Both the position numbers and the translations under genes were made by a program. The notes beneath the pieces were generated by a model, which saw only the letters and a list, made by a program, of their open reading frames with translations, searched no databases and was not told the origin of the DNA. Shown one piece after another: positions 1-64,000 of a DNA stretch of 64,000 nt (within the stretch, counting starts at the first letter, position 1; each line of letters opens with the position of its first letter). The DNA lies in assembly GCA_018652045.1 (NCBI GenBank), contig JABICX010000005.1:74426-138425 (forward strand), given 5' to 3'. The stretch is from Candidatus Woesearchaeota archaeon. GTDB lineage: Archaea; Nanobdellota; Nanobdellia; UBA10117; JABICX01.

Positions 1-865
1 GCGGGTCACCGTGGAAGAATCCATCTTCAAAGATCATCTTGGAGATAATATCTGCGAAGTTTTGAACAAACTCTTTACGTTCTTTTTCACCTGCGAATTT
101 GTACTTATCAATATGGTCCCCTTCTTCATAAGACATAACTAATAGTTCTTGTGTTGTGTATGTATCAAAGACTGTTGGTATGACTACTTTCTGATCTTTT
201 AGATTGTCGTAGAACTTCTTTATGTTGTTAGCTTCGAGCCGGAAATCTAGCTCTCGGAAACTCCACTCTGCAAATTCCTTGACAATTGCTACAGGGTTGT
301 AACTTGCAACTTTATCTGAATGCTTGTCTAAGAACTTCGCAGCAAATAGCATAATCTCAATATCCTGCGTCATAGTCTCTTTGACTTTAGGCTTCTGAAC
401 TTTGACTGCTACAACCTCTCCAGATCTAAGCTTTGCGCGATGTACTTGCGCAACAGATGCAGAAGCAACTGGCTTTTCTTCGAATTCCTCAAAGACGTGT
501 GATATTGGTTTGCCAAGTTCTTTCTCAACGATCTTTTTTATCTCTTTGAAGGATGTTGGTGGAACTTGTTCTTGTAGTTTCTTAAACTCGTCTGCAAACT
601 CTTTAGGTATCAGGTCAGGTCTGACACTAAGGATCTGTCCAAGTTTAATGAATGTTGGACCAAGTTTTTCTAAGGCCTTTCGCATACGGACGGGTTCAGG
701 ATCTTTTTTGATGCTCTTTAGTTTGTTCTTAATATGCTTGTGGAATTTAATACGAGATGTTAGTTTAAACTGGTTTATGTAATACTCAAACCCTTCTTCA
801 AAGAAGACATTGACTATCTCATCAAATCGTTTGATATCTTTTATCTTTTCTAATATGCTTGTCAT
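1..865 (-). CDS. ABC1/UbiB-family atypical protein kinase (N-terminal part; C-terminus lies beyond window start)
   Basis: Absent from the ORF track because it runs off the window. My minus-strand translation from ATG 865 reads MTSILEKIKDIKRFDE...LGPTFIKLGQILSVRPDLIPKEF...ASVAQVHRAKL...VAVKVQKP...EDGFFHGDP, which are the ABC1/AarF signature blocks. Its start overlaps the argF stop (ATGA). Confidence 0.75.
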   Translation of the reverse strand, partial: MTSILEKIKDIKRFDEIVNVFFEEGFEYYINQFKLTSRIKFHKHIKNKLKSIKKDPEPVRMRKALEKLGPTFIKLGQILSVRPDLIPKEFADEFKKLQEQVPPTSFKEIKKIVEKELGKPISHVFEEFEEKPVASASVAQVHRAKLRSGEVVAVKVQKPKVKETMTQDIEIMLFAAKFLDKHSDKVASYNPVAIVKEFAEWSFRELDFRLEANNIKKFYDNLKDQKVVIPTVFDTYTTQELLVMSYEEGDHIDKYKFAGEKERKEFVQNFADIISKMIFEDGFFHGDP

Positions 866-1776
866 TTCATTAGTAATACTAGTATGGCTTTCTGAACGTG
901 AAGCCGGTTTTCTGCTTGATCAAAGACAATTGAATGTGGTCCATCTATAACATCGTCTGTGATCTCATACCCCCGATGAGCAGGTAAGCAGTGCATGATC
1001 ATAACTTGTGATGGTGCGTAACTTAGGAGTTTGGCGTTGACTTGAAATCCTTTGAGCCGTCTTATCTTATTAGTACGGTCTTTTTCTTGCCCCATTGAAA
1101 CCCAGCTATCTGTGTAGATAACGTCTGCATCTTTTACTGCTTCCTTTGCGTTGTCAATGACTTTTGCAAAATGACCTGTTCTTTCCATCACTGCGGAATG
1201 TGGATGATAGTACCTCGGTGTTGCTACGGTTATCTTGACACCCAATTTATAACAGGCTTGTATTAATGAGTTACAAACATTGCTGCTACCATCACCAACA
1301 AAAACGAGGTGCCGATTTTTTAATGAACCTAGTTTTTCTTCAATCGTGTATAGGTCTGTAAGTGCTTGGCATGGATGGTTGAAATCAGTTAGGCCGTTAA
1401 TTATTGGAACTGTGGAATGATCTGCTAGTTCCAATAGATCTAAGTGTGAGTAAAGTCTGGCAACAATAGCTTCAACGTATCTTGACAAACCGCTTGCAGT
1501 ATCTTTAATCGATTCCCGGCCCTTGAATAGTTGCATCTTGTCTCCAGCGAGATCAATGCTTGTTCCACCAAGATGAGTCATACCAACCTCGAAGGATACG
1601 CGCGTTCGAGTAGACGGTTTTGCAAACAGTAACGCTAGAGTTTTGTATTTGAGATAACTATGTTGCTTGTTCTTCATCTGTTTTTTCTTGAGATGGGAAG
1701 TTAGTTTGAAAATAAGATTAATGTCTTTCCTACTTAGGTTATGTATATCAAGTAGATGTTTCGTTGATAATTTCAT
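862..1776 (-). CDS. argF: ornithine carbamoyltransferase
   Basis: Motifs STRTRVSFE, HPCQALTD, DSWVSMGQ and HCLPAHRG. There is a 4-nt overlap with the upstream carbamate kinase gene. Confidence 0.95.
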   Translation of the reverse strand: MKLSTKHLLDIHNLSRKDINLIFKLTSHLKKKQMKNKQHSYLKYKTLALLFAKPSTRTRVSFEVGMTHLGGTSIDLAGDKMQLFKGRESIKDTASGLSRYVEAIVARLYSHLDLLELADHSTVPIINGLTDFNHPCQALTDLYTIEEKLGSLKNRHLVFVGDGSSNVCNSLIQACYKLGVKITVATPRYYHPHSAVMERTGHFAKVIDNAKEAVKDADVIYTDSWVSMGQEKDRTNKIRRLKGFQVNAKLLSYAPSQVMIMHCLPAHRGYEITDDVIDGPHSIVFDQAENRLHVQKAILVLLMK

Positions 1777-2681
1777 TTGCGTATCACCGTACCTTCTTTG
1801 CCCGCCAAAGCTTTCTCTGCTTTGTCAATAGAGGTTATAACAGTTTTTTTGTTGAAGTTGATTGCTGCTTGGACCTTTGGACCCATTGATCCATGTGGGA
1901 ACATTCCTTCTGCGAGGTATGCGCGAGCTTTTGAGATACTTGTATCCTTTAGTTTCTTTTGCGAAGTCGTGTTGTAGTTAAGATAGACCGCATCTACATC
2001 AGTTAGTATTAGAAGTGTGTCTGCTTTTAGTTTCTTTGCGAGTAATGCTGCAGCTTTGTCTTTATCAATAACCGCACGAATTCCTTGGAGTTTTCCACGT
2101 TCTAGTGTTACAGGTATACCTCCGCCACCACAGCAGATTACAATAGACTCTTTTGCAAGTTGTTTGATCTGATCTATTTCGATGATATCTTGAGGATCTG
2201 GACTTGGTACAACTCGTCGAAAGCCCTTACCTGGAACTAACTTTACACGGTATTTATTCTTGAATTTTAGAGACTCTTTTCGTGAGTAGTATGGACCTAT
2301 TGGCTTTTCAGGATTCTTAAATGCAGGATCTTTTTTATCAACTAAAACTTGTGTTACAACTGTACATACTTTCTTTTTGATACCTCGCTTAGTGAACTCG
2401 TTGTGTAGGGCCTGTTGTAACATATACCCAATCTGTGCTTGAGATTCTGCACCGCAGACATCCAATGGCATCTCTGCTTTAGAGTCTGCTTCGTTTTGTA
2501 ATAAGATACTGCCGACTTGAGGACCATTGCCATGTGTGATAATAATAGAGTGTCCTTTCTTGACTAAGTTTGCGATTACTTTAGCCGTCTTCATAAGTTG
2601 CGCTTGTTGTTCTGTGTAGCTGAAGTTATGCTTAGTAGTTATCGCGTTTCCACCCAAGGCTAGCGCTATTCTCTTCTGCAT
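1773..2681 (-). CDS. arcC: carbamate kinase
   Basis: Motifs ALGGNA and ITHGNGPQVG, plus a CCGGGGIP block. I place the start at the internal Met (MQKRIALALGGNA, ATG 2681) rather than the track start at 2750. Confidence 0.9.
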   Translation of the reverse strand: MQKRIALALGGNAITTKHNFSYTEQQAQLMKTAKVIANLVKKGHSIIITHGNGPQVGSILLQNEADSKAEMPLDVCGAESQAQIGYMLQQALHNEFTKRGIKKKVCTVVTQVLVDKKDPAFKNPEKPIGPYYSRKESLKFKNKYRVKLVPGKGFRRVVPSPDPQDIIEIDQIKQLAKESIVICCGGGGIPVTLERGKLQGIRAVIDKDKAAALLAKKLKADTLLILTDVDAVYLNYNTTSQKKLKDTSISKARAYLAEGMFPHGSMGPKVQAAINFNKKTVITSIDKAEKALAGKEGTVIRK

Positions 2682-2811
2682 AGTGCAATATATAGCTTGT
2701 AGTATATATAATTTTTCTCCAGAGAATTCTATTAACCGAGTTCGGTTCAATCATATAATGTTTATTAGGGCGTAATCATTAGTCTTTTATAGGATGGACT
2801 AAATACATGTT

Positions 2812-3228
2812 ATGCATCCAAATGATAAGATTATAACCGCATTCTTCTTACTTTTCTTACTTTTGCTGACAGGCACGTTTGCATATCATAATCTTGAGGG
2901 TTGGAACTATGTTGATTCAGTTTACTTTACGGCTATGACGATTACAACGGTTGGTTATGGTGATCTTGTTCCGTCAACAGATATATCTAAGTTATTTACT
3001 GTTGCATTTTCATTTGCAGGCATATCTATCGCATTGGTAATTTTGGTATCTATTGGTGGTGAGTATTATAATAAGGAGCGTCGTCTAATGCGTTATCGAA
3101 TACAACAATATATGAACAATCGCGATATTCGTGTTAAGGAACGACTTAAGAAACAACGTAAGCGGTTAAGGAGTAGAAAAACAAGCATATCAAAACGAGA
3201 TAATGTCTTTAGCCTTTTTAACCGGTGA
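2812..3228 (+). CDS. small two-TM potassium channel with basic C-terminal tail
   Basis: Selectivity filter TTVGYGD flanked by two hydrophobic helices. Confidence 0.85.
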   Translation: MHPNDKIITAFFLLFLLLLTGTFAYHNLEGWNYVDSVYFTAMTITTVGYGDLVPSTDISKLFTVAFSFAGISIALVILVSIGGEYYNKERRLMRYRIQQYMNNRDIRVKERLKKQRKRLRSRKTSISKRDNVFSLFNR

Positions 3229-4528
3229 TTTTTTTAATAATTCTTGGAAGTCTGTTGCCAAGTTCTTTAAAGTTGTAAGATACTCTAACAGTTGGTTTGT
3301 TTATTTTTAGTAGCATATCTAATCGTATAGGTGTTCCGATGACAACTGCATCAGCAGGTATAGCATTGATTGTTGCTTGAAGTTCACTAAGTTGCTTATT
3401 TGAGTAACCTTCTGCAGGTAGGACATTTGTAAGTTGCTTAAATTTCTTGAAGACTTCTTTAAGAGATCCGCGAGCGTAAGGTCGTGGATCAACTAACTTA
3501 CAACCATATTTCTTTGCTGCGAGTGAGCCAGCACCGTAACTCATACCTCCATGTGTTAGTGTTGGTCCGTCTTCAACAACAAGAACTCGTTTCCCTTTGA
3601 TTAGTTTAGGTTTTGTTAGTGTGATGAGTGACGCACCGTCAACAATAACTGCACGAGGATTAAACTTCTTTACGTTTGTTCTGACAAGATCTATCTGAGA
3701 TTTCCTAGCAGTGTTCTCTTTGTTGATAAGTACAACATCTGCCATCATCATGTTAGCCTGTCCAGGATAGTATTTTAGTTCATGGCCAGGTCTGTGTGGA
3801 TCTACAAGTGTGATTAAAAGATCTGGTTGATAAAATGAGAAGTCATTGTTTCCACCATCCCATACAATTACATCAACTTCTTTCTCAGCTCGTTTTAAGA
3901 TCTCTTCATAGTCAACACCAGCGTATAAGATTTCACCTCGTTTGATATGTGGTTCATATTCTTCACGTTCTTCAATAGTGCAGTTGTACTTCTTTAGATC
4001 TTCATAGGTTTCATATCTTTGCCAAACCTGTTTTTTCAGAACGCCGTATGGCATTGGGTGACGTATAACTACGTATCGCTTTCCAAGTTTCTTGAGAACT
4101 TCACCAACATAACGAGTTACTTCTGACTTGCCAACACCAGTTCTAACTGCACATACTGCAATGACTGGCTTTTTAGATTTGATTTGTGTGTCTGACGGTC
4201 CTAGTAATGTAAAGCTAGCACCCGTAGATAAGACTAGCTCTGCTTTTTGCATTACATAGTCATGTGATAGATCAGAATATGCTAGAACAACTTCTTCAAT
4301 GTTGTGCTTTACAACAAGATAGCGTAATTGTTCTTCATCATATATTGGGATTCCGCGCGGATAGAGTCTGCCTGAAAGAACTGAAGGATATCTTCTGCCA
4401 GCAATACCAAAGATCTGTGTAGCTGTGAATGCAACAACTTCATATCGAGGATTGTCGCGAAAGTAGACATTAAAGTTGTGGAAGTCTCGTCCAGCAGCAC
4501 CCATAATAATAACTTTTCTTCGATTCAT
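3218..4528 (-). CDS. P-loop protein of the COG2403 / cyclic-2,3-diphosphoglycerate-synthetase-like family
   Basis: N-terminal Rossmann-like segment IIMGAAGRDFHNFN, then the P-loop-like CAVRTGVGKSEVT. Family assignment is from memory only. Confidence 0.5.
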   Translation of the reverse strand: MNRRKVIIMGAAGRDFHNFNVYFRDNPRYEVVAFTATQIFGIAGRRYPSVLSGRLYPRGIPIYDEEQLRYLVVKHNIEEVVLAYSDLSHDYVMQKAELVLSTGASFTLLGPSDTQIKSKKPVIAVCAVRTGVGKSEVTRYVGEVLKKLGKRYVVIRHPMPYGVLKKQVWQRYETYEDLKKYNCTIEEREEYEPHIKRGEILYAGVDYEEILKRAEKEVDVIVWDGGNNDFSFYQPDLLITLVDPHRPGHELKYYPGQANMMMADVVLINKENTARKSQIDLVRTNVKKFNPRAVIVDGASLITLTKPKLIKGKRVLVVEDGPTLTHGGMSYGAGSLAAKKYGCKLVDPRPYARGSLKEVFKKFKQLTNVLPAEGYSNKQLSELQATINAIPADAVVIGTPIRLDMLLKINKPTVRVSYNFKELGNRLPRIIKKITG

Positions 4529-4568
4529 ATCTAATAGAGTACGCAGATGGATAAAAGCTTTTTCTTAA

Positions 4569-4630
4569 TTGTATACTGGACTATATAAAAGTAACTTGTA
4601 TACGGTAGCAAACAGTTAGTATTTGTATAC
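4569..4630. promoter_or_regulatory. three copies of TTGTATAC (palindromic core GTATAC) spaced 27 nt apart in a divergent intergenic region
   Basis: TTGTATAC occurs at 4569-4576, 4596-4603 and 4623-4630, between divergent genes starting at 4528(-) and 4674(+). Confidence 0.5.
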
Positions 4631-4673
4631 AGGAGTAAACAATTGTTATATATCCTGGTAGCTTTTTTTCTGT

Positions 4674-7292
4674 ATGAACGTAACACGCAGTGGATACGTT
4701 AATAGAGCTGTAGCTCTAACACTACTATTCGTATTGATATCTACGGTCAGCGCTCAAACAACCGAACGTGGTCCGTACTGGAACCGAGTGACTAATGATG
4801 ATGGTACCGTCTCTCTCGAGGTTAGCGAGTTAATGAACTACAACAATGGTACTGATTATGTTCCAATTAATATCACACTGATTCAGGACTGTGAGCAAGG
4901 ATATGACTATTGTGTTGAGGCTGGTGTATATCAGGCGCAGTTTAAGCAAAGTTCTTCAGGAACTGAGATTGCAACGTACACATTTAATGATAGCTCTGTA
5001 AGTTATACTCCTTACAAATTGCAATATACTGGTAACAATAAGCAGAGTTTGATATCTAACTCACAGAATGTTATTGGTTTTGCAGAAGATAATAAGTTTA
5101 CTTATCCGGCCATTTATGGATCGGGTTTTAACCTGAGCTTTACCTACCAAGCTACTCGACTGAAGGAAGAGTTGATAATTGAAGATGAAGATGACTTGCC
5201 AGAACCATCTAATAAGTTAGGTAATGACCCGCAACTAAGTCTTGAGTTTAAGATTCGGATGGATAACTTAGACGCAGAGAATCACGGTAGTAAAGTTAAG
5301 TGGAATAAAGTAAGTGACTTTGTAGTTGATGGCAGGGTTGACTTTAAGGATTCTGAAGGGAATATATTGTTCTTCTTGCCGCAAGCGTATGCTATTGACA
5401 GTGCTGGCGAGCGAGTAGACATCTCTTACGAGTTTAAGAAGGCAGGAGTTAATCTGTTTGTAAGTATGAAGACGCCATACTCCTGGTTGGAAGATGATGA
5501 TAGAGAGTATCCTGTGTATATTGATCCAACAACTGCGCTGTCAAGTTCAGCTTCTTCAGCAGCATCTAAGAACGACAATGCTGACACAAACTTTGGTGGT
5601 CAGAACTACATAGCAGTTGGTAAGAGCCAGAGTACTTTGGGTGAGATTCGTACGTTTATTATGTTTAATGTTTCTCAGATTCCTGCAGATGTAGAGATCG
5701 ACTCTGCAAATCTGTATCTATGGCTATATGAGGATAATACTGAAAGTAATAGTCAAGTTATCAATGCACATAGAGTTACATCTTATTGGATTGAGGATGA
5801 AGTTACATGGAATGATCGTGCTACTGGTGTGGCATGGATCTCTGATGGCGGAGACTTTGACGCGAGCATCGCTGATTCTACAACGATCTCTGCTGACCCT
5901 TCTGACGCATGGTATAGTTGGGATCTTACAGCTCTAACTACTACGTGGTACAATGGCAGCTACGATAACTTTGGTATTGTTCTTAAGAAGCAGGAGACTA
6001 AGCAATGGGAGCACAGATTCTATAGTGATGAGTTTACTGCAGACCCTGGTTTGGCTCCAAAGTTGGAAGTTAATTATTCTATTATCGAAGAGATCGAAGA
6101 CGCTGATATAACTATTCCAGAAGTGAGTTTAATCTACCCTGAAAGTGGTACGTATGGTGCGCAAGTTACTGCGTTGAACTACACTGCATCTGATGTTAAT
6201 TTAGAGTCATGTTGGTGTTCTACAGATAATGGTGCCACAAATATAACTATGACGTGTGGTCAGAATGCGACTGGTTTGGATAGTGTGGATGGAAGTAACA
6301 TTTGGATGGTCTGGGCAAATGACTCCACAGGTAATCAGAATTCATCATCAGTTACATTTATAGTTGATACAACCGCACCACATATAACTATTGATTCTCC
6401 AAATGGTACATATAACACAAGTACTATGGATTTGAACTACACAGTTACAGATCTGCAAGAGGTCAACTGTACATACAATGTGAGTTCTTTAGTTAATGAC
6501 TCTGTTGTGTCAGACACTGCGCTTGAAGGTTGTAATAATATAACTTTTAATGTTACTGACGGTAACTATACGCTGTATCTTACTGCCGAAGATGCAGTAG
6601 GTAATCTTGCTAATCAGTTTGTGAACTTTACGGTCTTGCTTCCAGTTAATACTACTGACGCCACGAATACTACAAATACCACCAATACAACCGATACATC
6701 GACACCACCTCCAGCAGATTCCAGTAACAATAACAATCGTAATGATAATGCGGTAGAAGAGAATGATACTGTTGAGGAAGAAGATGAAGTGGATGATGCG
6801 GTGTGTGTTGAAGACTGGAGCTGTTCAGATTGGGGAAACTGTATTGCTGGCGTGCAGATACGTGATTGTACTGAAGCCAATAGTTGTGGAACAACCTTAG
6901 ACAACCCAGTTGAGGTACAAGAATGTAAGATAGATCACTGTATTGATAATATACAAAACTCTGATGAAGAAGGTGTTGACTGTGGTGGAGATGATTGCGA
7001 TGCTTGTGAACAAGAGTCTGGCTTTTACAGATTAACTGGAGCGTTGCTAGAGATACCTGATGTAGCAGTTAGTAAGTCTGGAGCTGCATATGTCTCCATC
7101 TTATTGGTGGGTCTGTGTGGAATGTATATTACGATTAACTCTTATCGTAAGCTGCCTAAACATAAAAGAAAGTTACGATCACAGATGCCATTCCGGCGAG
7201 GAAAGGTTATCGACTTTTCAAATAGTAAGCGACGTAGAGTAGACAATTGGAAGCGCAATCTTCATAGAAAATTTAAAGAACGTCTAGCTTAA
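4674..7292 (+). CDS. large secreted/anchored surface protein (signal peptide, DNRLRE/CBM96-like module, Ig-like repeats, Thr-rich linker, Cys-rich module, C-terminal TM anchor)
   Basis: N-terminal hydrophobic signal. The block DNADTNFGG...FNVSQIP...ANLYLW...VTWNDR resembles a DNRLRE domain. There is a TNTTNTTNTT linker, a hydrophobic C-terminal helix with a basic tail, and very many N-x-S/T sequons. Confidence 0.7.
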   Translation: MNVTRSGYVNRAVALTLLFVLISTVSAQTTERGPYWNRVTNDDGTVSLEVSELMNYNNGTDYVPINITLIQDCEQGYDYCVEAGVYQAQFKQSSSGTEIATYTFNDSSVSYTPYKLQYTGNNKQSLISNSQNVIGFAEDNKFTYPAIYGSGFNLSFTYQATRLKEELIIEDEDDLPEPSNKLGNDPQLSLEFKIRMDNLDAENHGSKVKWNKVSDFVVDGRVDFKDSEGNILFFLPQAYAIDSAGERVDISYEFKKAGVNLFVSMKTPYSWLEDDDREYPVYIDPTTALSSSASSAASKNDNADTNFGGQNYIAVGKSQSTLGEIRTFIMFNVSQIPADVEIDSANLYLWLYEDNTESNSQVINAHRVTSYWIEDEVTWNDRATGVAWISDGGDFDASIADSTTISADPSDAWYSWDLTALTTTWYNGSYDNFGIVLKKQETKQWEHRFYSDEFTADPGLAPKLEVNYSIIEEIEDADITIPEVSLIYPESGTYGAQVTALNYTASDVNLESCWCSTDNGATNITMTCGQNATGLDSVDGSNIWMVWANDSTGNQNSSSVTFIVDTTAPHITIDSPNGTYNTSTMDLNYTVTDLQEVNCTYNVSSLVNDSVVSDTALEGCNNITFNVTDGNYTLYLTAEDAVGNLANQFVNFTVLLPVNTTDATNTTNTTNTTDTSTPPPADSSNNNNRNDNAVEENDTVEEEDEVDDAVCVEDWSCSDWGNCIAGVQIRDCTEANSCGTTLDNPVEVQECKIDHCIDNIQNSDEEGVDCGGDDCDACEQESGFYRLTGALLEIPDVAVSKSGAAYVSILLVGLCGMYITINSYRKLPKHKRKLRSQMPFRRGKVIDFSNSKRRRVDNWKRNLHRKFKERLA

Positions 7293-7333
7293 AACTAACG
7301 CTAGACAAAGACCGCAAGTATATATGTTGTAAT

Positions 7334-7552
7334 TTAACTATTGTCCTTTTTGACAGATTGCATTAATATAAACCGAACGTCTTCCACTGTCATCAGCTGT
7401 TCATTTGCTAAATATACATAGCCGTATAGAACTGCAAATTCTTCTTCAGTTATCTTATTTCGTATAAGTAGAATCTTTAGTTCGTCAATTAACTCCACGA
7501 TTTCTTCGGGAGCATCTAAGATCGGTCTTCGATCTACAAGCACACTCATCAT
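7334..7552 (-). CDS. hypothetical small protein
   Basis: ORF only; no motif recognised. Confidence 0.35.
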   Translation of the reverse strand: MMSVLVDRRPILDAPEEIVELIDELKILLIRNKITEEEFAVLYGYVYLANEQLMTVEDVRFILMQSVKKDNS

Positions 7553-7705
7553 TTTGCACCTCCTTTTTACCGGGATATACCCTGGTTTTTAGACATTGGC
7601 CTACACTGGTGGGTGGCTTTGGTGGCCAACGTCCTATAACTATATAGGTAGCCAATATATATAAAGATAGATGTTGTGGTAACCAGTAGTGTCTAACAAT
7701 AAAGG

Positions 7706-7718
7706 TAAGCTTTATAAG
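7706..7718 (+). promoter_or_regulatory. BRE/TATA promoter motif (TAAGCTTTATAAG)
   Basis: Matches the recurrent AAAnCTTTATAAG motif and lies about 30 nt upstream of ATG 7745. Confidence 0.55.
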
Positions 7719-7744
7719 TTTTTACTGTCTTTAAGTATTAGAAC

Positions 7745-8371
7745 ATGAAACCTTCAGAGATCAGACAAGCAGTAATTGATTATATCTCTTCTAAAGCGGA
7801 TGATGGCGTTCTAGCTTCTGAAATCGGACGCACACTAAATGTTAATCGGCATACTTTAGCAAAACACTTAGATATCCTTAATGGTCAGGATATTCTGATT
7901 TATCGAAAGGTTGGTATGGCAAAGCTGTGGTTTATTAACCGAGCTCCGTTTTCTAGTGTCCTAGATACGGACAAGACGGATTCGGTATTGAGTACAATCT
8001 TCCAAGAGGTTGTTAACAAGACCCACAACTTCTTGTTTGTTGTTGATAAGGGATACAATATCATCTACATGAATAAGGCAGCTAAGGAGCGTTTTGGTAA
8101 TCATACTGGTCAGGTCTGTTATAAAGCTCTACTAGGTACTAATAGTCCTTGTAAGAAGTTCTGCGTAGTTAATGAGTTCTTAAAAACAAATAAAGAAGGT
8201 AGGCAAGAACATACAACAACTGTAGCTGGCAAAAGCTACAAAGTTACAGGTTTTACTATTAAGAATCCAGATGGAAGTCTTAGTGCGGTTGAGATTGCTA
8301 ACGATATAACTCGAGAGAAAGAACTAGAAGAAGAGTTAAAAGAAATAAGAAAAATACTAAATAAGAAGTAG
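7745..8371 (+). CDS. winged-helix + PAS-like domain transcriptional regulator
   Basis: N-terminal wHTH-like segment (LASEIGRTLNVNRHTLAKHLDIL), then a PAS-like core (FLFVVDKGYNIIYMNKAAKERFG) with a Cys cluster. Confidence 0.55.
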   Translation: MKPSEIRQAVIDYISSKADDGVLASEIGRTLNVNRHTLAKHLDILNGQDILIYRKVGMAKLWFINRAPFSSVLDTDKTDSVLSTIFQEVVNKTHNFLFVVDKGYNIIYMNKAAKERFGNHTGQVCYKALLGTNSPCKKFCVVNEFLKTNKEGRQEHTTTVAGKSYKVTGFTIKNPDGSLSAVEIANDITREKELEEELKEIRKILNKK

Positions 8372-8372
8372 T

Positions 8373-8738
8373 TTATTTGATCTCTAACAAAGTTATCTTA
8401 AAGTTCAACACTTTTCCAGCTAATGGACCTGCAGTGTAAGCATCTTCACCTTCTAAGACAACTTCTTTAGTCTCTCCAACTTCCATACCTGTTGCTGATT
8501 TGTCGAATCCAGGTATAACCTGTCCAGCTCCAACTGTGAACTCAAAAGGACCTCTTCCTTCTGAAGTATCAATCTGCTCACCATCAACAGTTAGCCAGTA
8601 ATCTACTTTTACAGTGTCTCCATCTTTTACAACCATTGTTTCACCTCCATCTGTGTCAGGTACATCAGTACCTTCACCTAAGCAGCCACTCACAAGAAAG
8701 AGTGCTACTATGATACCAAAAACATAGTATGTTTTCAT
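8373..8738 (-). CDS. FKBP-type peptidyl-prolyl isomerase, probable lipoprotein
   Basis: Motifs VKVDYWLTVDG and GAGQVIPGFD. The internal Met gives the signal MKTYYVFGIIVALFLVSGC (lipobox-like). The track start at 8801 is probably too long. Confidence 0.8.
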   Translation of the reverse strand: MKTYYVFGIIVALFLVSGCLGEGTDVPDTDGGETMVVKDGDTVKVDYWLTVDGEQIDTSEGRGPFEFTVGAGQVIPGFDKSATGMEVGETKEVVLEGEDAYTAGPLAGKVLNFKITLLEIK

Positions 8739-8797
8739 AACCTGTGCTAAAAGATTAGAACTTTTAAGTGTTCTGCTTCTGAAGGGCCATACCCCCT

Positions 8798-8980
8798 TCA
8801 ACTTCCTCCGCTGCGCTCCCCCTCACGCTGAAGCCACTTACTTACTAGCCAAGCAACAAGGAGAACTAGTACCGTTATCCAATAGCGGCCAGTTCCAAAA
8901 TACTTGAACTGCAAGATCATGGTTGTTAGAACGATCACCAATAGAATTGCTAGAAGCGCTTGTTTGACTTTCTTTTGCAT
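8798..8980 (-). CDS. small two-TM membrane protein
   Basis: Two hydrophobic segments; ORF only. Confidence 0.35.
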   Translation of the reverse strand: MQKKVKQALLAILLVIVLTTMILQFKYFGTGRYWITVLVLLVAWLVSKWLQREGERSGGS

Positions 8981-9030
8981 GCTAACTCAAGCATATAAAG
9001 ATATTTAACTATTTCTGCCCTTTCTTTAGT

Positions 9031-9648
9031 ATGAGTTCGAAAGAGGCTTTGATAGAGAAGCATAAGCGTCAAGGTGCGCTGAAAACTCCTGACGTGATAA
9101 GAGCTTTTGAGAGAGTTCCTAGAGAGAAGTTTGTTGCAAAGGATTATCAGCATTATGCCTATATAGATGAGCCACTGCCGTTGTTTTCAGGTCAGACGAT
9201 TTCTCAACCATATACTGTTGCCATCATGACTGAGGCTCTGGAATTGAGTCAGAGTCAGAAGGTGCTTGAGATTGGTACTGGATCAGGCTATCAAGCAGCC
9301 ATTATATCTGAGATTATCGGTCCAAGAGGTAGGTTATATACTATAGAACGTATTCCGAAACTGCATGAGTTTGCTACAGAAAACCTTGCTCATTATGATA
9401 ATGTCACTCTTGTTCTGGGCGATGGAATAAAAGGACTTCCCGATAAGGAACCTTTTGATCGAATTATTGTGACTGCTGCTGCAGATGGTCTGCCTCAAGA
9501 GTTGTTTGATCAGCTTAGGGAGAATGGTAAAATCGTTGTACCTACTACAGATCATAAGCTTCTAGTTGTGACAAAGGTAAAAGACGTGCCGATTGTTCAG
9601 AATCTAGGTTCATTTGTTTTTGTTCCCTTGGTTGAAGGCGAGGGGTAA
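9031..9648 (+). CDS. pcm: protein-L-isoaspartate O-methyltransferase
   Basis: Motifs GQTISQPYTVA, VLEIGTGSGYQAA and DRIIVTAAA. Confidence 0.9.
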   Translation: MSSKEALIEKHKRQGALKTPDVIRAFERVPREKFVAKDYQHYAYIDEPLPLFSGQTISQPYTVAIMTEALELSQSQKVLEIGTGSGYQAAIISEIIGPRGRLYTIERIPKLHEFATENLAHYDNVTLVLGDGIKGLPDKEPFDRIIVTAAADGLPQELFDQLRENGKIVVPTTDHKLLVVTKVKDVPIVQNLGSFVFVPLVEGEG

Positions 9649-9658
9649 GCTTTTAAAT
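9645..9658 (+). promoter_or_regulatory. BRE/TATA promoter motif (GTAAGCTTTTAAAT)
   Basis: Lies about 25 nt upstream of ATG 9679 and overlaps the pcm stop codon. Confidence 0.45.
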
Positions 9659-9678
9659 CTAAAAAGCCATACTATTGT

Positions 9679-10164
9679 ATGGTGAAACCTCCATATTACA
9701 ATAAACTAGTCCAACTTAGGAAGATATTAGAGGTAGAGGTAGAGGTAGACGACTTTCCTGAAGATACGTGTGATTGGGTAGATGGTCTTTTAGGACTGAT
9801 GTTTGGTTTCAAACGTCGTTTAGGTACTTGTTTTGGAAAAGAACATGTATGGTCTTTTGACCCAAAGTATAAAGTACACATTGATTTAACTATGGATCAA
9901 TTTCTAGAGTGCAATGAGTCTGTTGTGGTGCTTCCAGAACATAATGATATATTGCGGGCAGATCCATTGGCCGGAAAACGTCGTAGAGATGTTTATTATG
10001 ACGTGCTTCATAATCCGGAGTTTAGAATGGTGATTGGTAGAAGTTTCGATGATGAGTTAAAACTTGGAATTGGAGCAAAAGCTAGAATATTGGGTGTAAC
10101 TTTTTTATATGAGCAATATCGAAAGGGGTTAAGTCGCGAAGTAATTAAAGCTAATATTTTTTAG
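9679..10164 (+). CDS. hypothetical protein
   Basis: ORF with a promoter-like motif upstream; no motif recognised. Confidence 0.45.
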   Translation: MVKPPYYNKLVQLRKILEVEVEVDDFPEDTCDWVDGLLGLMFGFKRRLGTCFGKEHVWSFDPKYKVHIDLTMDQFLECNESVVVLPEHNDILRADPLAGKRRRDVYYDVLHNPEFRMVIGRSFDDELKLGIGAKARILGVTFLYEQYRKGLSREVIKANIF

Positions 10165-10756
10165 AAACTTTCTTTTCGATTCTGTTGATCTCAGTTGTAT
10201 CTGCTCTTACTTCAGGTCTGTTTGGTGTGATGTTACAACAGCCACCTGGACCGATTGAGATTTCATACGTGCCAATCTTACGCGCAATATCTATGATATC
10301 TTGCTTGTTGAACCCTATCAAAGGGCGAAGAATTGGTATAGAAACTGCTTTGTCTTCAACATACAGGTTGTCAAGTGTCTGAGATGCAACTTGGGCTAGA
10401 TTCTCGCCAGTTATAAGTGCTTTTGCATTGATTTTCTTAGCGAGTTTTTGACCTTGCTTTAACATTCTTCTTCTGCACAAAAGACAGAGTTGTTTTTGTT
10501 CTTTCTCATCAAGTTTCTGGTAAAATTTTACTAGTTGTTTACCATGTTCTACGAAAGTTAGCTTAAGTTTTTTCTTGTGTAACTTACTAAGTTGTTTTAC
10601 AAGTTTCTCGATCTTAGTTCTTGTGTAGTCATTGCCAACAGGAGTTAGATCACAGTTTACAAACTCAACAGTGTAACCTTTTGTTAACATTAAGTGTGCA
10701 GCCACTGGCGAATCAATTCCCCCACTGATCAAACACAAGAGTTTTGGTTTTGTCAT
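10151..10756 (-). CDS. PP-loop ATPase, ThiI-like tRNA sulfurtransferase catalytic domain only (no THUMP)
   Basis: PP-loop LISGGIDSPVAAHLM and ThiI-like ITGENLAQVASQT. Confidence 0.7.
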   Translation of the reverse strand: MTKPKLLCLISGGIDSPVAAHLMLTKGYTVEFVNCDLTPVGNDYTRTKIEKLVKQLSKLHKKKLKLTFVEHGKQLVKFYQKLDEKEQKQLCLLCRRRMLKQGQKLAKKINAKALITGENLAQVASQTLDNLYVEDKAVSIPILRPLIGFNKQDIIDIARKIGTYEISIGPGGCCNITPNRPEVRADTTEINRIEKKVSKKY

Positions 10757-10829
10757 GTTAGATATGAATGTAAAGATTTAAAAAATATACTAAAAGTAGT
10801 AAAAAGAATACTAATAAACTGGAAGACAC

Positions 10830-11180
10830 TTAGCGTCTTCTAGTTGTTGTTGCTCTACGTCGAGTTGTAGCAGTTCGTCGAGCAGTAGTTGCTGTTCTTC
10901 GTCGTGTTGTTGTTGCTCTTCGAGTAGCAGGCGCACGTCTTACAACTCTTCTCTTAGCAGTAGTTGTTCGCTTTCGTGTTGTTGTTGCCTTTCGTCGAGT
11001 TGCAGTTTTTCTAACTGGAGCTCTTCGAGTTGTAGCAGTTCGTCGTGTTGTTGTAGCTCTACGTGCAGTAGTTGCGCGTCTCTTTACAGGTGCTCTTCGT
11101 ACAGTTTTCTTTGCTGCTGCCTTTCGTCGTGCTACTGTTCGCCTTTTAATCTTTCTGATCAAACCTAAAACCATAGTCAT
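10830..11180 (-). CDS. extremely basic Arg/Thr/Ala-repeat protein
   Basis: 116 aa made almost entirely of RRATTTRR-type repeats. This is the only long ORF on either strand here. Confidence 0.5.
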   Translation of the reverse strand: MTMVLGLIRKIKRRTVARRKAAAKKTVRRAPVKRRATTARRATTTRRTATTRRAPVRKTATRRKATTTRKRTTTAKRRVVRRAPATRRATTTRRRTATTARRTATTRRRATTTRRR

Positions 11181-11273
11181 CCTCCATTAATTATTACTTA
11201 TACTACTGTATACTTCTTTATATACTTTATTTACTACTTCGTAAAACAAAAATGTAAAAAATAAAAAGAAAAC

Positions 11274-12362
11274 TTAGCCACACGTTGCCGCGTTACTTCC
11301 ACTTGCTGCTGGCGCATTAGTAAGGCCAAATCCTGAAGAAGGCGATGCTGATGAAACTGTTTGTGTGCATTCTTCTGGTGCATTATTGAAAGCCGCGCAA
11401 ATTGCTGCTAAGTAACTTGCTGAATCTCTTCCACTTGAAGCTTGTACTCCATTGATTACAAGTGTTGGTGAACCTCTGACACCGTATTGCTTGTTCTCTG
11501 CGTCATGTACTGGGAACTGTGGGAATCTTCCACCACTCCAAGTTGCTTTGTCTGCTAATAGTGTGAGTATGTTATTGTCTGTGTCTAACTTTGTTGTACA
11601 TGCAGTTAACTTTGTTGTATCAATATTTGTCTCTGCAAGACACCCTTCACCATCACCAGCTTCTAAAAAGCACCACAAGTATTCTAACCATTTGTCTGGT
11701 TGTTCGTCTTGTATGCAAACTTGATTCATCTGCTCAAGAACTTCTGTTTCACCATGCATTGCATAGTTTACAAACTTAATGTCAAACTCGATTTTGTCAC
11801 CAAGTAACTCTGCAACAGGTAGTATACCTTTCTCTGCTTGAGTTCCAAATGGACAGTGTGACATTACAAACAACTCAACTTTTGGTTTGTCTGTCTTTGC
11901 AACATCAGTGCTAGGTTGTTGAGGCTGTGGCTGCGTTGGTTGACTTGGGGCAGGTGCTGCAGCAGCATCAGTTAGTGGGATTGCACTTGGGAATAATAAT
12001 TCACCATTTTTTGTTACATAACTTTTTACTACTTGTGGACCTTGTGGTGTTGTTAATTCTAGATCAATTTCGTATAAACCATAATTGTCTGAAATTGATT
12101 TAACAACAACCTCTGTTCCTTGGTAGTTTGACTCAATGAACTGTTCTACTTTTTGGGATATATCGTCAGTTGATGATCCACTGAAACCCGATACTCCTAC
12201 AAGATTCATTCCATTGAAAACCACACTGATAACTAACAAAGCTGCTAAAGTCATAGATATTTTTTTCCAACTAAACTTAACTTTAGACGTTTTCTTAGAA
12301 TCTTTCGTTGTGGCTTCGTCCAATATTTTTTGAGCGTTCTTTTTTTCTGTCATATTGATCAC
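11274..12362 (-). CDS. membrane-anchored extracytoplasmic thioredoxin-fold protein (CPFG active-site-like motif)
   Basis: N-terminal TM anchor, Pro/Gln linker, then VMSHCPFG followed by a DsbA/GILT-like region. Confidence 0.55.
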   Translation of the reverse strand: MINMTEKKNAQKILDEATTKDSKKTSKVKFSWKKISMTLAALLVISVVFNGMNLVGVSGFSGSSTDDISQKVEQFIESNYQGTEVVVKSISDNYGLYEIDLELTTPQGPQVVKSYVTKNGELLFPSAIPLTDAAAAPAPSQPTQPQPQQPSTDVAKTDKPKVELFVMSHCPFGTQAEKGILPVAELLGDKIEFDIKFVNYAMHGETEVLEQMNQVCIQDEQPDKWLEYLWCFLEAGDGEGCLAETNIDTTKLTACTTKLDTDNNILTLLADKATWSGGRFPQFPVHDAENKQYGVRGSPTLVINGVQASSGRDSASYLAAICAAFNNAPEECTQTVSSASPSSGFGLTNAPAASGSNAATCG

Positions 12363-12410
12363 AAACTTCTTTACTTAGCTATTTATAAGAATTTCTCAAC
12401 TATGTTCTAC

Positions 12411-12869
12411 TTATGTCGTGCAGGTGGGGCCTTCGCAATCGCACGGTTCCCCATCAACACATTCTAAGTTATGTATATCGCAACCAGCAATACCACATTC
12501 ACCACATTCACCACTAGTTAATTGGTCTGAAGTGAGTGGGCAACTATTTGGATCTTCAGGGTTGCAAGTTCCATGAACTCCTAAGTTATATATTGCATAT
12601 CCTGAGTATATCATGCTTATGAAGAATACAACAACCATTATCCAGCTTAGTAACTCAAAGTTTCTGTTAACAAAGCGAGCAGATCGAGGTGATTTGTTGA
12701 TAAGTTTACCAACAATCTTACCTTTCATCTTCTGATCAAAGTTGCTGTTACACGGTCTAAGGGTGATTCTTCTAAAGACACAGTCAAAGGCTTCTTTTGC
12801 TAATGGTCGATGAGTCGTTGAAAATAAGCCAAGGATTCCGAATACAACAAGCGCAAGTATACATATCAT
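12411..12869 (-). CDS. membrane protein with Cys-rich extracytoplasmic tail
   Basis: Two TM helices, a CxxxxxxxxxC pair between them, and 11 Cys in the last 50 aa or so. Confidence 0.45.
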   Translation of the reverse strand: MICILALVVFGILGLFSTTHRPLAKEAFDCVFRRITLRPCNSNFDQKMKGKIVGKLINKSPRSARFVNRNFELLSWIMVVVFFISMIYSGYAIYNLGVHGTCNPEDPNSCPLTSDQLTSGECGECGIAGCDIHNLECVDGEPCDCEGPTCTT

Positions 12870-12892
12870 AGTTTACAGAGATCTTATTTAAT

Positions 12893-13519
12893 TTAAGCGT
12901 TTCCCCCCTTTTGTAGTTCTTTATCGATTACTTGCTTAAACTTACTAAATGGCTGAGCTCCAGTAATCAGTTCACCGTTTATGAAGAATGCGGGTGTTCC
13001 ACTTACTCCTGCAGCAGACCCATCTTTCATGTCTTTCTTTACTTCATCTGCCATTGCATCAGAGTCTAAGCATTCGTCAAAGTCAGCAGTATTAAGTCCC
13101 AAATCTTTAGCATATTGCTTAAAAGAAGTTATTCCACCACTAACACCATTTTCAAATAGCATGTCATGCATATCCCAGAACTTTCCTTGCTCGCCAGCAC
13201 ATTCCGCTGCTTCTGCTGCTTTCTGAGCTTGCTTATGGAAACCTAATGGGAAGTCACGGAATACCATTTTTCCTTTTCCAGTCTTGATGTATGTATCATC
13301 AATCTGCCCTAGCGTGTCTCTATAGAATCGTGCACAATAAGGACATTCAAAGTCACTGAACTCTACAATTGTTACAGGTGCGTCTGCGTCACCTTTAACT
13401 GTATCGTCGTCAATCAAAGCACTATTGCCCGTCGCGCCTCCAGAATCTCCAACACATCCAGATACGATAACTAGAGCAACAAAAACTAATGGAATTACCC
13501 ACAGATTTTTACCTTTCAT
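12893..13519 (-). CDS. DsbA-family thiol:disulfide oxidoreductase, probable lipoprotein
   Basis: FSDFECPYCARF active site. The internal Met gives the signal MKGKNLWVIPLVFVALVIVSGC. The track start at 13639 is probably too long. Confidence 0.85.
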   Translation of the reverse strand: MKGKNLWVIPLVFVALVIVSGCVGDSGGATGNSALIDDDTVKGDADAPVTIVEFSDFECPYCARFYRDTLGQIDDTYIKTGKGKMVFRDFPLGFHKQAQKAAEAAECAGEQGKFWDMHDMLFENGVSGGITSFKQYAKDLGLNTADFDECLDSDAMADEVKKDMKDGSAAGVSGTPAFFINGELITGAQPFSKFKQVIDKELQKGGNA

Positions 13520-13614
13520 AGATACTATTACATTGAAACAGTTATTAAGGACATTGTTGAAACTAGTTTCAATTTTAATCGGAGGTTTTTTAAGAGAGGT
13601 TTTAGTTTTAGTAT

Positions 13615-14310
13615 ATGCGACATAAAGGTGAGATAGCAATAGCCCGAGTATATGATTCTCTAGATACGAAACGTTATCCCGTAGCCGCTGAAGTTGTTAC
13701 AGGTAATTACGAAGGGCTTGCATGTCGAGTTACGGGGTTGAACCCTGCCTTCAGAGGAGACTTTGTTGCTAGATTTTGCCCATTGTTAGATCAAAGTTCT
13801 ATTGATCGAGGTACATTAACTGCTAATTTCATATCTACATATAGTCCTAAAGGTTTTAACTTTTGTAGGACGGGGGATATAGGATTACATGCTGTCTGGA
13901 CCGAAAAAATGCGTATTGATACAGATACTGAAGAAAAGTTGCCCACACTTGCACAGATAAAACAGTATTATAATATGGAGGATCTTGATAAGGTATTATT
14001 TCTAAGGAGAGAGGATGTGGTTGATGCTACACATGGTGAAAGAAGTGATATTTTAGTGGGATATTGTTTAGAAGATACATATGTAGACCGCTATGAATAT
14101 GGTGATACACTTAAAGCTTATCCATTTAACTCTTGTATATCTGAACATATGAAACGAGTGGGTTTTATTTCACCTCTTTTAGTTATTCGAGATGGACGAG
14201 TTGGAAAAGAGGCATATCTGGATAAGATTCGACCAGTATTGTGGAATCGACGATACTGGACATTATCTATGGATCTTACGTATAATCCAGTTACTGATGT
14301 TTTAGAATAA
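13615..14310 (+). CDS. hypothetical protein
   Basis: ORF only. Confidence 0.45.
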   Translation: MRHKGEIAIARVYDSLDTKRYPVAAEVVTGNYEGLACRVTGLNPAFRGDFVARFCPLLDQSSIDRGTLTANFISTYSPKGFNFCRTGDIGLHAVWTEKMRIDTDTEEKLPTLAQIKQYYNMEDLDKVLFLRREDVVDATHGERSDILVGYCLEDTYVDRYEYGDTLKAYPFNSCISEHMKRVGFISPLLVIRDGRVGKEAYLDKIRPVLWNRRYWTLSMDLTYNPVTDVLE

Positions 14311-14746
14311 CTGCGTTTGTCATTCCTCTACGTCGCCTTTCGATTAAGTTACGACCCTCTAACTTGTCTAGAATACGAGTAACTTTAACTTTTGAGAGCT
14401 CTAATTTTTCAACTAACTCGCTTTGGAATATCATACCGTCTTGTTTAGCTAACTCGTCGATAATCTTTCGTTCATCTTCGCTAAGATTTTCAGGAATAAC
14501 TATCTTCTTTTTCGTAGGTTTATCTTTTACAATAACAAAATAACTTAATACGAATAGAACTATTGCTGAACCAATACCTAGATAGACTTGCCAAGGCATT
14601 CTGTCAGCATTCTCACAGACATTGCCTTCTGAACATCCACACTGCTCTGTCCCCACGTCTTTAATCACAGGGATTAATGATACTATGAGTATTAAAACTA
14701 CTATAGCAAACGCAGCAATCAGTAACCCGAGGTGTTTATTGTTCAT
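14291..14746 (-). CDS. membrane-anchored winged-helix (MarR-like) regulator
   Basis: N-terminal TM helix, a CGCSEGNVC motif, a second TM helix, and a C-terminal wHTH (MIFQSELVEKLELSKVKVTRILDKLEGRNLI). Confidence 0.55.
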   Translation of the reverse strand: MNNKHLGLLIAAFAIVVLILIVSLIPVIKDVGTEQCGCSEGNVCENADRMPWQVYLGIGSAIVLFVLSYFVIVKDKPTKKKIVIPENLSEDERKIIDELAKQDGMIFQSELVEKLELSKVKVTRILDKLEGRNLIERRRRGMTNAVILKHQ

Positions 14747-14834
14747 GTTCAGTGTTCATATTAAACGCTTAAAACGCTTATGCAACTAGTTTCACTATAG
14801 AAATCTTCTTAATCTTTTACTACTATAGCTCTAA

Positions 14835-15503
14835 ATGGCAGCTTTCCGTTATGGTATGGTTGATATCGAATGGTTAGGACACGCTAGTTTTAGGATATCA
14901 ACACAGGGTAAGATTATCTATGTTGATCCATATGTTCTTGATGAAGAGCCGCTGCCAGCAGATATAATTATTGTTACTCATGAGCATTATGATCACTGTG
15001 CGGTTGATAATATTCAGAAACTTATGAAAGAAAGCACGTTGGTTCTTGCTCCGCAGAACTGTCTGACTAAGCTTGCTTTTGTGCCGCGGAAAAGTCTTCA
15101 GTTGATTGCGCCAGATGATACGTTAGTTGTAGGAGATCTTAGAATTCATACTATTCCTGCTTACAATGATAACAAGTTTAGAGCGCATAATATACCCTAC
15201 CATTCTAAGGGTTTCGGTTTCGGTTTCGTAATGACTTTTGCAGGAGTAAAGATATATCATGCGGGAGATACCGACTTTGTTCCAGAGATGCGCGAGCTTG
15301 CCTTAGAGAATATTGATGTTGCGTTGGTTCCAGTTGGTGGCAAGTATACTATGGACGCTAGAGAGGCGGCTCAGGCAATTAAGGCGATTCACCCAAAAGT
15401 CGCCATACCGATGCACTGGGGTTCTGATGTTGTTGGCACGCAAGAGGATGCAGATCGGTTCAAGGAGCTAGCTGAAGATACTTGTGAGATTGTCGTTCTC
15501 TGA
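14835..15503 (+). CDS. metallo-beta-lactamase-fold hydrolase (UPF0173-like)
   Basis: THEHYDH motif and overall MBL pattern. Confidence 0.8.
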   Translation: MAAFRYGMVDIEWLGHASFRISTQGKIIYVDPYVLDEEPLPADIIIVTHEHYDHCAVDNIQKLMKESTLVLAPQNCLTKLAFVPRKSLQLIAPDDTLVVGDLRIHTIPAYNDNKFRAHNIPYHSKGFGFGFVMTFAGVKIYHAGDTDFVPEMRELALENIDVALVPVGGKYTMDAREAAQAIKAIHPKVAIPMHWGSDVVGTQEDADRFKELAEDTCEIVVL

Positions 15504-15554
15504 ACGTAGTCAATAATTTTTATATATGTGACATGATTTTTATAGTAGATTAAT

Positions 15555-15641
15555 ATGAATTTCAAAGACCCAAAGACTATCGGTGGAATTGTAGGTGTTA
15601 TTGTAATAATTGCAGCTGCATATTACTTTTTTATGATGTAA
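15555..15641 (+). CDS. possible 28-aa single-TM micropeptide
   Basis: My translation: MNFKDPKTIGGIVGVIVIIAAAYYFFMM. Too short for the ORF track and unsupported by anything else. Confidence 0.2.
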   Translation: MNFKDPKTIGGIVGVIVIIAAAYYFFMM

Positions 15642-15685
15642 GAAAGTAATAAGAATTATTTAGAATTTATTTTTATATTTATTTT

Positions 15686-16879
15686 TTATTGTATTACTCC
15701 AAAGCCGATTAAGTGCCATCGAGCCTTAATCTGACGTGAGATCGCTACCTTACTGCCTTTATGCGCGCAGATCGGTCGTTTTAGCTGAAGTTTAGTTTTT
15801 CCTTTAGTGGATTGTGTGGTGACGCCGACAGTTGTTGCCGTGCCTGAGTTGATTACAAGTGGCTCGTTCATAGCTATTGGTGTAACGGGCATGTCGTCTT
15901 TTATACCCAATATCTTATCAAACAACTCTACATTAAGTTCCAGTGTATCATATATTTTAGGCATCTTTCCAGGGATCCCCACTACTGAACCTACGACACC
16001 ATCTTTCTTAGTGATGAATGGATCTAGCTCCGTCTCAAATGCAATGGATCCTCCAGGACCTTTTTCTTCAATAAACGCAGATCCAACTACAATGGAACTA
16101 ATTTTTGTTCGGATTGGCTGCCAGACGATTTGATTGTGTTTTTCAGTTTTGATGCCTGGTAGAATCTCGATCTCTTGACCTATCTTAAATTGCCCTTCAG
16201 TTATTGCTCCACCAATAACGCCACCTTTTAGTTTTTCGATCTTTGTTCCTGGTTTGTTAATGTCAAAGCTTCGAGCGATAAGGAATTCAGGATCCTTTGA
16301 AGCATCTCTATCCGGGGTTGGCATAAACTCTTGTATTGCTTCAATAACGAGATCAACATTGACTCTTTTTTGAGCTGAAATTGGTATGATTGGCGCGTCA
16401 AAACCAAGCATATCTTTTGCAAATGCTTTGATTTGCTTGTAGTTCTGCTTTGCTTGGGCTTCAGTTACAAGATCTACCTTGTTTTGTATGATTATGATGT
16501 TCTTAATGCCAAGAATCTTAAGTGCAGTAAGGTGTTCAGTTGTCTGTGGTTGAGGACATTCTTCATTGGCAGCTACCATTAGAATCGCTGCATCCATGAT
16601 AGCAGCTCCTGAGACCATGATTGCCATAAGAGTCTCGTGGCCCGGTGCATCAACAAGAGATACTCTTCGAACAACGTCACCTTTCTTATCTTTGATATTA
16701 ATGTCTGCGTAGCCTAGCTTGATTGTAATACCTCGTTTAAGTTCCTCAGAGTGGGTATCTGTCCACTTGCCAGATAGCGCCTGAGTTAGTGTTGTTTTAC
16801 CATGATCTACATGTCCAATAAGTCCTATGTTCATGGTTGGTAACATCTCAGTCTTAGCTTTAGCCATGTACATAACCAT
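15686..16879 (-). CDS. eif2g: translation initiation factor aIF2 gamma
   Basis: GHVDHGKTTL, DAPGH and NKVD G-motifs with aIF2-gamma domain order. The start may be the MAKAK Met, 12 nt downstream. Confidence 0.95.
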   Translation of the reverse strand: MVMYMAKAKTEMLPTMNIGLIGHVDHGKTTLTQALSGKWTDTHSEELKRGITIKLGYADINIKDKKGDVVRRVSLVDAPGHETLMAIMVSGAAIMDAAILMVAANEECPQPQTTEHLTALKILGIKNIIIIQNKVDLVTEAQAKQNYKQIKAFAKDMLGFDAPIIPISAQKRVNVDLVIEAIQEFMPTPDRDASKDPEFLIARSFDINKPGTKIEKLKGGVIGGAITEGQFKIGQEIEILPGIKTEKHNQIVWQPIRTKISSIVVGSAFIEEKGPGGSIAFETELDPFITKKDGVVGSVVGIPGKMPKIYDTLELNVELFDKILGIKDDMPVTPIAMNEPLVINSGTATTVGVTTQSTKGKTKLQLKRPICAHKGSKVAISRQIKARWHLIGFGVIQ

Positions 16880-16885
16880 AGAACT

Positions 16886-17344
16886 ATGTTTAAAAAGCTT
16901 GTTGAGTATCGAAGTTCTTATAAATTTATTATCCTATTTAAAATTATGAGCGAATTATTACTTACTCCAAAAGGTGTATATGATATTGTAACTGATACCG
17001 GGCTACCTTTAGCTTATAATGTTACACCACCATTAAGAGTTATAAGTGTGGATCACGCACGAAATTTACCTTTGCAAAATATAGTTCTGGAGGGCGATAT
17101 CAAGGTTGAGATTAGCAACCCCCTTTTTTCAATGGATCATGGATTAACTGATGAAAATAGTAAATTAGATATTCACCCAGACGAATTTGTTCAGGTTGCT
17201 TTTGAGGAGGGTGATGGGTTAGTTCCATTAGTCGTAAATCATTTTCTAAATAATCTTGGAGACGCGGAAGGTAAGCCTCGTTTGGGTTTTAGAGCAATGT
17301 ATGTTTTAGCAAGTCGTAAAATAATACCCACAACACAAGAATAA
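16886..17344 (+). CDS. hypothetical protein
   Basis: ORF only; the real start is possibly MSELLL. Confidence 0.4.
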   Translation: MFKKLVEYRSSYKFIILFKIMSELLLTPKGVYDIVTDTGLPLAYNVTPPLRVISVDHARNLPLQNIVLEGDIKVEISNPLFSMDHGLTDENSKLDIHPDEFVQVAFEEGDGLVPLVVNHFLNNLGDAEGKPRLGFRAMYVLASRKIIPTTQE

Positions 17345-17399
17345 GTATACTTAATCGTTTACGTCTAATTTGAACCTTTTTCAAAAAGATTCATTAAAA

Positions 17400-17579
17400 T
17401 TACTTTATTGTCTTCTTTTCCTTCTTCTTAGGTCTGAAGTTCTTCTTTTGACAACCTTTGCATATGAGTTTCTTAGCTTGCACTTTGACCGAATCTGCTT
17501 TCATAACTGTCTTACAGTTCTTACAGACCCACTTTCTTCCAAAAATGCGGTTCATTGCTTCAGGTAGCTTTTCTGACAT
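17400..17579 (-). CDS. rpl40e: ribosomal protein L40e (eL40)
   Basis: Not in the ORF track (59 aa). My translation: MSEKLPEAMNRIFGRKWVCKNCKTVMKADSVKVQAKKLICKGCQKKNFRPKKKEKKTIK, with CxxC...CxxC. The start overlaps the aIF5A stop by 1 nt (TAATG). Confidence 0.85.
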   Translation of the reverse strand: MSEKLPEAMNRIFGRKWVCKNCKTVMKADSVKVQAKKLICKGCQKKNFRPKKKEKKTIK

Positions 17580-17992
17580 TATTTCACACTCTTCATAATC
17601 TTCTTGCCCAAGATGTTCCAGTATATGATGTTTGCGCCAGCAATAACCTTGCCTTCTAATTCTGCAGGTATCGCTAAGTCAAAGGTCTCATATGTTTCCA
17701 TGTCCATGATTTGTGCTGTCTTTCCAGATATAGATAGGACTTGAGCAGATTGCTTATCAATAATTGGTACGTCCACATGGGCGTGTCCAGTCATCATTAT
17801 AACTTTCTTGTTTCCCGTTAGAAGATCTTCTGCATCAACACGATACTTTGCGTGGCCGTGCTTTCCGGGAGCAGATTTCTGCATCTTCTTGATAATACAG
17901 GCAGATCCGTCGATAACAATGTATCTACCTTCTTTTAATTTACCAATTATTTCTTTAATCATATCGGGACTCATAAAGAAACAAAGAACCAA
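17579..17992 (-). CDS. eif5a: translation initiation factor aIF5A
   Basis: Hypusine loop SAPGKHGHAKYRV. The true start is probably an internal Met (MIKEIIGKLKEG). Confidence 0.9.
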   Translation of the reverse strand: MVLCFFMSPDMIKEIIGKLKEGRYIVIDGSACIIKKMQKSAPGKHGHAKYRVDAEDLLTGNKKVIMMTGHAHVDVPIIDKQSAQVLSISGKTAQIMDMETYETFDLAIPAELEGKVIAGANIIYWNILGKKIMKSVK

Positions 17993-18006
17993 TCCCTATA
18001 AAAAGC

Positions 18007-19107
18007 TTACTCTAACATTGGGTATCTTAGAATAGCTGCGATGCCGCTAAGGTTCTTTAGCTGAACACCTTCTTTTGTGTCGGTTGAGATGACCTGCCAC
18101 TCGCCTTTAAACTTCTCACATTCCTGAGCAAGTGTGTCGATCTTCTGTGCATCAATATCTTCTGAAAGTAGGAGTAGATCAACTGCTCCAGCCTCAATCG
18201 CTTGCACAACGGTTTCTTCACCATATGCTGCAAACTTTGGCTTTAATGATAGAACTGACATGAAGCGGTTTACTGCTACTTTTTCTTTTGCTACTTCTTC
18301 TTGTGCAAGTATGTCGCTGCTTCTCTCGACTAGTTCTTCTAGTCCCTGATGACCCGTATAACCTGTATCTATTATTCCAATTATCTTATCTTTAATCTCA
18401 GTAAACATAAAGTTACCATTTGAGAAACTCTCTTTGTTTGGACCAGGTCCTCCAACTAAGATACCTTTTATCTCTTTGTTACCTAAGAATTGCTTGTTTA
18501 CGGTATCGCCCACAGTCTTGAAGAAATCCTTAAGCATACCTTCTCTAACTCGTGCGAAACGTGCAGCAGACTGTCCACCTTTTTTAGTATCGCCTGGAAC
18601 TACTGAATGGAAGTTCTTTACAGGTATAATTGCCTTGCCTTTTAGCAGTGCTATGTTACCTTCTTGTCGATCAATTACAATTAGACCATAGGTTTCTTTA
18701 ATGTCAATAAACGCTTGTAGTGGTTCTATGAAGAACGCTTGATCACACCGATATACTCGAGTGTTTAATGGAGTTGGTGGTTCAACTTCCCATACCTGAA
18801 CATCAGATTGACCCTCTCTTTCAGAGACATTTCCCGCAAAGATCGCTAGACCGTTTGGTGGCGTATGTTTATGTAATGATAATGCTCGAATCATTCTTTC
18901 GAGTGCATCTTGAACGTTCTTCCGAGTTGTGCTAGATTTAATGTTGCGTGCAGTGCCAGCTTCACCTGATAGCTGTTGCCTTACTTTGTCTAAGCTATAT
19001 CCTGCAGGAACATATACGGAGATCAGTTCAGTATGTCTAGCTCGATGTTTTCCTAACTCAGCTATGGTTTTACGCATCTTAAAGCGCTCTTTTGATGTAA
19101 TTGACAT
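18007..19107 (-). CDS. prf1: peptide chain release factor aRF1
   Basis: NIKS, YRCDQAF (YxCxxxF) and GGQSAARFAR motifs. Confidence 0.95.
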   Translation of the reverse strand: MSITSKERFKMRKTIAELGKHRARHTELISVYVPAGYSLDKVRQQLSGEAGTARNIKSSTTRKNVQDALERMIRALSLHKHTPPNGLAIFAGNVSEREGQSDVQVWEVEPPTPLNTRVYRCDQAFFIEPLQAFIDIKETYGLIVIDRQEGNIALLKGKAIIPVKNFHSVVPGDTKKGGQSAARFARVREGMLKDFFKTVGDTVNKQFLGNKEIKGILVGGPGPNKESFSNGNFMFTEIKDKIIGIIDTGYTGHQGLEELVERSSDILAQEEVAKEKVAVNRFMSVLSLKPKFAAYGEETVVQAIEAGAVDLLLLSEDIDAQKIDTLAQECEKFKGEWQVISTDTKEGVQLKNLSGIAAILRYPMLE

Positions 19108-19145
19108 GTTAATGTGTGTATAATATTACATATAAGGTTTGCTAG

Positions 19146-19598
19146 CTACTCTGGGAACTTTATTTTAGGATAATACTCCCAGTTTGCTCTTATCTGAACG
19201 ACAACCTCTGCTATATATCTTGACCCGATTAGGTGCGTTATGGATGCACGTAAGCTTGTGCGGTGACGTTGTAAGTGTGCAATTAGTTGTCCGTCAGTTA
19301 TACCGGGCATATCAATGATCGCTTCTAAGACTGGCAGATCTTTTTCAGTAACCTCTAAAGCAGATTTCTCATACTCTCGAAGGGGACATAAGGACCAAGC
19401 ATTCGGTCCATTTTTTGGAATAGGACTGTGATTCTTAATGATATTGGCTTTTCTTAGAAAATATATGTGCCTATCGAATTTGCCACCTTTTTGTTTAACA
19501 CCTAATGCTGTTAAAATATCTTTATCTATAGAAAGAGGATTTTTATTGAGATGGTCATATATTTTAGCTCGTCGACTTCTAACGTAATCTATATTCAT
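19146..19598 (-). CDS. hypothetical protein with winged-helix-like segments
   Basis: ORF with weak wHTH resemblance only. Confidence 0.4.
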   Translation of the reverse strand: MNIDYVRSRRAKIYDHLNKNPLSIDKDILTALGVKQKGGKFDRHIYFLRKANIIKNHSPIPKNGPNAWSLCPLREYEKSALEVTEKDLPVLEAIIDMPGITDGQLIAHLQRHRTSLRASITHLIGSRYIAEVVVQIRANWEYYPKIKFPE

Positions 19599-19627
19599 TA
19601 AGAAAGCTTCTAAAGAAAGTTTTTAAG

Positions 19628-21979
19628 TTATTTGATCTGACGTACTCGCATTGTTCCCTTAACTAGTGCTTCGATCTTCTTCCAGTCTTTTGGTTTTCGT
19701 TTTAGTTTGTAAGATTCTAGCTCTGCACCCATTCCAAGCTGATTCTTTTGTTTGTGTTGGCGAATCTCAGATATGATCTTACAGGCTTGCTTTCCGAGAG
19801 TTATTGCTTCAGCATCCACTTTGTCTGGCTTTGAGAACTGAAGTGTATGTATGCTCTTTGACTTTATCTGTCGCTTGTATAACTTTTCATATATCTCTTC
19901 AGTCATGTGTGGGATTAATGGAGCAAACATCTTTAGAATCTCTAGAAGCGTTTTGTTAAGTGTCCACTGTGCTGCTTGTTTACTCTTCTGATCAGTTCCA
20001 TATGTTCTATACTTAATCATCTCAAGATAGAAATCACAGAACTCTGCGTAAAAGAAATCTTCTAAAATACGTCTAGCTTGACTGATTTCATATCTATCTG
20101 AATGTTTAATGTAACTGTTCTGTATCTCTGCTAGTCTTGATAAAATCCACTTGTCGGAGATTTCCAGTTGTGGCTTTGTCTTAGGAACCTTGCCTATATT
20201 CATGGCAATGAATCGTGAAGAGTTCCACAGCTTGATAAGAACTTTTGACCCCCTAACTAGCTCCTGCTCTTTGAAAGGCATATCTTTGCCCAATGAGACG
20301 GTTGAAACCCAATATCGAATGGCATCTGCACTGTACTTTTCTAAGAGATCTTTCAACCATATGGCATTTCCTTTTGACTTTGACATGCCTCGGCCTTTTG
20401 GATCCAAAACATAATTACTGATCATAACCTCTTTCCATGGAATATCCTTGAAGTGTAAGTATGCTTTGAGTATAGTGTAAAACGCCCACGTTCTAATTAT
20501 GTCGTGGCTCTGCGGACGTAGGCTAACTGGAAACATCTTTTTGAACTGGTCTGGCTTTTTTAGCCATTTAATAATGATTTCAGGAGACATACTTGATGTC
20601 ATCCAAGTATCAAAAACATCTTTTTCGGGTTCAAACTGACCTGAACCACAAGAACATTTCTTTGTAGGTTTCACCTCAAATGGATCGACTGGCAGAATCT
20701 TTGCGTCTGCAATTTGCTCTTTACCACACTTTTTACAGTACCAGATAGGCATTGGAACGCCATAATACCGTTGTCTAGATATGATCCAATCCCAGCCAAG
20801 GTTGTTTGTCCAATCCTCAAACCGTTTTCTATAGAATTTAGGATGCCAATCAATCTTACGGCCTTGCTTAATGAGTTCTTTTTTAAACGCTAATGTCTTG
20901 ACAAACCATTGCTTTGTTGGCAAGAATTCAATTGGAGTGTTACATCTCCAGCAAACACCAACAGTCTGTTCTAAATCTTCTTGGCGAGCGAGTAAACCCC
21001 ATCCTTCTAAATCGTCAATAACCGCGGCCTTTGCTTGGTTTAGTTTCAAACCAGCGTATTTTCCAGCAGCTTTGGTTAGCTTACCTTCCTTATCGATTAT
21101 GATCTTCATTGGCAGTTTTAGTCTGCGCCATTTTTCTAAGTCAGCATTATCTCCAAAGGTACAAACCATCATGAGACCCGATCCAAATTCCATATCAACA
21201 GAATCGTCTGCGAAGATTGGAACCCAGAAGTTGAATATTGGGACTTTGATTTTCTTACCAATAAGATGTGTGTATCTTTTATCTTCAGGATGTGCAAAAA
21301 CGCCGACACATGCAGGTAGGAATTCGGGGCGAGTTGTTGCGATCTCAACTTTTTTGCCGTTCTCTAGTTCAAAATAAACCCAGTTCATCTTAGTCTTTCT
21401 TTTTGCATCTTCAACTTCAGCTTGCGCTAAAGCAGTCTGATGATGTGGGCACCAAAGAACGGGTTCTTCTGCACGGTAAGCATATCCTTTTTTGTATAGA
21501 TCAACGAAAGATGTTTGCGCAACTTTTTGAGACTCTGAATCTATTGTTGTATATAGTAAGTTCCAGTCATAAGCATGGCCGAGCGCTTTGAAAAAACGCT
21601 TTGTGTAATTCTTTTCCACCTTACCAGCTTCTTTTCTGCAGAGTTTTCTAAACTTTGATCGACTCATGTCTGTTTTTGTGATTTTATATTTTTCTTCAAC
21701 GTACTTCTCAGTAGGAAGTCCGTTATTATCAAAACAAGGTGGGAAATAAACGTTAAATCCACGCATCCGCTTATAGCGAGATACTAACTCAAACTGCGTA
21801 TAGTGAAGTGCATGTCCTACATGAAGATGGTCGCCAGATGCATAAGGTGGTGGCGTATCAATTGAGAAAATCTCTTTCTTTGATTTTGGATCGAATTGAT
21901 ATGTCTTGTTCTTTTCCCAGTACTTTTGCCACTTCTCTTCGATCTTCTTGAAATCCGGCTTGCGATCTAGCTCTGCCAT
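19628..21979 (-). CDS. valS: valyl-tRNA synthetase
   Basis: HIGH-type HVGHALHY, KMSKS-type GMSKSKGN, and editing-domain-sized CP1 insertion. Confidence 0.95.
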   Translation of the reverse strand: MAELDRKPDFKKIEEKWQKYWEKNKTYQFDPKSKKEIFSIDTPPPYASGDHLHVGHALHYTQFELVSRYKRMRGFNVYFPPCFDNNGLPTEKYVEEKYKITKTDMSRSKFRKLCRKEAGKVEKNYTKRFFKALGHAYDWNLLYTTIDSESQKVAQTSFVDLYKKGYAYRAEEPVLWCPHHQTALAQAEVEDAKRKTKMNWVYFELENGKKVEIATTRPEFLPACVGVFAHPEDKRYTHLIGKKIKVPIFNFWVPIFADDSVDMEFGSGLMMVCTFGDNADLEKWRRLKLPMKIIIDKEGKLTKAAGKYAGLKLNQAKAAVIDDLEGWGLLARQEDLEQTVGVCWRCNTPIEFLPTKQWFVKTLAFKKELIKQGRKIDWHPKFYRKRFEDWTNNLGWDWIISRQRYYGVPMPIWYCKKCGKEQIADAKILPVDPFEVKPTKKCSCGSGQFEPEKDVFDTWMTSSMSPEIIIKWLKKPDQFKKMFPVSLRPQSHDIIRTWAFYTILKAYLHFKDIPWKEVMISNYVLDPKGRGMSKSKGNAIWLKDLLEKYSADAIRYWVSTVSLGKDMPFKEQELVRGSKVLIKLWNSSRFIAMNIGKVPKTKPQLEISDKWILSRLAEIQNSYIKHSDRYEISQARRILEDFFYAEFCDFYLEMIKYRTYGTDQKSKQAAQWTLNKTLLEILKMFAPLIPHMTEEIYEKLYKRQIKSKSIHTLQFSKPDKVDAEAITLGKQACKIISEIRQHKQKNQLGMGAELESYKLKRKPKDWKKIEALVKGTMRVRQIK

Positions 21980-22021
21980 TTACAAGTTAACCTCCAGAAG
22001 TTTAAAAGAACTTTGGCTGAA

Positions 22022-22062
22022 CCTTTCTCTTTCCGAAAGAGAAACGTTCGCGAAAGAGAAAC
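22022..22062. repeat. hairpin repeat element, copy A (CCTTTCTCTTT-CCG-AAAGAGAAACGTTCGCGAAAGAGAAAC)
   Basis: Identical to 26048-26087 except for the hairpin loop (CCG vs AG). It has a 9-bp stem TTTCTCTTT/AAAGAGAAA followed by the palindrome TTCGCGAA. Confidence 0.9.
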
Positions 22063-22127
22063 CTCTTTGGATGAATACTTTTCTAAAGGATTCAAAAGAT
22101 ATTAGGCTAGGTGACGTTTTACAAACA

Positions 22128-22186
22128 AACGGGGTAATCACCATATACCATTGTGTAAACGATTAAGAAGGCAGGCTTTTTAAGAG
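22128..22186 (+). promoter_or_regulatory. GGGGTAATCACC...TGTAAACG...CTTTTTAAGAG module upstream of tRNA-Val
   Basis: About 60 nt alignable by eye to 37695-37752 (same 12-mer, TGTAAACG and a TATA-like TTTAxAAGAG). It ends 8 nt before tRNA-Val. Confidence 0.5.
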
Positions 22187-22193
22187 TTTTTAT

Positions 22194-22264
22194 GGACCTA
22201 TAGTCTAGTGGTAGGATACTGCCTTCACATGGCAGAGGCTTCAGTTCAATTCTGAGTAGGTCCA
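22194..22264 (+). tRNA. tRNA-Val(CAC), no intron
   Basis: Hand fold: acceptor GGACCTA/TAGGTCC, anticodon stem CTGCC/GGCAG, loop TTCACAT, T-arm TTCAG-TTCAATT-CTGAG, discriminator A. Confidence 0.85.
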
Positions 22265-22301
22265 TGGTTAATTTATACAGTTTCTTAAAAGAGAATATTA
22301 T

Positions 22302-23153
22302 CTATAACGTCGTCTGAACACCACGACCCTGAGCAATTCCTTCAAGGTTAACAGATAGGCCATCTTGCGCTGCGATTGTTCTTACTCCTGTTCGTTTCTG
22401 TATCTCGCGAGCTTCTAAAAGTGGGTTTGCGTTGATCATCTTCTGTCCGAAGTGGTTGATAATTGCCAGCTCAGGTTTAACATCATCGATCAGTTTTATA
22501 GCATCGCTTGTGCACATGTGTGTCTTCCAGCGATCAGATCCAGGTCGTAGAACATTTATGATAAGTACGGATATGCCCTTAAATTCCTTATATAGGTCTT
22601 TGAAATATGTTGTATCTGAGGTATAACCAATAGATACGTCTGGACCCTCAACTCTTACACCAATGCAGTCAGTTTCATCATGACGAGTTTCAGTAGCAGT
22701 TATAGTTAGATCGTTTATCTTGACTTTATCGCCTTTGTTTACTGTAAATATATCTTGCAACTGTCTTTTGTAATGGTTTCTTACTGAGGCAATATCATCT
22801 TCAGTGCCGTCAATAACTGATTTTACAGATACTAATACACCTCTTTTGTTAACACCATCTAGCGTCATCGCGTTGATCAGGGCGTTGATATCATTAGCAT
22901 GATCTGTGTGTTCATGGGTTGCTATAATAATATCTGTCTTAGCAGGAGCTATTTTTGTTTTACTGGTGCCAGATAATGCTCCCGGACCTGGATCGACGTG
23001 AATCTGCAGTGTTGGCAGTTTAAGTATGAATCCTCCAGCAGTACGTGACTGGTTCGACATAACAACTCTTCCACCACCAGTTCCAATGAATATTATCTTA
23101 TTATCCGGTTCTTTCACAGTTCTTTTGCTTTTGCAATGTATTGGCTTCGGCAA
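22302..23153 (-). CDS. metallo-beta-lactamase-fold hydrolase
   Basis: ATHEHTDH motif and MBL pattern. Confidence 0.75.
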   Translation of the reverse strand: MPKPIHCKSKRTVKEPDNKIIFIGTGGGRVVMSNQSRTAGGFILKLPTLQIHVDPGPGALSGTSKTKIAPAKTDIIIATHEHTDHANDINALINAMTLDGVNKRGVLVSVKSVIDGTEDDIASVRNHYKRQLQDIFTVNKGDKVKINDLTITATETRHDETDCIGVRVEGPDVSIGYTSDTTYFKDLYKEFKGISVLIINVLRPGSDRWKTHMCTSDAIKLIDDVKPELAIINHFGQKMINANPLLEAREIQKRTGVRTIAAQDGLSVNLEGIAQGRGVQTTL

Positions 23154-23252
23154 CTGCTGTGCTCAGCCTCACCTGCAAAAGTTATTTACCTCTATTTGTT
23201 AATGCAAAAAGGTGGCTTATTATGTTTATAACATTTTGTTTGAACAATCAAA

Positions 23253-23403
23253 TGGACCAGCTGAGATTTTCCTCGAACTTCGTTCGCATTAATCGAAGAG
23301 GTTCGTTTTGAACTCAGGACCCCCTGCGTGCGAGGCAGGTACGCTATTGCCCAACCACCGGCCGTGCAAAAACCTTGCGGTTACCGGACTGCGCCACTGG
23401 CCC
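23253..23403 (-). tRNA. tRNA-Ala(CGC) with two non-canonical introns (D-loop about 36 nt, T-loop about 40 nt)
   Basis: Reverse complement: GGGCCAG TG GCGC AGTCCGGTA[..CCGCAAGG...GGGCAAT..]A GCGT A CCTGC CTCGCAC GCAGG GGGTC CTGAG TTCAAA[ACGAACC...GAGGAAA]T CTCAG CTGGTCC A. The G3:U70 pair is present. Exact intron borders are ambiguous. Confidence 0.75.
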
Positions 23404-23438
23404 ATACTGAAAACACTTGATATGTGTATAAAAAGATA

Positions 23439-23513
23439 TGGGCAGGAGGAGATTTGAACTCCCGACATCACGATTATCAGTCGTGCGCTCTAACCAGACT
23501 GAGCCACCCGCCC
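23439..23513 (-). tRNA. tRNA-Ile(GAT), no intron
   Basis: Reverse complement: GGGCGGG TG GCTC AGTCTGGTTA GAGC G CACGA CTGATAA TCGTG ATGTC GGGAG TTCAAAT CTCCT CCTGCCC A. Confidence 0.9.
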
Positions 23514-23695
23514 ATACTGACGAATCCTAGATTCGCGGAATCGCAAATGCCCAAGCATTTGTCGATATCTAAAATGCCTAAATGGGACTTATAAAGTTTT
23601 TGAACGGAGTAGGCAAACTTAGCGGGCAAACTTCAAGTTTGACGCGTAAAAGTTTTGATCAGAATTATTATATATTACAGGCTATAGTTTAATAT

Positions 23696-25600
23696 ATGGT
23701 TAGAACTCCTGCTAGCGCGAATTCGAGTACTGAACGGCCTAAATTAAAGGCGAGTATACCGTTTTCAGTCTTACTTTTACTTGGAATCAATGCGATTATT
23801 GGTACTGGAATCTTCTTTGTCCCCGGAATTGCTGCGAAGTTAGCTGGACCGGGATCTATAATCTCTTGGACCGCTGTCGCAGTTCTTGCACTGATCATCG
23901 CTGCTTGTTTTGCTGAGCTATCAAGCATGTTCCCAAAGTCTGGCGGTGTATATGAGTATACAAAGCAAGGTTTTGGGGAGTTTGCAGGTTTTATGGTGGG
24001 TTGGACTAGTTGGATTGTTGCGAACATAACTATTGCTATGCTTACAATCGGCGCTTTAGATTATTTTGGTGCGCTGATCCAACTAACCGGTTTACAGAAG
24101 TTGCTCATCGCTATTGGATTTATCCTTGGTATGAACTATATTTCGTATCGTGGCGTTGATGTGTCGGTAAAAGTGCTTCTAGTACTTTCAGTTTGTACAA
24201 TTATGAGTCTTTGGACGTTGCTTACTTGGGGCGTCTATTATGTGAGTATAGAAAATCTCATGCCGTTATCTATCTTTCCAAAAGTATCTATTGTAATTGC
24301 TATGCTTTACATACTGGAAACCTTTTTTGGCTGGGAAACAATCACATATCTTGCAGAAGAAACCAAAGATCCTACAACTTCCATACCAAAAGTCATGTTA
24401 TGGGGCACGGCTTCAGTTATTATTCTTGCTTTAGGTGTTGTTGCAGTATCTTTAGGCGCAGTCAACTGGCAGATTTTAGCTAATTCAGCAACACCTCTTT
24501 TGGAAGCTGCTAATGTATTTATGGGGCAGACTGGAGCTAGGTTTATAGCTGTGCTTGTCTTCCTAAATATTATTGGTGGTGCTGCAGCTTGGATTGTTGT
24601 AACTCCGAGATTGATCTTTGCGCTTGGTAGAGATAAGTTGTTACCAGATGCACTTAGTAAGATCCATCCAGTTCATCAGACTCCGTATTATGCGATTGGT
24701 CTTCAGTCCATTCTTACGATTCTTATTTTACTATCGGGATCATATAAGCTGCTATTAGAGATGGTGCTTCCTCTTGCGATATTTATGTACGCAATGGTGA
24801 TTTTGACAGTTACAATACTGCGATTTACACACGCAGATCTGCCACGACCATTTAAGATGCCGTTTGGAAAAGTTGTACCAGTAATCACTGCTATGATACT
24901 TATCTTTTTAGCAGCAGGTATTGAGTTAAAGACTACGATATCCGGGTTTATGTTTGTTTTATTAGGTATACCGCTGTTTTTAATCGAGGCGATGTTGTAT
25001 CGACCAAAGACTGTAAAGAAACTACTTTCTTTCTCAGTAGGCGTTACCTCGCGCACAACAGATATGTGGCTTAAACCGCGAACTCGGAAGTATATACTTG
25101 CTCACTTTGGTAACCTTCGCGGTAAGCGAGTTATGAACTTTGGAACAGATGTAAGTAAGTTTAATCACGAGCTATCAAGTAAGATAACAAATACGGGTAA
25201 GTTGTTTATCACACATGTATCTCGAGATCATCTTGATGCTTCTAAAAATATGGCTGAGAATCGAGGCTTGCAGAATATTGTATACTATCTTGAAAATGAA
25301 CAACGGCATAAGATACATCCTAAACTAAAGAACTTTGACGCTATTGTTTCCATTGGTGTTTTGGGATACATGCAAGATCCACATAAGGTGCTCGGTGAGC
25401 TATCAAAGCGGACAAATAAGTCAGGTAAGATATACTTTGTTGACTACACAAATGTGCTTAAGATCATGCCAGATCAAGAGTGGATGAAGGATGGCGATCA
25501 GATCAAGAAGCTCTTTAAGAAAGCTGGCTTTAACGTCCATGTTGCTAAAGAACGCGGTTTCTTCTGGGATACGCTGCATATTTATGGAAAGAAAGTCTAA
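23696..25600 (+). CDS. APC-family amino-acid permease fused to a C-terminal class-I methyltransferase-like domain
   Basis: About 440 aa of APC-type TM helices (IGTGIFFVPG), then a soluble domain of about 190 aa with an MTase-like fold pattern (VMNFGTD...FDAIVSIGVLGYMQDP...GKIYFVDY). Confidence 0.75.
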   Translation: MVRTPASANSSTERPKLKASIPFSVLLLLGINAIIGTGIFFVPGIAAKLAGPGSIISWTAVAVLALIIAACFAELSSMFPKSGGVYEYTKQGFGEFAGFMVGWTSWIVANITIAMLTIGALDYFGALIQLTGLQKLLIAIGFILGMNYISYRGVDVSVKVLLVLSVCTIMSLWTLLTWGVYYVSIENLMPLSIFPKVSIVIAMLYILETFFGWETITYLAEETKDPTTSIPKVMLWGTASVIILALGVVAVSLGAVNWQILANSATPLLEAANVFMGQTGARFIAVLVFLNIIGGAAAWIVVTPRLIFALGRDKLLPDALSKIHPVHQTPYYAIGLQSILTILILLSGSYKLLLEMVLPLAIFMYAMVILTVTILRFTHADLPRPFKMPFGKVVPVITAMILIFLAAGIELKTTISGFMFVLLGIPLFLIEAMLYRPKTVKKLLSFSVGVTSRTTDMWLKPRTRKYILAHFGNLRGKRVMNFGTDVSKFNHELSSKITNTGKLFITHVSRDHLDASKNMAENRGLQNIVYYLENEQRHKIHPKLKNFDAIVSIGVLGYMQDPHKVLGELSKRTNKSGKIYFVDYTNVLKIMPDQEWMKDGDQIKKLFKKAGFNVHVAKERGFFWDTLHIYGKKV

Positions 25601-25712
25601 CTTTTCTTGTACAAAATACTTATAAATCGCTATAATCATACATAACTATGACAATAGGTGAGTGCCCCTTTACAGCGTAAGAAGGTCTCTCTAGTCATTA
25701 ATAGTTCTCAAG

Positions 25713-26015
25713 GTGATCGTCCCTTTAATCAGCCAGGTTGTTTTGATTAGATCAATTCAGAAGTTTTCTAAGGAGCGGTTGAATCAAAAACAGAAGATTA
25801 TTATTCGTTATATTGTTCAACATCCTCAAAAGGTTAATGTCACTAAACTTGTTACTCAATTAGTTGGAGAGATAGATTGTTGTTCTTCAACAGTCTGGAA
25901 TAATCTTAATTCGCTAAAACGGGCAGGTCTGATCAACTATGGTTCTGCAGAAAATCGTGGTCATAAAGTAATACTTACACGTGTAGGAAAACTATTGGAG
26001 GTAACGGGTTGGTAG
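25713..26015 (+). CDS. small winged-helix protein (GTG start in track)
   Basis: wHTH-like VTKLVTQLVGEIDCCSSTVWNNLNSLKRAGLI. The last 9 nt overlap the 5' end of tRNA-Phe. Confidence 0.45.
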   Translation: MIVPLISQVVLIRSIQKFSKERLNQKQKIIIRYIVQHPQKVNVTKLVTQLVGEIDCCSSTVWNNLNSLKRAGLINYGSAENRGHKVILTRVGKLLEVTGW

Positions 26016-26140
26016 CTTAGTCTGGGAGAGCGCGCGACTGAAGAAGCCTTTCTCTTTAGAAAGAGAAACGTTCGCGAAAGAGAAACTACTTTTTCGACCA
26101 GAGATCGCGAGATCGTGAGTTCAAATCTCACCCAACCCAT
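26007..26140 (+). tRNA. tRNA-Phe(GAA) with 60-nt canonical-position intron (26045-26104)
   Basis: GGGTTGG TA GCTT AGTCTGGGA GAGC G CGCGA CTGAAG[intron]A TCGCG AGATC GTGAG TTCAAAT CTCAC CCAACCC A. Confidence 0.85.
26048..26087. repeat. hairpin repeat element, copy B, inside the tRNA-Phe intron
   Basis: CCTTTCTCTTT-AG-AAAGAGAAACGTTCGCGAAAGAGAAAC; see copy A. Confidence 0.9.
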
Positions 26141-26152
26141 AATTTATTTAAA

Positions 26153-27679
26153 ATGCAAGATATAGAATATAGTATGAAGGACATAATCAAGCTAGCAGAT
26201 TCTCTACAAGATAATGAAATCAAGGTACTGCGAGCTTTTAAGCCAAAGGTAGACCACCTTGCAGATCTAAAAGGTCTGCCAAAGAACGAGTTCCTACGTG
26301 CAGGTATGTGGCTTGATAATAAAGGTCTGATCAAGACGCATAAGACTAAGACCCGTTGGATTCAGCTTGATATGCTTGGTGAGAGATATGTTAAGGGAAA
26401 GCTACCTGAACTAGCACTTCTTGCTCTTCTTAAGAAAAAGCCACTTCCATTAGATACTCTTCGTAAACATTTCCCACAGGACGAATTGCGCTTCGCAATG
26501 GGTTATCTTAAGCAGAAAGGATATGTGGAATATAGACACGGTACTCTTGCGATTACAGATACAGGTCTTAAGGTGCGCGTAACTCTTGAGTTCAAGTTCT
26601 TGCTGAAGCTAGCTAAGCTGAAAGAGATTGGTGTAGGTACACTACTTCCAGAAGATCAATATGCTTATCAGAATCTTAAGAAGCGAAAACAGCTAGTTAG
26701 GGAGGTTGAACGAACTTCAATACATTTCACAATCACAGATATCGGTAAGAAAGTACTTCAGAACCTAAGTGATGAAAAACGAATCGGAATGATTACATCA
26801 AGTATTATTAAAAGTGGATCTTGGGAAAAGGCCAAGTTCCGTAGATATGATGTATCTGCACCCGTTCCTAAAGTCTATCCTGGAAAGAAACAGCCGTATA
26901 ATCAGTATCTTGATGATGTCCGCGCTAAGTTGGTTAGGTTAGGCTATAAGGAAATGACGGGACCCTTGGTTGAGACTGAGTTTTGGCATTTTGATGCTAT
27001 GTTCCAGCCGCAAAATCATCCTGCAAGAACCTGGACAGATACATACTCGCTGAAGAGTCCTAAATATGGTAAACTTCCAAGTAAGAAACTAGTTTCAACC
27101 GTAAAAGTCGCACATGAGACTGGAGGAAAAACCGGATCAATTGGTTGGAACTATAACTGGAGTGAGAAGGTTGCTAGTCAGCTACTTCCAAGAGGGCACG
27201 GTACAGGTATGTCTGCGCGTAAGATCTCTGAAAAGCCAGCTGTTCCATGTAAGTACTTTGGATTAGGTAGATCATATCGACCAGATATGCCTGACGCATC
27301 ACATCTTATTGAGTTTAATCAAGTTGACGTCTTTGTTATAGACAAGAATGCTAACTTCAAACAGCTTTTAGGAATACTAAAACAGTTCGCAAAGGAGCTA
27401 GCCGGAGCTACGGAGGTTAAGTTCGTACCTGATTATTATCCATTTACAGAGCCAAGTGTCCAGATATCTGCAAAGCATCCAGTACTTGGGTGGATGGAGT
27501 TAGCTGGAGCAGGTATATTCCGTCCAGAGTTCACACAGTCGCTAGGGATCAAGGAGCCAGTCATGGCTTTCGCTTTCGGAGTGGACCGTCTAGCAATGTA
27601 TAAGTTAGGAATCAATGATATTCGTTACTTGTTCAGTCAGGATCTAGACTGGCTTAGAAAGGAGAAGATCGTCAAATGA
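26153..27679 (+). CDS. pheS: phenylalanyl-tRNA synthetase alpha subunit
   Basis: Class-II motifs FRPDMPDASHLIEFNQVD, GAGIFRPE and AFGVDRLAM, with an archaeal-type N-terminal extension. An alternative leaderless start at ATG 26175 is possible. Confidence 0.95.
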   Translation: MQDIEYSMKDIIKLADSLQDNEIKVLRAFKPKVDHLADLKGLPKNEFLRAGMWLDNKGLIKTHKTKTRWIQLDMLGERYVKGKLPELALLALLKKKPLPLDTLRKHFPQDELRFAMGYLKQKGYVEYRHGTLAITDTGLKVRVTLEFKFLLKLAKLKEIGVGTLLPEDQYAYQNLKKRKQLVREVERTSIHFTITDIGKKVLQNLSDEKRIGMITSSIIKSGSWEKAKFRRYDVSAPVPKVYPGKKQPYNQYLDDVRAKLVRLGYKEMTGPLVETEFWHFDAMFQPQNHPARTWTDTYSLKSPKYGKLPSKKLVSTVKVAHETGGKTGSIGWNYNWSEKVASQLLPRGHGTGMSARKISEKPAVPCKYFGLGRSYRPDMPDASHLIEFNQVDVFVIDKNANFKQLLGILKQFAKELAGATEVKFVPDYYPFTEPSVQISAKHPVLGWMELAGAGIFRPEFTQSLGIKEPVMAFAFGVDRLAMYKLGINDIRYLFSQDLDWLRKEKIVK

Positions 27680-28491
27680 AAAGTAAGGTAAAGAAGTATT
27701 ATACTGAGTATGGTGAAGGTGAGTGGAAGCGCTTGATTAAAGATCCCTATCATCAGATGGAGTTCAATACTTCAATGCATTTTCTTAAGAAATATTTGCC
27801 AAAGAAAGGCCTGATCTTAGACGCAGGTGCAGGTCCTGGTAGATATACTGTCGCACTAGCTAAGCAAGGTTATGATGTAGTCTTACGAGATCTAACACCA
27901 AAGTTTGTTGAGATGGCTAGGAAGAAGGTAAAGTATGCAGGAGTTTCAAAGCGAGTTAAATCGTTAGAGATTGGCGACATAACCAATCTTTCCGAGTTCA
28001 AAGACGGTACTTTCGACGCAGTGATCTGCCTAGGTGGGCCATTAACGCATGTAGTTGATAAAAAGCAGCGAGAGCGGGCAGCAGCAGAGTTAGTGAGAGT
28101 TGCGAAGAAAGGCTCTCTAGTCTTTGTGTCGCTGATGACCCGTTTTAGCATACATATAGATGCGCTTGAAGATTTCCAAGAAGAGATAGTACCTTTACAA
28201 AGAAAGATACGTGATACTGGGGACTATCCAGGTGGTAAATATGGATTTGCCCCATCGCACTTCTTTATGCCTGAAGAACTAGATGATCTATTCAAGCGAA
28301 AAGGTCTGGAAGTGATAACTCTCGTTGGTTTAGAAGGTCTATCAACTGATCGTAAAAAGAAGGTAAATAAGTTATACCGAACTAATAAGAAAGCATGGGA
28401 CATTTGGTGGGAGACTCACCTGAAGACATGTACCCATCCCGGAGCTGTAGGTATTAGTAGCCATATGATGATCATTGGGAGGAAGAAATAA
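27676..28491 (+). CDS. class-I SAM-dependent methyltransferase embedded between pheS and pheT
   Basis: Motif I ILDAGAGPGRYT and an acidic post-I (LRDLTP). The ATGA overlap with the pheS stop indicates translational coupling. Confidence 0.85.
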   Translation: MKSKVKKYYTEYGEGEWKRLIKDPYHQMEFNTSMHFLKKYLPKKGLILDAGAGPGRYTVALAKQGYDVVLRDLTPKFVEMARKKVKYAGVSKRVKSLEIGDITNLSEFKDGTFDAVICLGGPLTHVVDKKQRERAAAELVRVAKKGSLVFVSLMTRFSIHIDALEDFQEEIVPLQRKIRDTGDYPGGKYGFAPSHFFMPEELDDLFKRKGLEVITLVGLEGLSTDRKKKVNKLYRTNKKAWDIWWETHLKTCTHPGAVGISSHMMIIGRKK

Positions 28492-28542
28492 TGCCAAAGG
28501 TTGAGATTAACTCAAATCAGAGATTTGCGAACTTCGAATTAA

Positions 28543-28549
28543 GGGAGGT
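28543..28549 (+). promoter_or_regulatory. Shine-Dalgarno GGGAGGT for pheT
   Basis: Lies 5 nt upstream of ATG 28555. Confidence 0.7.
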
Positions 28550-28554
28550 ACGTA

Positions 28555-30225
28555 ATGCCTAAAGTCGAAGTAAGTAAGAAAGATATGGAGAAACTGGTTG
28601 GTAAGAAGATCAAGCAGTCAGAGCTAGACGATCTTCTTAGCTATGCTAAATGTGAGTACGAAAGCACAGATGGTGATATAATCAAGACTGAGTGCAAGGA
28701 TACCAATCGACCAGATCTATGGTGTGCTGAAGGGATTGCTCGTCAGATCCGAGGCGGTATTGGCAAAGCAAAAGGTGTCCCTGAATATAAAATTCGCAGT
28801 TCAAACTTCCTTGTTCGTGTTGATCCAAATCTGAAGAAGATTCGGCCGAGAATTGCTTGCGCAGTTGTAAAGAACATTAAGATCACTGACGAAGTTATTA
28901 AGCAAGTTATTCAGATGCAGGAGAAGATCACCGGTACGTTTGGTAGGAATCGAAAGGAAGCTGCGATTGGTGTATATGATTTTGATAAGATCAAGTGGCC
29001 GGTCAGATATGGTGCGTACGCACCAAGTAAGCTTAGTTTCATACCGCTAGAGATGGATAGAGAGTTAAACCTGCTACAGGTCTTGCAGAAGCATCCAAAA
29101 GGTAGAGAGTTCGCTCATCTACTCGAAGGTCATAAGAAGTACCCAATACTCATTGATGCAGATAAGAATGTGCTATCCATGCCTCCAGTTATCAACTCGA
29201 ATCATTCAGGTAAGGTGACTGCGGATACTAAGAATTTATTCATAGAGGTTACAGGTTTCGATGATCAGACTATACATACTGCTTTGAACGCAGTTGTTGC
29301 ATCGCTAGCAGATCGCGGTGGAAACTTACATGCTGTAAAGGTAAAGTATGGCTTGAGAGACAATGTTGTCTGTCCAAACTTCAAATCAGGTAAGATTAAG
29401 GTAGCTATCGCTAATGTAAATCAGCTATCTGGGCTCAATCTGACTCGTCAACAGATACTTGAAAATCTAAAAAAGGCTAGACTTAATGCATCTATATCGG
29501 GAAACACCTTGCTTGTTGAGTACCCAGCATATCGACAGGATATACTACATGAAGTGGATATTATTGAAGATCTTTTAGTAGCATATGGCTACCATAATCT
29601 TGAATCTGAAGATCCTGAAATCGCCGTTATAGGTGGTGAGTTAGAGTTAGAGGTTCTTTCCCGCCGCATTAGAGAGTTCCTTGTAGGTTTCGGAGCGCAG
29701 GGCGTTATCACATATACACTTACAAATAAAGATAAGTTGTTCAATCGAATGAATATAAAGAACCAGAAATGTATTGAGATCGCTAATCCAGTCTCACAGA
29801 ACTGGTCGGTACTTAGAAATTGGTTAACTCCATCAATTATGGAGTTCCTTGGTAATAATACAAACAGTGAATATCCACAAATGATCTTTGAGGCTGGAGA
29901 TGTCGTTGTTCCTAACTCCAAAGCAGAGACAATGTCTGATACAGTTAGAAAGCTAGTATTTGCTAAAGCACATCAGCGAGCTAACTTCACTGAGATTAAA
30001 CAGATTCTTAAGACTCTTTTGAATGGTTTAGAACTTGAGTTTGAGGTAGATGAACTTGATCATGATAGCTTTATCCCTGGCCGGGTTGGCTTAATCAAAG
30101 TATCAAACAAGATAGTTGGAATCATTGGAGAACTTCATCCTAGCGTACTTAAACGATGGAGATTAGAGAATCCTGTAGCTCTATTTGAGTTAAATCTCAC
30201 AGAATTGCTAAAGCTAGTTGTTTAA
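28555..30225 (+). CDS. pheT: phenylalanyl-tRNA synthetase beta subunit
   Basis: Archaeal PheT architecture (B1, B3/4, B5 and a class-II-like C-terminal domain) and the pheS neighbourhood. Confidence 0.9.
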   Translation: MPKVEVSKKDMEKLVGKKIKQSELDDLLSYAKCEYESTDGDIIKTECKDTNRPDLWCAEGIARQIRGGIGKAKGVPEYKIRSSNFLVRVDPNLKKIRPRIACAVVKNIKITDEVIKQVIQMQEKITGTFGRNRKEAAIGVYDFDKIKWPVRYGAYAPSKLSFIPLEMDRELNLLQVLQKHPKGREFAHLLEGHKKYPILIDADKNVLSMPPVINSNHSGKVTADTKNLFIEVTGFDDQTIHTALNAVVASLADRGGNLHAVKVKYGLRDNVVCPNFKSGKIKVAIANVNQLSGLNLTRQQILENLKKARLNASISGNTLLVEYPAYRQDILHEVDIIEDLLVAYGYHNLESEDPEIAVIGGELELEVLSRRIREFLVGFGAQGVITYTLTNKDKLFNRMNIKNQKCIEIANPVSQNWSVLRNWLTPSIMEFLGNNTNSEYPQMIFEAGDVVVPNSKAETMSDTVRKLVFAKAHQRANFTEIKQILKTLLNGLELEFEVDELDHDSFIPGRVGLIKVSNKIVGIIGELHPSVLKRWRLENPVALFELNLTELLKLVV

Positions 30226-30585
30226 TAGCTCTTTAACTGCTTCAGGAACAGTATTAAGTAAGTCATTATATTCAATAACTTTATCTGAAATCTCTCGAAT
30301 TTTAGTTACATTCGGGTCCTCAGGTATTGCAATCTCTGGGTCCTCAGATTGTATTGGTTGTTTTGGAATAATTGAAAGAATCCTACCACCCAAAGTATTT
30401 GCAAACTGTACTGATGCGATACTTTGTGGATACAGATGTGGGTTGTGTTCAATTACATACACGTCATTTCTCTCGCGAGGATACGCATGTCCTGGTTCAG
30501 CAGTTATATCATTATCTCGTTTTAGAGCTTGTTTTAGCAAAAAAACAGTATCTACTTGAAATCCTGTAATATAAACTTTCGCCAT
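30214..30585 (-). CDS. hypothetical protein (possible receiver-like fold)
   Basis: ORF only; abuts the Roadblock-like gene. Confidence 0.4.
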   Translation of the reverse strand: MAKVYITGFQVDTVFLLKQALKRDNDITAEPGHAYPRERNDVYVIEHNPHLYPQSIASVQFANTLGGRILSIIPKQPIQSEDPEIAIPEDPNVTKIREISDKVIEYNDLLNTVPEAVKELLNN

Positions 30586-30588
30586 TTC

Positions 30589-30957
30589 TTACAAGTCTTC
30601 GTTTTTCGATACGTATTCAGATACTCGATTCATAGCGTCTCTACAAGCTTTATCTTCAGCAGATAGTTCTGCAAATCCACCAATTACACGTTCTCCTGTA
30701 AGAGATAGATATGCTTTGCCGCCATTACCTTCAATAGTAATGAAATTTGCAGCATCTTGAGAACCATCTGTTGGTGGGAAATCAGCTGTTTCTAGTAAAT
30801 AATCTCCAGATCCCATATTCGTAGCAATCATTCCTGCTATTGTCTCGACGAATTCAGTATTTATGTCACCTACATCTGCGACATGTATACCTTCTTTATT
30901 TGCAACAACAACGCTCTTTAAGGGCGCTATTTTTTCTAATATTTCTTCTATTGGCAT
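30589..30957 (-). CDS. Roadblock/LC7 (MglB-like) domain protein
   Basis: Size of about 120 aa and the pattern LKSVVVANKEGIHVA...IAGMIATNMG resemble Roadblock/LC7. A by-eye call. Confidence 0.45.
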   Translation of the reverse strand: MPIEEILEKIAPLKSVVVANKEGIHVADVGDINTEFVETIAGMIATNMGSGDYLLETADFPPTDGSQDAANFITIEGNGGKAYLSLTGERVIGGFAELSAEDKACRDAMNRVSEYVSKNEDL

Positions 30958-31056
30958 TTTAACTCCGTATTACTAAACAGTTAAAACTTTGGTTTAAAAG
31001 GCTTTCGGTACTTATAAAGGCAAAAGGGTTTTAAGGATATCGATTTTATTTATTTT

Positions 31057-31467
31057 ATGATTACAATAGGTTTAGTTGCACAGGGTGATATTGTTAGGAG
31101 ACTTACCCGTCTTCTTGAGGTAAGAGAGGATCAGGAGTATTTAGTACAACCATTTAGACTCCATGGCGATGCCCTATCCCATATTGATAAAGTCAAAAGA
31201 GGCAAGAACGGAGCTCGCTTGGATGTTATATTATCACACGAAGCTATGAACAAAGTACCTTTTGGGGACATACCTGCAGTATATGCGAATCAGAACTGTG
31301 CCATCCCTGTTATCCATGTTTTTGATCGAGAGACTGAAACCGACCTACCACATGTTACTAGTGATGTTATTGCAAGTGAACTGTATCGCGTAATTGACCA
31401 AGTTGTTGCCAACATCACACCTGAATGTCAATCACCCAGTGATGAGTCTGTGCTCCATACTTCTTGA
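31057..31467 (+). CDS. hypothetical protein (possible receiver-like fold without obvious phospho-acceptor)
   Basis: ORF only. Confidence 0.4.
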   Translation: MITIGLVAQGDIVRRLTRLLEVREDQEYLVQPFRLHGDALSHIDKVKRGKNGARLDVILSHEAMNKVPFGDIPAVYANQNCAIPVIHVFDRETETDLPHVTSDVIASELYRVIDQVVANITPECQSPSDESVLHTS

Positions 31468-32197
31468 CCTTTCTTGCGTTGAGTACTTTTAGATCCGAAG
31501 CGATACTCGTTATTTTAGATATAATCTCTTCAGAGTCAGCTGCTAGCTCGTGAAAGTGTATAATTGCGCCTTTCTTAGCTGCTTTTAGAGCTACAGGCAG
31601 GAACTCATAGGTACCTGGAAAACTGCACAAATCACTTTGCAATTTGCTAGCATTACTTCTCTTATGCGAAGTAAAGTAACCCATGAGAATCCTATCAAAC
31701 TTCTTTCCTAGTTTTAGAGTCTCGACCTTACTATCCCCTTCTATAACGTTTACCTGGCCTTCGACCTTGTTTAGTTTGATGTTATGCTTTAGCAAGTCAA
31801 CTGAATCGTTATTCAGTTCGATTGCTGTAACGCTTGCGTCAGTTAGTTTGGATATTGGAATGGTAAAGTATCCAATGCCTGCAAACATATCTAATACCTC
31901 TTCAGATCCTTTTATTTGGCTAACAATCCTACGTTTTTCTGCCTGATTGCCTTTTGAGAACATGACTTTTGAGATATCAACTATAAAGTCGCAATGGTTT
32001 TCTCTTACTTTAGCAAGTGTATTTCGTTCGCCTGCTAGCCAGGTTACATTCGGCGTTCTAAGCTGACCCGATATCTTACCTTGGTAATAGACTGACTTAA
32101 AACGCTTATACTGATCTAAGATCGCTTGAGCAACCTTCTTATCTTTCTGCTTAATCAGACAGATCTCACCAATTGCTTGATATGATGTCGATATCAT
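31415..32197 (-). CDS. trm5: Met-10+ family tRNA methyltransferase (Trm5 / Taw2-like)
   Basis: VLDMFAGIGYFTIPISK SAM motif and Met-10+ family layout. Confidence 0.75.
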   Translation of the reverse strand: MISTSYQAIGEICLIKQKDKKVAQAILDQYKRFKSVYYQGKISGQLRTPNVTWLAGERNTLAKVRENHCDFIVDISKVMFSKGNQAEKRRIVSQIKGSEEVLDMFAGIGYFTIPISKLTDASVTAIELNNDSVDLLKHNIKLNKVEGQVNVIEGDSKVETLKLGKKFDRILMGYFTSHKRSNASKLQSDLCSFPGTYEFLPVALKAAKKGAIIHFHELAADSEEIISKITSIASDLKVLNARKVKKYGAQTHHWVIDIQV

Positions 32198-32263
32198 TAC
32201 TAAAACTGCTGCCTCGCCTTTAAAATGATAAGGTTTTTAACTTTTTAGTATGACTCAACGATT

Positions 32264-32695
32264 ATGACAAAAAACAGAAAGGAGTCAGTTTTTGTTCGTT
32301 ATGGAAAAGATACGCGTGTTCAATCACGAGAGTTTACTATTCAGCTACAATATATGATTGAGGTTCGAGGCAAGGCTAATTTACAGGTTACTGGTGAAGA
32401 TGGTTCCAGTAAGACGTTCGTAGCAACCGTGCCTTTTACAGACACCGGTAATATTGAATCAGATTTAGCCGAAGCTATACAAGATAGTGAGGGTGTTGAA
32501 AATGGAGTTCAAAAGCACGTTATGAAACCCCTTCTTGATGAATTAGGTGTTACAGATACATTACTATCAACCATAATTGACAGCGCTTTAGTTAAGGTTA
32601 ATGTCGCAGAAAAAGATCTTAAGGTATATGGTCCGTTTAAAGGCGATGTTCGTATTCACGGTAAAACATATACTTTACCGGTTGAAGATGCTTAG
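32264..32695 (+). CDS. hypothetical protein
   Basis: ORF only. Confidence 0.45.
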   Translation: MTKNRKESVFVRYGKDTRVQSREFTIQLQYMIEVRGKANLQVTGEDGSSKTFVATVPFTDTGNIESDLAEAIQDSEGVENGVQKHVMKPLLDELGVTDTLLSTIIDSALVKVNVAEKDLKVYGPFKGDVRIHGKTYTLPVEDA

Positions 32696-35004
32696 AAAGT
32701 ATAGGCTATCTTCTCGACCTTTCCGCCGCAGTACTTTAAGATCCATTTAACAGCTAGTTCAGTAGCGTCTTTTAGCTCTTTTTCAGAGGTGACTGATGTC
32801 CCGTCTACGTATAGAATGGTGTCTTTTGTCTTGTCTGTGATCTTTGTAAAATCTGAGTCTCGGTAGTTTAGGTCTCTACAGAATATCATATTTTTCTTAT
32901 CTGCGTATACTAATTCACCATCAGATACGGTTTTTGGCTTGTCTGCCATCAAAGCAGTGAACTGCTCACCCTCTTTTGAGAAGCGTAGATATGTTGGGAA
33001 GTTTAGGTTCTTCATGTCAAAAGCACCCATAGAGACCTGTGTCTTCATAACAGCAAGGTTGTATACATCAACTAGAGTGTTAACTGTGTACAAGTCCTGC
33101 CCTTTCTTTACTCGAAGTAATAATGCGAGTGGACTAGGTTTTCTTTTGGTTGGATCGACTCCAGTTGCACGATAGATTCGTTTGTATTCTGCAAGAACAG
33201 GTATCTCACTAAGTTCTTTGTCTTTAAACTCTTTAATTAGATCGCCAACTACTTGTTTCTTAAGTTTTTCAAGTTCAGGTGTCTGTTTCTGAACGTTTAC
33301 ACCACGAATAACTGCGATTCCCGCTTTCAGGCCAGGAAACTTGGTTAGAACCTCTTTCTGAATCTCAAAAATGTCTTTAACGGGTTTATAGCCATTAACC
33401 TGCTTTTTTGGAGCAGCTTTTGAGGTAAGTGCCTTGTTGATAATCTTAGCTATCTTGTTCTTCCCGACTGCGAGTACAAATGGGGCTAATCTTGGTCCTC
33501 GCTCGCGGTTGATTAGAACTTGATAGACTGCGGGGAAGAATTCTTTTAGCGTTAAGTTATGTGCTTTAGCAATGTTTCCAAAAACCGGAATTAGTTGATC
33601 TACGGTTTTGTAGCTTTTACCTAATGCCTTTGCTAGATCCTTAAGTGCCTCTCGTTGATCTACTGAAAGACCTTCAGTAGTAGGGTTTTCCTGAAGCTCA
33701 AACCGATACCTGTCTGGCGCATACTTTGCTAACCAGTTGCCCATTAACGTCATGATTAGAAGAATTCTATCCACGTCTGCTTTCTTTTTGACTTTGAACT
33801 GCTTTGCATACTCTTCTGATGCTTTCTTTGGATCACGATAGATATTCATAAACTCAACACAGGTTCGAATTGCTGGCTGTATTGGCAGCGAACGAGGTGG
33901 TTTATTAACTGCAGACATCTCGTAAACTCTAGACCAGTGTGCCTTATCCCGTGGAATAACCTGTTCTTTTCCAAAGTAGATACGCTCACATCGATAAAAG
34001 TCCTCATATACCTTTAGAACATCCTCGTCAAAGCCTACTGAGAACTCAATGACTGGTTTTCTTCCAGCATACATGTATCTAACTACTTCTGGAAGATAGA
34101 CCTCGAGAGCGTCAGATAGCTTGATAACATTACCTAATGAGCTAGACATCTTACCACCTACACTCTTAACAATAACATAATCGTACATAAATCGTACTGG
34201 CGGTCCATAATGGAAGACAGTCTTGCATAGATCATGACCTGTATCTAGAGATCCGCCGGGCGTATTGTGTTCTTTTCCACCACCTTCACTAGTTACTTTC
34301 TCATAGCGCCACCGCATTGCCCAATCAACTCTCCATGGAAGCTTTGTAAGACCCTCTTTTTTGAAGTTAGTCTCTCCCTTAGATTTACATGCATTACAGC
34401 TATACGTAAGAGTATATTCTCCATCCCAATCAGTAACCTGTGTCTGTTCACGATTGCATTTCTTACAGTAGATAGCTGCAGGATACCAGTTTGGTGGAAG
34501 TGGCTCTTTACGATACTTATTTAGGATCTTTCGGATCTCAAAGCGATTCTCTAGAACAAACTTGATCTCATCAGCATATTTGCTAGATCTATACATCTTG
34601 CTTTGATAGATAAACTGTGGGTGAATACCCACTAAAGGAACCGCTGCCTCTGCCTCTTTCTCAAAGTGTTCGGTATATGACTTATGACAGCCCCATGGAT
34701 CTGGAGCATCTACACCTGGCATGTACATATACTTCTCAAATGCTTTTGGATTAGGAATGTTTTTTGGAACCTTTCTGATTCGATCGTAATCATCCCATGA
34801 GTAGATAAAACGAGCTTTCTTGCCTTTGTCTCTAAGTGCTCTACATATAATATCTGTAGTGATCATCTCTCTAAAGTGACCTATGTGAATGGTTCCAGAG
34901 GGAGTGATGCCTGCAGCTACTGTGTGAAGCTTTGCTGTTGGGAATCTTTCAATGATCTTGTCCGCTAGCTGATCTGCCCAGTATAAACTACCTTTAACAA
35001 CCAT
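32692..35004 (-). CDS. lysS: class-I lysyl-tRNA synthetase fused to a C-terminal B3/4 (PheRS-beta-type, COG3382-like) domain
   Basis: HIGH = TIHIGHFRE, KMSKS = GGKMSSSLGN, class-I LysRS CxxC...CxxC insertion and WRVDWAMRW block. The C-terminal 240 aa or so match the stand-alone B3/4 pattern (YRATGVDPTKRKPSPLALLLRVKKG...NTLVDVYN...GELVYAD...FCRDLNYRDSDFTKIT). Confidence 0.9.
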   Translation of the reverse strand: MVVKGSLYWADQLADKIIERFPTAKLHTVAAGITPSGTIHIGHFREMITTDIICRALRDKGKKARFIYSWDDYDRIRKVPKNIPNPKAFEKYMYMPGVDAPDPWGCHKSYTEHFEKEAEAAVPLVGIHPQFIYQSKMYRSSKYADEIKFVLENRFEIRKILNKYRKEPLPPNWYPAAIYCKKCNREQTQVTDWDGEYTLTYSCNACKSKGETNFKKEGLTKLPWRVDWAMRWRYEKVTSEGGGKEHNTPGGSLDTGHDLCKTVFHYGPPVRFMYDYVIVKSVGGKMSSSLGNVIKLSDALEVYLPEVVRYMYAGRKPVIEFSVGFDEDVLKVYEDFYRCERIYFGKEQVIPRDKAHWSRVYEMSAVNKPPRSLPIQPAIRTCVEFMNIYRDPKKASEEYAKQFKVKKKADVDRILLIMTLMGNWLAKYAPDRYRFELQENPTTEGLSVDQREALKDLAKALGKSYKTVDQLIPVFGNIAKAHNLTLKEFFPAVYQVLINRERGPRLAPFVLAVGKNKIAKIINKALTSKAAPKKQVNGYKPVKDIFEIQKEVLTKFPGLKAGIAVIRGVNVQKQTPELEKLKKQVVGDLIKEFKDKELSEIPVLAEYKRIYRATGVDPTKRKPSPLALLLRVKKGQDLYTVNTLVDVYNLAVMKTQVSMGAFDMKNLNFPTYLRFSKEGEQFTALMADKPKTVSDGELVYADKKNMIFCRDLNYRDSDFTKITDKTKDTILYVDGTSVTSEKELKDATELAVKWILKYCGGKVEKIAYTF

Positions 35005-35045
35005 TTCTTCTATTGTTTATGAGTATATTTAATCTTTGCTATAAG

Positions 35046-35297
35046 TTAATCTTCCTTGCTGCTGCTTCTTCGAACAATACTCAACAGAGTATCTTCTAAC
35101 AAATCAGCGTTCTCATCCGCACGTCTTACGAATTCCTCTAGCTCTCTTACTACATACTGCGGATCACGATAAGTACCGTGCTTTCCACTACAATCTGCGG
35201 ATTCGCGCATCGCTGCTCTACTCATAATCTCAGATACTACTGTTCCTAAACATCTACGTAGATTCTGATAAGTTGGTTGTTCATCTTCCTTTGACAT
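35046..35297 (-). CDS. small acidic hypothetical protein, last gene of the lysine-free operon (3 Lys in 83 aa)
   Basis: Its ATG directly abuts the stop of the upstream ORF (TAAATG). Confidence 0.55.
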   Translation of the reverse strand: MSKEDEQPTYQNLRRCLGTVVSEIMSRAAMRESADCSGKHGTYRDPQYVVRELEEFVRRADENADLLEDTLLSIVRRSSSKED

Positions 35298-36770
35298 TTA
35301 TACACCTCCTGCCAATAGTTGTCTGACATTTTCTCGTACGTCGTCTCTTCTTACAGCCAACATAAGAGACAGCGGTGGACCTTCAGATCTTCCAAGCGTC
35401 GACTGATAGACGGTCTGAAAGAACCCTAAACGTTCAGCTGTGCTGTTATCTACTCTATCTGCTGCTCGCTGTACAACTCTTTCCAAATCATCTACTGCCA
35501 AGCCGTTGTTTGTATTGTCATATAGATACTGAACTGCAGGTCTGTACTGTTCTGAAAGTTCTGTAGCTGGTTGTTCAAGAATCGCTAACCTACGTGCATC
35601 AGGCATGTAATTTTCTATATAGTTACGCGCCATGTGCAGTATGTCGTCATTATAACTTCCAGCATAACGTTCCATTATTAGGCGCTCATCCTGACTATTC
35701 TGACCTAGCTGGCTAGCGAGCATAGCTGCCTGATACTGCGTACCTAATTCACGATCGTAGCCAGTAATTAATTCAGGAACTGACGGTAGATCAATCACAT
35801 TTGGTGTGTTTCCTCTTGGTCTTGCTCGCAACATAGTATAACGTAAGATATCTGCAGGCATAATGTCAAATAGATCTTGGATAAGGAAGAAATCTAGTGG
35901 TTCTTCGTCTGGTTGTGTTCTTACTTGCATCCAACTTTCAGCTATTGCAGCAGGTGGCTCTCCACCAAAGAGCTGTCGATAATATGTCGCAGCCCTTGCA
36001 TATACACTCGATACCTCTCCACTACTAGATAGATGTCGCTGATCTAGTGGTTCAACTGTTGCGCCAAGTTCTGACCATCTAGCAGCCATTACTATTGGCC
36101 ATCTTGGTCTTACAACACCGTTCCAGGTAAGTAAATCTTGCAGAGAGTCTATAGTTTGTGTATAACCACAGCCTCTAACTGTTATGTCGCGTCTACCTTC
36201 AGAATAACTTCTGAATTCCTGCTCCCCAGAACATCTGTAGGTGTAATGATCATCTTCAGATGTTACTGATGTTGTAGCAAGCTGCTCGCAATGAGGACAC
36301 TGCACAAACAAAGGCAGTTCACCGCTCTCGTTTTCCATTACTCGAAGTATCTGTGGCATGTACTGTTGAAGCATTTCAGATTCAGTGACCATTGTTGCGT
36401 CAACCCCAAACTCATCCAATACATCGGTTATCTGATTTACAAAATACGAGACAAAGTTCTGCGACCCCACCATGACTTGATTCTGCGGCCTACCTAGATA
36501 TCTTTCAGTCTCTCGCGGTAACTCGCTAGCTATCGCTCGCAGTGGTTCATCATCTCCAATAGTTATCACCTGTCGTGCTTCTACATTCTGTGCACGTAAA
36601 GCTCTAACAATCTCGTCTGCGATCAGATGTTCATACATTCTTCGTGCTGAAGGCGGTACTGGACTACTACCCGTTACGATTGTTATTGGTCTCTCTGTCG
36701 TCGTATGTATCAGTCTTTGAGCATAGCTTCTAGCCCACGGTGCAATCTGTTGCCTAGTCATTACTCTCAC
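35298..36770 (-). CDS. lysine-free class-I LysRS paralog with degenerate HIGH/KMSKS (pseudo-synthetase)
   Basis: 0 Lys in 490 aa. By-eye alignment to the neighbouring LysRS: DEIVRALRAQ vs DIICRALRDK; VQCPHCEQL...YRCSG vs IYCKKCNRE...YSCNAC; RPRWPIVMAARW vs LPWRVDWAMRW; ADILRYTMLRARP vs PEVVRYMYAGRKP. HIGH is replaced by PPSA, and the KMSSS region by QPDEEPL. The likely true start is ATG 36761, 5 nt after GAGGTGA. Confidence 0.8.
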   Translation of the reverse strand: MRVMTRQQIAPWARSYAQRLIHTTTERPITIVTGSSPVPPSARRMYEHLIADEIVRALRAQNVEARQVITIGDDEPLRAIASELPRETERYLGRPQNQVMVGSQNFVSYFVNQITDVLDEFGVDATMVTESEMLQQYMPQILRVMENESGELPLFVQCPHCEQLATTSVTSEDDHYTYRCSGEQEFRSYSEGRRDITVRGCGYTQTIDSLQDLLTWNGVVRPRWPIVMAARWSELGATVEPLDQRHLSSSGEVSSVYARAATYYRQLFGGEPPAAIAESWMQVRTQPDEEPLDFFLIQDLFDIMPADILRYTMLRARPRGNTPNVIDLPSVPELITGYDRELGTQYQAAMLASQLGQNSQDERLIMERYAGSYNDDILHMARNYIENYMPDARRLAILEQPATELSEQYRPAVQYLYDNTNNGLAVDDLERVVQRAADRVDNSTAERLGFFQTVYQSTLGRSEGPPLSLMLAVRRDDVRENVRQLLAGGV

Positions 36771-37218
36771 CTCGTATGATAGCTAGAAGTTCTCGATTAC
36801 AACGTATTAGATGTGCTTGCGTATCTCGCTCACGAATAGTACTTACATCCTCTGGAGAAAGAACTACCTCTCGCTGGTTAATTCTACCTCTCGCTTGCCA
36901 GGTTGTTGCTATTCCACCAAGCCCACCTAATGGTCTGTTGTCTTCGTGGTATATCATCAATCCATAATAGGTTCTAGCCAGGTCTAAGACATAGCCAACA
37001 CTACTTGCAAAGTCAGATATTAACATCTGTCGCGGTAGACAGCGTTGTACAACTCGGATTGCTTGTGGTTGAATTTCAGTTAGACGAGGGTATCCTGCTA
37101 GATATCGTACGCCCTGTTCTAGTTCTGCGTCAATCCTACTACGTGAGATTGTCTGTGGTTCAACATCAAAATCTAAAGTTCCAAAATTAGTTCCCCAGCT
37201 GCTGCTTGGGATCACCAC
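36754..37218 (-). CDS. lysine-free 154-aa protein of unknown function (first long ORF of the operon)
   Basis: 0 Lys in 154 aa. It has a GTG start in the track with no SD in front. The reading frame is +1 relative to the SD-led mini-ORF that overlaps its 5' end. Confidence 0.6.
   Translation of the reverse strand: MVIPSSSWGTNFGTLDFDVEPQTISRSRIDAELEQGVRYLAGYPRLTEIQPQAIRVVQRCLPRQMLISDFASSVGYVLDLARTYYGLMIYHEDNRPLGGLGGIATTWQARGRINQREVVLSPEDVSTIRERDTQAHLIRCNRELLAIIRGESND
36767..36773 (-). promoter_or_regulatory. Shine-Dalgarno GAGGTGA for the LysRS paralog
   Basis: Lies 5 nt upstream of ATG 36761 on the minus strand, inside the 3' end of the preceding ORF. Confidence 0.7.
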
Positions 37219-37279
37219 GCATTTGTTCGCCCGTTTCCACGGCTCCCCGTCTTTGGTTATATTCGTTATTCATTTTCAT
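37187..37279 (-). CDS. SD-led leader mini-ORF (M(K)MNNEYNQRRGAVETGEQMRGDPKQQLGN)
   Basis: My translation. AGAGGT lies 2 nt before ATG 37279 and 8 nt before ATG 37273. It starts 13 nt downstream of the tRNA-Lys(CUU) 3' end and overlaps the start of the 154-aa ORF in the -1 frame relative to it. Confidence 0.45.
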   Translation of the reverse strand: MKMNNEYNQRRGAVETGEQMRGDPKQQLGN

Positions 37280-37281
37280 TT

Positions 37282-37287
37282 ACCTCT
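37282..37287 (-). promoter_or_regulatory. Shine-Dalgarno AGAGGT for the leader mini-ORF
   Basis: Minus strand reads TTTAGAGGTAAATGAAAATG. Confidence 0.55.
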
Positions 37288-37292
37288 AAAGA

Positions 37293-37385
37293 TGGGCCCA
37301 AGGGGATTTGAACCCCTAACCTTCCGATAGCTCTAGCTATTGCCATAAGAGTCGGACGCTCTGAACCAGGTTGAGCTATGAGCCC
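37293..37385 (-). tRNA. tRNA-Lys(CTT) with 17-nt canonical-position intron (37329-37345)
   Basis: Reverse complement: GGGCTCA TA GCTC AACCTGGTTCA GAGC G TCCGA CTCTTA[TGGCAATAGCTAGAGCT]A TCGGA AGGTT AGGGG TTCAAAT CCCCT TGGGCCC A. Confidence 0.85.
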
Positions 37386-37401
37386 GTATATAGAACTAAC
37401 G

Positions 37402-37439
37402 CTTGGGATGGTTATCACTGATCTTGGGATAATCACCAC
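37402..37439. repeat. tandem copies of the CTTGGGAT..ATCAC(C) motif
   Basis: CTTGGGATGGTTATCAC (37402-37418) and CTTGGGATAATCACCAC (37423-37439). The related CTTGGGATCACCAC lies at 37205-37218. Confidence 0.8.
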
Positions 37440-37489
37440 AGACAGTTAATTCGAAAAATACAGCTAGACAAGAATTCCTATTCTGATAT

Positions 37490-37541
37490 CTTAAGGTAAT
37501 CACCTAGCATGTTTATACCTATAAATCAGGCTTTATAAGAC
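37490..37541. promoter_or_regulatory. CTTAAGGTAATCACC...CTTTATAAGAC module between the two tRNA-Lys genes
   Basis: The same motif family plus a near-palindromic TATA element. Orientation is ambiguous. Confidence 0.45.
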
Positions 37542-37559
37542 TTACTATAAGAAAATAAG

Positions 37560-37633
37560 CGGGCCGTACAGGATTTGAACCCATGACTCCCAGGTTAAAA
37601 GCCTGGAGCTCTACCAGACTGAGCTAACGGCCC
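37560..37633 (-). tRNA. tRNA-Lys(TTT), no intron
   Basis: Reverse complement: GGGCCGT TA GCTC AGTCTGGTA GAGC T CCAGG CTTTTAA CCTGG GAGTC ATGGG TTCAAAT CCTGT ACGGCCC G. Confidence 0.85.
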
Positions 37634-37694
37634 TATCTCTGACTAAGTTAGTTACTTAATCAAAACAGCATAGCTAGAAGTGTGTTCCCTAAAA

Positions 37695-37752
37695 TTTGGG
37701 GTAATCACCGTTTGCCATGTTACCTGTAAACGTTGTAAGAGATTTATAAGAG
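37695..37752. promoter_or_regulatory. TTTGGGGTAATCACC...TGTAAACG...ATTTATAAGAG module
   Basis: Alignable to 22128-22186. It lies in the divergent region between tRNA-Lys(TTT) and the P-loop ATPase gene. Confidence 0.45.
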
Positions 37753-37806
37753 TTGTGTTTACTCAAGCAAAGAGGTTTTTTTAAAAGATAGCCATACAGC
37801 TGTACT

Positions 37807-38511
37807 ATGACGGTTGGAGTTTTATTAACTGGAGACACTGGAACTGGAAAGACTACTGCTGCATTAAATCTCGCAGTAAAGTATGTTCAGGCAAAGAAAG
37901 AACAACCAAAAATCGATGCACCAATTATTACTTTTGTAGATGCCAATATGGGCGGCGAATTAATACTTGGAAGAATCTGTAAAGACCACCCAAACCTTAA
38001 ACCATGGGTTCGACGAGTCGTGCCAACTGATTGTGATCATCTAACAAGTATCTTAGGTAAACCTTCTGAGGAAAATACTGATTCAGTATACCTTTCGCCT
38101 GTCGTCGTCATCGATGGGATTAGTGACTATGTAGATTTTGCAGCAGAACATGCTGACGGAGCTGCTCGAGAAGGTACTGGGCTTGGTAGTAAAGATGATG
38201 TTAGATTAGATGCAATGTTCCGCCTTCAGAGATTAACTAATACGGCTATGCGTAGAGGTAACACTGAACTGTTTATCGGAACACAGCAAAACGTCTGGGG
38301 TGCAAAAGGTCAGTATCTTAGGGGAATGGCGCATATGAAATTTTACTTTGACATGATTGCACGTACTAATTTATATAAACCAAAAGGTGGTAGAAAGCAC
38401 ACTATAACACTCGATAAAATACGCGGCGCAGATAATCCAGTAAGTCTACCAAACGGTGTTGATGACTTAGTTAGAATAATACGTGATTTACCTACATTAG
38501 AAAAAGAATAA
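37807..38511 (+). CDS. RecA-superfamily-like P-loop ATPase
   Basis: Walker A GDTGTGKTT and Walker B-like VVVIDGISD. A TATA-like TTTTTTTAAAAG lies about 25 nt upstream (leaderless). Confidence 0.55.
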   Translation: MTVGVLLTGDTGTGKTTAALNLAVKYVQAKKEQPKIDAPIITFVDANMGGELILGRICKDHPNLKPWVRRVVPTDCDHLTSILGKPSEENTDSVYLSPVVVIDGISDYVDFAAEHADGAAREGTGLGSKDDVRLDAMFRLQRLTNTAMRRGNTELFIGTQQNVWGAKGQYLRGMAHMKFYFDMIARTNLYKPKGGRKHTITLDKIRGADNPVSLPNGVDDLVRIIRDLPTLEKE

Positions 38512-38513
38512 AA

Positions 38514-38705
38514 TTATCTTTTACGCTTACCTGAAGCGAATAACTTTTCTATCCAATTGTACTTTCTAAGTCGGCTAGTGTTACCAAAGCCGCACTTTGC
38601 ACAATTCTTATGCTGAGCATGATATGTATGGTTACCACATCTTCGACATCGGATGTGGGTTTTCTTACCGCTTCGGCGGCCCATTGCTGGTGTTCCTTTA
38701 CTCAT
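38514..38705 (-). CDS. rpl37e: ribosomal protein L37e (eL37)
   Basis: [12 protein letters not shown]...CAKCG zinc-ribbon pattern. Confidence 0.9.
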
Positions 38706-38744
38706 ACTACTTACCTTATTATCTAATTTAAAAGTCTATCGCAA

Positions 38745-38966
38745 TTATGCTGGACTTACAAATAGAACCATATCTCCTCGGATGAAAACACGTCCAAGCT
38801 TACGGATCATCTTTCCGTCTTCGCCACGCTCTTCTGCGTCGTCTAAGACAGTATTGACATGAATGTCAAATGCTTTTAAAGTTCCAGTAACTTGTCGCTT
38901 GTTCTTCAGTTCTACAATAACTCTTTTTCCTTTTGCTTGATTTAATGCATCTAGTGGTCTTTCCAT
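38745..38966 (-). CDS. Sm-like (LSm/SmAP) protein
   Basis: Sm1/Sm2 pattern: VIVELKNKRQVTGTLKAFDIHVNTVLDDAEE...VFIRGDMVLFVS. Confidence 0.9.
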   Translation of the reverse strand: MERPLDALNQAKGKRVIVELKNKRQVTGTLKAFDIHVNTVLDDAEERGEDGKMIRKLGRVFIRGDMVLFVSPA

Positions 38967-39066
38967 TTAAGCACCTCAAAGTAATCATAGTGCTTAAAGT
39001 GGGTATTTAAAGCTTGCTATTCTGCTCTAGTAATAATGTTTAAAAGAGCCGCTACAAACACATATT

Positions 39067-39702
39067 ATGACGTTTAATCAACCTTCTATTTCACAACAAG
39101 ATACTTTATTTGATCGGATAGTTAATCTCGGTTTCATGCCAAAAGGTAGAGAAATCATGAGCTCGCCGCTACTGCTATCTGAAACGATACGTGGGTACTT
39201 TGGAGAACATAGCAAGCATGTTGAAGGAGTTGTTGTATTTCGAGAGAACAATATACGTAAACTTGCAGTGTTAGTTAAATCAGATACTTTACCTATGATG
39301 ACGGATACGTCAGTAGCAAAACCAGTATACTTTGTTCCAATCAATAGAATGCTTGACGATTTAGAATCTAATGCGTACGGTAATTGGGATTGGAACGGTT
39401 TGATTAATTATCCTTTTTATCAAAAGATACTGCAAGGTGATGTTATGTATGATGAAGGTTCGGTTAAACAACTTAAGACTATAGCTAATCTTACGGAAGA
39501 TTTGTTTCTTAATGCACCAATTTATTCACCATCCCTTAGACAATTCGGCTTGAACGCAGATCCCGAAGAGGATCCAACAATGAGATACTTATTTGGCTTC
39601 CTGCCAGAAGAAGTCCAAGAAGCTTATGCATTCTGGGAAAAAGAAATCCCCAAATTTAGTAGTATGATTAACGCTCTTCGGAAAAAAGACTTTGCTGAAT
39701 AA
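39067..39702 (+). CDS. hypothetical protein
   Basis: ORF only. Confidence 0.45.
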   Translation: MTFNQPSISQQDTLFDRIVNLGFMPKGREIMSSPLLLSETIRGYFGEHSKHVEGVVVFRENNIRKLAVLVKSDTLPMMTDTSVAKPVYFVPINRMLDDLESNAYGNWDWNGLINYPFYQKILQGDVMYDEGSVKQLKTIANLTEDLFLNAPIYSPSLRQFGLNADPEEDPTMRYLFGFLPEEVQEAYAFWEKEIPKFSSMINALRKKDFAE

Positions 39703-39747
39703 GCTTTTCTACGGAAAGTTTATATTATAGCACCTGCTCTTATCTGT

Positions 39748-40854
39748 ATGGGTGGGCGAACATATCTATTATTTGCATTTCTTGCAGTCCTATTGTTAGG
39801 TAGTTTATCATCAGCGCAGGCAGTACCTGACCTGTTAATAGATGCTCAGGCAATTGACTCTGAGATCAACTTTGACGAAGTTGCTCACTATCAGGTTGAG
39901 CTGACTAATAATCGCGATGATAAGATGTCACTAACCGTTCCAATCCCACGAAATCAATGGGATATCACAATCAAACCATACATTATAGAGTTAGGTGCGC
40001 ACAAATCACAGCTCGTTGATATTTACATAGCACCACCACAGGTTGTAAAAGCGGGTGTATACAGTGTCTACTTTAAGTTTAATGATAATGGTACAAAACT
40101 GCTTGATTACAAGTATCTTCACGTTAAAGTATTAGAAGAAAGCCCAGTTGTTGAAGCAAAGATAAACATCATAGAAGAGATTGAGGCAAAGGAATACTGG
40201 TCTGAAGAGTTCTTAGTTAAAGAGTACTCCGTTACTATTATGAACAAAGGAAATGCTGTTGCAACTGGAAACTGGGAGACACCAATTACGCAGATGAGTA
40301 GCTTTTTCCTAACAAGTGAGGGTAACGAACTTATTGGTGATCGTGCAAATACTCGCGTATCTTGGAACTATGAGATCCCTGTTGGTGACGAAGCAACTTT
40401 CTCTTATCGTATCTCCTATCTACCGTTATTTGTAGCAGTGATTCTGATACTTGTAGCATTAAGTATGCTTGGCATATACTACATGTCTAGATATCGTTTA
40501 GTTAAGTCCATCGAAAAGAAGAAAGATGGGTACATTAGCATTGAACTAGCTATAAAAAACAAGACAGGTAAGGTTCAGAAGAATGTTGTATTAGAAGATC
40601 ATATTCCAGTTCCATTCATGTTATCCCGAGAGTTTGGCACTATGAAGCCATCTGCAGTTAAGCAACACAAAGATAAGCTTAATGTCATCTGGAAGTTTGA
40701 GGAGCTTCAGCCAAAAGAAGAAAGAATGTTGTCTTACAAAATGAAGTCAAAGATAGAGGTTGAGGGCAAGATCCTTATTCCTGCAGCTAAGCTCACACAG
40801 AAAGAAAAAGGCAAGAAACCAATCGAAGTATTCTCAAAGATCAAACAACTCTAG
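39748..40854 (+). CDS. signal-peptide protein with extracytoplasmic beta-rich domains, one TM helix and a cytoplasmic C-terminal domain
   Basis: N-terminal signal (LLFAFLAVLLLGSLSSAQA) and a central TM helix (LPLFVAVILILVALSMLGIYYM). Confidence 0.5.
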   Translation: MGGRTYLLFAFLAVLLLGSLSSAQAVPDLLIDAQAIDSEINFDEVAHYQVELTNNRDDKMSLTVPIPRNQWDITIKPYIIELGAHKSQLVDIYIAPPQVVKAGVYSVYFKFNDNGTKLLDYKYLHVKVLEESPVVEAKINIIEEIEAKEYWSEEFLVKEYSVTIMNKGNAVATGNWETPITQMSSFFLTSEGNELIGDRANTRVSWNYEIPVGDEATFSYRISYLPLFVAVILILVALSMLGIYYMSRYRLVKSIEKKKDGYISIELAIKNKTGKVQKNVVLEDHIPVPFMLSREFGTMKPSAVKQHKDKLNVIWKFEELQPKEERMLSYKMKSKIEVEGKILIPAAKLTQKEKGKKPIEVFSKIKQL

Positions 40855-40928
40855 AACAAATCAAAGGATTTGTAGTCTAACTTTTTCTGAGGAAAAACTT
40901 ATAAGCAAGCTATTAACCTTATTATCAT

Positions 40929-40945
40929 CCCGTCCAATAGCTCAG
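40929..40945 (+). other. partial duplicate of the tRNA-Tyr 5' end (CCCGTCCAATAGCTCAG)
   Basis: Compare the true 5' end CCCGTCCTAGCTCAA at 41004. The two are separated by a 58-nt segment that begins with a copy of the hairpin repeat. Confidence 0.6.
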
Positions 40946-40982
40946 CCTTTTCTTTACGAAAGAAAACGCTGGCGAAAAGAAA
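40946..40982. repeat. hairpin repeat element, diverged copy C (CCTTTTCTTT-ACG-AAAGAAAACGCTGGCGAAAAGAAAT)
   Basis: Same architecture as copies A and B, with substitutions. Confidence 0.65.
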
Positions 40983-41003
40983 TATTAAATGGGTACAAAT
41001 AAT

Positions 41004-41165
41004 CCCGTCCTAGCTCAATTGGTAGAGCGCGTGGCTGTAGTATGGTTCCCTTTCTTTAGAAAGAAAGGTCTCCACCCAAAAGAAGCAATTCTTACGGGTG
41101 CGTTACCCCAGAACATGTTCTGGGCAGATCCCGCGAGGTTCCTGGTTCGAGTCCGGGGGACGGGA
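41004..41165 (+). tRNA. tRNA-Tyr(GTA) with an intron of about 89 nt at the canonical position (41041-41129)
   Basis: CCCGTCC TA GCTC AATTGGTA GAGC G CGTGG CTGTAG[intron]C CCGCG AGGTT CCTGG TTCGAGT CCGGG GGACGGG A. The C1:G72 pair typical of archaeal tRNA-Tyr is present. Confidence 0.75.
41048..41068. repeat. hairpin repeat element, short copy D (CCCTTTCTTT-AG-AAAGAAAGG) inside the tRNA-Tyr intron
   Basis: First-hairpin part only. The intron also contains the perfect palindrome CCCAGAACATGTTCTGGG. Confidence 0.6.
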
Positions 41166-41257
41166 TATATTGCTCTTAGGCTATTGATTTTAAGGTATTT
41201 TGTTGCGGGACGGAACTAAATTCTATACTTTTTTATATATCTAAAAGAACGTAAAGT

Positions 41258-42004
41258 ATGAACAAAGACCAAAAATTCAAACAAGTTTTTGAAGATGCTA
41301 AGCAAGACAAAAACATCATTGGTTTCTTTCTTGGAGGTTCAAGAGGTAAGGGCCGAGAAACAAAACATTCGGACTATGATACGTATATGATAGTTAAAGA
41401 CGCTGTATTCAAACAATATCAAAAGCAGTATTCTATCAATTCTGATGATATTGATATAATGGTATATTCTTATACTACGTTTAAAGAACATGCTGAACTG
41501 GGCACTGAATGTGAATGGAACAGATATAATTTTACACATCTTAAAGCATTAGTAGATAAGAATGGAAAGATTCAGCAACTAATTGATAAGAAGGGCATAA
41601 TACCTAAAAAAATCCTTAAGAAATACCTTAGTGGGCATTTGGACGGATATATCAATAATGTATATCGTTCATTTAAGTGCTTTAGAGATAAAGATACTAT
41701 CGGCGCTCGTTTGCAAGCTGCAGAGTCCATACCTCTTCTTTTGAACGTAATATTTGCATTAGATGGCGGTAGAATCAGACCCTACTATAAATATTTAGTC
41801 TGGGAATTAGAAAAACAACCAATTAAAAAATTATCAATTAAATCACAGGACTTAATCAAAATAATACTGCGTATATTAAGAGATGCTGACCAGAACACGC
41901 AACGTGAGCTATTCAAAGCTGTTGAGAAAGCTCTCAGAAAGGAAGGATATGGTTATGTATATGATTCATGGGGCGCGGGTCTAAACTTGATTAGAAAGAA
42001 ATAG
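41258..42004 (+). CDS. nucleotidyltransferase-fold protein (ANT(6)/AadK-like)
   Basis: N-terminal IIGFFLGGSRGKGRETKHSDYDTYMIV matches the GS...D.D NTase signature. Confidence 0.55.
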   Translation: MNKDQKFKQVFEDAKQDKNIIGFFLGGSRGKGRETKHSDYDTYMIVKDAVFKQYQKQYSINSDDIDIMVYSYTTFKEHAELGTECEWNRYNFTHLKALVDKNGKIQQLIDKKGIIPKKILKKYLSGHLDGYINNVYRSFKCFRDKDTIGARLQAAESIPLLLNVIFALDGGRIRPYYKYLVWELEKQPIKKLSIKSQDLIKIILRILRDADQNTQRELFKAVEKALRKEGYGYVYDSWGAGLNLIRKK

Positions 42005-42140
42005 TTTTATACTCCCTTAACCATAACTAACTAATACAAACGTCACTATTCTCTCGGATTTGGGGGACGGGAGTTATTACTCTAAGTCTATTTAGCGAAT
42101 AGAAACACTTTTAAACCACTATTTCCACCTATAAGTAACA

Positions 42141-42494
42141 ATGGCACCCACTGAAGCTGAAGTTTATACTTCAATTGATGAGATGAAACAATCTTTAGCG
42201 ATTGTAGACGAAAGAACACAGTCTATATTACAAGCGCGTAATAAAATTAGTTCAAGCGTTCGTGGAACTTCTGAACCAGATCCAATGTATGTAATTATAG
42301 ATCAACACCTCCAAACATGTCAGAATTTACTTGGTTTAAGAGCAATACTTTACACTGGAGTAATATCTAAGGCGGAGCGCGCTATAGAAGCTGAAACATT
42401 TAATCCAGATACTTTCGACATAGAAGCGATTTTAGAGGCCACAAAGCAGCAATTCGGTTACACGGATCCAGAAATGCCTGCTAAGCAAAAATAG
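42141..42494 (+). CDS. hypothetical protein
   Basis: ORF only. Confidence 0.4.
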   Translation: MAPTEAEVYTSIDEMKQSLAIVDERTQSILQARNKISSSVRGTSEPDPMYVIIDQHLQTCQNLLGLRAILYTGVISKAERAIEAETFNPDTFDIEAILEATKQQFGYTDPEMPAKQK

Positions 42495-42572
42495 TCTTTA
42501 GAACTATAAATTCCTAACAGTATTTTTAGTAATTTTTCAAAGAGTTTATATTATTAGTTTGCTAGAGAAGCT

Positions 42573-43823
42573 ATGACTTCGCGAGAGACAGCTGACGGGT
42601 TAAACTCAAACATATGGAAGATCTACTTGATCAATTTTCTCAAAGGTCTCATGTTCTTCTTACCAATCTATGCGTTATATCTTCAACAAGAACTATTTAC
42701 AGTCTTCAACGTATCTTTAATCATTGCCCTGGAAGCTGTCTTCCTTGTGTTATTTGAGGTTCCTAGTGGTGCAATCGCAGACCTATTTGGCAGAAAGAAT
42801 ACGCTTATAGTATCTGGCATTGTAACACTTTTCGCGCTATTTTTCCTTAGTATTGGAACCGCACTCGTATTCTTTATTGTATATGCAATACTTATGTCGC
42901 TAGCTGAAAGTTTAAACAGTGGAACCGATGTTGCGTTATTGTTTGATTCAATCAAAGGGGTAAACAAACAAGCTCGGAGAGAAGCAATTGCATTATCTGA
43001 GAAGTCTGTAGAAAGTAGATCGATAACTCTCTTTCCAGGTAAAACTCACTTCAAGAAAGTTATAGGCATAAATGGCAGCATGTGGCAGATTGGAGCAAGC
43101 GTAAGCGCAATAATTGGAGGCGTTCTTGCTACTCAATCGCTAAGACTACCAATCCTTGCGACAATTGTTCCAGCTACAGTAGCGTTAATCCTTGTTTTCT
43201 TCCTAACTGAACCAAAGTACGCAAAAGAAAAACATAGTAATATTCTCAGACATGTATCTAAATCAGCAAAGTTGTTTGCTAAGAAGCGGCAATTGCTTAT
43301 ACTCTTTATTGTAGGCTTCCTATTCAATGCATTTGGAGAGGTGTCACACCAACTAAAACCGATTTTCCTTTCATTCAAAGTAATACCTATAGAATACTTT
43401 GGTTTAATTTTTGCCCTTACCTTTGGATTAAGTGCTTTAGGATCACTGATATCTCATGATGTAAGCAGTAAGTTCGGAAACAAAAAGGTACTTATTTGGA
43501 GTGTAATTTCTGCTCCACTGCTCCTACTTGGAGCAACACTTACGGTTGGAATTTGGGTTGGAATATTTTTAGTTACTGGCGCGCTGTTTTGGGGAATTAG
43601 GGGGCCAATTATGATGCACCTACAAAACCTCGAAATATCATCAAAAAATAGAGCTACAGTGATATCGGTGGGAAATATGGGAAACCGCTTAGGATTAGCA
43701 ATCTTTATCCCAATCTTTGGTCTATTATCGGATCAATATACAATAAACTTTGTATTCCAGTTGATTGGCGGGTTATACTTTATTGCAGTATTTGTAATAT
43801 TATTCCTTAAAGATAAAGACTGA
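42573..43823 (+). CDS. MFS-type transporter
   Basis: About 12 hydrophobic helices, with the loop motif GAIADLFGRK (MFS motif A-like). Confidence 0.75.
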   Translation: MTSRETADGLNSNIWKIYLINFLKGLMFFLPIYALYLQQELFTVFNVSLIIALEAVFLVLFEVPSGAIADLFGRKNTLIVSGIVTLFALFFLSIGTALVFFIVYAILMSLAESLNSGTDVALLFDSIKGVNKQARREAIALSEKSVESRSITLFPGKTHFKKVIGINGSMWQIGASVSAIIGGVLATQSLRLPILATIVPATVALILVFFLTEPKYAKEKHSNILRHVSKSAKLFAKKRQLLILFIVGFLFNAFGEVSHQLKPIFLSFKVIPIEYFGLIFALTFGLSALGSLISHDVSSKFGNKKVLIWSVISAPLLLLGATLTVGIWVGIFLVTGALFWGIRGPIMMHLQNLEISSKNRATVISVGNMGNRLGLAIFIPIFGLLSDQYTINFVFQLIGGLYFIAVFVILFLKDKD

Positions 43824-43852
43824 GCTGAGAAACCGCATTATTCTTTCAGATC

Positions 43853-44119
43853 TTATTCAGTTTTAGTTCGTCTCAACCAGTTTTTGATCTTGTAGTTCAT
43901 TGTTATGTATATATGTAGCGCTAGAAATATAACAAAAGGCCACTTAAGCCAAGAATGAAGCCAGAACGCCCTGCTCTTGCCAAGCAAACCTAGGGTCAGA
44001 GGTCCAACAAGTTGATAGTTAGTTATCCCAAACCCTGAAATAAGAAATAAGGCTGTAACGATCATGAGTAATGTATGAACTAAGGTCCTCACCCGTCTCG
44101 AAAGTAATATGTTTACCAT
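43853..44119 (-). CDS. small membrane protein, probable partner of the adjacent molybdopterin-domain protein
   Basis: Two or three TM helices. Its start lies 3 nt after the upstream gene's stop. Confidence 0.45.
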   Translation of the reverse strand: MVNILLSRRVRTLVHTLLMIVTALFLISGFGITNYQLVGPLTLGLLGKSRAFWLHSWLKWPFVIFLALHIYITMNYKIKNWLRRTKTE

Positions 44120-44121
44120 TT

Positions 44122-44805
44122 TTATCCTCTAAACGATTCGTCTAAATCACCTGTATTTGAATATCCTCTGCTTTCCCAGTAGCCTTCATATGTTGGATCG
44201 TCAGATAGCTCAATCCTTGTGATCCATTTAATCCACTTGTATCCCCATTTGCTTTCTGCAACCAACTGGAAAGGATACCCTCTTTCAGGAGGCATTGTTA
44301 CATCATTCATCCGATGTGCTAGAATTATGTCGTTGTTCATCACATATTCTAATGGGAATGAAGTTGAATAACCATCATGCGCGTAAAAGATAATCGTGTT
44401 CGCCTCTGAAGTTGGTTGAGTCTCTGCAATTAGATCTTTGAGTAATATACCTTCCCAGAGAATTGTCGCACTCCAGCCTTCAACACAATCTAATGTTACA
44501 ACTTTTTTGTAGCTTTGGAAACCATCAACTACTTCTCTATATGTATACTCTTTTGGATTATCAACTAATCCAGTGACCCGTAGCTTGTAGGTATCGATGT
44601 TGACGTATTGCGGCCCCAATATAGAGTTCTCTCTAAAATCATCAACTGAAGACAGTTTTTTCCCTTCATATTCTCTAACCTCAACACCATCTAATTCAAT
44701 TGGCCCACTACTCCCAATACAGCCACTAACTACAAATAGCATACAGATTAAAACTATCACTAATATGTTTTGTTTCACGCTTTTACTGTTAAGCACTGAC
44801 AGCAT
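44122..44805 (-). CDS. sulfite-oxidase-family molybdopterin-binding domain protein (MsrP/YedY-like), lipoprotein signal
   Basis: VTLDCVEGWSATILWEGILLKDL and ERGYPFQLVAESKWGYKWIKWITRIEL patterns. N-terminal signal ending in VSGC. Confidence 0.7.
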   Translation of the reverse strand: MLSVLNSKSVKQNILVIVLICMLFVVSGCIGSSGPIELDGVEVREYEGKKLSSVDDFRENSILGPQYVNIDTYKLRVTGLVDNPKEYTYREVVDGFQSYKKVVTLDCVEGWSATILWEGILLKDLIAETQPTSEANTIIFYAHDGYSTSFPLEYVMNNDIILAHRMNDVTMPPERGYPFQLVAESKWGYKWIKWITRIELSDDPTYEGYWESRGYSNTGDLDESFRG

Positions 44806-44869
44806 AAAAAGTCTTTTATCTACTATTCTTAAAAGGATAGTTTTTTAAGTCAACTACTGAAGTGTAGTT

Positions 44870-45439
44870 ATGCATAAATGTAAAGACCCTACTTTGAATA
44901 AAATAGATCGGATCTTAGCTGGAGAGACAGTACAACCTACTGTAAGGGACGATATTCAGATAGGTAGTTACTTTAGACAATCTCATGAAATTCTGGAAAG
45001 TTTTGCCGTAGGACGTATTGGTTTAGAAGAGTACCTCACCAAAAAGACTGTCTCTGAAAAGAGCGTGCTAAAACATATTGACTTATTCAATACCTCTGAA
45101 GATCTTGAGCGTCGAGCTAAACTAGAGCCAAAGTGGGATGATACTCTTACGAAAAAAGTGATTGCTCACGAGAAAGCACACGCTAAGGTAGCTGCAAAGT
45201 ATGCGTTAAATACCCTTTGGGGATTTTATCATGGTGATGGTATTAATCCACCTTGTGCTTTTTCATATCATGCTAATTTTGTAGATGTTGCTCGTAAGGA
45301 AAAATGGGGGCGTAAGAAGATTTTAGAAGTACTCTCAGACATTTGCAATATAACTGACATGGGTGAAGATGACCGACAGATGAAAGAAATTGCAGATTAT
45401 GGTCTATCTTTAATACATTTAGGTAAAATTCCAGAATAA
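44870..45439 (+). CDS. hypothetical protein with HExxH motif (HEKAH)
   Basis: ORF plus a single short motif only. Confidence 0.35.
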   Translation: MHKCKDPTLNKIDRILAGETVQPTVRDDIQIGSYFRQSHEILESFAVGRIGLEEYLTKKTVSEKSVLKHIDLFNTSEDLERRAKLEPKWDDTLTKKVIAHEKAHAKVAAKYALNTLWGFYHGDGINPPCAFSYHANFVDVARKEKWGRKKILEVLSDICNITDMGEDDRQMKEIADYGLSLIHLGKIPE

Positions 45440-45441
45440 CG

Positions 45442-46614
45442 TTATTCTAAAACTACATCGATCTCAGCTAGCTTTTCTCGAACTAACGACAATACTCTCT
45501 CACGGTTTGCTTGAAACTTATCGTACTTTTTTTGTTCAAGTTCTGTCTTAGAAGTAATCTCTTCGATCTTACGTGTTATATCTCCAATAGCATGGTTTAG
45601 CTCATTAACACGATCGGGTTCAATCAAAGTGTTATCGATCTTTTGCTGAGTAGCTGTTATCTTGTTTATACTATCTAATACATTTCCATGATTGACTTTT
45701 GCTTCCTCAAGCAAGCTAATCAATTTCCTACCTGCATCTCTCTGAAATGCTGCTTCAAAATTAGCTTTGTATTCCCTTACAATCGCTATCTGTTTTGGAT
45801 TACTATGAAATGTGTTGGCTAAAAGTTTGAAATCTATAAGCGTTCTTAATTTGTAGATGTTTTTAGTGAGCTCAGTCTTGTCTTTTTCTAGATCTTCTCG
45901 CTTTTGAGTTTCTTTAGCATATGTTTTACTATTTTTTACAGTATCTATTTCTTTAGTGACGCGTTTCTTTTCGTCTTCTAACTTTGACACTTCCTTTTCA
46001 AAAGACGCCTTTTGAGACGTAAATTCTTGCGCGGTTTTTTCAAGGTTATCTATCTCATCTAATCGAGAACCCACAAACTGAATCATTTTAGTGTTCTTAA
46101 TTAAGGTTTCATTAGCACTTATTAGCTGTTTTATGTCTTTGAAAAAACGGGCAGTGCTTATGCCAATATCACCTAATTTGTGTCCAACAAAGAAAGATGC
46201 TTTCTGAAAATTCTTCATGGCTTTTTGATCAAATTCGTTGAAAACCTTAGTTATCGTTACCATAATATCTGCTGACGTAGTTAAATCTAAATTTCGTAGC
46301 GTTTCGATTAAGTTTTTGAGATGGTCGATGTACTTATCCAGATTAACTCCTGTTATGAACTTAGTACGTTTTTCAATTTTTAAGTTATCAAAATCGATTT
46401 CCTTAAGCTCAGCTACTTCTTTTTCAAGCTCATCAGCAAGTTGGTTTATTCGCGTATTTATTCGAGCTAAGAATTCAGCTTCTTCAGTAGCAATATCTTT
46501 TTTTCTACCTTGAATCCATTTTTTAAGATCAGTAGATTTTATCGTCTCAATAACCTTCTCTTCTAACTCTGTTTTAGACTTGAGTATCGATTTTAAACTA
46601 TCTAAAAAACCCAT
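45442..46614 (-). CDS. long coiled-coil protein
   Basis: Lys/Glu-rich heptad-like sequence throughout. Confidence 0.5.
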   Translation of the reverse strand: MGFLDSLKSILKSKTELEEKVIETIKSTDLKKWIQGRKKDIATEEAEFLARINTRINQLADELEKEVAELKEIDFDNLKIEKRTKFITGVNLDKYIDHLKNLIETLRNLDLTTSADIMVTITKVFNEFDQKAMKNFQKASFFVGHKLGDIGISTARFFKDIKQLISANETLIKNTKMIQFVGSRLDEIDNLEKTAQEFTSQKASFEKEVSKLEDEKKRVTKEIDTVKNSKTYAKETQKREDLEKDKTELTKNIYKLRTLIDFKLLANTFHSNPKQIAIVREYKANFEAAFQRDAGRKLISLLEEAKVNHGNVLDSINKITATQQKIDNTLIEPDRVNELNHAIGDITRKIEEITSKTELEQKKYDKFQANRERVLSLVREKLAEIDVVLE

Positions 46615-46676
46615 CTATATATTATTACCTAAAGACATAAAAAACATTTGCATAGACGTGAGTACAGAACTGTTAA

Positions 46677-47984
46677 CTATCGAGATGCGTTAGATCTACG
46701 CGGTCTAGCGGCATTAGACTGTCTTCGCAGTATTCGCGGTCTTTGACCACCACGTCCACCGCCACCCGAACCATTACGTCTACCCATAAATCTACCAGGT
46801 CGCCTATCTGTTGGTGTTCTACCTGTAGGTCTATATACAATCTGGGCGCTTGGGATTTCAGGCATTTCTATATGTTCAATGTCTCGATTAAGTCGACTAA
46901 CTTTAGAGAAATTATCATGATCGCGGTCTGAAAGTAATGTAATTGCCTTACCTTCTTTTCCGGCTCGAGCAGTTCTACCAATTCGATGAATATATTGTTT
47001 AGCATCTTTACAGACATCATAGTTGTAAATATGTGATACATCTTGAATATCTAAACCACGAGCTGCAACATCAGTACAGATCAAAGCATAGGTCTTACCT
47101 CTATGAAAATCTTGTAAGATCTGTTGTCGTTTACTCTGTGTCAGTCCACCATGGATAGCACAGCATTGTACATTGTTTGCTTTAAGGTTCTTAGCAACAA
47201 AATCAGTGTTCCTACGAGTATTACAAAACACCATTACTAATCCAGATCTTTCTTCTTTCAACAGATGAACAAGTAAAGAAAACTTTTCTTGACTAAGAAC
47301 ATCTATGTATACCTGTCTTAGTTTTGATGCATCAACAAACTGTTCAACTGAAATTTTCTCAGGATTATGCATGTGTTTCTTTTCCAGATGATAGATATCA
47401 TCGGAAACAGTAGCAGAAAACAATAGGGTCTGACGTCGCTTTGGAGTCTCTCGAATAATCTTTTCTACATCGCGTAAGAAACCCATATCTAACATTAGAT
47501 CGGCTTCATCAAGAACTAGCGTCTTAACTGCATTTAACCGAACGGTACGTCGGTCGATATGATCGAGTAATCTGCCAGGAGTTGCTACAACAACATCTGC
47601 TCTTCGTAAGTGCTCTATCTGTGGGTTAATCGATACACCACCATAGACTTTAACGACACTCATTCGTTTAAACTTAGAAAACTTTATGATTGCATTTCCA
47701 ACTTGCTCAGCAAGTTCTCGCGTAGGCACTAATACAACTGCCTGTACGCCTTTATGCGGTATTACTTTCTTGATTATACCACAACTAAATGCTAGAGTTT
47801 TTCCAGATCCAGTTTTAGATCCACCAATAACATCTCGGCCTGAGAGTATCAAGGGAATGGTTCTTGCCTGAATCTCAGTAGGCTTATCAAATTTTTGAGC
47901 ACGTATGGCGTCTAAAACGGGTTTCGTTACACCTAGTGCCTTGAATGTTTTTGTACTTTTCATTATTATCCACGATCTCAACAA
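46677..47984 (-). CDS. DEAD-box RNA helicase with Arg/Gly-rich C-terminal tail
   Basis: Motifs GSGKTLAF, PTRELA, DEAD, SAT and HRIGRTARAG. The start is probably the MKSTKTF Met. Confidence 0.9.
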   Translation of the reverse strand: MLRSWIIMKSTKTFKALGVTKPVLDAIRAQKFDKPTEIQARTIPLILSGRDVIGGSKTGSGKTLAFSCGIIKKVIPHKGVQAVVLVPTRELAEQVGNAIIKFSKFKRMSVVKVYGGVSINPQIEHLRRADVVVATPGRLLDHIDRRTVRLNAVKTLVLDEADLMLDMGFLRDVEKIIRETPKRRQTLLFSATVSDDIYHLEKKHMHNPEKISVEQFVDASKLRQVYIDVLSQEKFSLLVHLLKEERSGLVMVFCNTRRNTDFVAKNLKANNVQCCAIHGGLTQSKRQQILQDFHRGKTYALICTDVAARGLDIQDVSHIYNYDVCKDAKQYIHRIGRTARAGKEGKAITLLSDRDHDNFSKVSRLNRDIEHIEMPEIPSAQIVYRPTGRTPTDRRPGRFMGRRNGSGGGGRGGQRPRILRRQSNAARPRRSNASR

Positions 47985-48131
47985 AGAGCTAATGGATGTA
48001 GAACAAGATCCTTAAATCACATTACTTCTTTTCAATCTCTAACTCAGGTATATAATTGGTGTTTTTAAACCTATGCTTTATAGTATACTTTACTGTAGAA
48101 CATTTTTTAAGGGTTAATTACTTGGTAAAAT

Positions 48132-49646
48132 ATGGCAACTAAAGACGATCTTGAATTTATTTATGAGGTTCAAAAAGAAGCTAGTTTAATTGGCAATGCT
48201 GCAAGCTTATTACAATGGGATTTAGAAACCTACATGCCAAAAAAAGGGATTGAAGATCGATCTGAACAGTTAGCGATTCTAAGTAAACTAGTACATGAGA
48301 TGATCATTGATGATAAACTTTGGGCTGCACTTAAACGCTTAATGAAGTCAGCAGTTCTTAAGAAACTTACACCAAAAGACCGACTTGTAGTCACGCGGCT
48401 TCACAAAGGAGTTGAAAAAAGCCGAAAGGTTCCAACTAAATTTGTTACAGACTATACGAAATTTCAAGCAATATGTGGTGAAAAGTGGAAGATTGCTAGA
48501 GAGAAAAACAAGTTTGCGATCTTTGCACCATATCTTGAGAAGATGATTAAATTCAAGAAGCAGAAGATAAAATACATTAATCTCCCCGGTCATCCCTACA
48601 ACACATTATTGGATAGTTTTGAAGAAGGTATGACAGTAAAACAACTAAAACCGATCTTTGAGAAACTAAAACCTGAGTTAGTCAGGTTGTTAAAAGATAT
48701 AAAAAGCACTAAGCAGTACAAAAGACAAAAGAAAACGTTGAAAGGACGATTTCCTGAAGAAGGTCAGCAAGCGATTAGCGACTGGATTTACCCACAGATA
48801 ATCCGTGAAAAAGACATAAGTAGAATCGATAAATCTACGCATCCTTTTACAGTAAGTCTTGGTACACAGGATACTCGTTTTACAACGCGCTTTGACGATA
48901 AGGACCCTCTGAGTTCGTTCACTGGAACGGTTCATGAATCAGGACATGCTCTATACGATCTCAATCTTCCACAAAAGTACGCACACACGACGCTACATGA
49001 TGCACCATCATTTGGATTACATGAATCGCAATCTCGATTCTGGGAGAATATTATGAGTAGAAGTGAGTCATTCGCCAACGTGCTATTTACACAATTTAAG
49101 AAAGGCTTTCCTACGCAAATGAAAGGTGTCAAACTCAAGGATTTTTATCATGAGCTGAACTTTGTCAAACCAAGTTTAATTCGCGTTGAGGCAGACGAAG
49201 TCACATATTGCTTACACATTATCTTACGATTTGAGCTAGAGCTAGCGCTTATTGAAGGTCGTCTAAAAGTAAAAGATCTTCCAGCAGAATGGAACCGACA
49301 GATGAAAGCAATGCTGGGCGTCACTCCAAAAACAGATGCATTAGGTGTATTGCAAGATGTTCACTGGTCTTGCGGATATTTTGGTTACTTTCCAACATAT
49401 GCACTTGGAACTATCTATGCATCGCAGTTATTTGCACAGATGAAGAAAGACATCCCAGGATTAGAACGAAAGTTTGGTAAACTACAATTCGTGCCAATAA
49501 TCAATTGGTTAAAAAAACATGTTCATAGCAAAGGAGATACTATACGTGCAGATGACATCATTAAGAAAACATGTGGAAAAGGACTGGATGTTGATGCATA
49601 TGTTTCATATCTAAGAACTAAGTACAAGAAGATATATGGCTTCTAA
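48132..49646 (+). CDS. M32 carboxypeptidase (Taq-type)
   Basis: HESGHALY zinc motif, HPF, DTRFTTR and GLHESQSRFWEN blocks. Confidence 0.9.
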   Translation: MATKDDLEFIYEVQKEASLIGNAASLLQWDLETYMPKKGIEDRSEQLAILSKLVHEMIIDDKLWAALKRLMKSAVLKKLTPKDRLVVTRLHKGVEKSRKVPTKFVTDYTKFQAICGEKWKIAREKNKFAIFAPYLEKMIKFKKQKIKYINLPGHPYNTLLDSFEEGMTVKQLKPIFEKLKPELVRLLKDIKSTKQYKRQKKTLKGRFPEEGQQAISDWIYPQIIREKDISRIDKSTHPFTVSLGTQDTRFTTRFDDKDPLSSFTGTVHESGHALYDLNLPQKYAHTTLHDAPSFGLHESQSRFWENIMSRSESFANVLFTQFKKGFPTQMKGVKLKDFYHELNFVKPSLIRVEADEVTYCLHIILRFELELALIEGRLKVKDLPAEWNRQMKAMLGVTPKTDALGVLQDVHWSCGYFGYFPTYALGTIYASQLFAQMKKDIPGLERKFGKLQFVPIINWLKKHVHSKGDTIRADDIIKKTCGKGLDVDAYVSYLRTKYKKIYGF

Positions 49647-49656
49647 GTTTTTCGGT

Positions 49657-49672
49657 GAGAAAACTTTATAAG
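49657..49672 (+). promoter_or_regulatory. promoter-like motif GAGAAAACTTTATAAG (copy 1)
   Basis: One of three copies of AAAACTTTATAA within 215 nt. No obvious gene lies immediately downstream. Confidence 0.35.
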
Positions 49673-49710
49673 TCAAATCAAAGATTCGCCAATAAACTTT
49701 GCTTTCTCAA

Positions 49711-49724
49711 GAAAACTTTATAAA
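49711..49724 (+). promoter_or_regulatory. BRE/TATA promoter of tRNA-Asp (GAAAACTTTATAAA)
   Basis: The TATA centre lies about 28 nt upstream of the tRNA 5' end at 49748. Confidence 0.6.
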
Positions 49725-49747
49725 CCGATTAGAAGACAGACAAGCAA

Positions 49748-49917
49748 GCCCTGGTGGTGTAGTCTGGCCTATCATATGTGACTGTCAGAAATTCTTTGCA
49801 AAAAGGATTTACAGATCTCGCATGACCCGAGTTCAAAAAAACTGCTTTACGGCAGAGGAAAACTTTATAAGTTTATCCAATCAACCAAGATTGACTTTGA
49901 AAATCTCGGCCAGGGCG
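49748..49917 (+). tRNA. tRNA-Asp(GTC) with two introns (anticodon loop 49788-49816; T-loop about 49838-49903)
   Basis: GCCCTGG TGGTGTAGTCTGGCCTATCATA TGTGA CTGTCA[29 nt]C TCGCA TGAC CCGAG TTCAAA[about 66 nt]T CTCGG CCAGGGC G. The exons closely match the canonical archaeal tRNA-Asp. Confidence 0.8.
49855..49871 (+). promoter_or_regulatory. promoter-like motif GAGGAAAACTTTATAAG inside the tRNA-Asp T-loop intron
   Basis: Same motif as 49657 and 49711. It lies about 70 nt upstream of the rpoH start. Confidence 0.4.
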
Positions 49918-49940
49918 CTTATTTACGGTCGAGAGTATGG

Positions 49941-50186
49941 GTGGTATCGCTGGTTAAAAAAATAGATCTTTTAAAACATGTTTTGGTTCCGAAACATCGT
50001 ATTTTGTCTGAGAAAGAAAAGCTAGACGTTCTAGCCAGGTATAACGTTGCTTTAGTTCAACTACCAAAAATTCTTCTAAAAGACGCAGTTATTAAACAGC
50101 TAGATGCTAAGATTAATGACGTAATTGAAATAGAACGAATGGGTCCATCTGGAAAATATCTTTATTATCGGAGGGTTGTAGAATGA
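49941..50186 (+). CDS. rpoH: RNA polymerase subunit H (Rpo5)
   Basis: LLKHVLVPKHRILSEKEK...LPKILLKDAV pattern, GTG start, and first position in the rpo operon. Confidence 0.85.
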   Translation: MVSLVKKIDLLKHVLVPKHRILSEKEKLDVLARYNVALVQLPKILLKDAVIKQLDAKINDVIEIERMGPSGKYLYYRRVVE

Positions 50187-51673
50187 TTGATAGAAAGCTA
50201 CTTATCCGAAAATTCTTCGAGGAAAACACATTAGTGGGCAGCAACATTGTATCGTTTAATGATTTTATTGAGAATCAACTTCAGAAGATTGTTAATGATC
50301 AAAAAGAAGCTATACCTGCAGTTGTTCCGCCAGAAGTAGAGGAAGTAAAGTTTGAGTTTGGCGCAATCAGTCTTAATAGACCAACTATTGTTGAAGCAGA
50401 TGGTTCTGAAAGAGAGCTATACCCAATGGAAGCTCGATTAAGAAATTTAACATATTCTTCAAAAGTATTCCTAGAAGTTGGGTTAATCATAGATGGTAAA
50501 GAAAGAGAACGTGCAGAGGTTGAGATCGCAGAGATCCCTATAATGTTAAAATCAAAGTTATGTCACCTTTCAGATCTGAATTCTGAACAGCTAATTGATG
50601 CTGGAGAAGATCCGGAAGATTGTGGTGGTTACTTTATAATCGATGGTACTGAACGAGTACTCGTCTACTTAGAAGATCTTGCGCCAAATACTGTCTTTGC
50701 TAAGCTTGTTGACTCAGGTCCAATCACACACAAAGTTAGTCTGTTCTCAGCATATGATACATATAGAATTCCACATTCAATTGATAGGAACAAAGAAGGT
50801 TTATTCTTGATGAGTTTTACAACATTTAGTAAGATTCCTTTTGTTATAATTATGAAAGCGCTTGGCGTAACTGTAGATAAAGACATTGTGGATCTCGTAG
50901 ACCACGAAATCAATGACGATCTGTATATTAACTTATACGAAGCGCTCGATATTAAGACTGCGGAAGATGCGCAAGAATTCATAGCAAAAACAATGCACTT
51001 AGCACTACCTCGCGATCGAAAGATACAACGAGTTGTATACATGTTAGATAATCTTTTACTTCCACATGTTGGACGAGATATTAAAAGTAGAAAAGCTAAA
51101 GCACGATTTATCGGACGAATGGTTAAGAAACTTATTATGTTAAAGGCAGGTACCATTAATCCAGACGACCGTGACCATTACATGAATAAAAGAGTTAGAA
51201 TGTCTGGAGATCTTCTTGAAGATCTATTCCGAACCAACTTTAAAGTGTTGGTCAGCGACATCATATACATATTCACACGAGGAGTTAGACGAGGTAGAAT
51301 CATACCTTTAGCATCTATTGTACGAACAAAGTTATTAACTCAAAGGATAAAGAGCGCAATGGCTACTGGAAAATGGACCTCTGGACGACAGGGAGTTAGC
51401 CAAAGACTTGAAAGAGATTGTTATACTAACATGTACGCGCATCTAAGAAATGTAGTATCACTATTAGAAGCGTCTCGAGAGAGCTTTGAGGCAAGAGAGC
51501 TACATCCTACACACTGGGGTAGACTGTGTCCGATTGAATCACCTCAAGGAAAGAACATAGGTCTAAGAAAGACTTTAGCAATATTATCACACATCACAAA
51601 GAACATGAGCAAATCAGAACAAAGCAAATCAATTAAAACTATGGAGGAAATAGGTCTAAAACCTTTTGATTAA
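50183..51673 (+). CDS. rpoB2: RNA polymerase subunit B'' (N-terminal half of split Rpo2)
   Basis: Rpo2 N-terminal blocks (GGYFIIDGTERVLV, HWGRLCPIESPQGKNIGL). Overlaps the rpoH stop. Confidence 0.95.
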   Translation: MIDRKLLIRKFFEENTLVGSNIVSFNDFIENQLQKIVNDQKEAIPAVVPPEVEEVKFEFGAISLNRPTIVEADGSERELYPMEARLRNLTYSSKVFLEVGLIIDGKERERAEVEIAEIPIMLKSKLCHLSDLNSEQLIDAGEDPEDCGGYFIIDGTERVLVYLEDLAPNTVFAKLVDSGPITHKVSLFSAYDTYRIPHSIDRNKEGLFLMSFTTFSKIPFVIIMKALGVTVDKDIVDLVDHEINDDLYINLYEALDIKTAEDAQEFIAKTMHLALPRDRKIQRVVYMLDNLLLPHVGRDIKSRKAKARFIGRMVKKLIMLKAGTINPDDRDHYMNKRVRMSGDLLEDLFRTNFKVLVSDIIYIFTRGVRRGRIIPLASIVRTKLLTQRIKSAMATGKWTSGRQGVSQRLERDCYTNMYAHLRNVVSLLEASRESFEARELHPTHWGRLCPIESPQGKNIGLRKTLAILSHITKNMSKSEQSKSIKTMEEIGLKPFD

Positions 51674-53489
51674 AATGGGCGTTGATGTATTCATAGATGG
51701 TGTCCTTCATGGACAGGTACCTGACGGGGACAAGTTTGTAGAGCAAGTTATATCTAGTAGACGTGATGGAAAAATCTCTGGCTCACTAAATCTAAATTAT
51801 GATTCTGTTAAAAATCGAGTTGACGTTGTAATGTGTAAAGACCGACATAGACGTCCATTAATTATTGTCAAGAACGGTAAGTCCCTTCTAACTGACGAAC
51901 ACAACAACCAGCTTAAAGCAGGTAAACTTAAATGGTCAGATCTAATCAAGAAAGGAGTTATTGAATCACTGGATGCGCTAGAAGAAGAGAGTGCATTTGT
52001 CGCACTTAATGAAGAAGACATAACAAAAGAACACACTCACTTAGAAGTTAATCCTTTAGCAATCTTCGGAGCAAACACATCTCTTGTTCCATACGGTAAC
52101 TTTGAAGCTGCTGCCAGACTTAATGGTGGTCAGAAGAATCAACGACAAGGTTGTAGTCTATACGCATTAAACTTCCTAAACAGACTTGATACTAACATGA
52201 ATCTTTTACACTACCCACAAAGACCACTTGTTAGAAGTTTTACGCAAGATATTTTTGGAGATCTTATGGTTGGTGGACAGAATATAACTATTGCTGTTCT
52301 GAACTATGAAGGGTATAATGTTGAGGACTCTATTGTTGTAAACAAAGGCTCATTAGATCGTGGTTACGCTAGAATCACTCACTATCGTCCGTACATCGCA
52401 GAAAAAGCAAGATATCCGGGTGGACAGGTAGACCGGATTGCAATACCAGATAAGGAAATTCAGGGATATACAACTGAAGAAGATTACAGACTCCTGGAAG
52501 AAGATGGAATCACCTATCCTGAAGTAGATGTTAAAGGTTCTGATGTAATTATTGGAAAGAACTCACCTCCACGATTCCTAAGTAAGTTAGAATCATTTAG
52601 TGCTATTGCAAATATTCGAAAAGATACATCGGTAAGAATCAAATTTGGTGAGATCGGTACGGTCTCAAAGGTTCTTATGACTGAAAGTTCTGATGGTAAC
52701 CCACTTCTTAGAATCGAAGTAAGAGACACTCGTGTTCCTATTGTCGGAGATAAATTTTCCAGTAGATATGGACAGAAAGGAATCATTGGACTTGTTGCAA
52801 AATCAGAAGACGTTCCATTCACTGAGTCAGGTATACAACCAGATCTGATTTTTTCACCGTTTGGAGTCAGCAAACGTATGACAGTATGTCAGCTTATAGA
52901 GATCCTTGGTGGAAAGGTCGCAGCATTATCTGGTCGTTATGTTGACGGCACCTCATTTGATAGTGAGGACTCTGGCGACTTACGTAATGAATTAAAGGAA
53001 CTCGGTTTCCGAGACGATGGAACTGAGACACTTTACGACGGTCGAACTGGAAAACAATACGAAGCAAGAATCTTCGTAGGTAGTATTTATTATCTAAGAC
53101 TTAAGTACAATGCTAAGGACAAGTTACAGGCAAGAGCAAGAGGACGAGTCGCACTTCTAACACGACAGCCAACAGCTGGAAAGGCAGTTGAGGGTGGTCT
53201 AAGATTCGGAGAGATGGAGAAGGAGACTTTAATTGGTCATGGTGCATCACTTCTAATGAAAGAACGGTTTGACTCTGATAAGGCAATCATACATGTATGT
53301 GACCGTTGTGGTGACTTAGCGATTACTGATTATTACAAAGACAAAGTAACCTGTCTGACCTGTGGTGATAAGGTTAAGGCTTCACCAGTGGAGATGTCAT
53401 ATGCATTCAAGTTATTCTTAGACGAGCTAAAGAGTCTAGGAATCAGACCTAAACTGTCCTTACGCGACAAGTATAAAATTAATAATTAA
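51666..53489 (+). CDS. rpoB1: RNA polymerase subunit B' (C-terminal half of split Rpo2)
   Basis: GDKFSSRYGQKG, GGLRFGEMEK, and the C-terminal Zn ribbon CDRCG...CLTCG. Confidence 0.95.
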   Translation: MIKMGVDVFIDGVLHGQVPDGDKFVEQVISSRRDGKISGSLNLNYDSVKNRVDVVMCKDRHRRPLIIVKNGKSLLTDEHNNQLKAGKLKWSDLIKKGVIESLDALEEESAFVALNEEDITKEHTHLEVNPLAIFGANTSLVPYGNFEAAARLNGGQKNQRQGCSLYALNFLNRLDTNMNLLHYPQRPLVRSFTQDIFGDLMVGGQNITIAVLNYEGYNVEDSIVVNKGSLDRGYARITHYRPYIAEKARYPGGQVDRIAIPDKEIQGYTTEEDYRLLEEDGITYPEVDVKGSDVIIGKNSPPRFLSKLESFSAIANIRKDTSVRIKFGEIGTVSKVLMTESSDGNPLLRIEVRDTRVPIVGDKFSSRYGQKGIIGLVAKSEDVPFTESGIQPDLIFSPFGVSKRMTVCQLIEILGGKVAALSGRYVDGTSFDSEDSGDLRNELKELGFRDDGTETLYDGRTGKQYEARIFVGSIYYLRLKYNAKDKLQARARGRVALLTRQPTAGKAVEGGLRFGEMEKETLIGHGASLLMKERFDSDKAIIHVCDRCGDLAITDYYKDKVTCLTCGDKVKASPVEMSYAFKLFLDELKSLGIRPKLSLRDKYKINN

Positions 53490-53490
53490 A

Positions 53491-57252
<3,762 letters not shown>

Positions 57253-57253
<1 letters not shown>

Positions 57254-57504
57254 TGGTGGCCATAACAACTGTAATAAAAGATAAGAAAAAACTTGTATTT
57301 GGCAAAGCTGAAACACTAAGAATACTAAAAGAAGGTAAACTTGCTGAAGTATTTCTTACAACAAATCTTAATGATAAAGAGAGTTACAAACGCTTGGCTG
57401 CATTAACCGACACAAAAGTTAATGTAATCAAACAGACTAATGATGAACTTGGAGCTCTCTGCAGAAAACCATACGCTATATCAATAATTGGTTTAAAAAA
57501 GTGA
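57253..57504 (+). CDS. rpl30e: ribosomal protein L30e (eL30)
   Basis: Size, operon position and the L7Ae/L30e-like pattern (GKAETLRILKEGKLAEVFL...LGALCRKPYAISIIGL). Confidence 0.8.
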
Positions 57505-57508
57505 TACT

Positions 57509-57937
57509 GTGGTAATAAAACTAAATGCAGATACAATATTTCAGATGAGGTTATTCCGCGACATAACCTATGTTTCTTGTACTGATTGTTTTCAGGTTAA
57601 TAATACATTAATATTTGTTACAAAGAAAGGTGACGTCGGCAAGGCGATCGGTCCGCAAGGAAGAAACATTAAAACTCTTAGAGATAAGACTAACAAGAAC
57701 ATAAAAATCTTAGAACAGTCTGCTGACTGTTGCAGTCTGATTAAAAACTATCTTTTCCCTATCAAACCAAAGAACTGTGAGTTAGTTGACCAAGATGGCC
57801 GACAGACTGCTCAGATCGAGTTCAACTCCAGTAGAGAACGTAGATACTTATTAGATAATCAACAGAGAGGCCTTAAGGAACTTAAAGAGATTGTTGCAAG
57901 ATATTACTCTGCTGTAAAAGATATTCGAATTCTCTAG
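57509..57937 (+). CDS. nusA: archaeal NusA-like KH-domain protein
   Basis: KH motif GKAIGPQGRNIKTL and its position after L30e. GTG start in the track. Confidence 0.8.
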   Translation: MVIKLNADTIFQMRLFRDITYVSCTDCFQVNNTLIFVTKKGDVGKAIGPQGRNIKTLRDKTNKNIKILEQSADCCSLIKNYLFPIKPKNCELVDQDGRQTAQIEFNSSRERRYLLDNQQRGLKELKEIVARYYSAVKDIRIL

Positions 57938-58887
57938 TTAAACGGAAGCAATTTCTCCATATCTTTCATTCTTTCAGCTCGATGTTTCCAAGCTAAGTCC
58001 ATAAACAAGAAGTGGATTGCAGATGGCTTGTACTTTCCGTAGCGTCTATCTAATTCTTTCATGCTTTCTTCTGCTGAGGCGCCGTCTCGATTAAACAACA
58101 GCTTTGAATAGATTTTAGCTTCCCATGGTGGAATCACATCTATAACTGCTCGCTTAAACGGCCCCCCCAATGCATACATAACAGATGCAGGTCCGATACC
58201 ATATATCTTAAGCAAATCAGTTCTCAGATCATCTGTATTGAGCTTACGAAGTTCTACTTCATCTATGTGTCCGTCAACAAAATCTTTGCTTACGCGTAAG
58301 AAACTCTTAGCACGGTAGCCCACTTTCAGATCTCTAAGGTCTTGCTCAGGAACATCGACAAGTTCTTCTGGCGACCAGAAACAGTATAGCTTCTTACCAT
58401 CAAACTCAAGCAAAGTACCGTATTTTTCCAGCATAACCCGCGTCATCTGAGCTGTTCTTTTTGCTGTTGTATTCTGCAAGAAGATGGTTATCATGATAAA
58501 ATCATATAACTCTTCACCACAAAAGCCATGCATGCCGCGATACTTCTCTATCAATGGCTTAAGTATGGAATCATTTCCAAACTTGTTGTAGAACTCAGCG
58601 TCACTATTATTCCATTCATATCGATAAGCTATCTCGCTTAGTAGTTCTTTGAACTCAACAGGCTTCTTTCCATATATAGAAACTTCAACTGCGGGCTTAT
58701 CTACCGTTCCCTTGTTTTCAAACCGTACCCCTATCTTCTGGCCTTGCCATCTCAGAGTAAACCACATCTTTCCCGGCTCCCAGTCACCGATTGGTGCTGG
58801 ATAATGCGTCGGATTCTCAACACTATAGTCAAAAGCATATGGTGCCTTAGGATGCATTACGACAGAGTACAGCTGATTAAGTTTCAT
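57934..58887 (-). CDS. HhH-GPD superfamily DNA glycosylase (AlkA/Ogg-like)
   Basis: HhH segment LLKIYGIGPASVMYAL and an overall AlkA-like length. A by-eye call. Confidence 0.55.
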   Translation of the reverse strand: MKLNQLYSVVMHPKAPYAFDYSVENPTHYPAPIGDWEPGKMWFTLRWQGQKIGVRFENKGTVDKPAVEVSIYGKKPVEFKELLSEIAYRYEWNNSDAEFYNKFGNDSILKPLIEKYRGMHGFCGEELYDFIMITIFLQNTTAKRTAQMTRVMLEKYGTLLEFDGKKLYCFWSPEELVDVPEQDLRDLKVGYRAKSFLRVSKDFVDGHIDEVELRKLNTDDLRTDLLKIYGIGPASVMYALGGPFKRAVIDVIPPWEAKIYSKLLFNRDGASAEESMKELDRRYGKYKPSAIHFLFMDLAWKHRAERMKDMEKLLPFN

Positions 58888-58969
58888 TTCAGTCCTTATA
58901 GGAGAAGGATTAAAATACTTATGATACTAGGCATAAACTTTATAAACCACCTGAGGAGTTTGATATCGT

Positions 58970-59404
58970 ATGGGTTCAAAATCTAGAGGCCTGAATGCAG
59001 CAAAGAAGCTAAAAGGTAGACGTAAGAAATTTGCTGAGTGTGATCGATGGTATGTCAGACGTAAGTATAGACTAAACGTCAAGTCTGATCCATTAGAAGG
59101 CGCACCCCAAGCTAAAGGTATTGTTCTAGCAAAACGACAGGTAGAGGCAAAGCAACCAAATTCAGCTATGAGAAAGGTTGTTAGAGTTCAGCTGACCAAA
59201 AACGGTAAGCAGATCACGGCTTTTGTACCCGGAAACCTGGCTATCAAGAAGATTGATGAGCACGATCAGGTTATTGTCGCAGGAATCGGCGGGCACATGG
59301 GTAAGACAAAAGGAGACATTCCACAGGTCCGATGGCAAGTTATTAAGGTTAATAATCAGTCTCTAGACATGCTCTGGAGAGGAAAACTGGAGAAGGGACG
59401 ATAA
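58970..59404 (+). CDS. rps12: ribosomal protein S12 (uS12)
   Basis: [15 protein letters not shown] and [15 protein letters not shown] blocks. Confidence 0.95.
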
Positions 59405-59406
59405 AA

Positions 59407-59904
59407 ATGGTAGTAGATCGTAGAAAAGCTGAAAGAAAGGGTCAAAATCGTGAACCACTTCCAGAAAATCAGGTATGGGAGGATCATTGTGGTGATGTTG
59501 GAAACCCGGATGATTTTAATCATGAAACTCAAGCTCGAAATGTTTGTGAAGTAATCGTACAAGATCCAGTTGATTACGATAAAATGTACGATGCTGAGGA
59601 TAAGAAAAAATTAGCAGATATACGTAGAGATATGTTTGATATAACTCCAGGTATAATTCGTACTGAAACACCGCTTAATGTTATGATCGATAATCGCGGT
59701 CCTATGCCTGAACTAAAATTTGATGATTTTGGTCAAGTTATTATGGATTCCATTGATCCAGGTTTTAACTCTCCATTTATATCTGCAGATGAAAAAGCGC
59801 GCATAGAAAAAAACACACGAGTAGGTATGGAATACCTACGACAGGACTTACCTGATCCAGTACCTGGTATGCCTGCTGAGGAAAAGAAAACAGATGGTAA
59901 CTAA
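59407..59904 (+). CDS. acidic hypothetical protein inserted between rps12 and rps7
   Basis: Its ATG lies 3 nt after the S12 stop, and its 3' end overlaps the S7 start by 11 nt. No motif recognised. Confidence 0.55.
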   Translation: MVVDRRKAERKGQNREPLPENQVWEDHCGDVGNPDDFNHETQARNVCEVIVQDPVDYDKMYDAEDKKKLADIRRDMFDITPGIIRTETPLNVMIDNRGPMPELKFDDFGQVIMDSIDPGFNSPFISADEKARIEKNTRVGMEYLRQDLPDPVPGMPAEEKKTDGN

Positions 59905-60781
59905 AAAAGTAGAAGCAAAGAAAGTTGAGAAAAAACCTGTAGCTAAAGCGCCGGCAGTAAAAGCTACTGCTAAAGTAGAGAAAAAGCTAGTCACACAGAA
60001 GATCGAGGCTCCTAAGAAAGTCGAAGCTAAATCAGAACCAGTTATTGCTAAGAAGGTCGATAAACCAGTAGTTAAGGCTGAAATAAAGAAAGTAGATACT
60101 ACACCTATCGCTGTGGCTAAAGCACCAGTTGAAAAGCCTGTAGAGGCTAAGAAACCTGCTCCAGTTGCCAAGAAACTTGCTTATAATTTCAAATTATTCA
60201 ATCGTTGGGACTCAAACATCACTGTAGTTGATGCAGGTCTAAGACGATATATTACACTTAATCCAAAACTGGTTCCATTCTCACATGGAAGAAACATGAG
60301 TAAACAGTTCTGGAAGTCAGAAAAACACATTGTTGAGCGGCTAATCCTTAAGTTAATGGTTGCGGGCCACAAAGGTAAGCGACAGTATAAGGAAAGCGGT
60401 CACAACACAGGTAAGTACACAAAGATCACAGGTAATGTTATCAAAGCGTTCGAGATAATCGAAAAGAAGACAGGCAAGAACCCCGTTGAGGTATTTGTTC
60501 GAGCTGTTGAAGGTGGTTCTCCGATCGAAGGAGTTACAACCATTGAATACGGTGGAGTTCGATATCCAAAAGCAGTTGACTTATCTCCACAACGAAGAAT
60601 CGATCTTGTTCTTAGATGGTTAACACAGGGTGTATATCACAGCAAAGCAGGCAAAGGTAACCGAAAAGACCTTCCTGAACGCCTATCTGAACAGATAATG
60701 ATGACGGCGGCAGGTGATCAAGCTGCTAATGCTGTAAAGAAACGCCATGAAACAGAGAGATCTGCTTCAGCAAGTCGTTAA
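59894..60781 (+). CDS. rps7: ribosomal protein S7 (uS7) with a Lys/Ala/Val/Glu/Pro-rich N-terminal extension of about 95 aa
   Basis: The C-terminal 200 aa or so form the S7 core (FNRWD...ERLILKLMVAGHKGK...RRIDLVLRWL). The N-terminus has KKVEAKK-type repeats. Confidence 0.9.
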   Translation: MVTKKVEAKKVEKKPVAKAPAVKATAKVEKKLVTQKIEAPKKVEAKSEPVIAKKVDKPVVKAEIKKVDTTPIAVAKAPVEKPVEAKKPAPVAKKLAYNFKLFNRWDSNITVVDAGLRRYITLNPKLVPFSHGRNMSKQFWKSEKHIVERLILKLMVAGHKGKRQYKESGHNTGKYTKITGNVIKAFEIIEKKTGKNPVEVFVRAVEGGSPIEGVTTIEYGGVRYPKAVDLSPQRRIDLVLRWLTQGVYHSKAGKGNRKDLPERLSEQIMMTAAGDQAANAVKKRHETERSASASR

Positions 60782-60823
60782 TACTCAGCCATATATGATT
60801 AAATCTGAATAAACTAAACCGTC

Positions 60824-61297
60824 TTATTTATCTTTTCCAGTAAGAATAGCTACAATCTCGTCTGCTTTTAGGCGTTTATGGTCTGAGTCCATGTTTTGTA
60901 CTAAATTATTATTACTAATTTTCCAAGCATTATCCTTAAACATCCAGCGACTCATTGGCCAAAGAGCAGGTGGGATCACCCATCTCGCCTCGCCAAAAAA
61001 GGTTCCACCTTCAAAGTGACGTACTTTATTTGATTCTATCCATATCTGGTGATTTTCAACCCAAAAATCGATGTTCTGTACTTTATTACTTAAGTCCAAT
61101 ATAGTAGATCTTTCTGATGAGATAGTAGAAGGATCAATATGAAGAAAAAGTCTAGCATCAGACATATAATGTATACCTGCAGGTATACATGCTTCTCTTA
61201 ATCTACTAATGTACTCACTACAAGCCTCAATACCTGGAATTGTGTATTCTGATCGCTCTCTTGCTTGTATTACAAGAGGCATTCCTCCACCTGCCAT
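60824..61297 (-). CDS. hypothetical protein
   Basis: ORF only. Confidence 0.4.
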   Translation of the reverse strand: MAGGGMPLVIQARERSEYTIPGIEACSEYISRLREACIPAGIHYMSDARLFLHIDPSTISSERSTILDLSNKVQNIDFWVENHQIWIESNKVRHFEGGTFFGEARWVIPPALWPMSRWMFKDNAWKISNNNLVQNMDSDHKRLKADEIVAILTGKDK

Positions 61298-61324
61298 GTA
61301 ATAAATGTATAATAACGCTTAAAA

Positions 61325-61906
61325 CTATTTCTTTTCTTCAGACTGTGCTTCGGATTTCTCTTCAACTACAGGCTCTTCTTTCTTTTCTTCTTTAGGCTCT
61401 TCTTTAGGTTCCTCAGCTGGAGCTTCTTGCTTTGGCTCTTCTTTTGGAACCTCTTCTTTTACGGGTGCAGCTTCTTCTTTAGGTAATTCTGCCTCTTTTG
61501 GTGCTTCGCCTTCCGCAGGTTTAGCCTCCGCGCCTAAGATCTTTGCGATCTTATCTTTTCCAGCCTTAACAACTTTACAATTTATCTGTGCTGTATCTGC
61601 AGAAACTGTATTGCCTCGGATTGATCTACGCTTTCTTTGTCCTGCTCGCTTTGAACCAAATCCTAAGCTTCTAGTAATTATGATCTTCTTTCTTCCTGGC
61701 CCCGCTACATCTGCTCGCATTGGAAATCCAGTGCTATCTGAACCACCTGTTATCTCTAGCTCATAACCATTCAGTCCAATGACTTCACCACGGAACTTCT
61801 CTCCGATCTTCTTTCCAAAAAGCTTCTCAGAGTCAGCCCCACTAACAACGTGCTTGAACACTTTCTTTTCTTCTTTTGAGCCGATTGCGAATTTTATTTC
61901 AGCCAT
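61325..61906 (-). CDS. rps6e: ribosomal protein S6e (eS6) with Glu/Lys/Pro-rich C-terminal extension
   Basis: GYELEITGGSDSTGFPMR block, and a tail of EEPKEE-type repeats. Confidence 0.9.
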   Translation of the reverse strand: MAEIKFAIGSKEEKKVFKHVVSGADSEKLFGKKIGEKFRGEVIGLNGYELEITGGSDSTGFPMRADVAGPGRKKIIITRSLGFGSKRAGQRKRRSIRGNTVSADTAQINCKVVKAGKDKIAKILGAEAKPAEGEAPKEAELPKEEAAPVKEEVPKEEPKQEAPAEEPKEEPKEEKKEEPVVEEKSEAQSEEKK

Positions 61907-61929
61907 GATTAGAATTAGATAGAGGGTTT

Positions 61930-62598
61930 TTAAAGATTACGTTGTAACTCTTCCACTGCTTCTGCTACTGCGTGGCTCTCTAACTTTTCAATGCCATGTG
62001 GAATCTGGTATTGGTACTGGTTGCCTATTTTAGGTATAATCATACGTCCAAAAAAGTTTACAGGTTCTACTACGAGTCCACGATCAGTGTCCAGTCTGAC
62101 CTTGAAAGACTCTATTGTGGCGAACTCTTTTGCGTCAGAAGTGTCCATTATTCCGAGTGTTTCGCGGTCTAAAAAGCGACGTTCTTCAGTAAAATACATG
62201 CCAAGTGTCAGATCTCCCGTCATTATCTCAATCGGAGTTCCTTCTAGATTTTGCGCGATCAGAGCAGCTTCAACAGTAGGTGCCCCAAGAATATGTCTAT
62301 GTATGTGCGCAACAGATCTATTTGGAGATAAGTTTTCGAGTAATTGGAAAAACCGGTTCCCAAGTTCAAACTGTCCTATAATTGTAGCTAGCGTCATGGT
62401 ATCCATGTCTGTACGATATCGATAGTTATCGCCCTCAAAGAACTCTCCAAAATCTACGATATGCTTTGTAGGCAGTGTAACTGCATGTGATGTAGGTTTA
62501 TTCTTATTAAAAGACGGGTCTGAAACTGCGGCAAAAGCCCAGTCTGTATGCCCGAAAGTCCAATACGGAACAGCACATATAGCACATTCATTTCCCAT
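61930..62598 (-). CDS. hypothetical protein, weakly HIT-like (CAIC ... HIHRHIL)
   Basis: Two short motifs only. Confidence 0.35.
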   Translation of the reverse strand: MGNECAICAVPYWTFGHTDWAFAAVSDPSFNKNKPTSHAVTLPTKHIVDFGEFFEGDNYRYRTDMDTMTLATIIGQFELGNRFFQLLENLSPNRSVAHIHRHILGAPTVEAALIAQNLEGTPIEIMTGDLTLGMYFTEERRFLDRETLGIMDTSDAKEFATIESFKVRLDTDRGLVVEPVNFFGRMIIPKIGNQYQYQIPHGIEKLESHAVAEAVEELQRNL

Positions 62599-62712
62599 AT
62601 TAACTGCTCAGTTACGGGCTTTTTAAAGCTTACTCTATCGTTAGCTATTGGTCCTTATGAGCTACGTATCACGAATCGCAATACTTTTAAACCAAGTTTA
62701 CGAGTTTTAAGT

Positions 62713-63093
62713 ATGACTGCGGAATCAAAAGACAACAATAGAAAGGACCTTAAGAAGATACACAATCAATCAAAAATAGAACCTCAAATTAATGATTATG
62801 TACCAATTCGCGATGAATGTTCAACACCTGAGTTAATACAGAGAGATATCGAAGTACATGACTTTATGCGAGCAATCATATATATCAATATGCCACATAA
62901 TGACGAAGCGCACCGAACATATCGATTAACTCAACATGCATACCAGCAAATGGTATATGATGAGGATCCTGATAATCGAAGGTCTAACAAAGAAATAGCT
63001 GATTCAATAGTAGATTTACTTGTTAATACATTAGATATCTTACCAAGGGACTCGATAATACCTGATATTGCTACCAACGAAAAGGAGATTTAG
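62713..63093 (+). CDS. hypothetical protein
   Basis: I prefer ATG 62713 (MTAESKD), about 25 nt after the TATA-like ACTTTTAAACC. The track start at 62548 overlaps the convergent gene. Confidence 0.4.
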   Translation: MTAESKDNNRKDLKKIHNQSKIEPQINDYVPIRDECSTPELIQRDIEVHDFMRAIIYINMPHNDEAHRTYRLTQHAYQQMVYDEDPDNRRSNKEIADSIVDLLVNTLDILPRDSIIPDIATNEKEI

Positions 63094-63094
63094 A

Positions 63095-63790
63095 CTATTG
63101 AAAACTTCCGAAGTGCGATATAATCGCTTTTCTTCTTTCATACGGGTCTTTAATGTTCTTTAAGATCTTCTTCCAATTAAGCCCTTCTCGATGATACTTT
63201 ACATCCCAAAATCGCTGAGGTGTAGTAAGCATGTCGAAGTAAGTTGTAATTCCCTCATCTATAAGCCAATGATCCTGACCCAATCCAAAGAATTCACGAT
63301 ATAGTTTATTTTGATGCAGCAGGATATGCTTCCATTCATGCGATAGAACGTCTAGAAAAGGTCTAACTTCTCTCTGATTTCGTGGTTCTGCAATTAATAT
63401 CAAAATGCCTTGCTTATACTTAGTTTTTGCCTGAGACAATAACGCTAAATACTCTTTTCTAACGTCTTTGTCTTCAATGTAATCTGCAAGTTTGACCTCG
63501 TGTTCAAACTCGTTTTTTAATTTAACACAACCACTCATGACAGAATTAATACGTCCATTATATTCTTTTGACGCTAAGAACTTATCCAGATTAGCTATTT
63601 TTTCTCGATCAGACTTACCAAAATGATTGAATTCAGGACAACCTGTGAGATAATCATTAAGTACAAGCGCCCGTCTAGAAACCATCAAATAACTAAACCA
63701 TTTAGAATCATACTTCAAGTCAAACTCTTTTGCTAACCACTTTAGACCTTTATGAATATACGCTATGTCTGTGCTTTTTATATACCCCAT
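63095..63790 (-). CDS. hypothetical protein with HExxH motif (HEWKH), possible metallopeptidase
   Basis: Single short motif only. Confidence 0.4.
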   Translation of the reverse strand: MGYIKSTDIAYIHKGLKWLAKEFDLKYDSKWFSYLMVSRRALVLNDYLTGCPEFNHFGKSDREKIANLDKFLASKEYNGRINSVMSGCVKLKNEFEHEVKLADYIEDKDVRKEYLALLSQAKTKYKQGILILIAEPRNQREVRPFLDVLSHEWKHILLHQNKLYREFFGLGQDHWLIDEGITTYFDMLTTPQRFWDVKYHREGLNWKKILKNIKDPYERRKAIISHFGSFQ

Positions 63791-64000
63791 ATCTCCTTTG
63801 TCCGTCTATGGATCTCTGCAATCTCCTTAAGAACAACCTTTTCAGGTCCAGTAAGTAATTTCTTTACTTCCTTAAGCTTCTTGTAGCTCGATTCAGGAAC
63901 ATCAATGTAAAGCTCTTCGCCAGGTTCGACATTTCTTCCAATAATCATTTTTTTGACTGAAAGTGCTGCCTCCTCGCCTTGCTTTAGCTCTTCAAGTTTT
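63778..64000 (-). CDS. C-terminal fragment of an unidentified protein (gene continues beyond window end)
   Basis: My minus-strand translation: ...KLEELKQGEEAALSVKKMIIGRNVEPGEELYIDVPESSYKKLKEVKKLLTGPEKVVLKEIAEIHRRTKEIWGI*. Overlaps the next gene's start by 13 nt. Confidence 0.5.
   Translation of the reverse strand, partial: KLEELKQGEEAALSVKKMIIGRNVEPGEELYIDVPESSYKKLKEVKKLLTGPEKVVLKEIAEIHRRTKEIWGI

Follow-up and report, generated by a model that had tools for sequence, protein, structure and literature searches.

A lysine-free operon with a degenerate class-I LysRS paralog behind a putative lysine-sensing leader in a Woesearchaeon

The locus occupies approximately positions 35,046-37,279 of a 64,000-nt stretch of DNA (the window) of contig JABICX010000005.1 from a Candidatus Woesearchaeota archaeon (GCA_018652045.1), a tiny marine archaeon. 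All features are on the minus strand and follow one another in the order tRNA-Lys(UUU), tRNA-Lys(CUU), a mini-ORF, ORFs for proteins of 154, 490 and 83 aa, and lysS; the coordinates thus confirm the order of tRNA-Lys pair, lysine-free ORFs and lysS read in the initial annotation. The genes for tRNA-Lys(UUU) (37559..37633) and tRNA-Lys(CUU) (37293..37385; with a 19-nt intron after the anticodon) were identified by ARAGORN and match Rfam with 66.4 and 59.2 bits, respectively. lysS (32692..35004) encodes a canonical class-I LysRS of 770 aa fused to a B3/4 domain. A TATA-like box (TTAAATAT, 35025..35032), read from the sequence, lies 20 nt upstream of the lysS ATG, the same spacing as in the mini-ORF promoters described below. 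An equivalent box is present in L010, one of three related Woesearchaeota loci (L010, L011 and L017) that share the leader before lysS and differ in the genes that occupy the slot between them. Because lysS has its own TATA box at this distance, it is probably a separate leaderless transcript outside the lysine-free operon.

The 154-aa ORF (36754..37218) begins with GTG, which gene callers place at 37218 or 37215, lies in the +1 frame of the preceding mini-ORF (the uORF), the CCC-AAG of which it overlaps, and has no Shine-Dalgarno (SD) sequence before its GTG; all other ORFs are preceded by GAGGTRA at a distance of 5-8 nt. The stop of the 154-aa ORF shares sequence (ATGACTAG) with the start of the 490-aa ORF (35298..36770), which is preceded by the SD GAGGTGA and is begun by gene callers at the ATG at 36761 (487 aa). 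The 83-aa ORF (35046..35297; SD GGAGGTG) abuts the upstream stop (TAAATG). The lysine-free ORFs are thus co-oriented and translationally coupled. The 154-aa and 83-aa proteins are complete orphans; no homologs of the former were found, and its single-sequence AF2 model (pLDDT 40.6) is uninformative. Independent assemblies in ENA, JGI, Logan and NCBI encode the same 490-aa protein on a total of 15 contigs, the DNA being 99.8-100% identical, so that the frames are no artefact of assembly.

Neither the 490-aa ORF (47 R) nor the 154-aa ORF (17 R) contains a Lys codon, giving 0 Lys in 644 codons as originally claimed, and the 83-aa ORF is very Lys-poor, with three Lys (codons 3, 39 and 81). By comparison, the adjacent LysRS has 90 Lys in 770 aa (11.7%), and the background, 51 further ORFs in the window with 150 aa or more, contains 9.1% Lys on average and 3.2% at minimum. 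The probability of 0/644 is 10^-26.7 (~1e-27) at the background mean and 10^-9 at the background minimum. Ranking all combinations of ORF and amino acid in the window by depletion puts Lys in the 490-aa ORF first (P = 2.7e-20) and Lys in the 154-aa ORF third. This avoidance is codon-specific: AAA/AAG are common in both other frames, with 18 and 24 in frames 2 and 3 of the 490-aa ORF and 5 and 3 in those of the 154-aa ORF. The GC3 of the operon (0.314 vs 0.322 in the reference) and its codon usage are host-like, which argues that the lysine-free ORFs are not a recent transfer. The local rise in GC, confined to codon positions 1 and 2, had been attributed to the missing AAA/AAG codons. This explains about half of it, as reference genes go from 0.392 to 0.416 when their Lys codons are removed and the operon has 0.443; the rest comes from R, Q, A and P replacements. 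We consider it likely that lysine-freeness was selected for translation under Lys-tRNA shortage.

The 490-aa protein matches Pfam PF01921 (E 3.7e-26) and its AF2 model (pLDDT 93.6) has a full-length class-I LysRS fold with 1IRX as the best PDB match (E 2e-29, TM 0.67), which bears out its proposed identity as a degenerate class-I LysRS. PPSARR stands in place of HIGH, and QPDEEPL in place of the KMSSS loop. In a comparison with 108 aligned relatives, the full-length sequences covering each region all keep HxGx and xMSxS, and the 490-aa protein is alone among the 109 aligned sequences in having neither. It is 19% identical to the neighbouring LysRS and keeps 31 of 71 family-conserved columns (median of the relatives, 61); all four zinc cysteines, the C-terminal F/Y/GP motif and part of the pocket (E44, W221, E237 and H243) are retained. 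Judged by the loss of the ATP-site signature motifs, the protein looks like a catalytically dead LysRS copy. No ortholog was found among 1.8 billion representative proteins, nor was an effector partner found; in agreement with the initial annotation, we found no described equivalent of a lysine-free LysRS paralog system in the literature. The protein is strongly acidic (net charge -22, compared with +27 for the host LysRS core), which counts against a role as a tRNA binder.

The leader contains two TATA boxes within a direct repeat (D5), CTTATAAA (37743..37750) for the tRNA-Lys(UUU) unit and TCTTATAAAG (37531..37540) for the tRNA-Lys(CUU)/operon unit. The former lies 24 nt upstream of the ATG of mini-ORF A (37689..37718), an arrangement shared with L017, and the latter 20-21 nt upstream of the ATG of mini-ORF B (37478..37510) in four of four species. 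Mini-ORF A is probably leaderless and encodes MANGDYPK(AAA)F-stop, with its single Lys codon AAA after CCC; the L017 ortholog, MTNGEYPK(AAA)LRK-stop, is likewise upstream of tRNA-Lys(UUU). Between mini-ORF A and this tRNA gene, a conserved 9-bp hairpin is predicted (37640..37662) that contains the +1-frame stop (37654..37652) and has an equivalent in L017; alone, it is not statistically significant (z -1.7). Mini-ORF B is leaderless and encodes MLGDYLK(AAG)ISE-stop with GGTGAT-TAC-CTT-AAG inside; its codons 1-7 are conserved in all three related loci, and the third-position changes are synonymous or conservative. After its Lys codon, a +1-frame ORF of 31 codons (37396..37491; equally 31 codons in L011) contains the motif copies GGTGATTATCCCAAG (37423-37437) and AGTGATAACCATCCCAAG (37402-37419) and varies synonymously between species (Tyr TAT/TAC/TAC, Arg AGG/AGA/CGA). 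After the third motif, a +1-frame ORF of 52 codons with 0 Lys (37266..37424) passes through the tRNA-Lys(CUU) gene, across which the three frames have 0, 3 and 1 stops, and ends with a TAA 2 nt beyond the second ATG of the uORF. The uORF with its SD GAGGT (37282-37286) spans 37187..37286, begins 13 nt after tRNA-Lys(CUU) as a mini-ORF at 37279..37187 and encodes M(KM)NNEYNQRRGAVETGEQMRGDPK(AAG)QQLGN-stop; its homologs end in GCPK-stop (L010), GDYPK-stop (L011) and RDYPK-stop (L017). It contains the candidate +1 shift site CCC-AAG (37205..37210), in which the P-site CCC can re-pair with CCA next to a Lys codon in the A site; there is a single in-frame CCC-AAR in 17,220 reference codons.

In the three related loci, the leader is conserved and the genes behind it differ from those in the window. 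L010 (LysRS 68% identical) has the same leader followed by a 128-aa ORF with 0 Lys. L011 (LysRS 65% identical) has the leader, both tRNA-Lys genes, a 131-aa homolog (2 Lys) and a RimK-type ATP-grasp protein with 3 Lys in 312 aa, at least two of which (in DKF and VLKNP) appear by eye to be conserved ATP-grasp lysines; lysS, with 12% Lys, is next. The slot genes are thus Lys-free or Lys-poor in two of the three related loci. L017 has four Lys codons in the +1 extension that follows its uORF and 7% Lys in the downstream radical-SAM gene, and among nine relatives with DNA the cassette is absent upstream of lysS in five (L012, L015, L016, L018 and L019). Since different genes behind the same leader are Lys-free or Lys-poor, lysine-freeness belongs to the slot and not, as first proposed, to the LysRS paralog. 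The earlier idea of a module that is translatable under Lys exhaustion gains independent support from L010 and L011 and none from L017.

In each mini-ORF, CCC or CTT immediately precedes the one conserved Lys codon, and in most copies the SD-like GGTGAT lies upstream at a distance of 3 nt. We counted 14 copies of the resulting motif, G-D/E-Y-(P/L)-K encoded by GGTGAT, TAY, CCC or CTT and then AAR, in four species (the window, L010, L011 and L017). In 14 of 14 copies the P-site codon is CCC or CTT, the longest of the three frames is the +1 frame and the 0-frame stops 0-9 codons after the Lys codon (0-5 codons in 12), counts that overstate independence because the copies are partly orthologous. 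CCC makes up only 6% of Pro codons genome-wide. An in-frame ATG lies 2-24 codons upstream in 10 copies; the remaining four, all of them second or third motif copies, can be entered through the +1 frame alone. Variation falls on 0-frame third positions before the Lys codon and on +1-frame third positions after it. The +1 frames link copy to copy and run through tRNA-Lys genes, where only the relay frame is stop-free (0, 3 and 1; 0, 8 and 4; and 1, 4 and 0 stops per frame), and they end at most 2 nt from, abutting or overlapping the next start (TAAATG, TAAAAATG, TAGAGATG, ATGA).

Based on these patterns, we suggest, with a probability of roughly 0.5, that a hungry-codon +1 frameshift relay similar to that of prfB switches on a Lys-free starvation module. 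In this model, (i) with ample Lys-tRNA, AAR would be read and translation of the mini-ORF would terminate 0-5 codons later, (ii) with scarce Lys-tRNA, the A site would be empty, peptidyl-tRNA would slip +1 (CCC to CCA, CUU to UUA) and the ribosome would continue in the Lys-free +1 frame, and (iii) the relay would lead from mini-ORF B to the second motif, through the tRNA-Lys(CUU) gene and to the uORF start; the uORF would enter the 154-aa ORF at CCC-AAG, and coupling would take translation into the pseudo-LysRS and 83-aa ORFs. The proteins would be lysine-free so as to be made when charged tRNA-Lys is scarce. Of the parts of this model, the mini-ORFs acting as translated Lys sensors is rather likely and the switch being a +1 frameshift has slightly less than an even chance. 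The candidate shift sequences are GGUGAUUACCUUAAG and GAUCCCAAG, and the predicted trans-frame junction peptide is GDP-SSSWGTNFGTLDFDVEPQTISR, whereas a direct GTG start of the 154-aa ORF would give Met-Val-Ile-Pro. Against the relay, a series of as many as three shifts would have a low efficiency, each stage has its own start signal, and translation through the tRNA gene would compete with tRNA folding and processing. Moreover, the stretch of the anti-SD that pairs with GGTGAT is more internal than the one paired by the prfB element, a geometry that may not stimulate shifting. If the model is correct, the operon would be a lysine-limitation module made only when charged lysine tRNA runs out. 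For starvation-specific products of hungry-codon frameshifting, the review PMC5009743 states "no examples known".

What the pseudo-LysRS would do is the least certain step: most likely it acts non-catalytically by binding tRNA-Lys, lysine or LysRS, and binding of tRNA-Lys without charging has somewhat less than an even chance. The HisRS-like domain of GCN2 and HisZ similarly reuse a synthetase fold minus aminoacylation in a pathway for amino-acid status; however, the protein here is of class I and not class II, no kinase or HisG-like partner was found, and neither GCN2 nor HisZ is free of its own cognate amino acid.

The +1 frameshift site of E. coli prfB is AGGGGG-UAU-CUU-UGA-C. Like it, the sites described here lie in a short 0-frame ORF, in which a UAY of 3 nt separates an SD-like element from the shift-prone CUU (here CUU or CCC), and they would likewise combine a slowly decoded A-site codon, the decoding rate of which reports the level of a translation factor, with a functional product in the +1 frame (PMC5009743, for the architecture of the RF2 site). 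The logic would be that of prfB autoregulation with a sense Lys codon in place of the stop codon, so that Lys-tRNALys and not release factor would be sensed. Further differences are that several sites are chained, that what is sensed would not itself be a product of the operon, and that the host is archaeal. At the Ty1 site of yeast, CUU-AGG-C, a +1 slip moves peptidyl-tRNA-Leu from CUU onto UUA during the wait for a scarce tRNA in the A site. CUU-AAG-A in the window has the same form (Ty1 is reviewed in PMC5009743). In the eukaryotic retrotransposon, however, scarcity is constitutive because the tRNA is rare, whereas here it would depend on the supply or charging of lysine. The trp, his and pheST operons are controlled by leader-peptide attenuation. 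As in these operons and in the T-box control of lysK in Bacillus cereus (PMC2916919), a leader at the 5' end of amino-acid or synthetase genes would report the status of charged tRNA and, as in attenuation, would do so through translation of a short ORF with the cognate codon. In contrast, each ORF here has a single Lys codon and no run, no terminator/antiterminator alternative is detectable in the leader, Rfam gives no match to a T-box or lysine riboswitch at the locus, the host is an archaeon and the tRNA genes lie inside the controlled unit. Finally, cognate bias, by which proteins required during the shortage of an amino acid are poor in that same residue and so avoid a catch-22 (PMC4209129; Fasani & Savageau 2014), is modest and known for biosynthetic enzymes, whereas here it is absolute (0/644) and concerns a synthetase paralog and orphans.

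In all motif copies, GGTGAT contains a GTG in the +1 frame, at which the +1 ORFs could simply begin. Alternatively to the relay, a ribosome paused at, or terminating after, the single Lys codon might control downstream events without a frameshift, by SD unmasking, termination-reinitiation or transcription-translation coupling, with the +1 ORFs including the 154-aa ORF starting at these GTGs. Archaeal transcription termination involves U-tracts and FttA. In line with such control, the callers use GTG starts for the 154-aa ORF, stop-start junctions typical of translational coupling occur throughout, some mini-ORFs of the window and L010 are followed by T-tracts (GTATTTTTCGA), and a structure predicted for L011 hides both the SD and the AUG of the next ORF (z -2.5). 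The L011 structure also speaks for the relay, and the lack of significant structure in the leader RNA of the window (z +0.98) against it. We nevertheless regard this possibility as unlikely: the GTGs lack the SD that every other ORF has, and a ribosome stalled at the Lys codon would cover the GTG 5-11 nt upstream, so that initiation would be blocked exactly when the Lys-free products are needed. It also leaves unexplained the exclusive CCC/CTT before the Lys codon, the conserved SD-like element, the TAY spacer and the fact that third positions vary in the 0 frame before the Lys codon but in the +1 frame after it.

The five copies of GGTGATTAYCCYAAR within 510 nt, with none elsewhere in the 64 kb, just downstream of likely transcription starts, might instead be DNA or RNA binding sites of a regulator, possibly the pseudo-LysRS itself, with the mini-ORFs being incidental; close by, the window and L010 have the block TCTAGCTGTATTTTTCGA in common as a nucleotide sequence, although each reads it in a different frame. 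This is improbable because the motif varies at codon third positions (GAT/GAG, TAC/TAT, AAA/AAG), is mostly preceded by an in-frame ATG and always followed by an in-frame stop, and keeps its copy-to-copy frame linkage across species. Even less probable is that the 490-aa protein is an active enzyme on ready-made Lys-tRNALys, or that the locus is a RiPP-like cluster with the G-D-Y-P-K mini-ORFs as precursors. Cyclodipeptide synthases use aminoacyl-tRNAs without ATP motifs, and the 490-aa protein has lost HIGH and KMSKS while keeping fold, zinc site, part of the pocket and C-terminal domain; also, the slot contains ATP-grasp (L011) and radical-SAM (L017) proteins, and a D...K cross-link is possible in principle. 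However, no two species have the same partner enzyme and L010 lacks one altogether, only tRNA-Lys and lysS being constant, use of the rare CCC codon indicates selection on nucleotides and not a peptide constraint alone, we know of no precedent for 9-10-residue precursors without a leader peptide, and both lysine-freeness and +1 frame linkage would be unexplained. In other systems, a low Lys content lets some proteins evade ubiquitination, and complete absence of lysine would serve escape from Lys-directed modification or attack (ubiquitin-like/SAMP tagging, acylation, glycation or a Lys-specific protease) unrelated to translation. To this explanation we assign a very low probability, as it accounts neither for the tight link to tRNA-Lys, lysS and a LysRS fold nor for the conserved leaders with one Lys codon per mini-ORF, the Lys depletion extends over unrelated slot proteins in three species, with 9-15% Lys in the flanking genes, and no ubiquitin-like or modification genes are nearby. 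Lastly, the higher local GC and the divergent paralog without orthologs might point to duplicates that are decaying or neutral, to an accident of composition or to a recent transfer of foreign DNA. These readings are effectively refuted by the 490-codon open frame with its confidently modelled fold, the frame-specific Lys absence, the host-like GC3 and codon usage, and the identical sequence in many independent assemblies.

The operon on the minus strand (37279..35046) begins with a 30-codon mini-ORF led by a Shine-Dalgarno (SD) sequence (the uORF, 37279..37187) and continues with a 154-aa ORF (36754..37218), a 490-aa ORF (35298..36770; gene callers start it at the ATG at 36761, giving 487 aa) and an 83-aa ORF (35046..35297), followed by lysS. 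The 154-aa ORF is without an SD of its own, every other ORF here having one; its stop overlaps the start of the 490-aa ORF (ATGACTAG), the stop of which abuts the start of the 83-aa ORF (TAAATG). The absence of lysine that the initial annotation had read off the two longer translations is borne out, none of their 644 codons being a Lys codon, and the 83-aa ORF has three. Lys averages 9.1% (minimum 3.2%) across the window's 51 remaining ORFs with 150 aa or more. Against this background the probability of 0/644 is 10^-26.7 at the mean and 10^-9 at the minimum, and no other ORF-by-amino-acid combination of the window is depleted as strongly as Lys in the 490-aa ORF. The second strongest depletion is that of an 872-aa ORF at 4674..7292(+) (Lys 3.6%, P 7.6e-10, net charge -73). 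In the Lys-free ORFs lysine is replaced chiefly by Arg and Gln, each at about twice its background frequency.

Avoidance of AAA and AAG at the DNA level is ruled out, given that both are common off-frame in the operon DNA (18 and 24 occurrences in the other two frames of the 490-aa ORF); therefore the avoidance acts on codons and not on DNA. The GC3 of the operon (0.314 versus 0.322 in host genes) and its synonymous codon usage are those of the host, which argues for old resident DNA and rules out a recent horizontal transfer. The local rise in GC, previously put down to the missing AAA and AAG codons, is present and is confined to codon positions 1 and 2. Sequencing error is excluded because the identical 490-aa protein occurs on 15 independently assembled contigs with DNA identities of 99.8-100%; nine contigs of the population compared for dN/dS are likewise all 99.8-100% identical. 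The source is listed by NCBI as Candidatus Woesearchaeota archaeon. On one 2-kb contig (L009) nt 1..161 are unlike the window and the remainder is 99.9% identical, probably because this contig end was assembled as a chimera or stems from a variant strain. Two Lys-free ORFs of about 107 aa elsewhere in the window, at 15807..16133(+) and 59848..60171(-), are apparent antisense shadows of Lys-rich genes, because AAA/AAG reads TTT/CTT on the opposite strand; short Lys-free ORFs can arise trivially in this way, and the operon is not such a case.

The kinship of the 490-aa protein with class-I LysRS, initially proposed from an alignment by eye, is confirmed by its match to PF01921 (92.3 bits against a 27-bit cutoff, E 3.7e-26). 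With the NCBIfam equivalog TIGR00467 it scores 95.2 bits, far under the 147.55 cutoff, and by these two results it is a superfamily member and not an equivalog. Phmmer matches cover it in three aligned stretches reaching residue 471, and its alignment with 1IRX, the solved Pyrococcus enzyme, extends through the C-terminal domain. Its AlphaFold model, built on 81 distant relatives (AF2 pLDDT 93.6, pTM 0.91), has 1irx_A as best Foldseek match in the PDB (E 1.9e-29, TM 0.67), well ahead of GluRS, and shows the class-I LysRS fold overall, including its zinc-binding insertion and, on the anticodon side, its C-terminal helical domains.

Both catalytic motifs are lost, as the initial annotation had stated: PSGTIHIGHFRE of the host LysRS aligns with PVPP-SARRMY-E, and the KMSKS-type loop is shortened to an acidic T-QPDEEP-L-D (QPDEEPL). 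HxGx or a near variant is found in all those of the 108 aligned relatives that cover the HIGH region, where the 490-aa protein has PPSARR, and an xMSxS-like motif is kept by 107 of the 108, the sole exception being a truncated sequence; among the region-covering sequences the 490-aa protein alone lacks both. With pocket conservation judged from alignment columns alone, the protein keeps 31 of 71 family-conserved columns (relatives: median 61, minimum 42), which counts against lysine activation and tRNA-Lys charging. Kept are the zinc cysteines C155, C158, C177 and C198, the residues W9, W221, W229, E237, H243, P270 and R307, and F448, Y452, G461 and P462 in the C-terminal part. From the HIGH region the S-G-H-G residues are lost, as are D69/D72, Y131, W225, G240 and the MSxS residues; K218 is replaced by R and K241 by Q. 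The 490-aa protein is thus a LysRS paralog that is folded, under selection and almost certainly non-adenylating, and the JGI name lysine--tRNA ligase should not be applied to it, since it fails in two catalytic motifs and at the equivalog threshold.

The paralog shares 19% identity with the adjoining LysRS and is closest to ordinary LysRS from archaeal phyla other than its own (Hydrothermarchaeota, Thermoplasmata; at most about 28% identity); a recent tandem duplication of lysS is ruled out on both counts. A word-indexed search of 5.8 billion proteins returned only the protein itself, and an exhaustive phmmer search of 1.84 billion representatives returned its own fragment and 126 ordinary LysRS with at most 36% identity, none of them Lys-free. 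That the paralog may bind tRNA-Lys, lysine or LysRS is suggested by what it has kept, namely the zinc site, the C-terminal motifs and part of the amino-acid pocket. In having a synthetase fold without catalytic motifs it resembles the HisRS-like domain of GCN2 and HisZ; in contrast to them, no effector partner (kinase or HisG type) was found for it in the 154-aa and 83-aa neighbours, and no fused extra domain is present. Binding of tRNA as in GCN2 and HisZ would accord with the C-terminal motifs that it keeps, yet its net charge is -22 compared with +27 for the host LysRS core, and this acidity argues against simple tRNA binding. Neither of the two neighbours has a match in Pfam, NCBIfam, PHROGs or PADLOC, on which grounds a defence-system or phage origin is ruled out, and neither shows similarity to the LysRS-B3/4 protein; a homolog search with the 154-aa ORF returned only itself, and its single-sequence AF2 model (pLDDT 40.6) is unusable.

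Comparison of the lysS neighbourhoods of nine related archaea with available DNA, retrieved via the canonical LysRS-B3/4, shows that the leader of the operon is common to the window and three relatives, L010, L011 and L017 (LysRS 68%, 65% and, without B3/4, 64% identical), none of which has the LysRS paralog; in L011 both tRNA-Lys genes lie within the leader, and in L017 both are present as well. A repeated DNA element, GGTGATTAYCCYAAR, occurs in five copies in 510 nt of the window and nowhere else in the 64 kb, always as the core of a mini-ORF reading G-(D/E)-(Y)-(P/L)-K. Giving the peptides up to their stop codons, mini-ORF A, upstream of tRNA-Lys(UUU), reads MANGDYPK(AAA)F in the window and MTNGEYPK(AAA)LRK at the same place in L017; mini-ORF B, upstream of tRNA-Lys(CUU), reads MLGDYLK(AAG)ISE in the window, with the equivalents MLGDYLKATL (L010), MLGEYLKVQ (L011) and MLGDYPKLR (L017); and the SD-led uORF behind the tRNA gene or genes has the C-terminal end GEQMRGDPK-QQLGN in the window, compared with GCPK (L010), GDYPK (L011) and RDYPK (L017). 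Mini-ORFs A and B begin 20-24 nt 3' of good archaeal TATA boxes and, given this distance, are probably leaderless.

The motif is present in 14 copies in four species, counts that overstate independence because the copies are partly orthologous. In each copy a single conserved Lys codon stands 0-9 codons before a stop (0-5 in 12 of 14), and in all 14 a shift-prone P-site codon, CCC or CTT, precedes the A-site Lys codon AAR. Of the Pro codons CCC is used least here (6%), and in-frame CCC-AAR is found once in 17,220 reference codons. In 10 copies GGTGAT or GGTGAG, complementary to the anti-SD region implied by the genome's own SDs (GAGGTGA), stands before the shift codon with TAY (3 nt) between them; in three the SD-like element is adjacent, weaker or absent (GGTGAT-CCC, GGTTGT-CCC, AGTGATAACCAT-CCC), and the fourth reads CGTGAT-TAT-CCC. 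Read in the 0 frame, the differences between species 5' of the Lys codon leave the amino acid unchanged or replace it conservatively (CTA/TTA, GAT/GAG, TAC/TAT). On the 3' side the differences are silent in the +1 frame (Tyr TAT/TAC/TAC; Arg AGG/AGA/CGA), which keeps Leu-Ala CTA-GCT, and there the 0 frame is not conserved and stops at variable places. In 14/14 copies no other frame stays open as long after the Lys codon as the +1 frame does.

These +1 frames can be read as a chain, here called the relay, from the mini-ORFs through the tRNA-Lys genes to the operon. In the window, mini-ORF B leads into 31 +1 codons that run in frame into the next two motif copies; the next +1 frame has 52 codons and no Lys, passes through the tRNA-Lys(CUU) gene and stops 2 nt past the second ATG of the uORF, from which a +1 step at CCC-AAG leads into the 154-aa ORF. 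L011 has the same steps, with a second +1 frame of 96 codons, 0 Lys and 0 stops across two intron-bearing tRNA genes (8 and 4 stops in the other two frames) that ends in a TAA abutting the uORF ATG; 32 Lys-free +1 codons then follow the uORF and end 2 nt before the ATG of a 131-aa ORF. In L010 the +1 frame of mini-ORF B joins the uORF frame directly, and 34 Lys-free +1 codons after the uORF end 2 nt before the ATG of a 128-aa ORF. L017 is linked as the window is, its last +1 frame holding 4 Lys codons and ending in an ATGA overlap with a radical-SAM gene. Across the tRNA genes the relay frame is the only one free of stops.

The tRNA-Lys genes of the clade (L011 4225..4447; L017 3058..3156 and 4767..4862; L010 3508..3610) are intron-bearing, and the intron lengths leave the crossing +1 frame open. 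One L011 gene has an apparent second intron in the D-loop, and ARAGORN and Rfam miss or under-score the intron-bearing genes (19.9 bits for that L011 gene). A block TCTAGCTGTATTTTTCGA is identical in the window, 37455..37472(-), and in L010, at about 5320..5337, and is read in different relay frames, which indicates that the nucleotides themselves are conserved; a T5 tract within the block may serve for archaeal termination.

Combining the leader, frame and paralog data, we suggest, with a probability of roughly one in three, that the locus uses natural regulatory hungry-codon +1 programmed frameshifting, in which chained prfB-like sites would relay ribosomes via Lys-free frames and across the tRNA-Lys genes to a Lys-free starvation operon, one product of which, the non-catalytic LysRS paralog, would act on tRNA-Lys or LysRS. 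In this model, (i) with ample Lys-tRNA the ribosome would end within a few codons of the mini-ORF Lys codon, (ii) with scarce Lys-tRNALys the A site would stand empty at AAR, slow decoding under Lys limitation being assumed, (iii) the peptidyl-tRNA would re-pair in +1, from CCC to CCA or from CUU to UUA, and (iv) the shifted ribosome would continue through Lys-free frames into Lys-free genes. The function of the paralog is the weakest link of this mechanism. We further speculate that the mini-ORFs before the tRNA-Lys genes may couple tRNA-Lys transcription or processing to the charged-tRNA signal, one conceivable route being a ribosome that keeps up with RNA polymerase; archaeal termination relies on U-tracts and FttA. 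lysS has a TATA box of its own, 20 nt upstream of its ATG, and is therefore probably independent of the relay.

In arrangement the leader resembles the prfB and Ty1 sites (AGGGGG-UAU-CUU-UGA and CUU-AGG-C, respectively), with CUU or CCC before a codon whose decoding rate would be set by a limiting factor and, in 10 of the 14 copies, an SD-like element and UAY in front of these, and by analogy it is predicted to work like them or, more loosely, like leader-peptide attenuation. The autoregulatory logic of prfB frameshifting has been described (PMC5009743), and the same major review knows of no example of hungry-codon frameshifting that yields starvation-specific proteins (PMC5009743). In cellular Archaea a single programmed frameshift has been demonstrated, a -1 event (PMC8211752). 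The proposed mechanism would be the first such case in nature and the first +1 programmed frameshift in Archaea, and there is a substantial chance, if short of even, that the locus is something categorically new. Synteny with lysS is also shown by a methyltransferase gene of the Trm5/TYW2 type (m1G37 family), at 31415..32197(-) in the window and likewise in several relatives, among them L010 (12697..13431) and L011 (10382..11140). Slippage into +1 at CCC and CUU is normally kept in check by m1G37 on tRNA-Pro and tRNA-Leu(CUN); the link may be a coincidence.

Alternatively, translation may initiate independently at the GTG inside GGTGAT without any frameshift. This GTG is in the +1 frame in every copy, and independent initiation is a live alternative, which we rate lower than a +1 shift: the GTGs are not preceded by an SD, they would lie underneath a ribosome that has stalled on the Lys codon, and the CCC/CTT rule is left unexplained. 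The two models predict different peptides. A +1 shift at CCC-AAG would give the tryptic junction peptide GDPSSSWGTNFGTLDFDVEPQTISR, and a GTG start would give the N-terminal (M)VVIPSSSWGTNFGTLDFDVEPQTISR; peptides such as SVITIPSVSSIYGLIAQPGSER would be expected if the frame crossing tRNA-Lys(CUU) is translated.

We refer to the position behind the leader as the slot. In L010 the slot is held by the 128-aa ORF, directly upstream of lysS, which has 0 Lys codons and off-frame AAA/AAG counts of 11 and 8. In L011 it is held by the 131-aa ORF, a homolog of the L010 ORF (E 1e-5) with 2 Lys, and by a RimK-type ATP-grasp gene (5031..5969; Pfam E 2.4e-26), upstream of a lysS with 12% Lys; the ATP-grasp protein has 3 Lys in 312 residues (1.0% K), two of them in DKF and VLKNP and by eye resembling conserved ATP-grasp lysines. 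The downstream radical-SAM gene of L017, at 7% Lys, is poor in lysine by the standard of its genome and not Lys-free. The initial annotation had proposed checking orthologs of the paralog for Lys depletion and tRNA-Lys/lysS linkage; the databases searched contain no such orthologs, and in L010 and L011 it is Lys-free or Lys-poor slot genes that follow the leader. Lys depletion in these sequences is tied to the position behind the leader, whichever protein occupies it, which is hard to explain by any single protein's biochemistry and easily explained if slot products must be translatable without Lys-tRNA. The cassette is limited to a small clade, in which L017 is the exception to the Lys-free rule, and upstream of lysS it is absent in five other relatives (50-68% identical). 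Scans of GTDB genomes with LysRS peptides and with the mini-ORF pattern gave nothing or chance matches in Clostridium and Bacillus, and a scan of viral contigs gave chance single matches only. One relative without the cassette, L018, has a RimK-type ATP-grasp gene (7139..8230) with normal Lys content (11% K) downstream of lysS, paired with a 112-aa ORF.

Several other explanations fit less well. The ORFs may have lost lysine to evade a lysine-directed modification. Alternatively, the locus may encode an enzyme using Lys-tRNA or form part of a RiPP cluster; the window and L010 are without an ATP-grasp or radical-SAM gene, and the enzymes of L011 and L017 differ. A protein-binding operator as the meaning of the repeated element and neutral decay of the ORFs fit less well, too. 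A riboswitch or T-box is ruled out for the leader, since Rfam searches for T-box and lysine (L-box) riboswitches at E up to 1 gave tRNA matches only (34800-38000, and also in L010, L011 and L017); a T-box-like motif pairing with the anticodon and acceptor end of tRNA-Lys was dropped, UGGN being present in 3/5 copies with no supporting structure; and leader-peptide transcription attenuation is rejected on the single Lys codon per leader and a window leader RNA fold no better than shuffled sequences (z +0.98). In the relatives leader structure is modest (z -2.3, -2.5) and fits SD sequestration, unlike a terminator; the predicted L011 fold (z -2.5) would sequester the SD and AUG of the downstream ORF.

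To our knowledge archaea are without GCN2 and mostly without RelA-type systems. As to how they sense amino-acid starvation or uncharged tRNA, the locus provides a concrete candidate, limited to one amino acid, in which sensor and response form a unit that can be tested. We know of no earlier description of a synthetase paralog entirely without its cognate amino acid. Low cognate bias has been described as a statistical tendency (PMC4209129), and a zero-cognate protein set is the limiting case of that principle (PMC4209129). The arrangement suggests a search rule for other starvation modules, namely X-free genes adjoining tRNA-X and X-RS genes, and a Lys-free LysRS fold lends itself to studying what role is left to a synthetase after catalysis has been removed. 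DPANN archaea are thought to be host-dependent for amino acids, and the locus points to lysine supply as a recurrent stress for them.

Transcribed divergently from the operon is a gene for a 234-aa P-loop NTPase (37807..38511(+)), which every contig of this population has in that position; its matches are weak and at the level of Walker A (best nSTAND3, E 4e-4) and assign no family. The host LysRS (32692..35004(-)) consists of a class-I core fused to a C-terminal B3/4 domain (PF03483, E 2.8e-22), a domain otherwise familiar from the PheRS beta subunit. This fusion (770-800 aa) is common to many DPANN relatives, and others of similar identity are without it (about 520 aa).

Follow-up and report, generated by a model that had tools for sequence, protein, structure and literature searches.

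A Candidate Hungry-Codon +1 Frameshift Switch Ahead of a Lysine-Free Operon in a Woesearchaeon

Introduction

In a 64,000-nucleotide stretch of DNA from a Candidatus Woesearchaeota archaeon (hereafter, the window), a short leader reading frame upstream of a lysine-free operon is likely, with a probability of about 0.65, to be a hungry-codon +1 frameshift switch, namely the lysine version of a conserved cis-regulatory device. The frameshift itself is inferred, there being neither a trans-frame product nor translation data. The claim is carried by the anatomy of the device, the agreement between a single codon and the neighbouring tRNA or synthetase gene (the cognate-codon rule), the constraint on CCC and GGU codons, the +1 frames that remain open up to gene starts and the conservation at an orthologous locus, all of which are shown below.

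No published description of such a device was found in the literature searched. If the reading is true, this would be the first natural regulatory use of frameshifting at a starved sense codon (‘no examples are known’ of starvation-specific trans-frame products, according to a 2016 review). No earlier programmed +1 frameshift would be on record for a cellular gene of an archaeon, the only demonstrated cellular-gene case in a 2021 archaeal review being the –1 event of the S. solfataricus fucosidase. It would also be the first candidate mechanism that tunes archaeal tRNA and synthetase genes to charging, a job performed in bacteria by T-boxes and leader peptides.

The Leader Mini-ORF and the Lysine-Free Operon

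On rereading the minus strand, every sequence statement of the first-pass annotation was confirmed, base for base: the Shine-Dalgarno (SD) sequence, its spacing to the second ATG, the mini-ORF, the GTG start without SD, the +1 frame relationship, the CCC-AAG pair and the absence of lysine from the operon (0 Lys in 640 codons) all held. GAGGT is a plausible SD here, the internal operon genes of this genome using GGAGG, GAGGT and GGTGA in this role. The mini-ORF (Table 1) probably starts at ATG 37273, giving the product MNNEYNQRRGAVETGEQMRGDPKQQLGN; the reading from ATG 37279 has AAA as its second codon, which is absent from the shorter form, so that from ATG 37273 the AAG after CCC is the first Lys codon met. 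Frame 0 ends six codons past this AAG, at TAA 37189-37187. At the site itself, which we call sensor c5, GGTGATCC was confirmed in the minus-strand sequence. A start at ATG 37222 (MRGDPK...) was considered and dropped, having no TATA at leaderless distance, and the orthologous locus has an SD-led ATG only.

The +1 frame of c5 leads directly into ORF154, which has no SD and, close to its 5′ end, no alternative start in frame; its next Met is at about codon 65. Since the first genes of operons in this host are mostly leaderless and most need no SD, the lack of an SD is weak evidence alone. No TATA was found at leaderless distance from GTG 37218. The ORF154 frame contains AAA at 37254, 37236 and 37224 and no Lys codon past the motif, and the 640 lysine-free codons of ORF154 and the following 487-aa ORF lie among neighbouring genes with about 9% Lys. 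A word-indexed search and exhaustive HMMER, in 5.8 billion or 1.84 billion proteins, revealed no ORF154 homologs outside its own cluster, so orthologs of this putatively gated protein cannot be compared; an AF2 model (pLDDT 40) was unusable.

The second gene of the operon, whose ATG 36761 overlaps the ORF154 stop and which has its own SD (GAGGTGA), encodes a paralogue of class I LysRS. It scores 95.2 bits against TIGR00467, under the cutoff of 147.5 bits, and when it is aligned with the window LysRS and with 1IRX, ARRM stands in place of HIGH and QPDEE in place of KMSKS. We infer that it is catalytically degenerate: it fails the class I LysRS signature and equivalog criteria, while the fold-level match to PF01921 stands. 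Homology searches returned only the protein itself and a GTDB scan was empty, and the roles of both lysine-free proteins are matters of inference only.

Within its family, c5 is an atypical secondary member, because its GGUGAU abuts CCC (distance 0 nt) without the 3-nt spacer common to most members, and it has neither its own TATA nor a downstream CTAG element. The internal SD-like stimulator that the first-pass annotation had likened to prfB is thus present as sequence, but without the spacer the prfB spacing analogy is not established at c5. No significant fold was found in the leader RNA (z +0.5 to +0.75), and a small hairpin, CCCAAGC-AGCA-GCUGGGG, has no statistical support. By itself, GGTGATCCC has one other copy in the window, at 60980 within a gene, which is likely an accident.

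Table 1. Positions of the sensors, leader frames and adjoining genes in the window.
Feature	Position	Strand	Remarks
SD-like GAGGT	37286-37282	–	2 nt from ATG 37279, 8 nt from ATG 37273
Leader mini-ORF, frame 0	37279..37187	–	full reading MKMNNEYNQRRGAVETGEQMRGDPKQQLGN-stop
Sensor c5, GGTGAT CCC AAG	37216-37205	–	SD-like hexamer, putative slippery Pro codon and sensed Lys codon
Putative slippery Pro codon CCC	37210-37208	–	directly 5′ of AAG
Sensed Lys codon AAG	37207-37205	–	directly 3′ of CCC
ORF154, GTG-start reading	37218..36754	–	154 codons, +1 frame relative to mini-ORF
ORF154 as entered at CCA 37209 (predicted)	36754..37209	–	151 codons, no Lys, orphan protein
Lysine-free class I LysRS paralogue	35298..36761	–	487 aa; Pfam PF01921 at 3.7e-26
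+1 path from c3/c4 over the tRNA-Lys(CUU) gene	37266..37427	–	53 codons, no stop, no Lys
tRNA-Lys(CUU)	37293..37385	–	Rfam tRNA 59.2 bits; ARAGORN -i tRNA-Lys(ctt) with intron
Secondary sensors c3 (GGTGATTAT CCC AAG) and c4 (GTGATAACCAT CCC AAG)	37396..37437	–	reading GDYPKISDNHPKR-stop
c2, primary leaderless mini-ORF MLGDYLKISE-stop	37478..37510	–	slip pair CTT-AAG (putative)
tRNA-Lys(UUU)	37559..37633	–
c1, primary leaderless mini-ORF MANGDYPKF-stop	37689..37718	–	sensed AAA; TATA 37749-37743; upstream of tRNA-Lys(UUU)
Val member c6, whole element	21980..22151	–	upstream of ValRS
c6 mini-ORF MVYGDYPVCL-stop	22151-22119	–	TATA 22183-22177; sensed codon GTT
ValRS	19628-21979	–	NF009687 at 994.6 bits
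Phe members c7 and c8, region	25648..26015	+
c7 mini-ORF MTIGECPFTA-stop	25648-25680	+	TATA 25620-25626; GGUGAG variant
c8, GGT GAT CGT CCC TTT	25712-25726	+	reached in frame by the c7 +1 frame
c8 +1 frame, wHTH ORF	25722-26015	+	97 codons; weak match to TK0271 family
tRNA-Phe	26006-26139	+	after wHTH ORF
PheRS alpha	26153-27679	+	Pfam

A Family of Putative Sensors With One Cognate Codon Each

The site belongs to a family whose short reading frames share the core GGT GA(T/G) (NNN) CCC X, in which the codon X after CCC (or, in one case, CTT) fits the adjacent tRNA or synthetase gene in every member. In the window X is a Lys codon five times, a Val codon once and a Phe codon twice: AAA ahead of tRNA-Lys(UUU), AAG four times around the tRNA-Lys(CUU) and LysRS genes, GTT ahead of ValRS, and TTT twice ahead of tRNA-Phe and PheRS. 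Other marine DPANN contigs add Ile, Pro, Val and Asn. These were obtained by a metagenome scan whose pattern left X unspecified and which gave seven hits, among them ATT before an IleRS-like start, CCA before ProRS, GTG before ValRS, AAT before tRNA-Asn plus AsnRS and before tRNA-Asn plus GatC, and one false positive inside a long ORF. Paralogues carrying a Val, Phe, Ile, Pro or Asn codon ahead of the corresponding genes identify the position after CCC as the one that is sensed. Each sensor has one cognate codon, always straight after CCC or CTT, and no tandem cognate codons.

The pattern GGTGA[TG](NNN)?CCC matches the window eight times, and six of these matches lie between genes, beside a tRNA or synthetase gene and with the cognate codon coming next. 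A further 20 kb or so of flanking sequence from this genome, devoid of such genes, contained no more copies, and none of 50 core-pattern matches in viral contigs had the layout of a TATA plus short ORF, so that they represent background only.

Codon choice within the motif is constrained. CCC makes up 5.8% of the Pro codons and GGT 44.5% of the Gly codons in the window genes, and both are found in essentially all sensors; the slip codon is CCC in 13 of the 14 sensors tabulated and CUU-A in the remaining one. GGUGAU followed by 3 nt is present in 10/14, the variants including c5 (0 nt), c4 (6 nt after a shortened GUGAU) and c7 (GGUGAG). The spacer codon is variable (TAC, TAT, TGC, CGT) and its length constant, and the copies differ by in-frame 3-nt indels and synonymous changes. 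The repeated GGTGAT..CCCAAG was also considered as a promoter or operator element, an idea abandoned when the copies were recognised as reading frames that carry cognate codons.

In the primary, stand-alone copies an ATG follows a TATA at leaderless distance and a stop comes within a few codons, frame 0 terminating 0-6 codons past X; in c3, c4 and c8 it continues for 1 to 8 codons and, for c3, through the next sensor. Typical members carry a CTAG element at a fixed 20-25 nt after the slip codon. The +1 frames, of 15-802 codons, are longer than the –1 frame in 13/14 sensors, and in the members adjoining synthetase or protein genes they are open up to the downstream gene start. In particular, the 50-codon +1 frame of the window ValRS leader ends at TAA 21982-21980, abutting ATG 21979; that of the ProRS member ends in an ATGA overlap; the IleRS-like member has an in-frame stop 27 nt ahead of the ATG; and on a further contig (L085) the +1 frame runs into ValRS without a stop. 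The sensed amino acid is not always absent from the +1 frame, which contains four Val in the Val leader and three Asn in each Asn leader, and ahead of tRNA genes the +1 ORF encodes nothing obvious.

The Orthologous Locus and the Putative Upstream Lysine Relay

The arrangement at c5 is conserved in a relative (L145/L146) whose LysRS is 65% identical to that of the window. There, GAGGT, 7 nt and an ATG precede a 22-codon mini-ORF, MTNENRENGTVEGVQTQGDYPK, whose sole Lys codon, AAG, follows GGT GAT TAT CCC. Its +1 frame, of 33 codons without Lys, stops 2 nt ahead of the first gene of a Lys-poor operon (5 Lys in 443 aa) upstream of LysRS. The relative also retains a relay like c2/c3/c4 upstream, the c2 ortholog reading MLGEYLKVQ-stop. 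Conversely, in GTDB relatives whose ValRS is 77% to 44% identical no leader was found at that locus, and no sensor in the DNA at hand of LysRS relatives at 68% and 50% identity; since relatives with a 77% identical ValRS or a 68% identical LysRS lack leaders, the device appears lineage-restricted.

The account in the first-pass annotation needs amending in that the site does not stand alone, c5 being the last of five Lys sensors in the locus. The check that it proposed, conservation of SD, CCC-AAG and frame relationship in orthologs, is passed in L145/L146, and its hypothesis that scarcity of Lys-tRNA shunts ribosomes into the operon is supported by the comparative evidence, the frameshift remaining an inference.

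Upstream of c5 lies tRNA-Lys(CUU), with a 17-nt intron in the anticodon loop and a 3′ end 13 nt ahead of ATG 37279. Further upstream, c2 has a TATA (TTATAAA, 37538-37532) 21 nt ahead of its ATG, and its +1 frame leads in frame to c3/c4. The +1 path from c3/c4 crosses the tRNA gene and stops at TAA 37268-37266, overlapping ATG 37273 (ATGAATAA), whereas the other two frames of this stretch have 4 and 7 stops and 5 and 2 AAR codons; the shuffle probability of a path both open and AAR-free is 0.0016. Paths over tRNA genes are open and AAR-free in both genomes, with shuffle probabilities of 0.0016 for the window and <5e-5 for L145. Overall, the relay has no AAR in 104 non-sensor codons, against nine in the unused frame segments of the same 333 nt.

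Proposed Mechanism

It is established that CCC-N is a classical +1 shifty site for tRNA-Pro, that a slow A site favours +1 shifts and that a short zero-frame ORF can serve as a frameshift sensor (PMC5009743). In addition, CCC-N always yields another Pro codon in the +1 frame. In the device as we envisage it, a short zero-frame ORF, SD-led at c5 and leaderless in most members, would present GGUGAU, usually 3 nt more, a rare CCC and then the codon X for the neighbouring tRNA or synthetase gene. When the X-tRNA is plentiful, X would be decoded and translation would terminate 0-6 codons on, which at c5 means at the TAA of the mini-ORF. When it is scarce, the ribosome would wait, its A site empty and its peptidyl-tRNA(Pro) still on CCC, until tRNA(Pro) re-pairs one base on, from CCC-A to CCA, and translation goes on in the +1 frame. 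The slip may be assisted if GGUGAU(CC) base-pairs with the end of the 16S rRNA, although the 16S 3′ end of this organism has not been seen, the 16S rRNA being absent from the window. It is also possible, by our own reasoning, that the hexamer merely pauses the ribosome.

At c5 the +1 frame would be ORF154 and, via the start/stop overlap and the GAGGTGA SD, translation would reach the lysine-free LysRS paralogue; as both proteins are lysine-free, the entire +1 output could be made without Lys-tRNA. The slip would give the junction ...GDP-SSSWGTNFGTLDFDVEPQTISR (peptide GDPSSSWGTNFGTLDFDVEPQTISR), as opposed to the (M/V)VIPSSSWGTNFGTLDFDVEPQTISR of a GTG start, (M/V)VIPSSSW.... Upstream, the leaderless c2 (CUU-AAG) would shift +1 into c3/c4 (CCC-AAG), which would in turn shift +1 into the Lys-free path over tRNA-Lys(CUU), stopping on ATG 37273, from which the mini-ORF leads to c5. 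Sequence alone is the basis for inferring the slip, its dependence on Lys-tRNA, what the SD-like hexamer does and translation across the tRNA.

If the switch operates, the lack of lysine in the operon is explained, the gated proteins being makeable without Lys-tRNA, and this makes the LysRS paralogue an obvious target for functional study. Furthermore, synonymous changes of CCC would abolish the shift, swapping the codon after CCC would retarget the sensing, and silent closure of the +1 frame would block induction.

A bolder reading can be put forward only tentatively, the balance tipping against it: a clade of marine Woesearchaeota would possess a regulon-wide modular sensor, GGUGAU-NNN-CCC-X, with one codon swapped per locus, and the Lys locus would chain three or four hungry-codon +1 frameshifts in series, with translation passing through one or two tRNA-Lys genes that contain introns, re-initiating on the mini-ORF and opening an (almost) Lys-free operon. 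If true, sense-codon hungry frameshifting would have its first natural use, archaeal synthetase and tRNA genes would have their first cis-regulatory system, and protein-coding frames would be maintained open over tRNA genes.

Alternative Explanations

The strongest rival, which we nevertheless regard as unlikely, is an attenuator based on stalling only: the ribosome would pause at Pro-X, helped by the SD-like hexamer and without any change of frame, and once paused or released would alter transcription termination, RNA processing or access to a downstream start, and ORF154 would begin at GTG 37218 or 37215. This model accommodates the cognate-codon rule and the short ORFs just as well. By our own reasoning, a GGUGAU 3 nt ahead of the P-site codon approximates initiation-like spacing and would hold the ribosome rather than push it. 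CTAG, 20-25 nt past the slip codon, falls just beyond the footprint of a stalled ribosome. The tRNA-Asn leaders, and only these, carry a hairpin (GUGACAGC-GUAA-GCUAGUCAC) followed by a run of 5-6 U before the tRNA. Moreover, every motif holds a GTG, within GGTGAT, which might in principle start every +1 ORF; against this, a GTG lying 6-12 nt from a leaderless 5′ end, or without SD as at c5, is a poor start. Stalling alone also leaves unexplained the choice of the rare CCC over CCA or CCT, the sole exception, CTT, being another classical +1 codon, as well as +1 frames that are open, Lys-free and end exactly at downstream starts in several independent loci and in the ortholog. Finally, the leader RNAs have no significant structure.

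Coincidence is very unlikely. In this case translation of ORF154 would simply begin at GTG 37218, the transcript being processed or having a short leader, the mini-ORF would be untranslated and GGTGATCCCAAG would be a chance match or a degenerate repeat relic. In favour of it are the apparently chance copy of GGTGATCCC at 60980, the absence from c5 of the spacer, TATA and CTAG of typical members, and a genome whose first genes mostly need no SD. However, the SD, the ATG, CCC-AAG and the +1 link all recur in the relative, where the mini-ORF also resembles that of the window in length and sequence; GTG 37218 lacks a TATA at leaderless distance; and the Lys codons of the ORF154 frame cease exactly at the motif.

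A ribosome-free element, either a T-box-like specifier pairing with the anticodon or the operator of a DNA-binding regulator, is likewise very unlikely: the cognate codon does lie within the motif, the UGGU of some copies could pair with ACCA, and GGTGATTACC is nearly palindromic, but an Rfam gathering scan of the window returns tRNAs only, no significant fold was found, the copies vary in the manner of coding sequence (in-frame 3-nt indels, synonymous changes) and the primary ones have an ATG at leaderless TATA distance with a stop soon after, and a DNA operator cannot account for the cognate-codon rule.

Comparison With Known Systems

Among the closest known counterparts of the frameshift reading is the autoregulatory +1 frameshift of bacterial prfB (AGG GGG UAU CUU UGA C), with which it shares a short zero-frame sensor ORF, a P-site codon able to re-pair in +1 and, by inference, a useful product encoded in +1 (PMC5009743), together with, as far as sequence goes, an SD-like element a few nucleotides upstream, a nominal gap of 3 nt in most members and a UAU/UAC codon in the E site. 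This gap is not geometrically equal to that of prfB, because GGUGAU, by our own reasoning, would bind further inside the anti-SD than AGGGGG does. Unlike prfB, where the slow step is at a stop codon that RF2, encoded by prfB itself, has to decode, the slow codon here would be the sense codon AAG, no release factor is among the products, and the device is modular, with different codons before different tRNA and synthetase genes. Further differences are the archaeal host with mostly leaderless ORFs, the hexamer abutting CCC at c5 and the +1 frames of several members, which, instead of encoding the target gene, lead up to its start.

Hungry-codon frameshifting (Gallant and Lindsley) and the Ty1 site (CUU-AGG-C) resemble the proposed device in the slip of a single P-site tRNA, on the slippery CUU or CCC, at a limiting A-site aminoacyl-tRNA (PMC5009743; PMC8211752). 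The former is known in E. coli only as a starvation error, and Ty1 depends on a constitutively rare tRNA and not on amino-acid supply.

Leader-peptide attenuators (trpL, pheL, pheM of pheST, thrL, hisL) also read a charged cognate tRNA through the progress of a ribosome on a short upstream ORF; unlike the device, with its single cognate codon after CCC, its conserved +1 frames and no significant structure at the c5 leader, they use runs of cognate codons and terminator/antiterminator hairpins without a change of frame. T-box riboswitches, similarly, are cis elements in which a cognate codon controls synthetase genes by tRNA charging, but they are long, structured, bacterial and ribosome-free, bind the tRNA directly and have no Rfam match in the window. 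The antizyme +1 frameshift, a polyamine sensor, differs in signal, shift site (UCC-UGA) and stimulators and is eukaryotic; it shares with the proposed switch a homeostatic circuit in which the shift is both sensor and effector.

The Lysine Locus

At the minus-strand site called c5, the first-pass annotation had described a leader mini-ORF with an SD, two candidate ATGs and an internal CCC-AAG, followed in the +1 frame by a lysine-free ORF without SD (ORF154), and this layout held in full. Lysine is absent from the 640 codons of ORF154 and of the 487-aa ORF next to it, while the neighbouring genes contain about 9% Lys; in the ORF154 frame AAA is found at 37254, 37236 and 37224, and none occurs beyond 37224. 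As a paralogue of class I LysRS, the 487-aa protein matches Pfam PF01921 (3.7e-26), and it has lost both HIGH and KMSKS. Neither this protein nor ORF154 has homologs outside its own cluster, and both are orphans.

The DNA of the window is archaeal, as shown by intron-containing tRNAs, L37e and an Sm protein. Promoters throughout the window are laid out very regularly: almost all first genes have their ATG about 21 nt downstream of the end of a TATA box (roughly (A)GCTTTTAAA by consensus) and are therefore leaderless, and SDs (GGAGG, GAGGT, GGTGA) are confined to internal operon genes; for this reason the missing SD before ORF154 is weak evidence when taken alone. No TATA is present at leaderless distance from GTG 37218.

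A Family of Short Leader Frames

GGTGAT followed by CCCAAG repeats upstream of c5, and the copies, which we call sensors (c1-c8 in the window), are read as short frames with the core G-D/E-(x)-P-X, X being the sensed codon. The strict pattern GGTGA[TG](NNN)?CCC occurs eight times in the window, six times as sensor copies and twice inside genes. In c1, c2, c6 and c7 a TATA lies 21-25 nt before the ATG, spaced as in ordinary leaderless genes; c5 is an atypical, secondary copy without the 3-nt spacer, its own TATA or CTAG. X is AAA before tRNA-Lys(UUU) and AAG around tRNA-Lys(CUU), a detail that fits a sensor role. The ValRS was identified by NF009687 (994.6 bits) and the PheRS by Pfam.

Metagenome contigs were scanned with a pattern whose last codon is CCC, X being left unspecified. 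Of the seven loci returned, none from the genome of the window, six are family members; the seventh match, inside a 119-aa ORF, was rejected as a false positive. X specifies the cognate amino acid at Lys, Val, Phe, Ile, Pro and Asn loci, which come from three or four organisms at the least; if each locus is given an amino-acid frequency of 4-9%, the joint chance probability is of order 1e-9. The IleRS-like start at L083 comprises just 34 aa to the contig end, with ileS as sole match (E 9e-4). Among viral contigs used as control, the core pattern gave 50 matches, none with TATA plus short ORF. The close relatives checked are without the device.

Features of the window and of related loci (bare coordinates are window positions; L numbers are loci in other contigs)
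Feature	Position	Strand	Details
c1, MANGDYPKF-stop	37718-37689	minus	X = AAA; before tRNA-Lys(UUU)
tRNA-Lys(UUU)	37633-37559	minus	upstream of c5 mini-ORF
c2, MLGDYLKISE-stop	37510-37478	minus	CTT-AAG; before tRNA-Lys(CUU); +1 frame reaches c3/c4 in frame
c3/c4, GDYPKISDNHPKR-stop	37437-37396	minus	X = AAG twice; before tRNA-Lys(CUU)
Open Lys-free path across tRNA-Lys	37266-37427	minus	introns included
tRNA-Lys(CUU)	37385-37293	minus	17-nt intron; directly upstream of c5 mini-ORF
SD-like GAGGT	37286-37282	minus	2 nt from ATG 37279, 8 nt from ATG 37273
c5 mini-ORF	ATGs 37279 and 37273, TAA 37189-37187	minus	30 codons
c5 sensor, GGT GAT CCC AAG	37216-37205	minus	inside mini-ORF, before ORF154; X = AAG; +1 frame is ORF154
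ORF154	GTG 37218, second GTG 37215	minus	154 codons; +1 frame of mini-ORF; no SD
ORF154, +1-frame segment	36754-37209	minus	
Lysine-free LysRS paralogue	35298-36761	minus	487 aa
Canonical class I LysRS	32692-35004	minus	lysine-rich; C-terminal B3/4 domain; downstream of lysine-free genes
Trm5/TYW2-type tRNA methyltransferase	31415-32197	minus	adjoins LysRS; syntenic in relatives
c6, MVYGDYPVCL-stop	22151-22119	minus	X = GTT; before ValRS; +1 end at TAA 21982-21980, abutting ATG 21979 of ValRS
c7, MTIGECPFTA-stop	25648-25680	plus	X = TTT; before tRNA-Phe and PheRS; +1 frame reaches c8 in frame
c8, GDRPF...	25712-25750	plus	X = TTT; before tRNA-Phe and PheRS; +1 frame is 97-codon wHTH ORF
wHTH ORF	25722-26015	plus	
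tRNA-Phe	26006-26139	plus	
PheRS alpha	from 26153	plus	
Hairpin-forming element, ~40 nt	26045-26086, 22021-22062, 40944-40983	plus	third copy diverged
tRNA-like sequence	~23243-23403	minus	just downstream of tRNA-Ile
L083, MKIGDYPICA-stop			Ile; IleRS-like start; +1 end at in-frame stop 27 nt before its ATG
L084, MTMGDYPPVL-stop			Pro; ProRS (1e-101); +1 end at TGA overlapping ProRS ATG (ATGA)
L085 and L089, MVKGDYPVQNK-stop			Val; ValRS in L085, no +1 stop, continues directly into ValRS; L089 contig too short to reach a gene
L086, MAIGDYPNTN-stop	2300-2446 (leader)	minus	Asn; tRNA-Asn and AsnRS (491 bits)
L088, MVIGDYPNTN-stop	700-828 (leader)	minus	Asn; tRNA-Asn and GatC (78.8 bits)
L145, open Lys-free path across tRNA-Lys	3180-3473	plus	introns included
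L145, putatively gated genes	3639-4969		131-aa ORF (2 Lys), RimK-type ATP-grasp protein (3 Lys in 312 aa); 5 Lys in 443 aa

Conservation of the Lysine Locus

LysRS relatives were gathered and their contigs examined, and one locus (L145/L146), with a LysRS 65% identical, carries the same chain. In its first sensor a TATA is followed after 21 nt by ATG TTA GGT GAG TAT CTT AAG (MLGEYLKVQ-stop), and the +1 frame, LRYSRR...GDYLKLSHNYPKQ-stop, leads into two more sensors; the +1 frame of these runs for 90-97 codons with neither stop nor Lys codon, spans tRNA-Lys(CUU) with two introns and tRNA-Lys(UUU) with one, and terminates at a TAA that directly adjoins the following ATG. This ATG, with GAGGT 7 nt upstream, opens MTNENRENGTVEGVQTQGDYPK-stop, the counterpart of the window mini-ORF MNNEYNQRRGAVETGEQMRGDPKQQLGN-stop; its sensor reads GGT GAT TAT CCC AAG TAA, and its +1 frame has 33 codons, no Lys, and a stop 2 nt before the 131-aa ORF. 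The LysRS that follows the putatively gated genes carries 91 Lys.

SD, start, Lys-free run, CCC-AAG, frame relationship and lysine-poor output are conserved between the window and L145, whereas the gated genes differ, being ORF154 and the LysRS paralogue in the former and the 131-aa ORF and the RimK-type protein in the latter. The conservation of SD, CCC-AAG and frame relationship in an ortholog, proposed earlier as a check, held at this locus, and the earlier choice of ATG 37273 as start is favoured because the mini-ORF arrangement is conserved.

The lysine sensors may form a relay. The ribosome would read c2 in frame 0 and shift by +1 toward c3/c4, where another +1 shift would set it on the path across tRNA-Lys(CUU), up to the stop at TAA 37268-37266, overlapping ATG 37273; from there the mini-ORF would bring ribosomes to c5 and, by a further +1 shift, into ORF154. 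The 104 non-sensor codons of this path are free of AAR; the frame segments that the path leaves unused over these 333 nt have nine. In both genomes the cross-tRNA path is the sole open and AAR-free frame, the other frames having 4-11 stops and 2-10 AAR; in shuffles, the probability of being open and AAR-free was 0.0016 for the window (one tRNA-Lys) and <5e-5 for L145 (two tRNA-Lys). The relay has the support of the AAR count and of these statistics, but translation of unprocessed tRNA precursors by ribosomes is not established.

A Putative +1 Shift at Hungry Codons

The composition of the sensors speaks for a +1 shift rather than a pause alone. Of the proline codons used by the window genes just 5.8% are CCC, but all proline sensors carry it, and the single non-proline sensor carries CTT, the slippery codon of prfB and Ty1. 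GGT, which makes up 44.5% of Gly codons in these genes, is kept in essentially all sensors. Between GGTGAT and CCC stands a codon that varies in amino acid (Y, C, R) at constant length, and copies differ by in-frame 3-nt indels. Re-pairing of CCC-N in +1 always gives another Pro codon, and the post-slip A-site codon is non-cognate in every sensor (AGC at c5). The +1 frames measure 15, 32, 53, 46, 151, 50, 27, 97, 43, 22, 802, 21, 22 and at least 32 codons, and the -1 frames, in matching order, 13, 1, 4, 10, 12, 10, 9, 2, 28, 6, 16, 9, 9 and 24; the +1 frames end at the start of the next gene or sensor.

The best-supported reading, to which we assign a probability of about 0.65, is a hungry-codon +1 slip into the lysine-free frame: when Lys-tRNA is scarce the A site would remain empty at AAG, and a slip of peptidyl-tRNA(Pro) from CCC to CCA would then carry translation into the lysine-free frame. 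This scenario, already advanced in the first-pass annotation, is supported by the comparative evidence; the slip itself is inferred and experimental proof is pending. The accompanying idea of an internal SD-like stimulator, as in prfB, requires caution: c5 has no spacer, and GGUGAU, which pairs more internally on the anti-SD than the prfB SD, may therefore make the ribosome pause instead of pushing it. Moreover, the sensed amino acid occurs in some +1 frames, and no obvious +1 product is encoded by the leaders that precede tRNA genes.

The main rival is a stalling-only attenuator, in which the pause at the sensed codon would suffice without a change of frame; codon choice and frame lengths favour a shift, and we hold the attenuator to be the less probable of the two. 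The device is neither a T-box nor a classical multi-codon attenuator.

The hungry-codon slip would work similarly to known hungry-codon and Ty1 shifts, and the device resembles prfB and antizyme in its short zero-frame sensor with the product in +1 (PMC5009743). It does not belong to the prfB family: a sense codon stands in its A site, and its cassette is modular. For starvation-specific trans-frame products, a 2016 review stated that 'no examples are known' (PMC5009743), and in a 2021 review of archaeal recoding the sole demonstrated case in a cellular gene is -1 (PMC8211752). No description of the sensor system was found in the full-text literature searched, and the device, with the frameshift inferred, would represent programmed +1 frameshift sensing in a form not previously described there.

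Other Features of the Loci

Trm5 makes m1G37, the modification classically known to suppress +1 slipping at CCC-N; the Trm5/TYW2-type gene beside LysRS could possibly be relevant to the tuning of the switch. The B3/4 domain on LysRS is of the PheRS-beta type, a fusion common to many DPANN relatives.

CTAG (usually CTAGCY) lies 20-25 nt after the putative slip codon in nine of ten primary leaders (window c1, c2, c6 and c7; L084-L089), at a distance fixed relative to the slip site and not to the stop codon. In the tRNA-Asn leaders the UAA that closes the +1 frame falls within a hairpin loop (GUGACAGC-GUAA-GCUAGUCAC), and the hairpin has a U5-6 run after it, just before the tRNA, an arrangement that suggests frameshift-dependent antitermination.

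The wHTH ORF behind the Phe sensors weakly matches the TK0271 regulator family and overlaps the tRNA-Phe 5' end by 10 nt. From the 3' end of tRNA-Phe it is 14 nt to the ATG of PheRS alpha, the same distance as from tRNA-Lys(CUU) to ATG 37279, which suggests tRNA-mRNA co-transcripts. The tRNA-like sequence near tRNA-Ile has several insertions (GGGCCAGTGGCGCAG...CTGGTCCA) and is called by neither ARAGORN nor Rfam; it might be a multi-intron tRNA. Finally, the hairpin-forming element (CCTTTCTCTTT.GAAAGAGAAACGTTCGCGAAAGAGAAAC), conceivably a small mobile or repeat element, has one copy in the long tRNA-Phe intron and one between the Val leader and the ValRS start.
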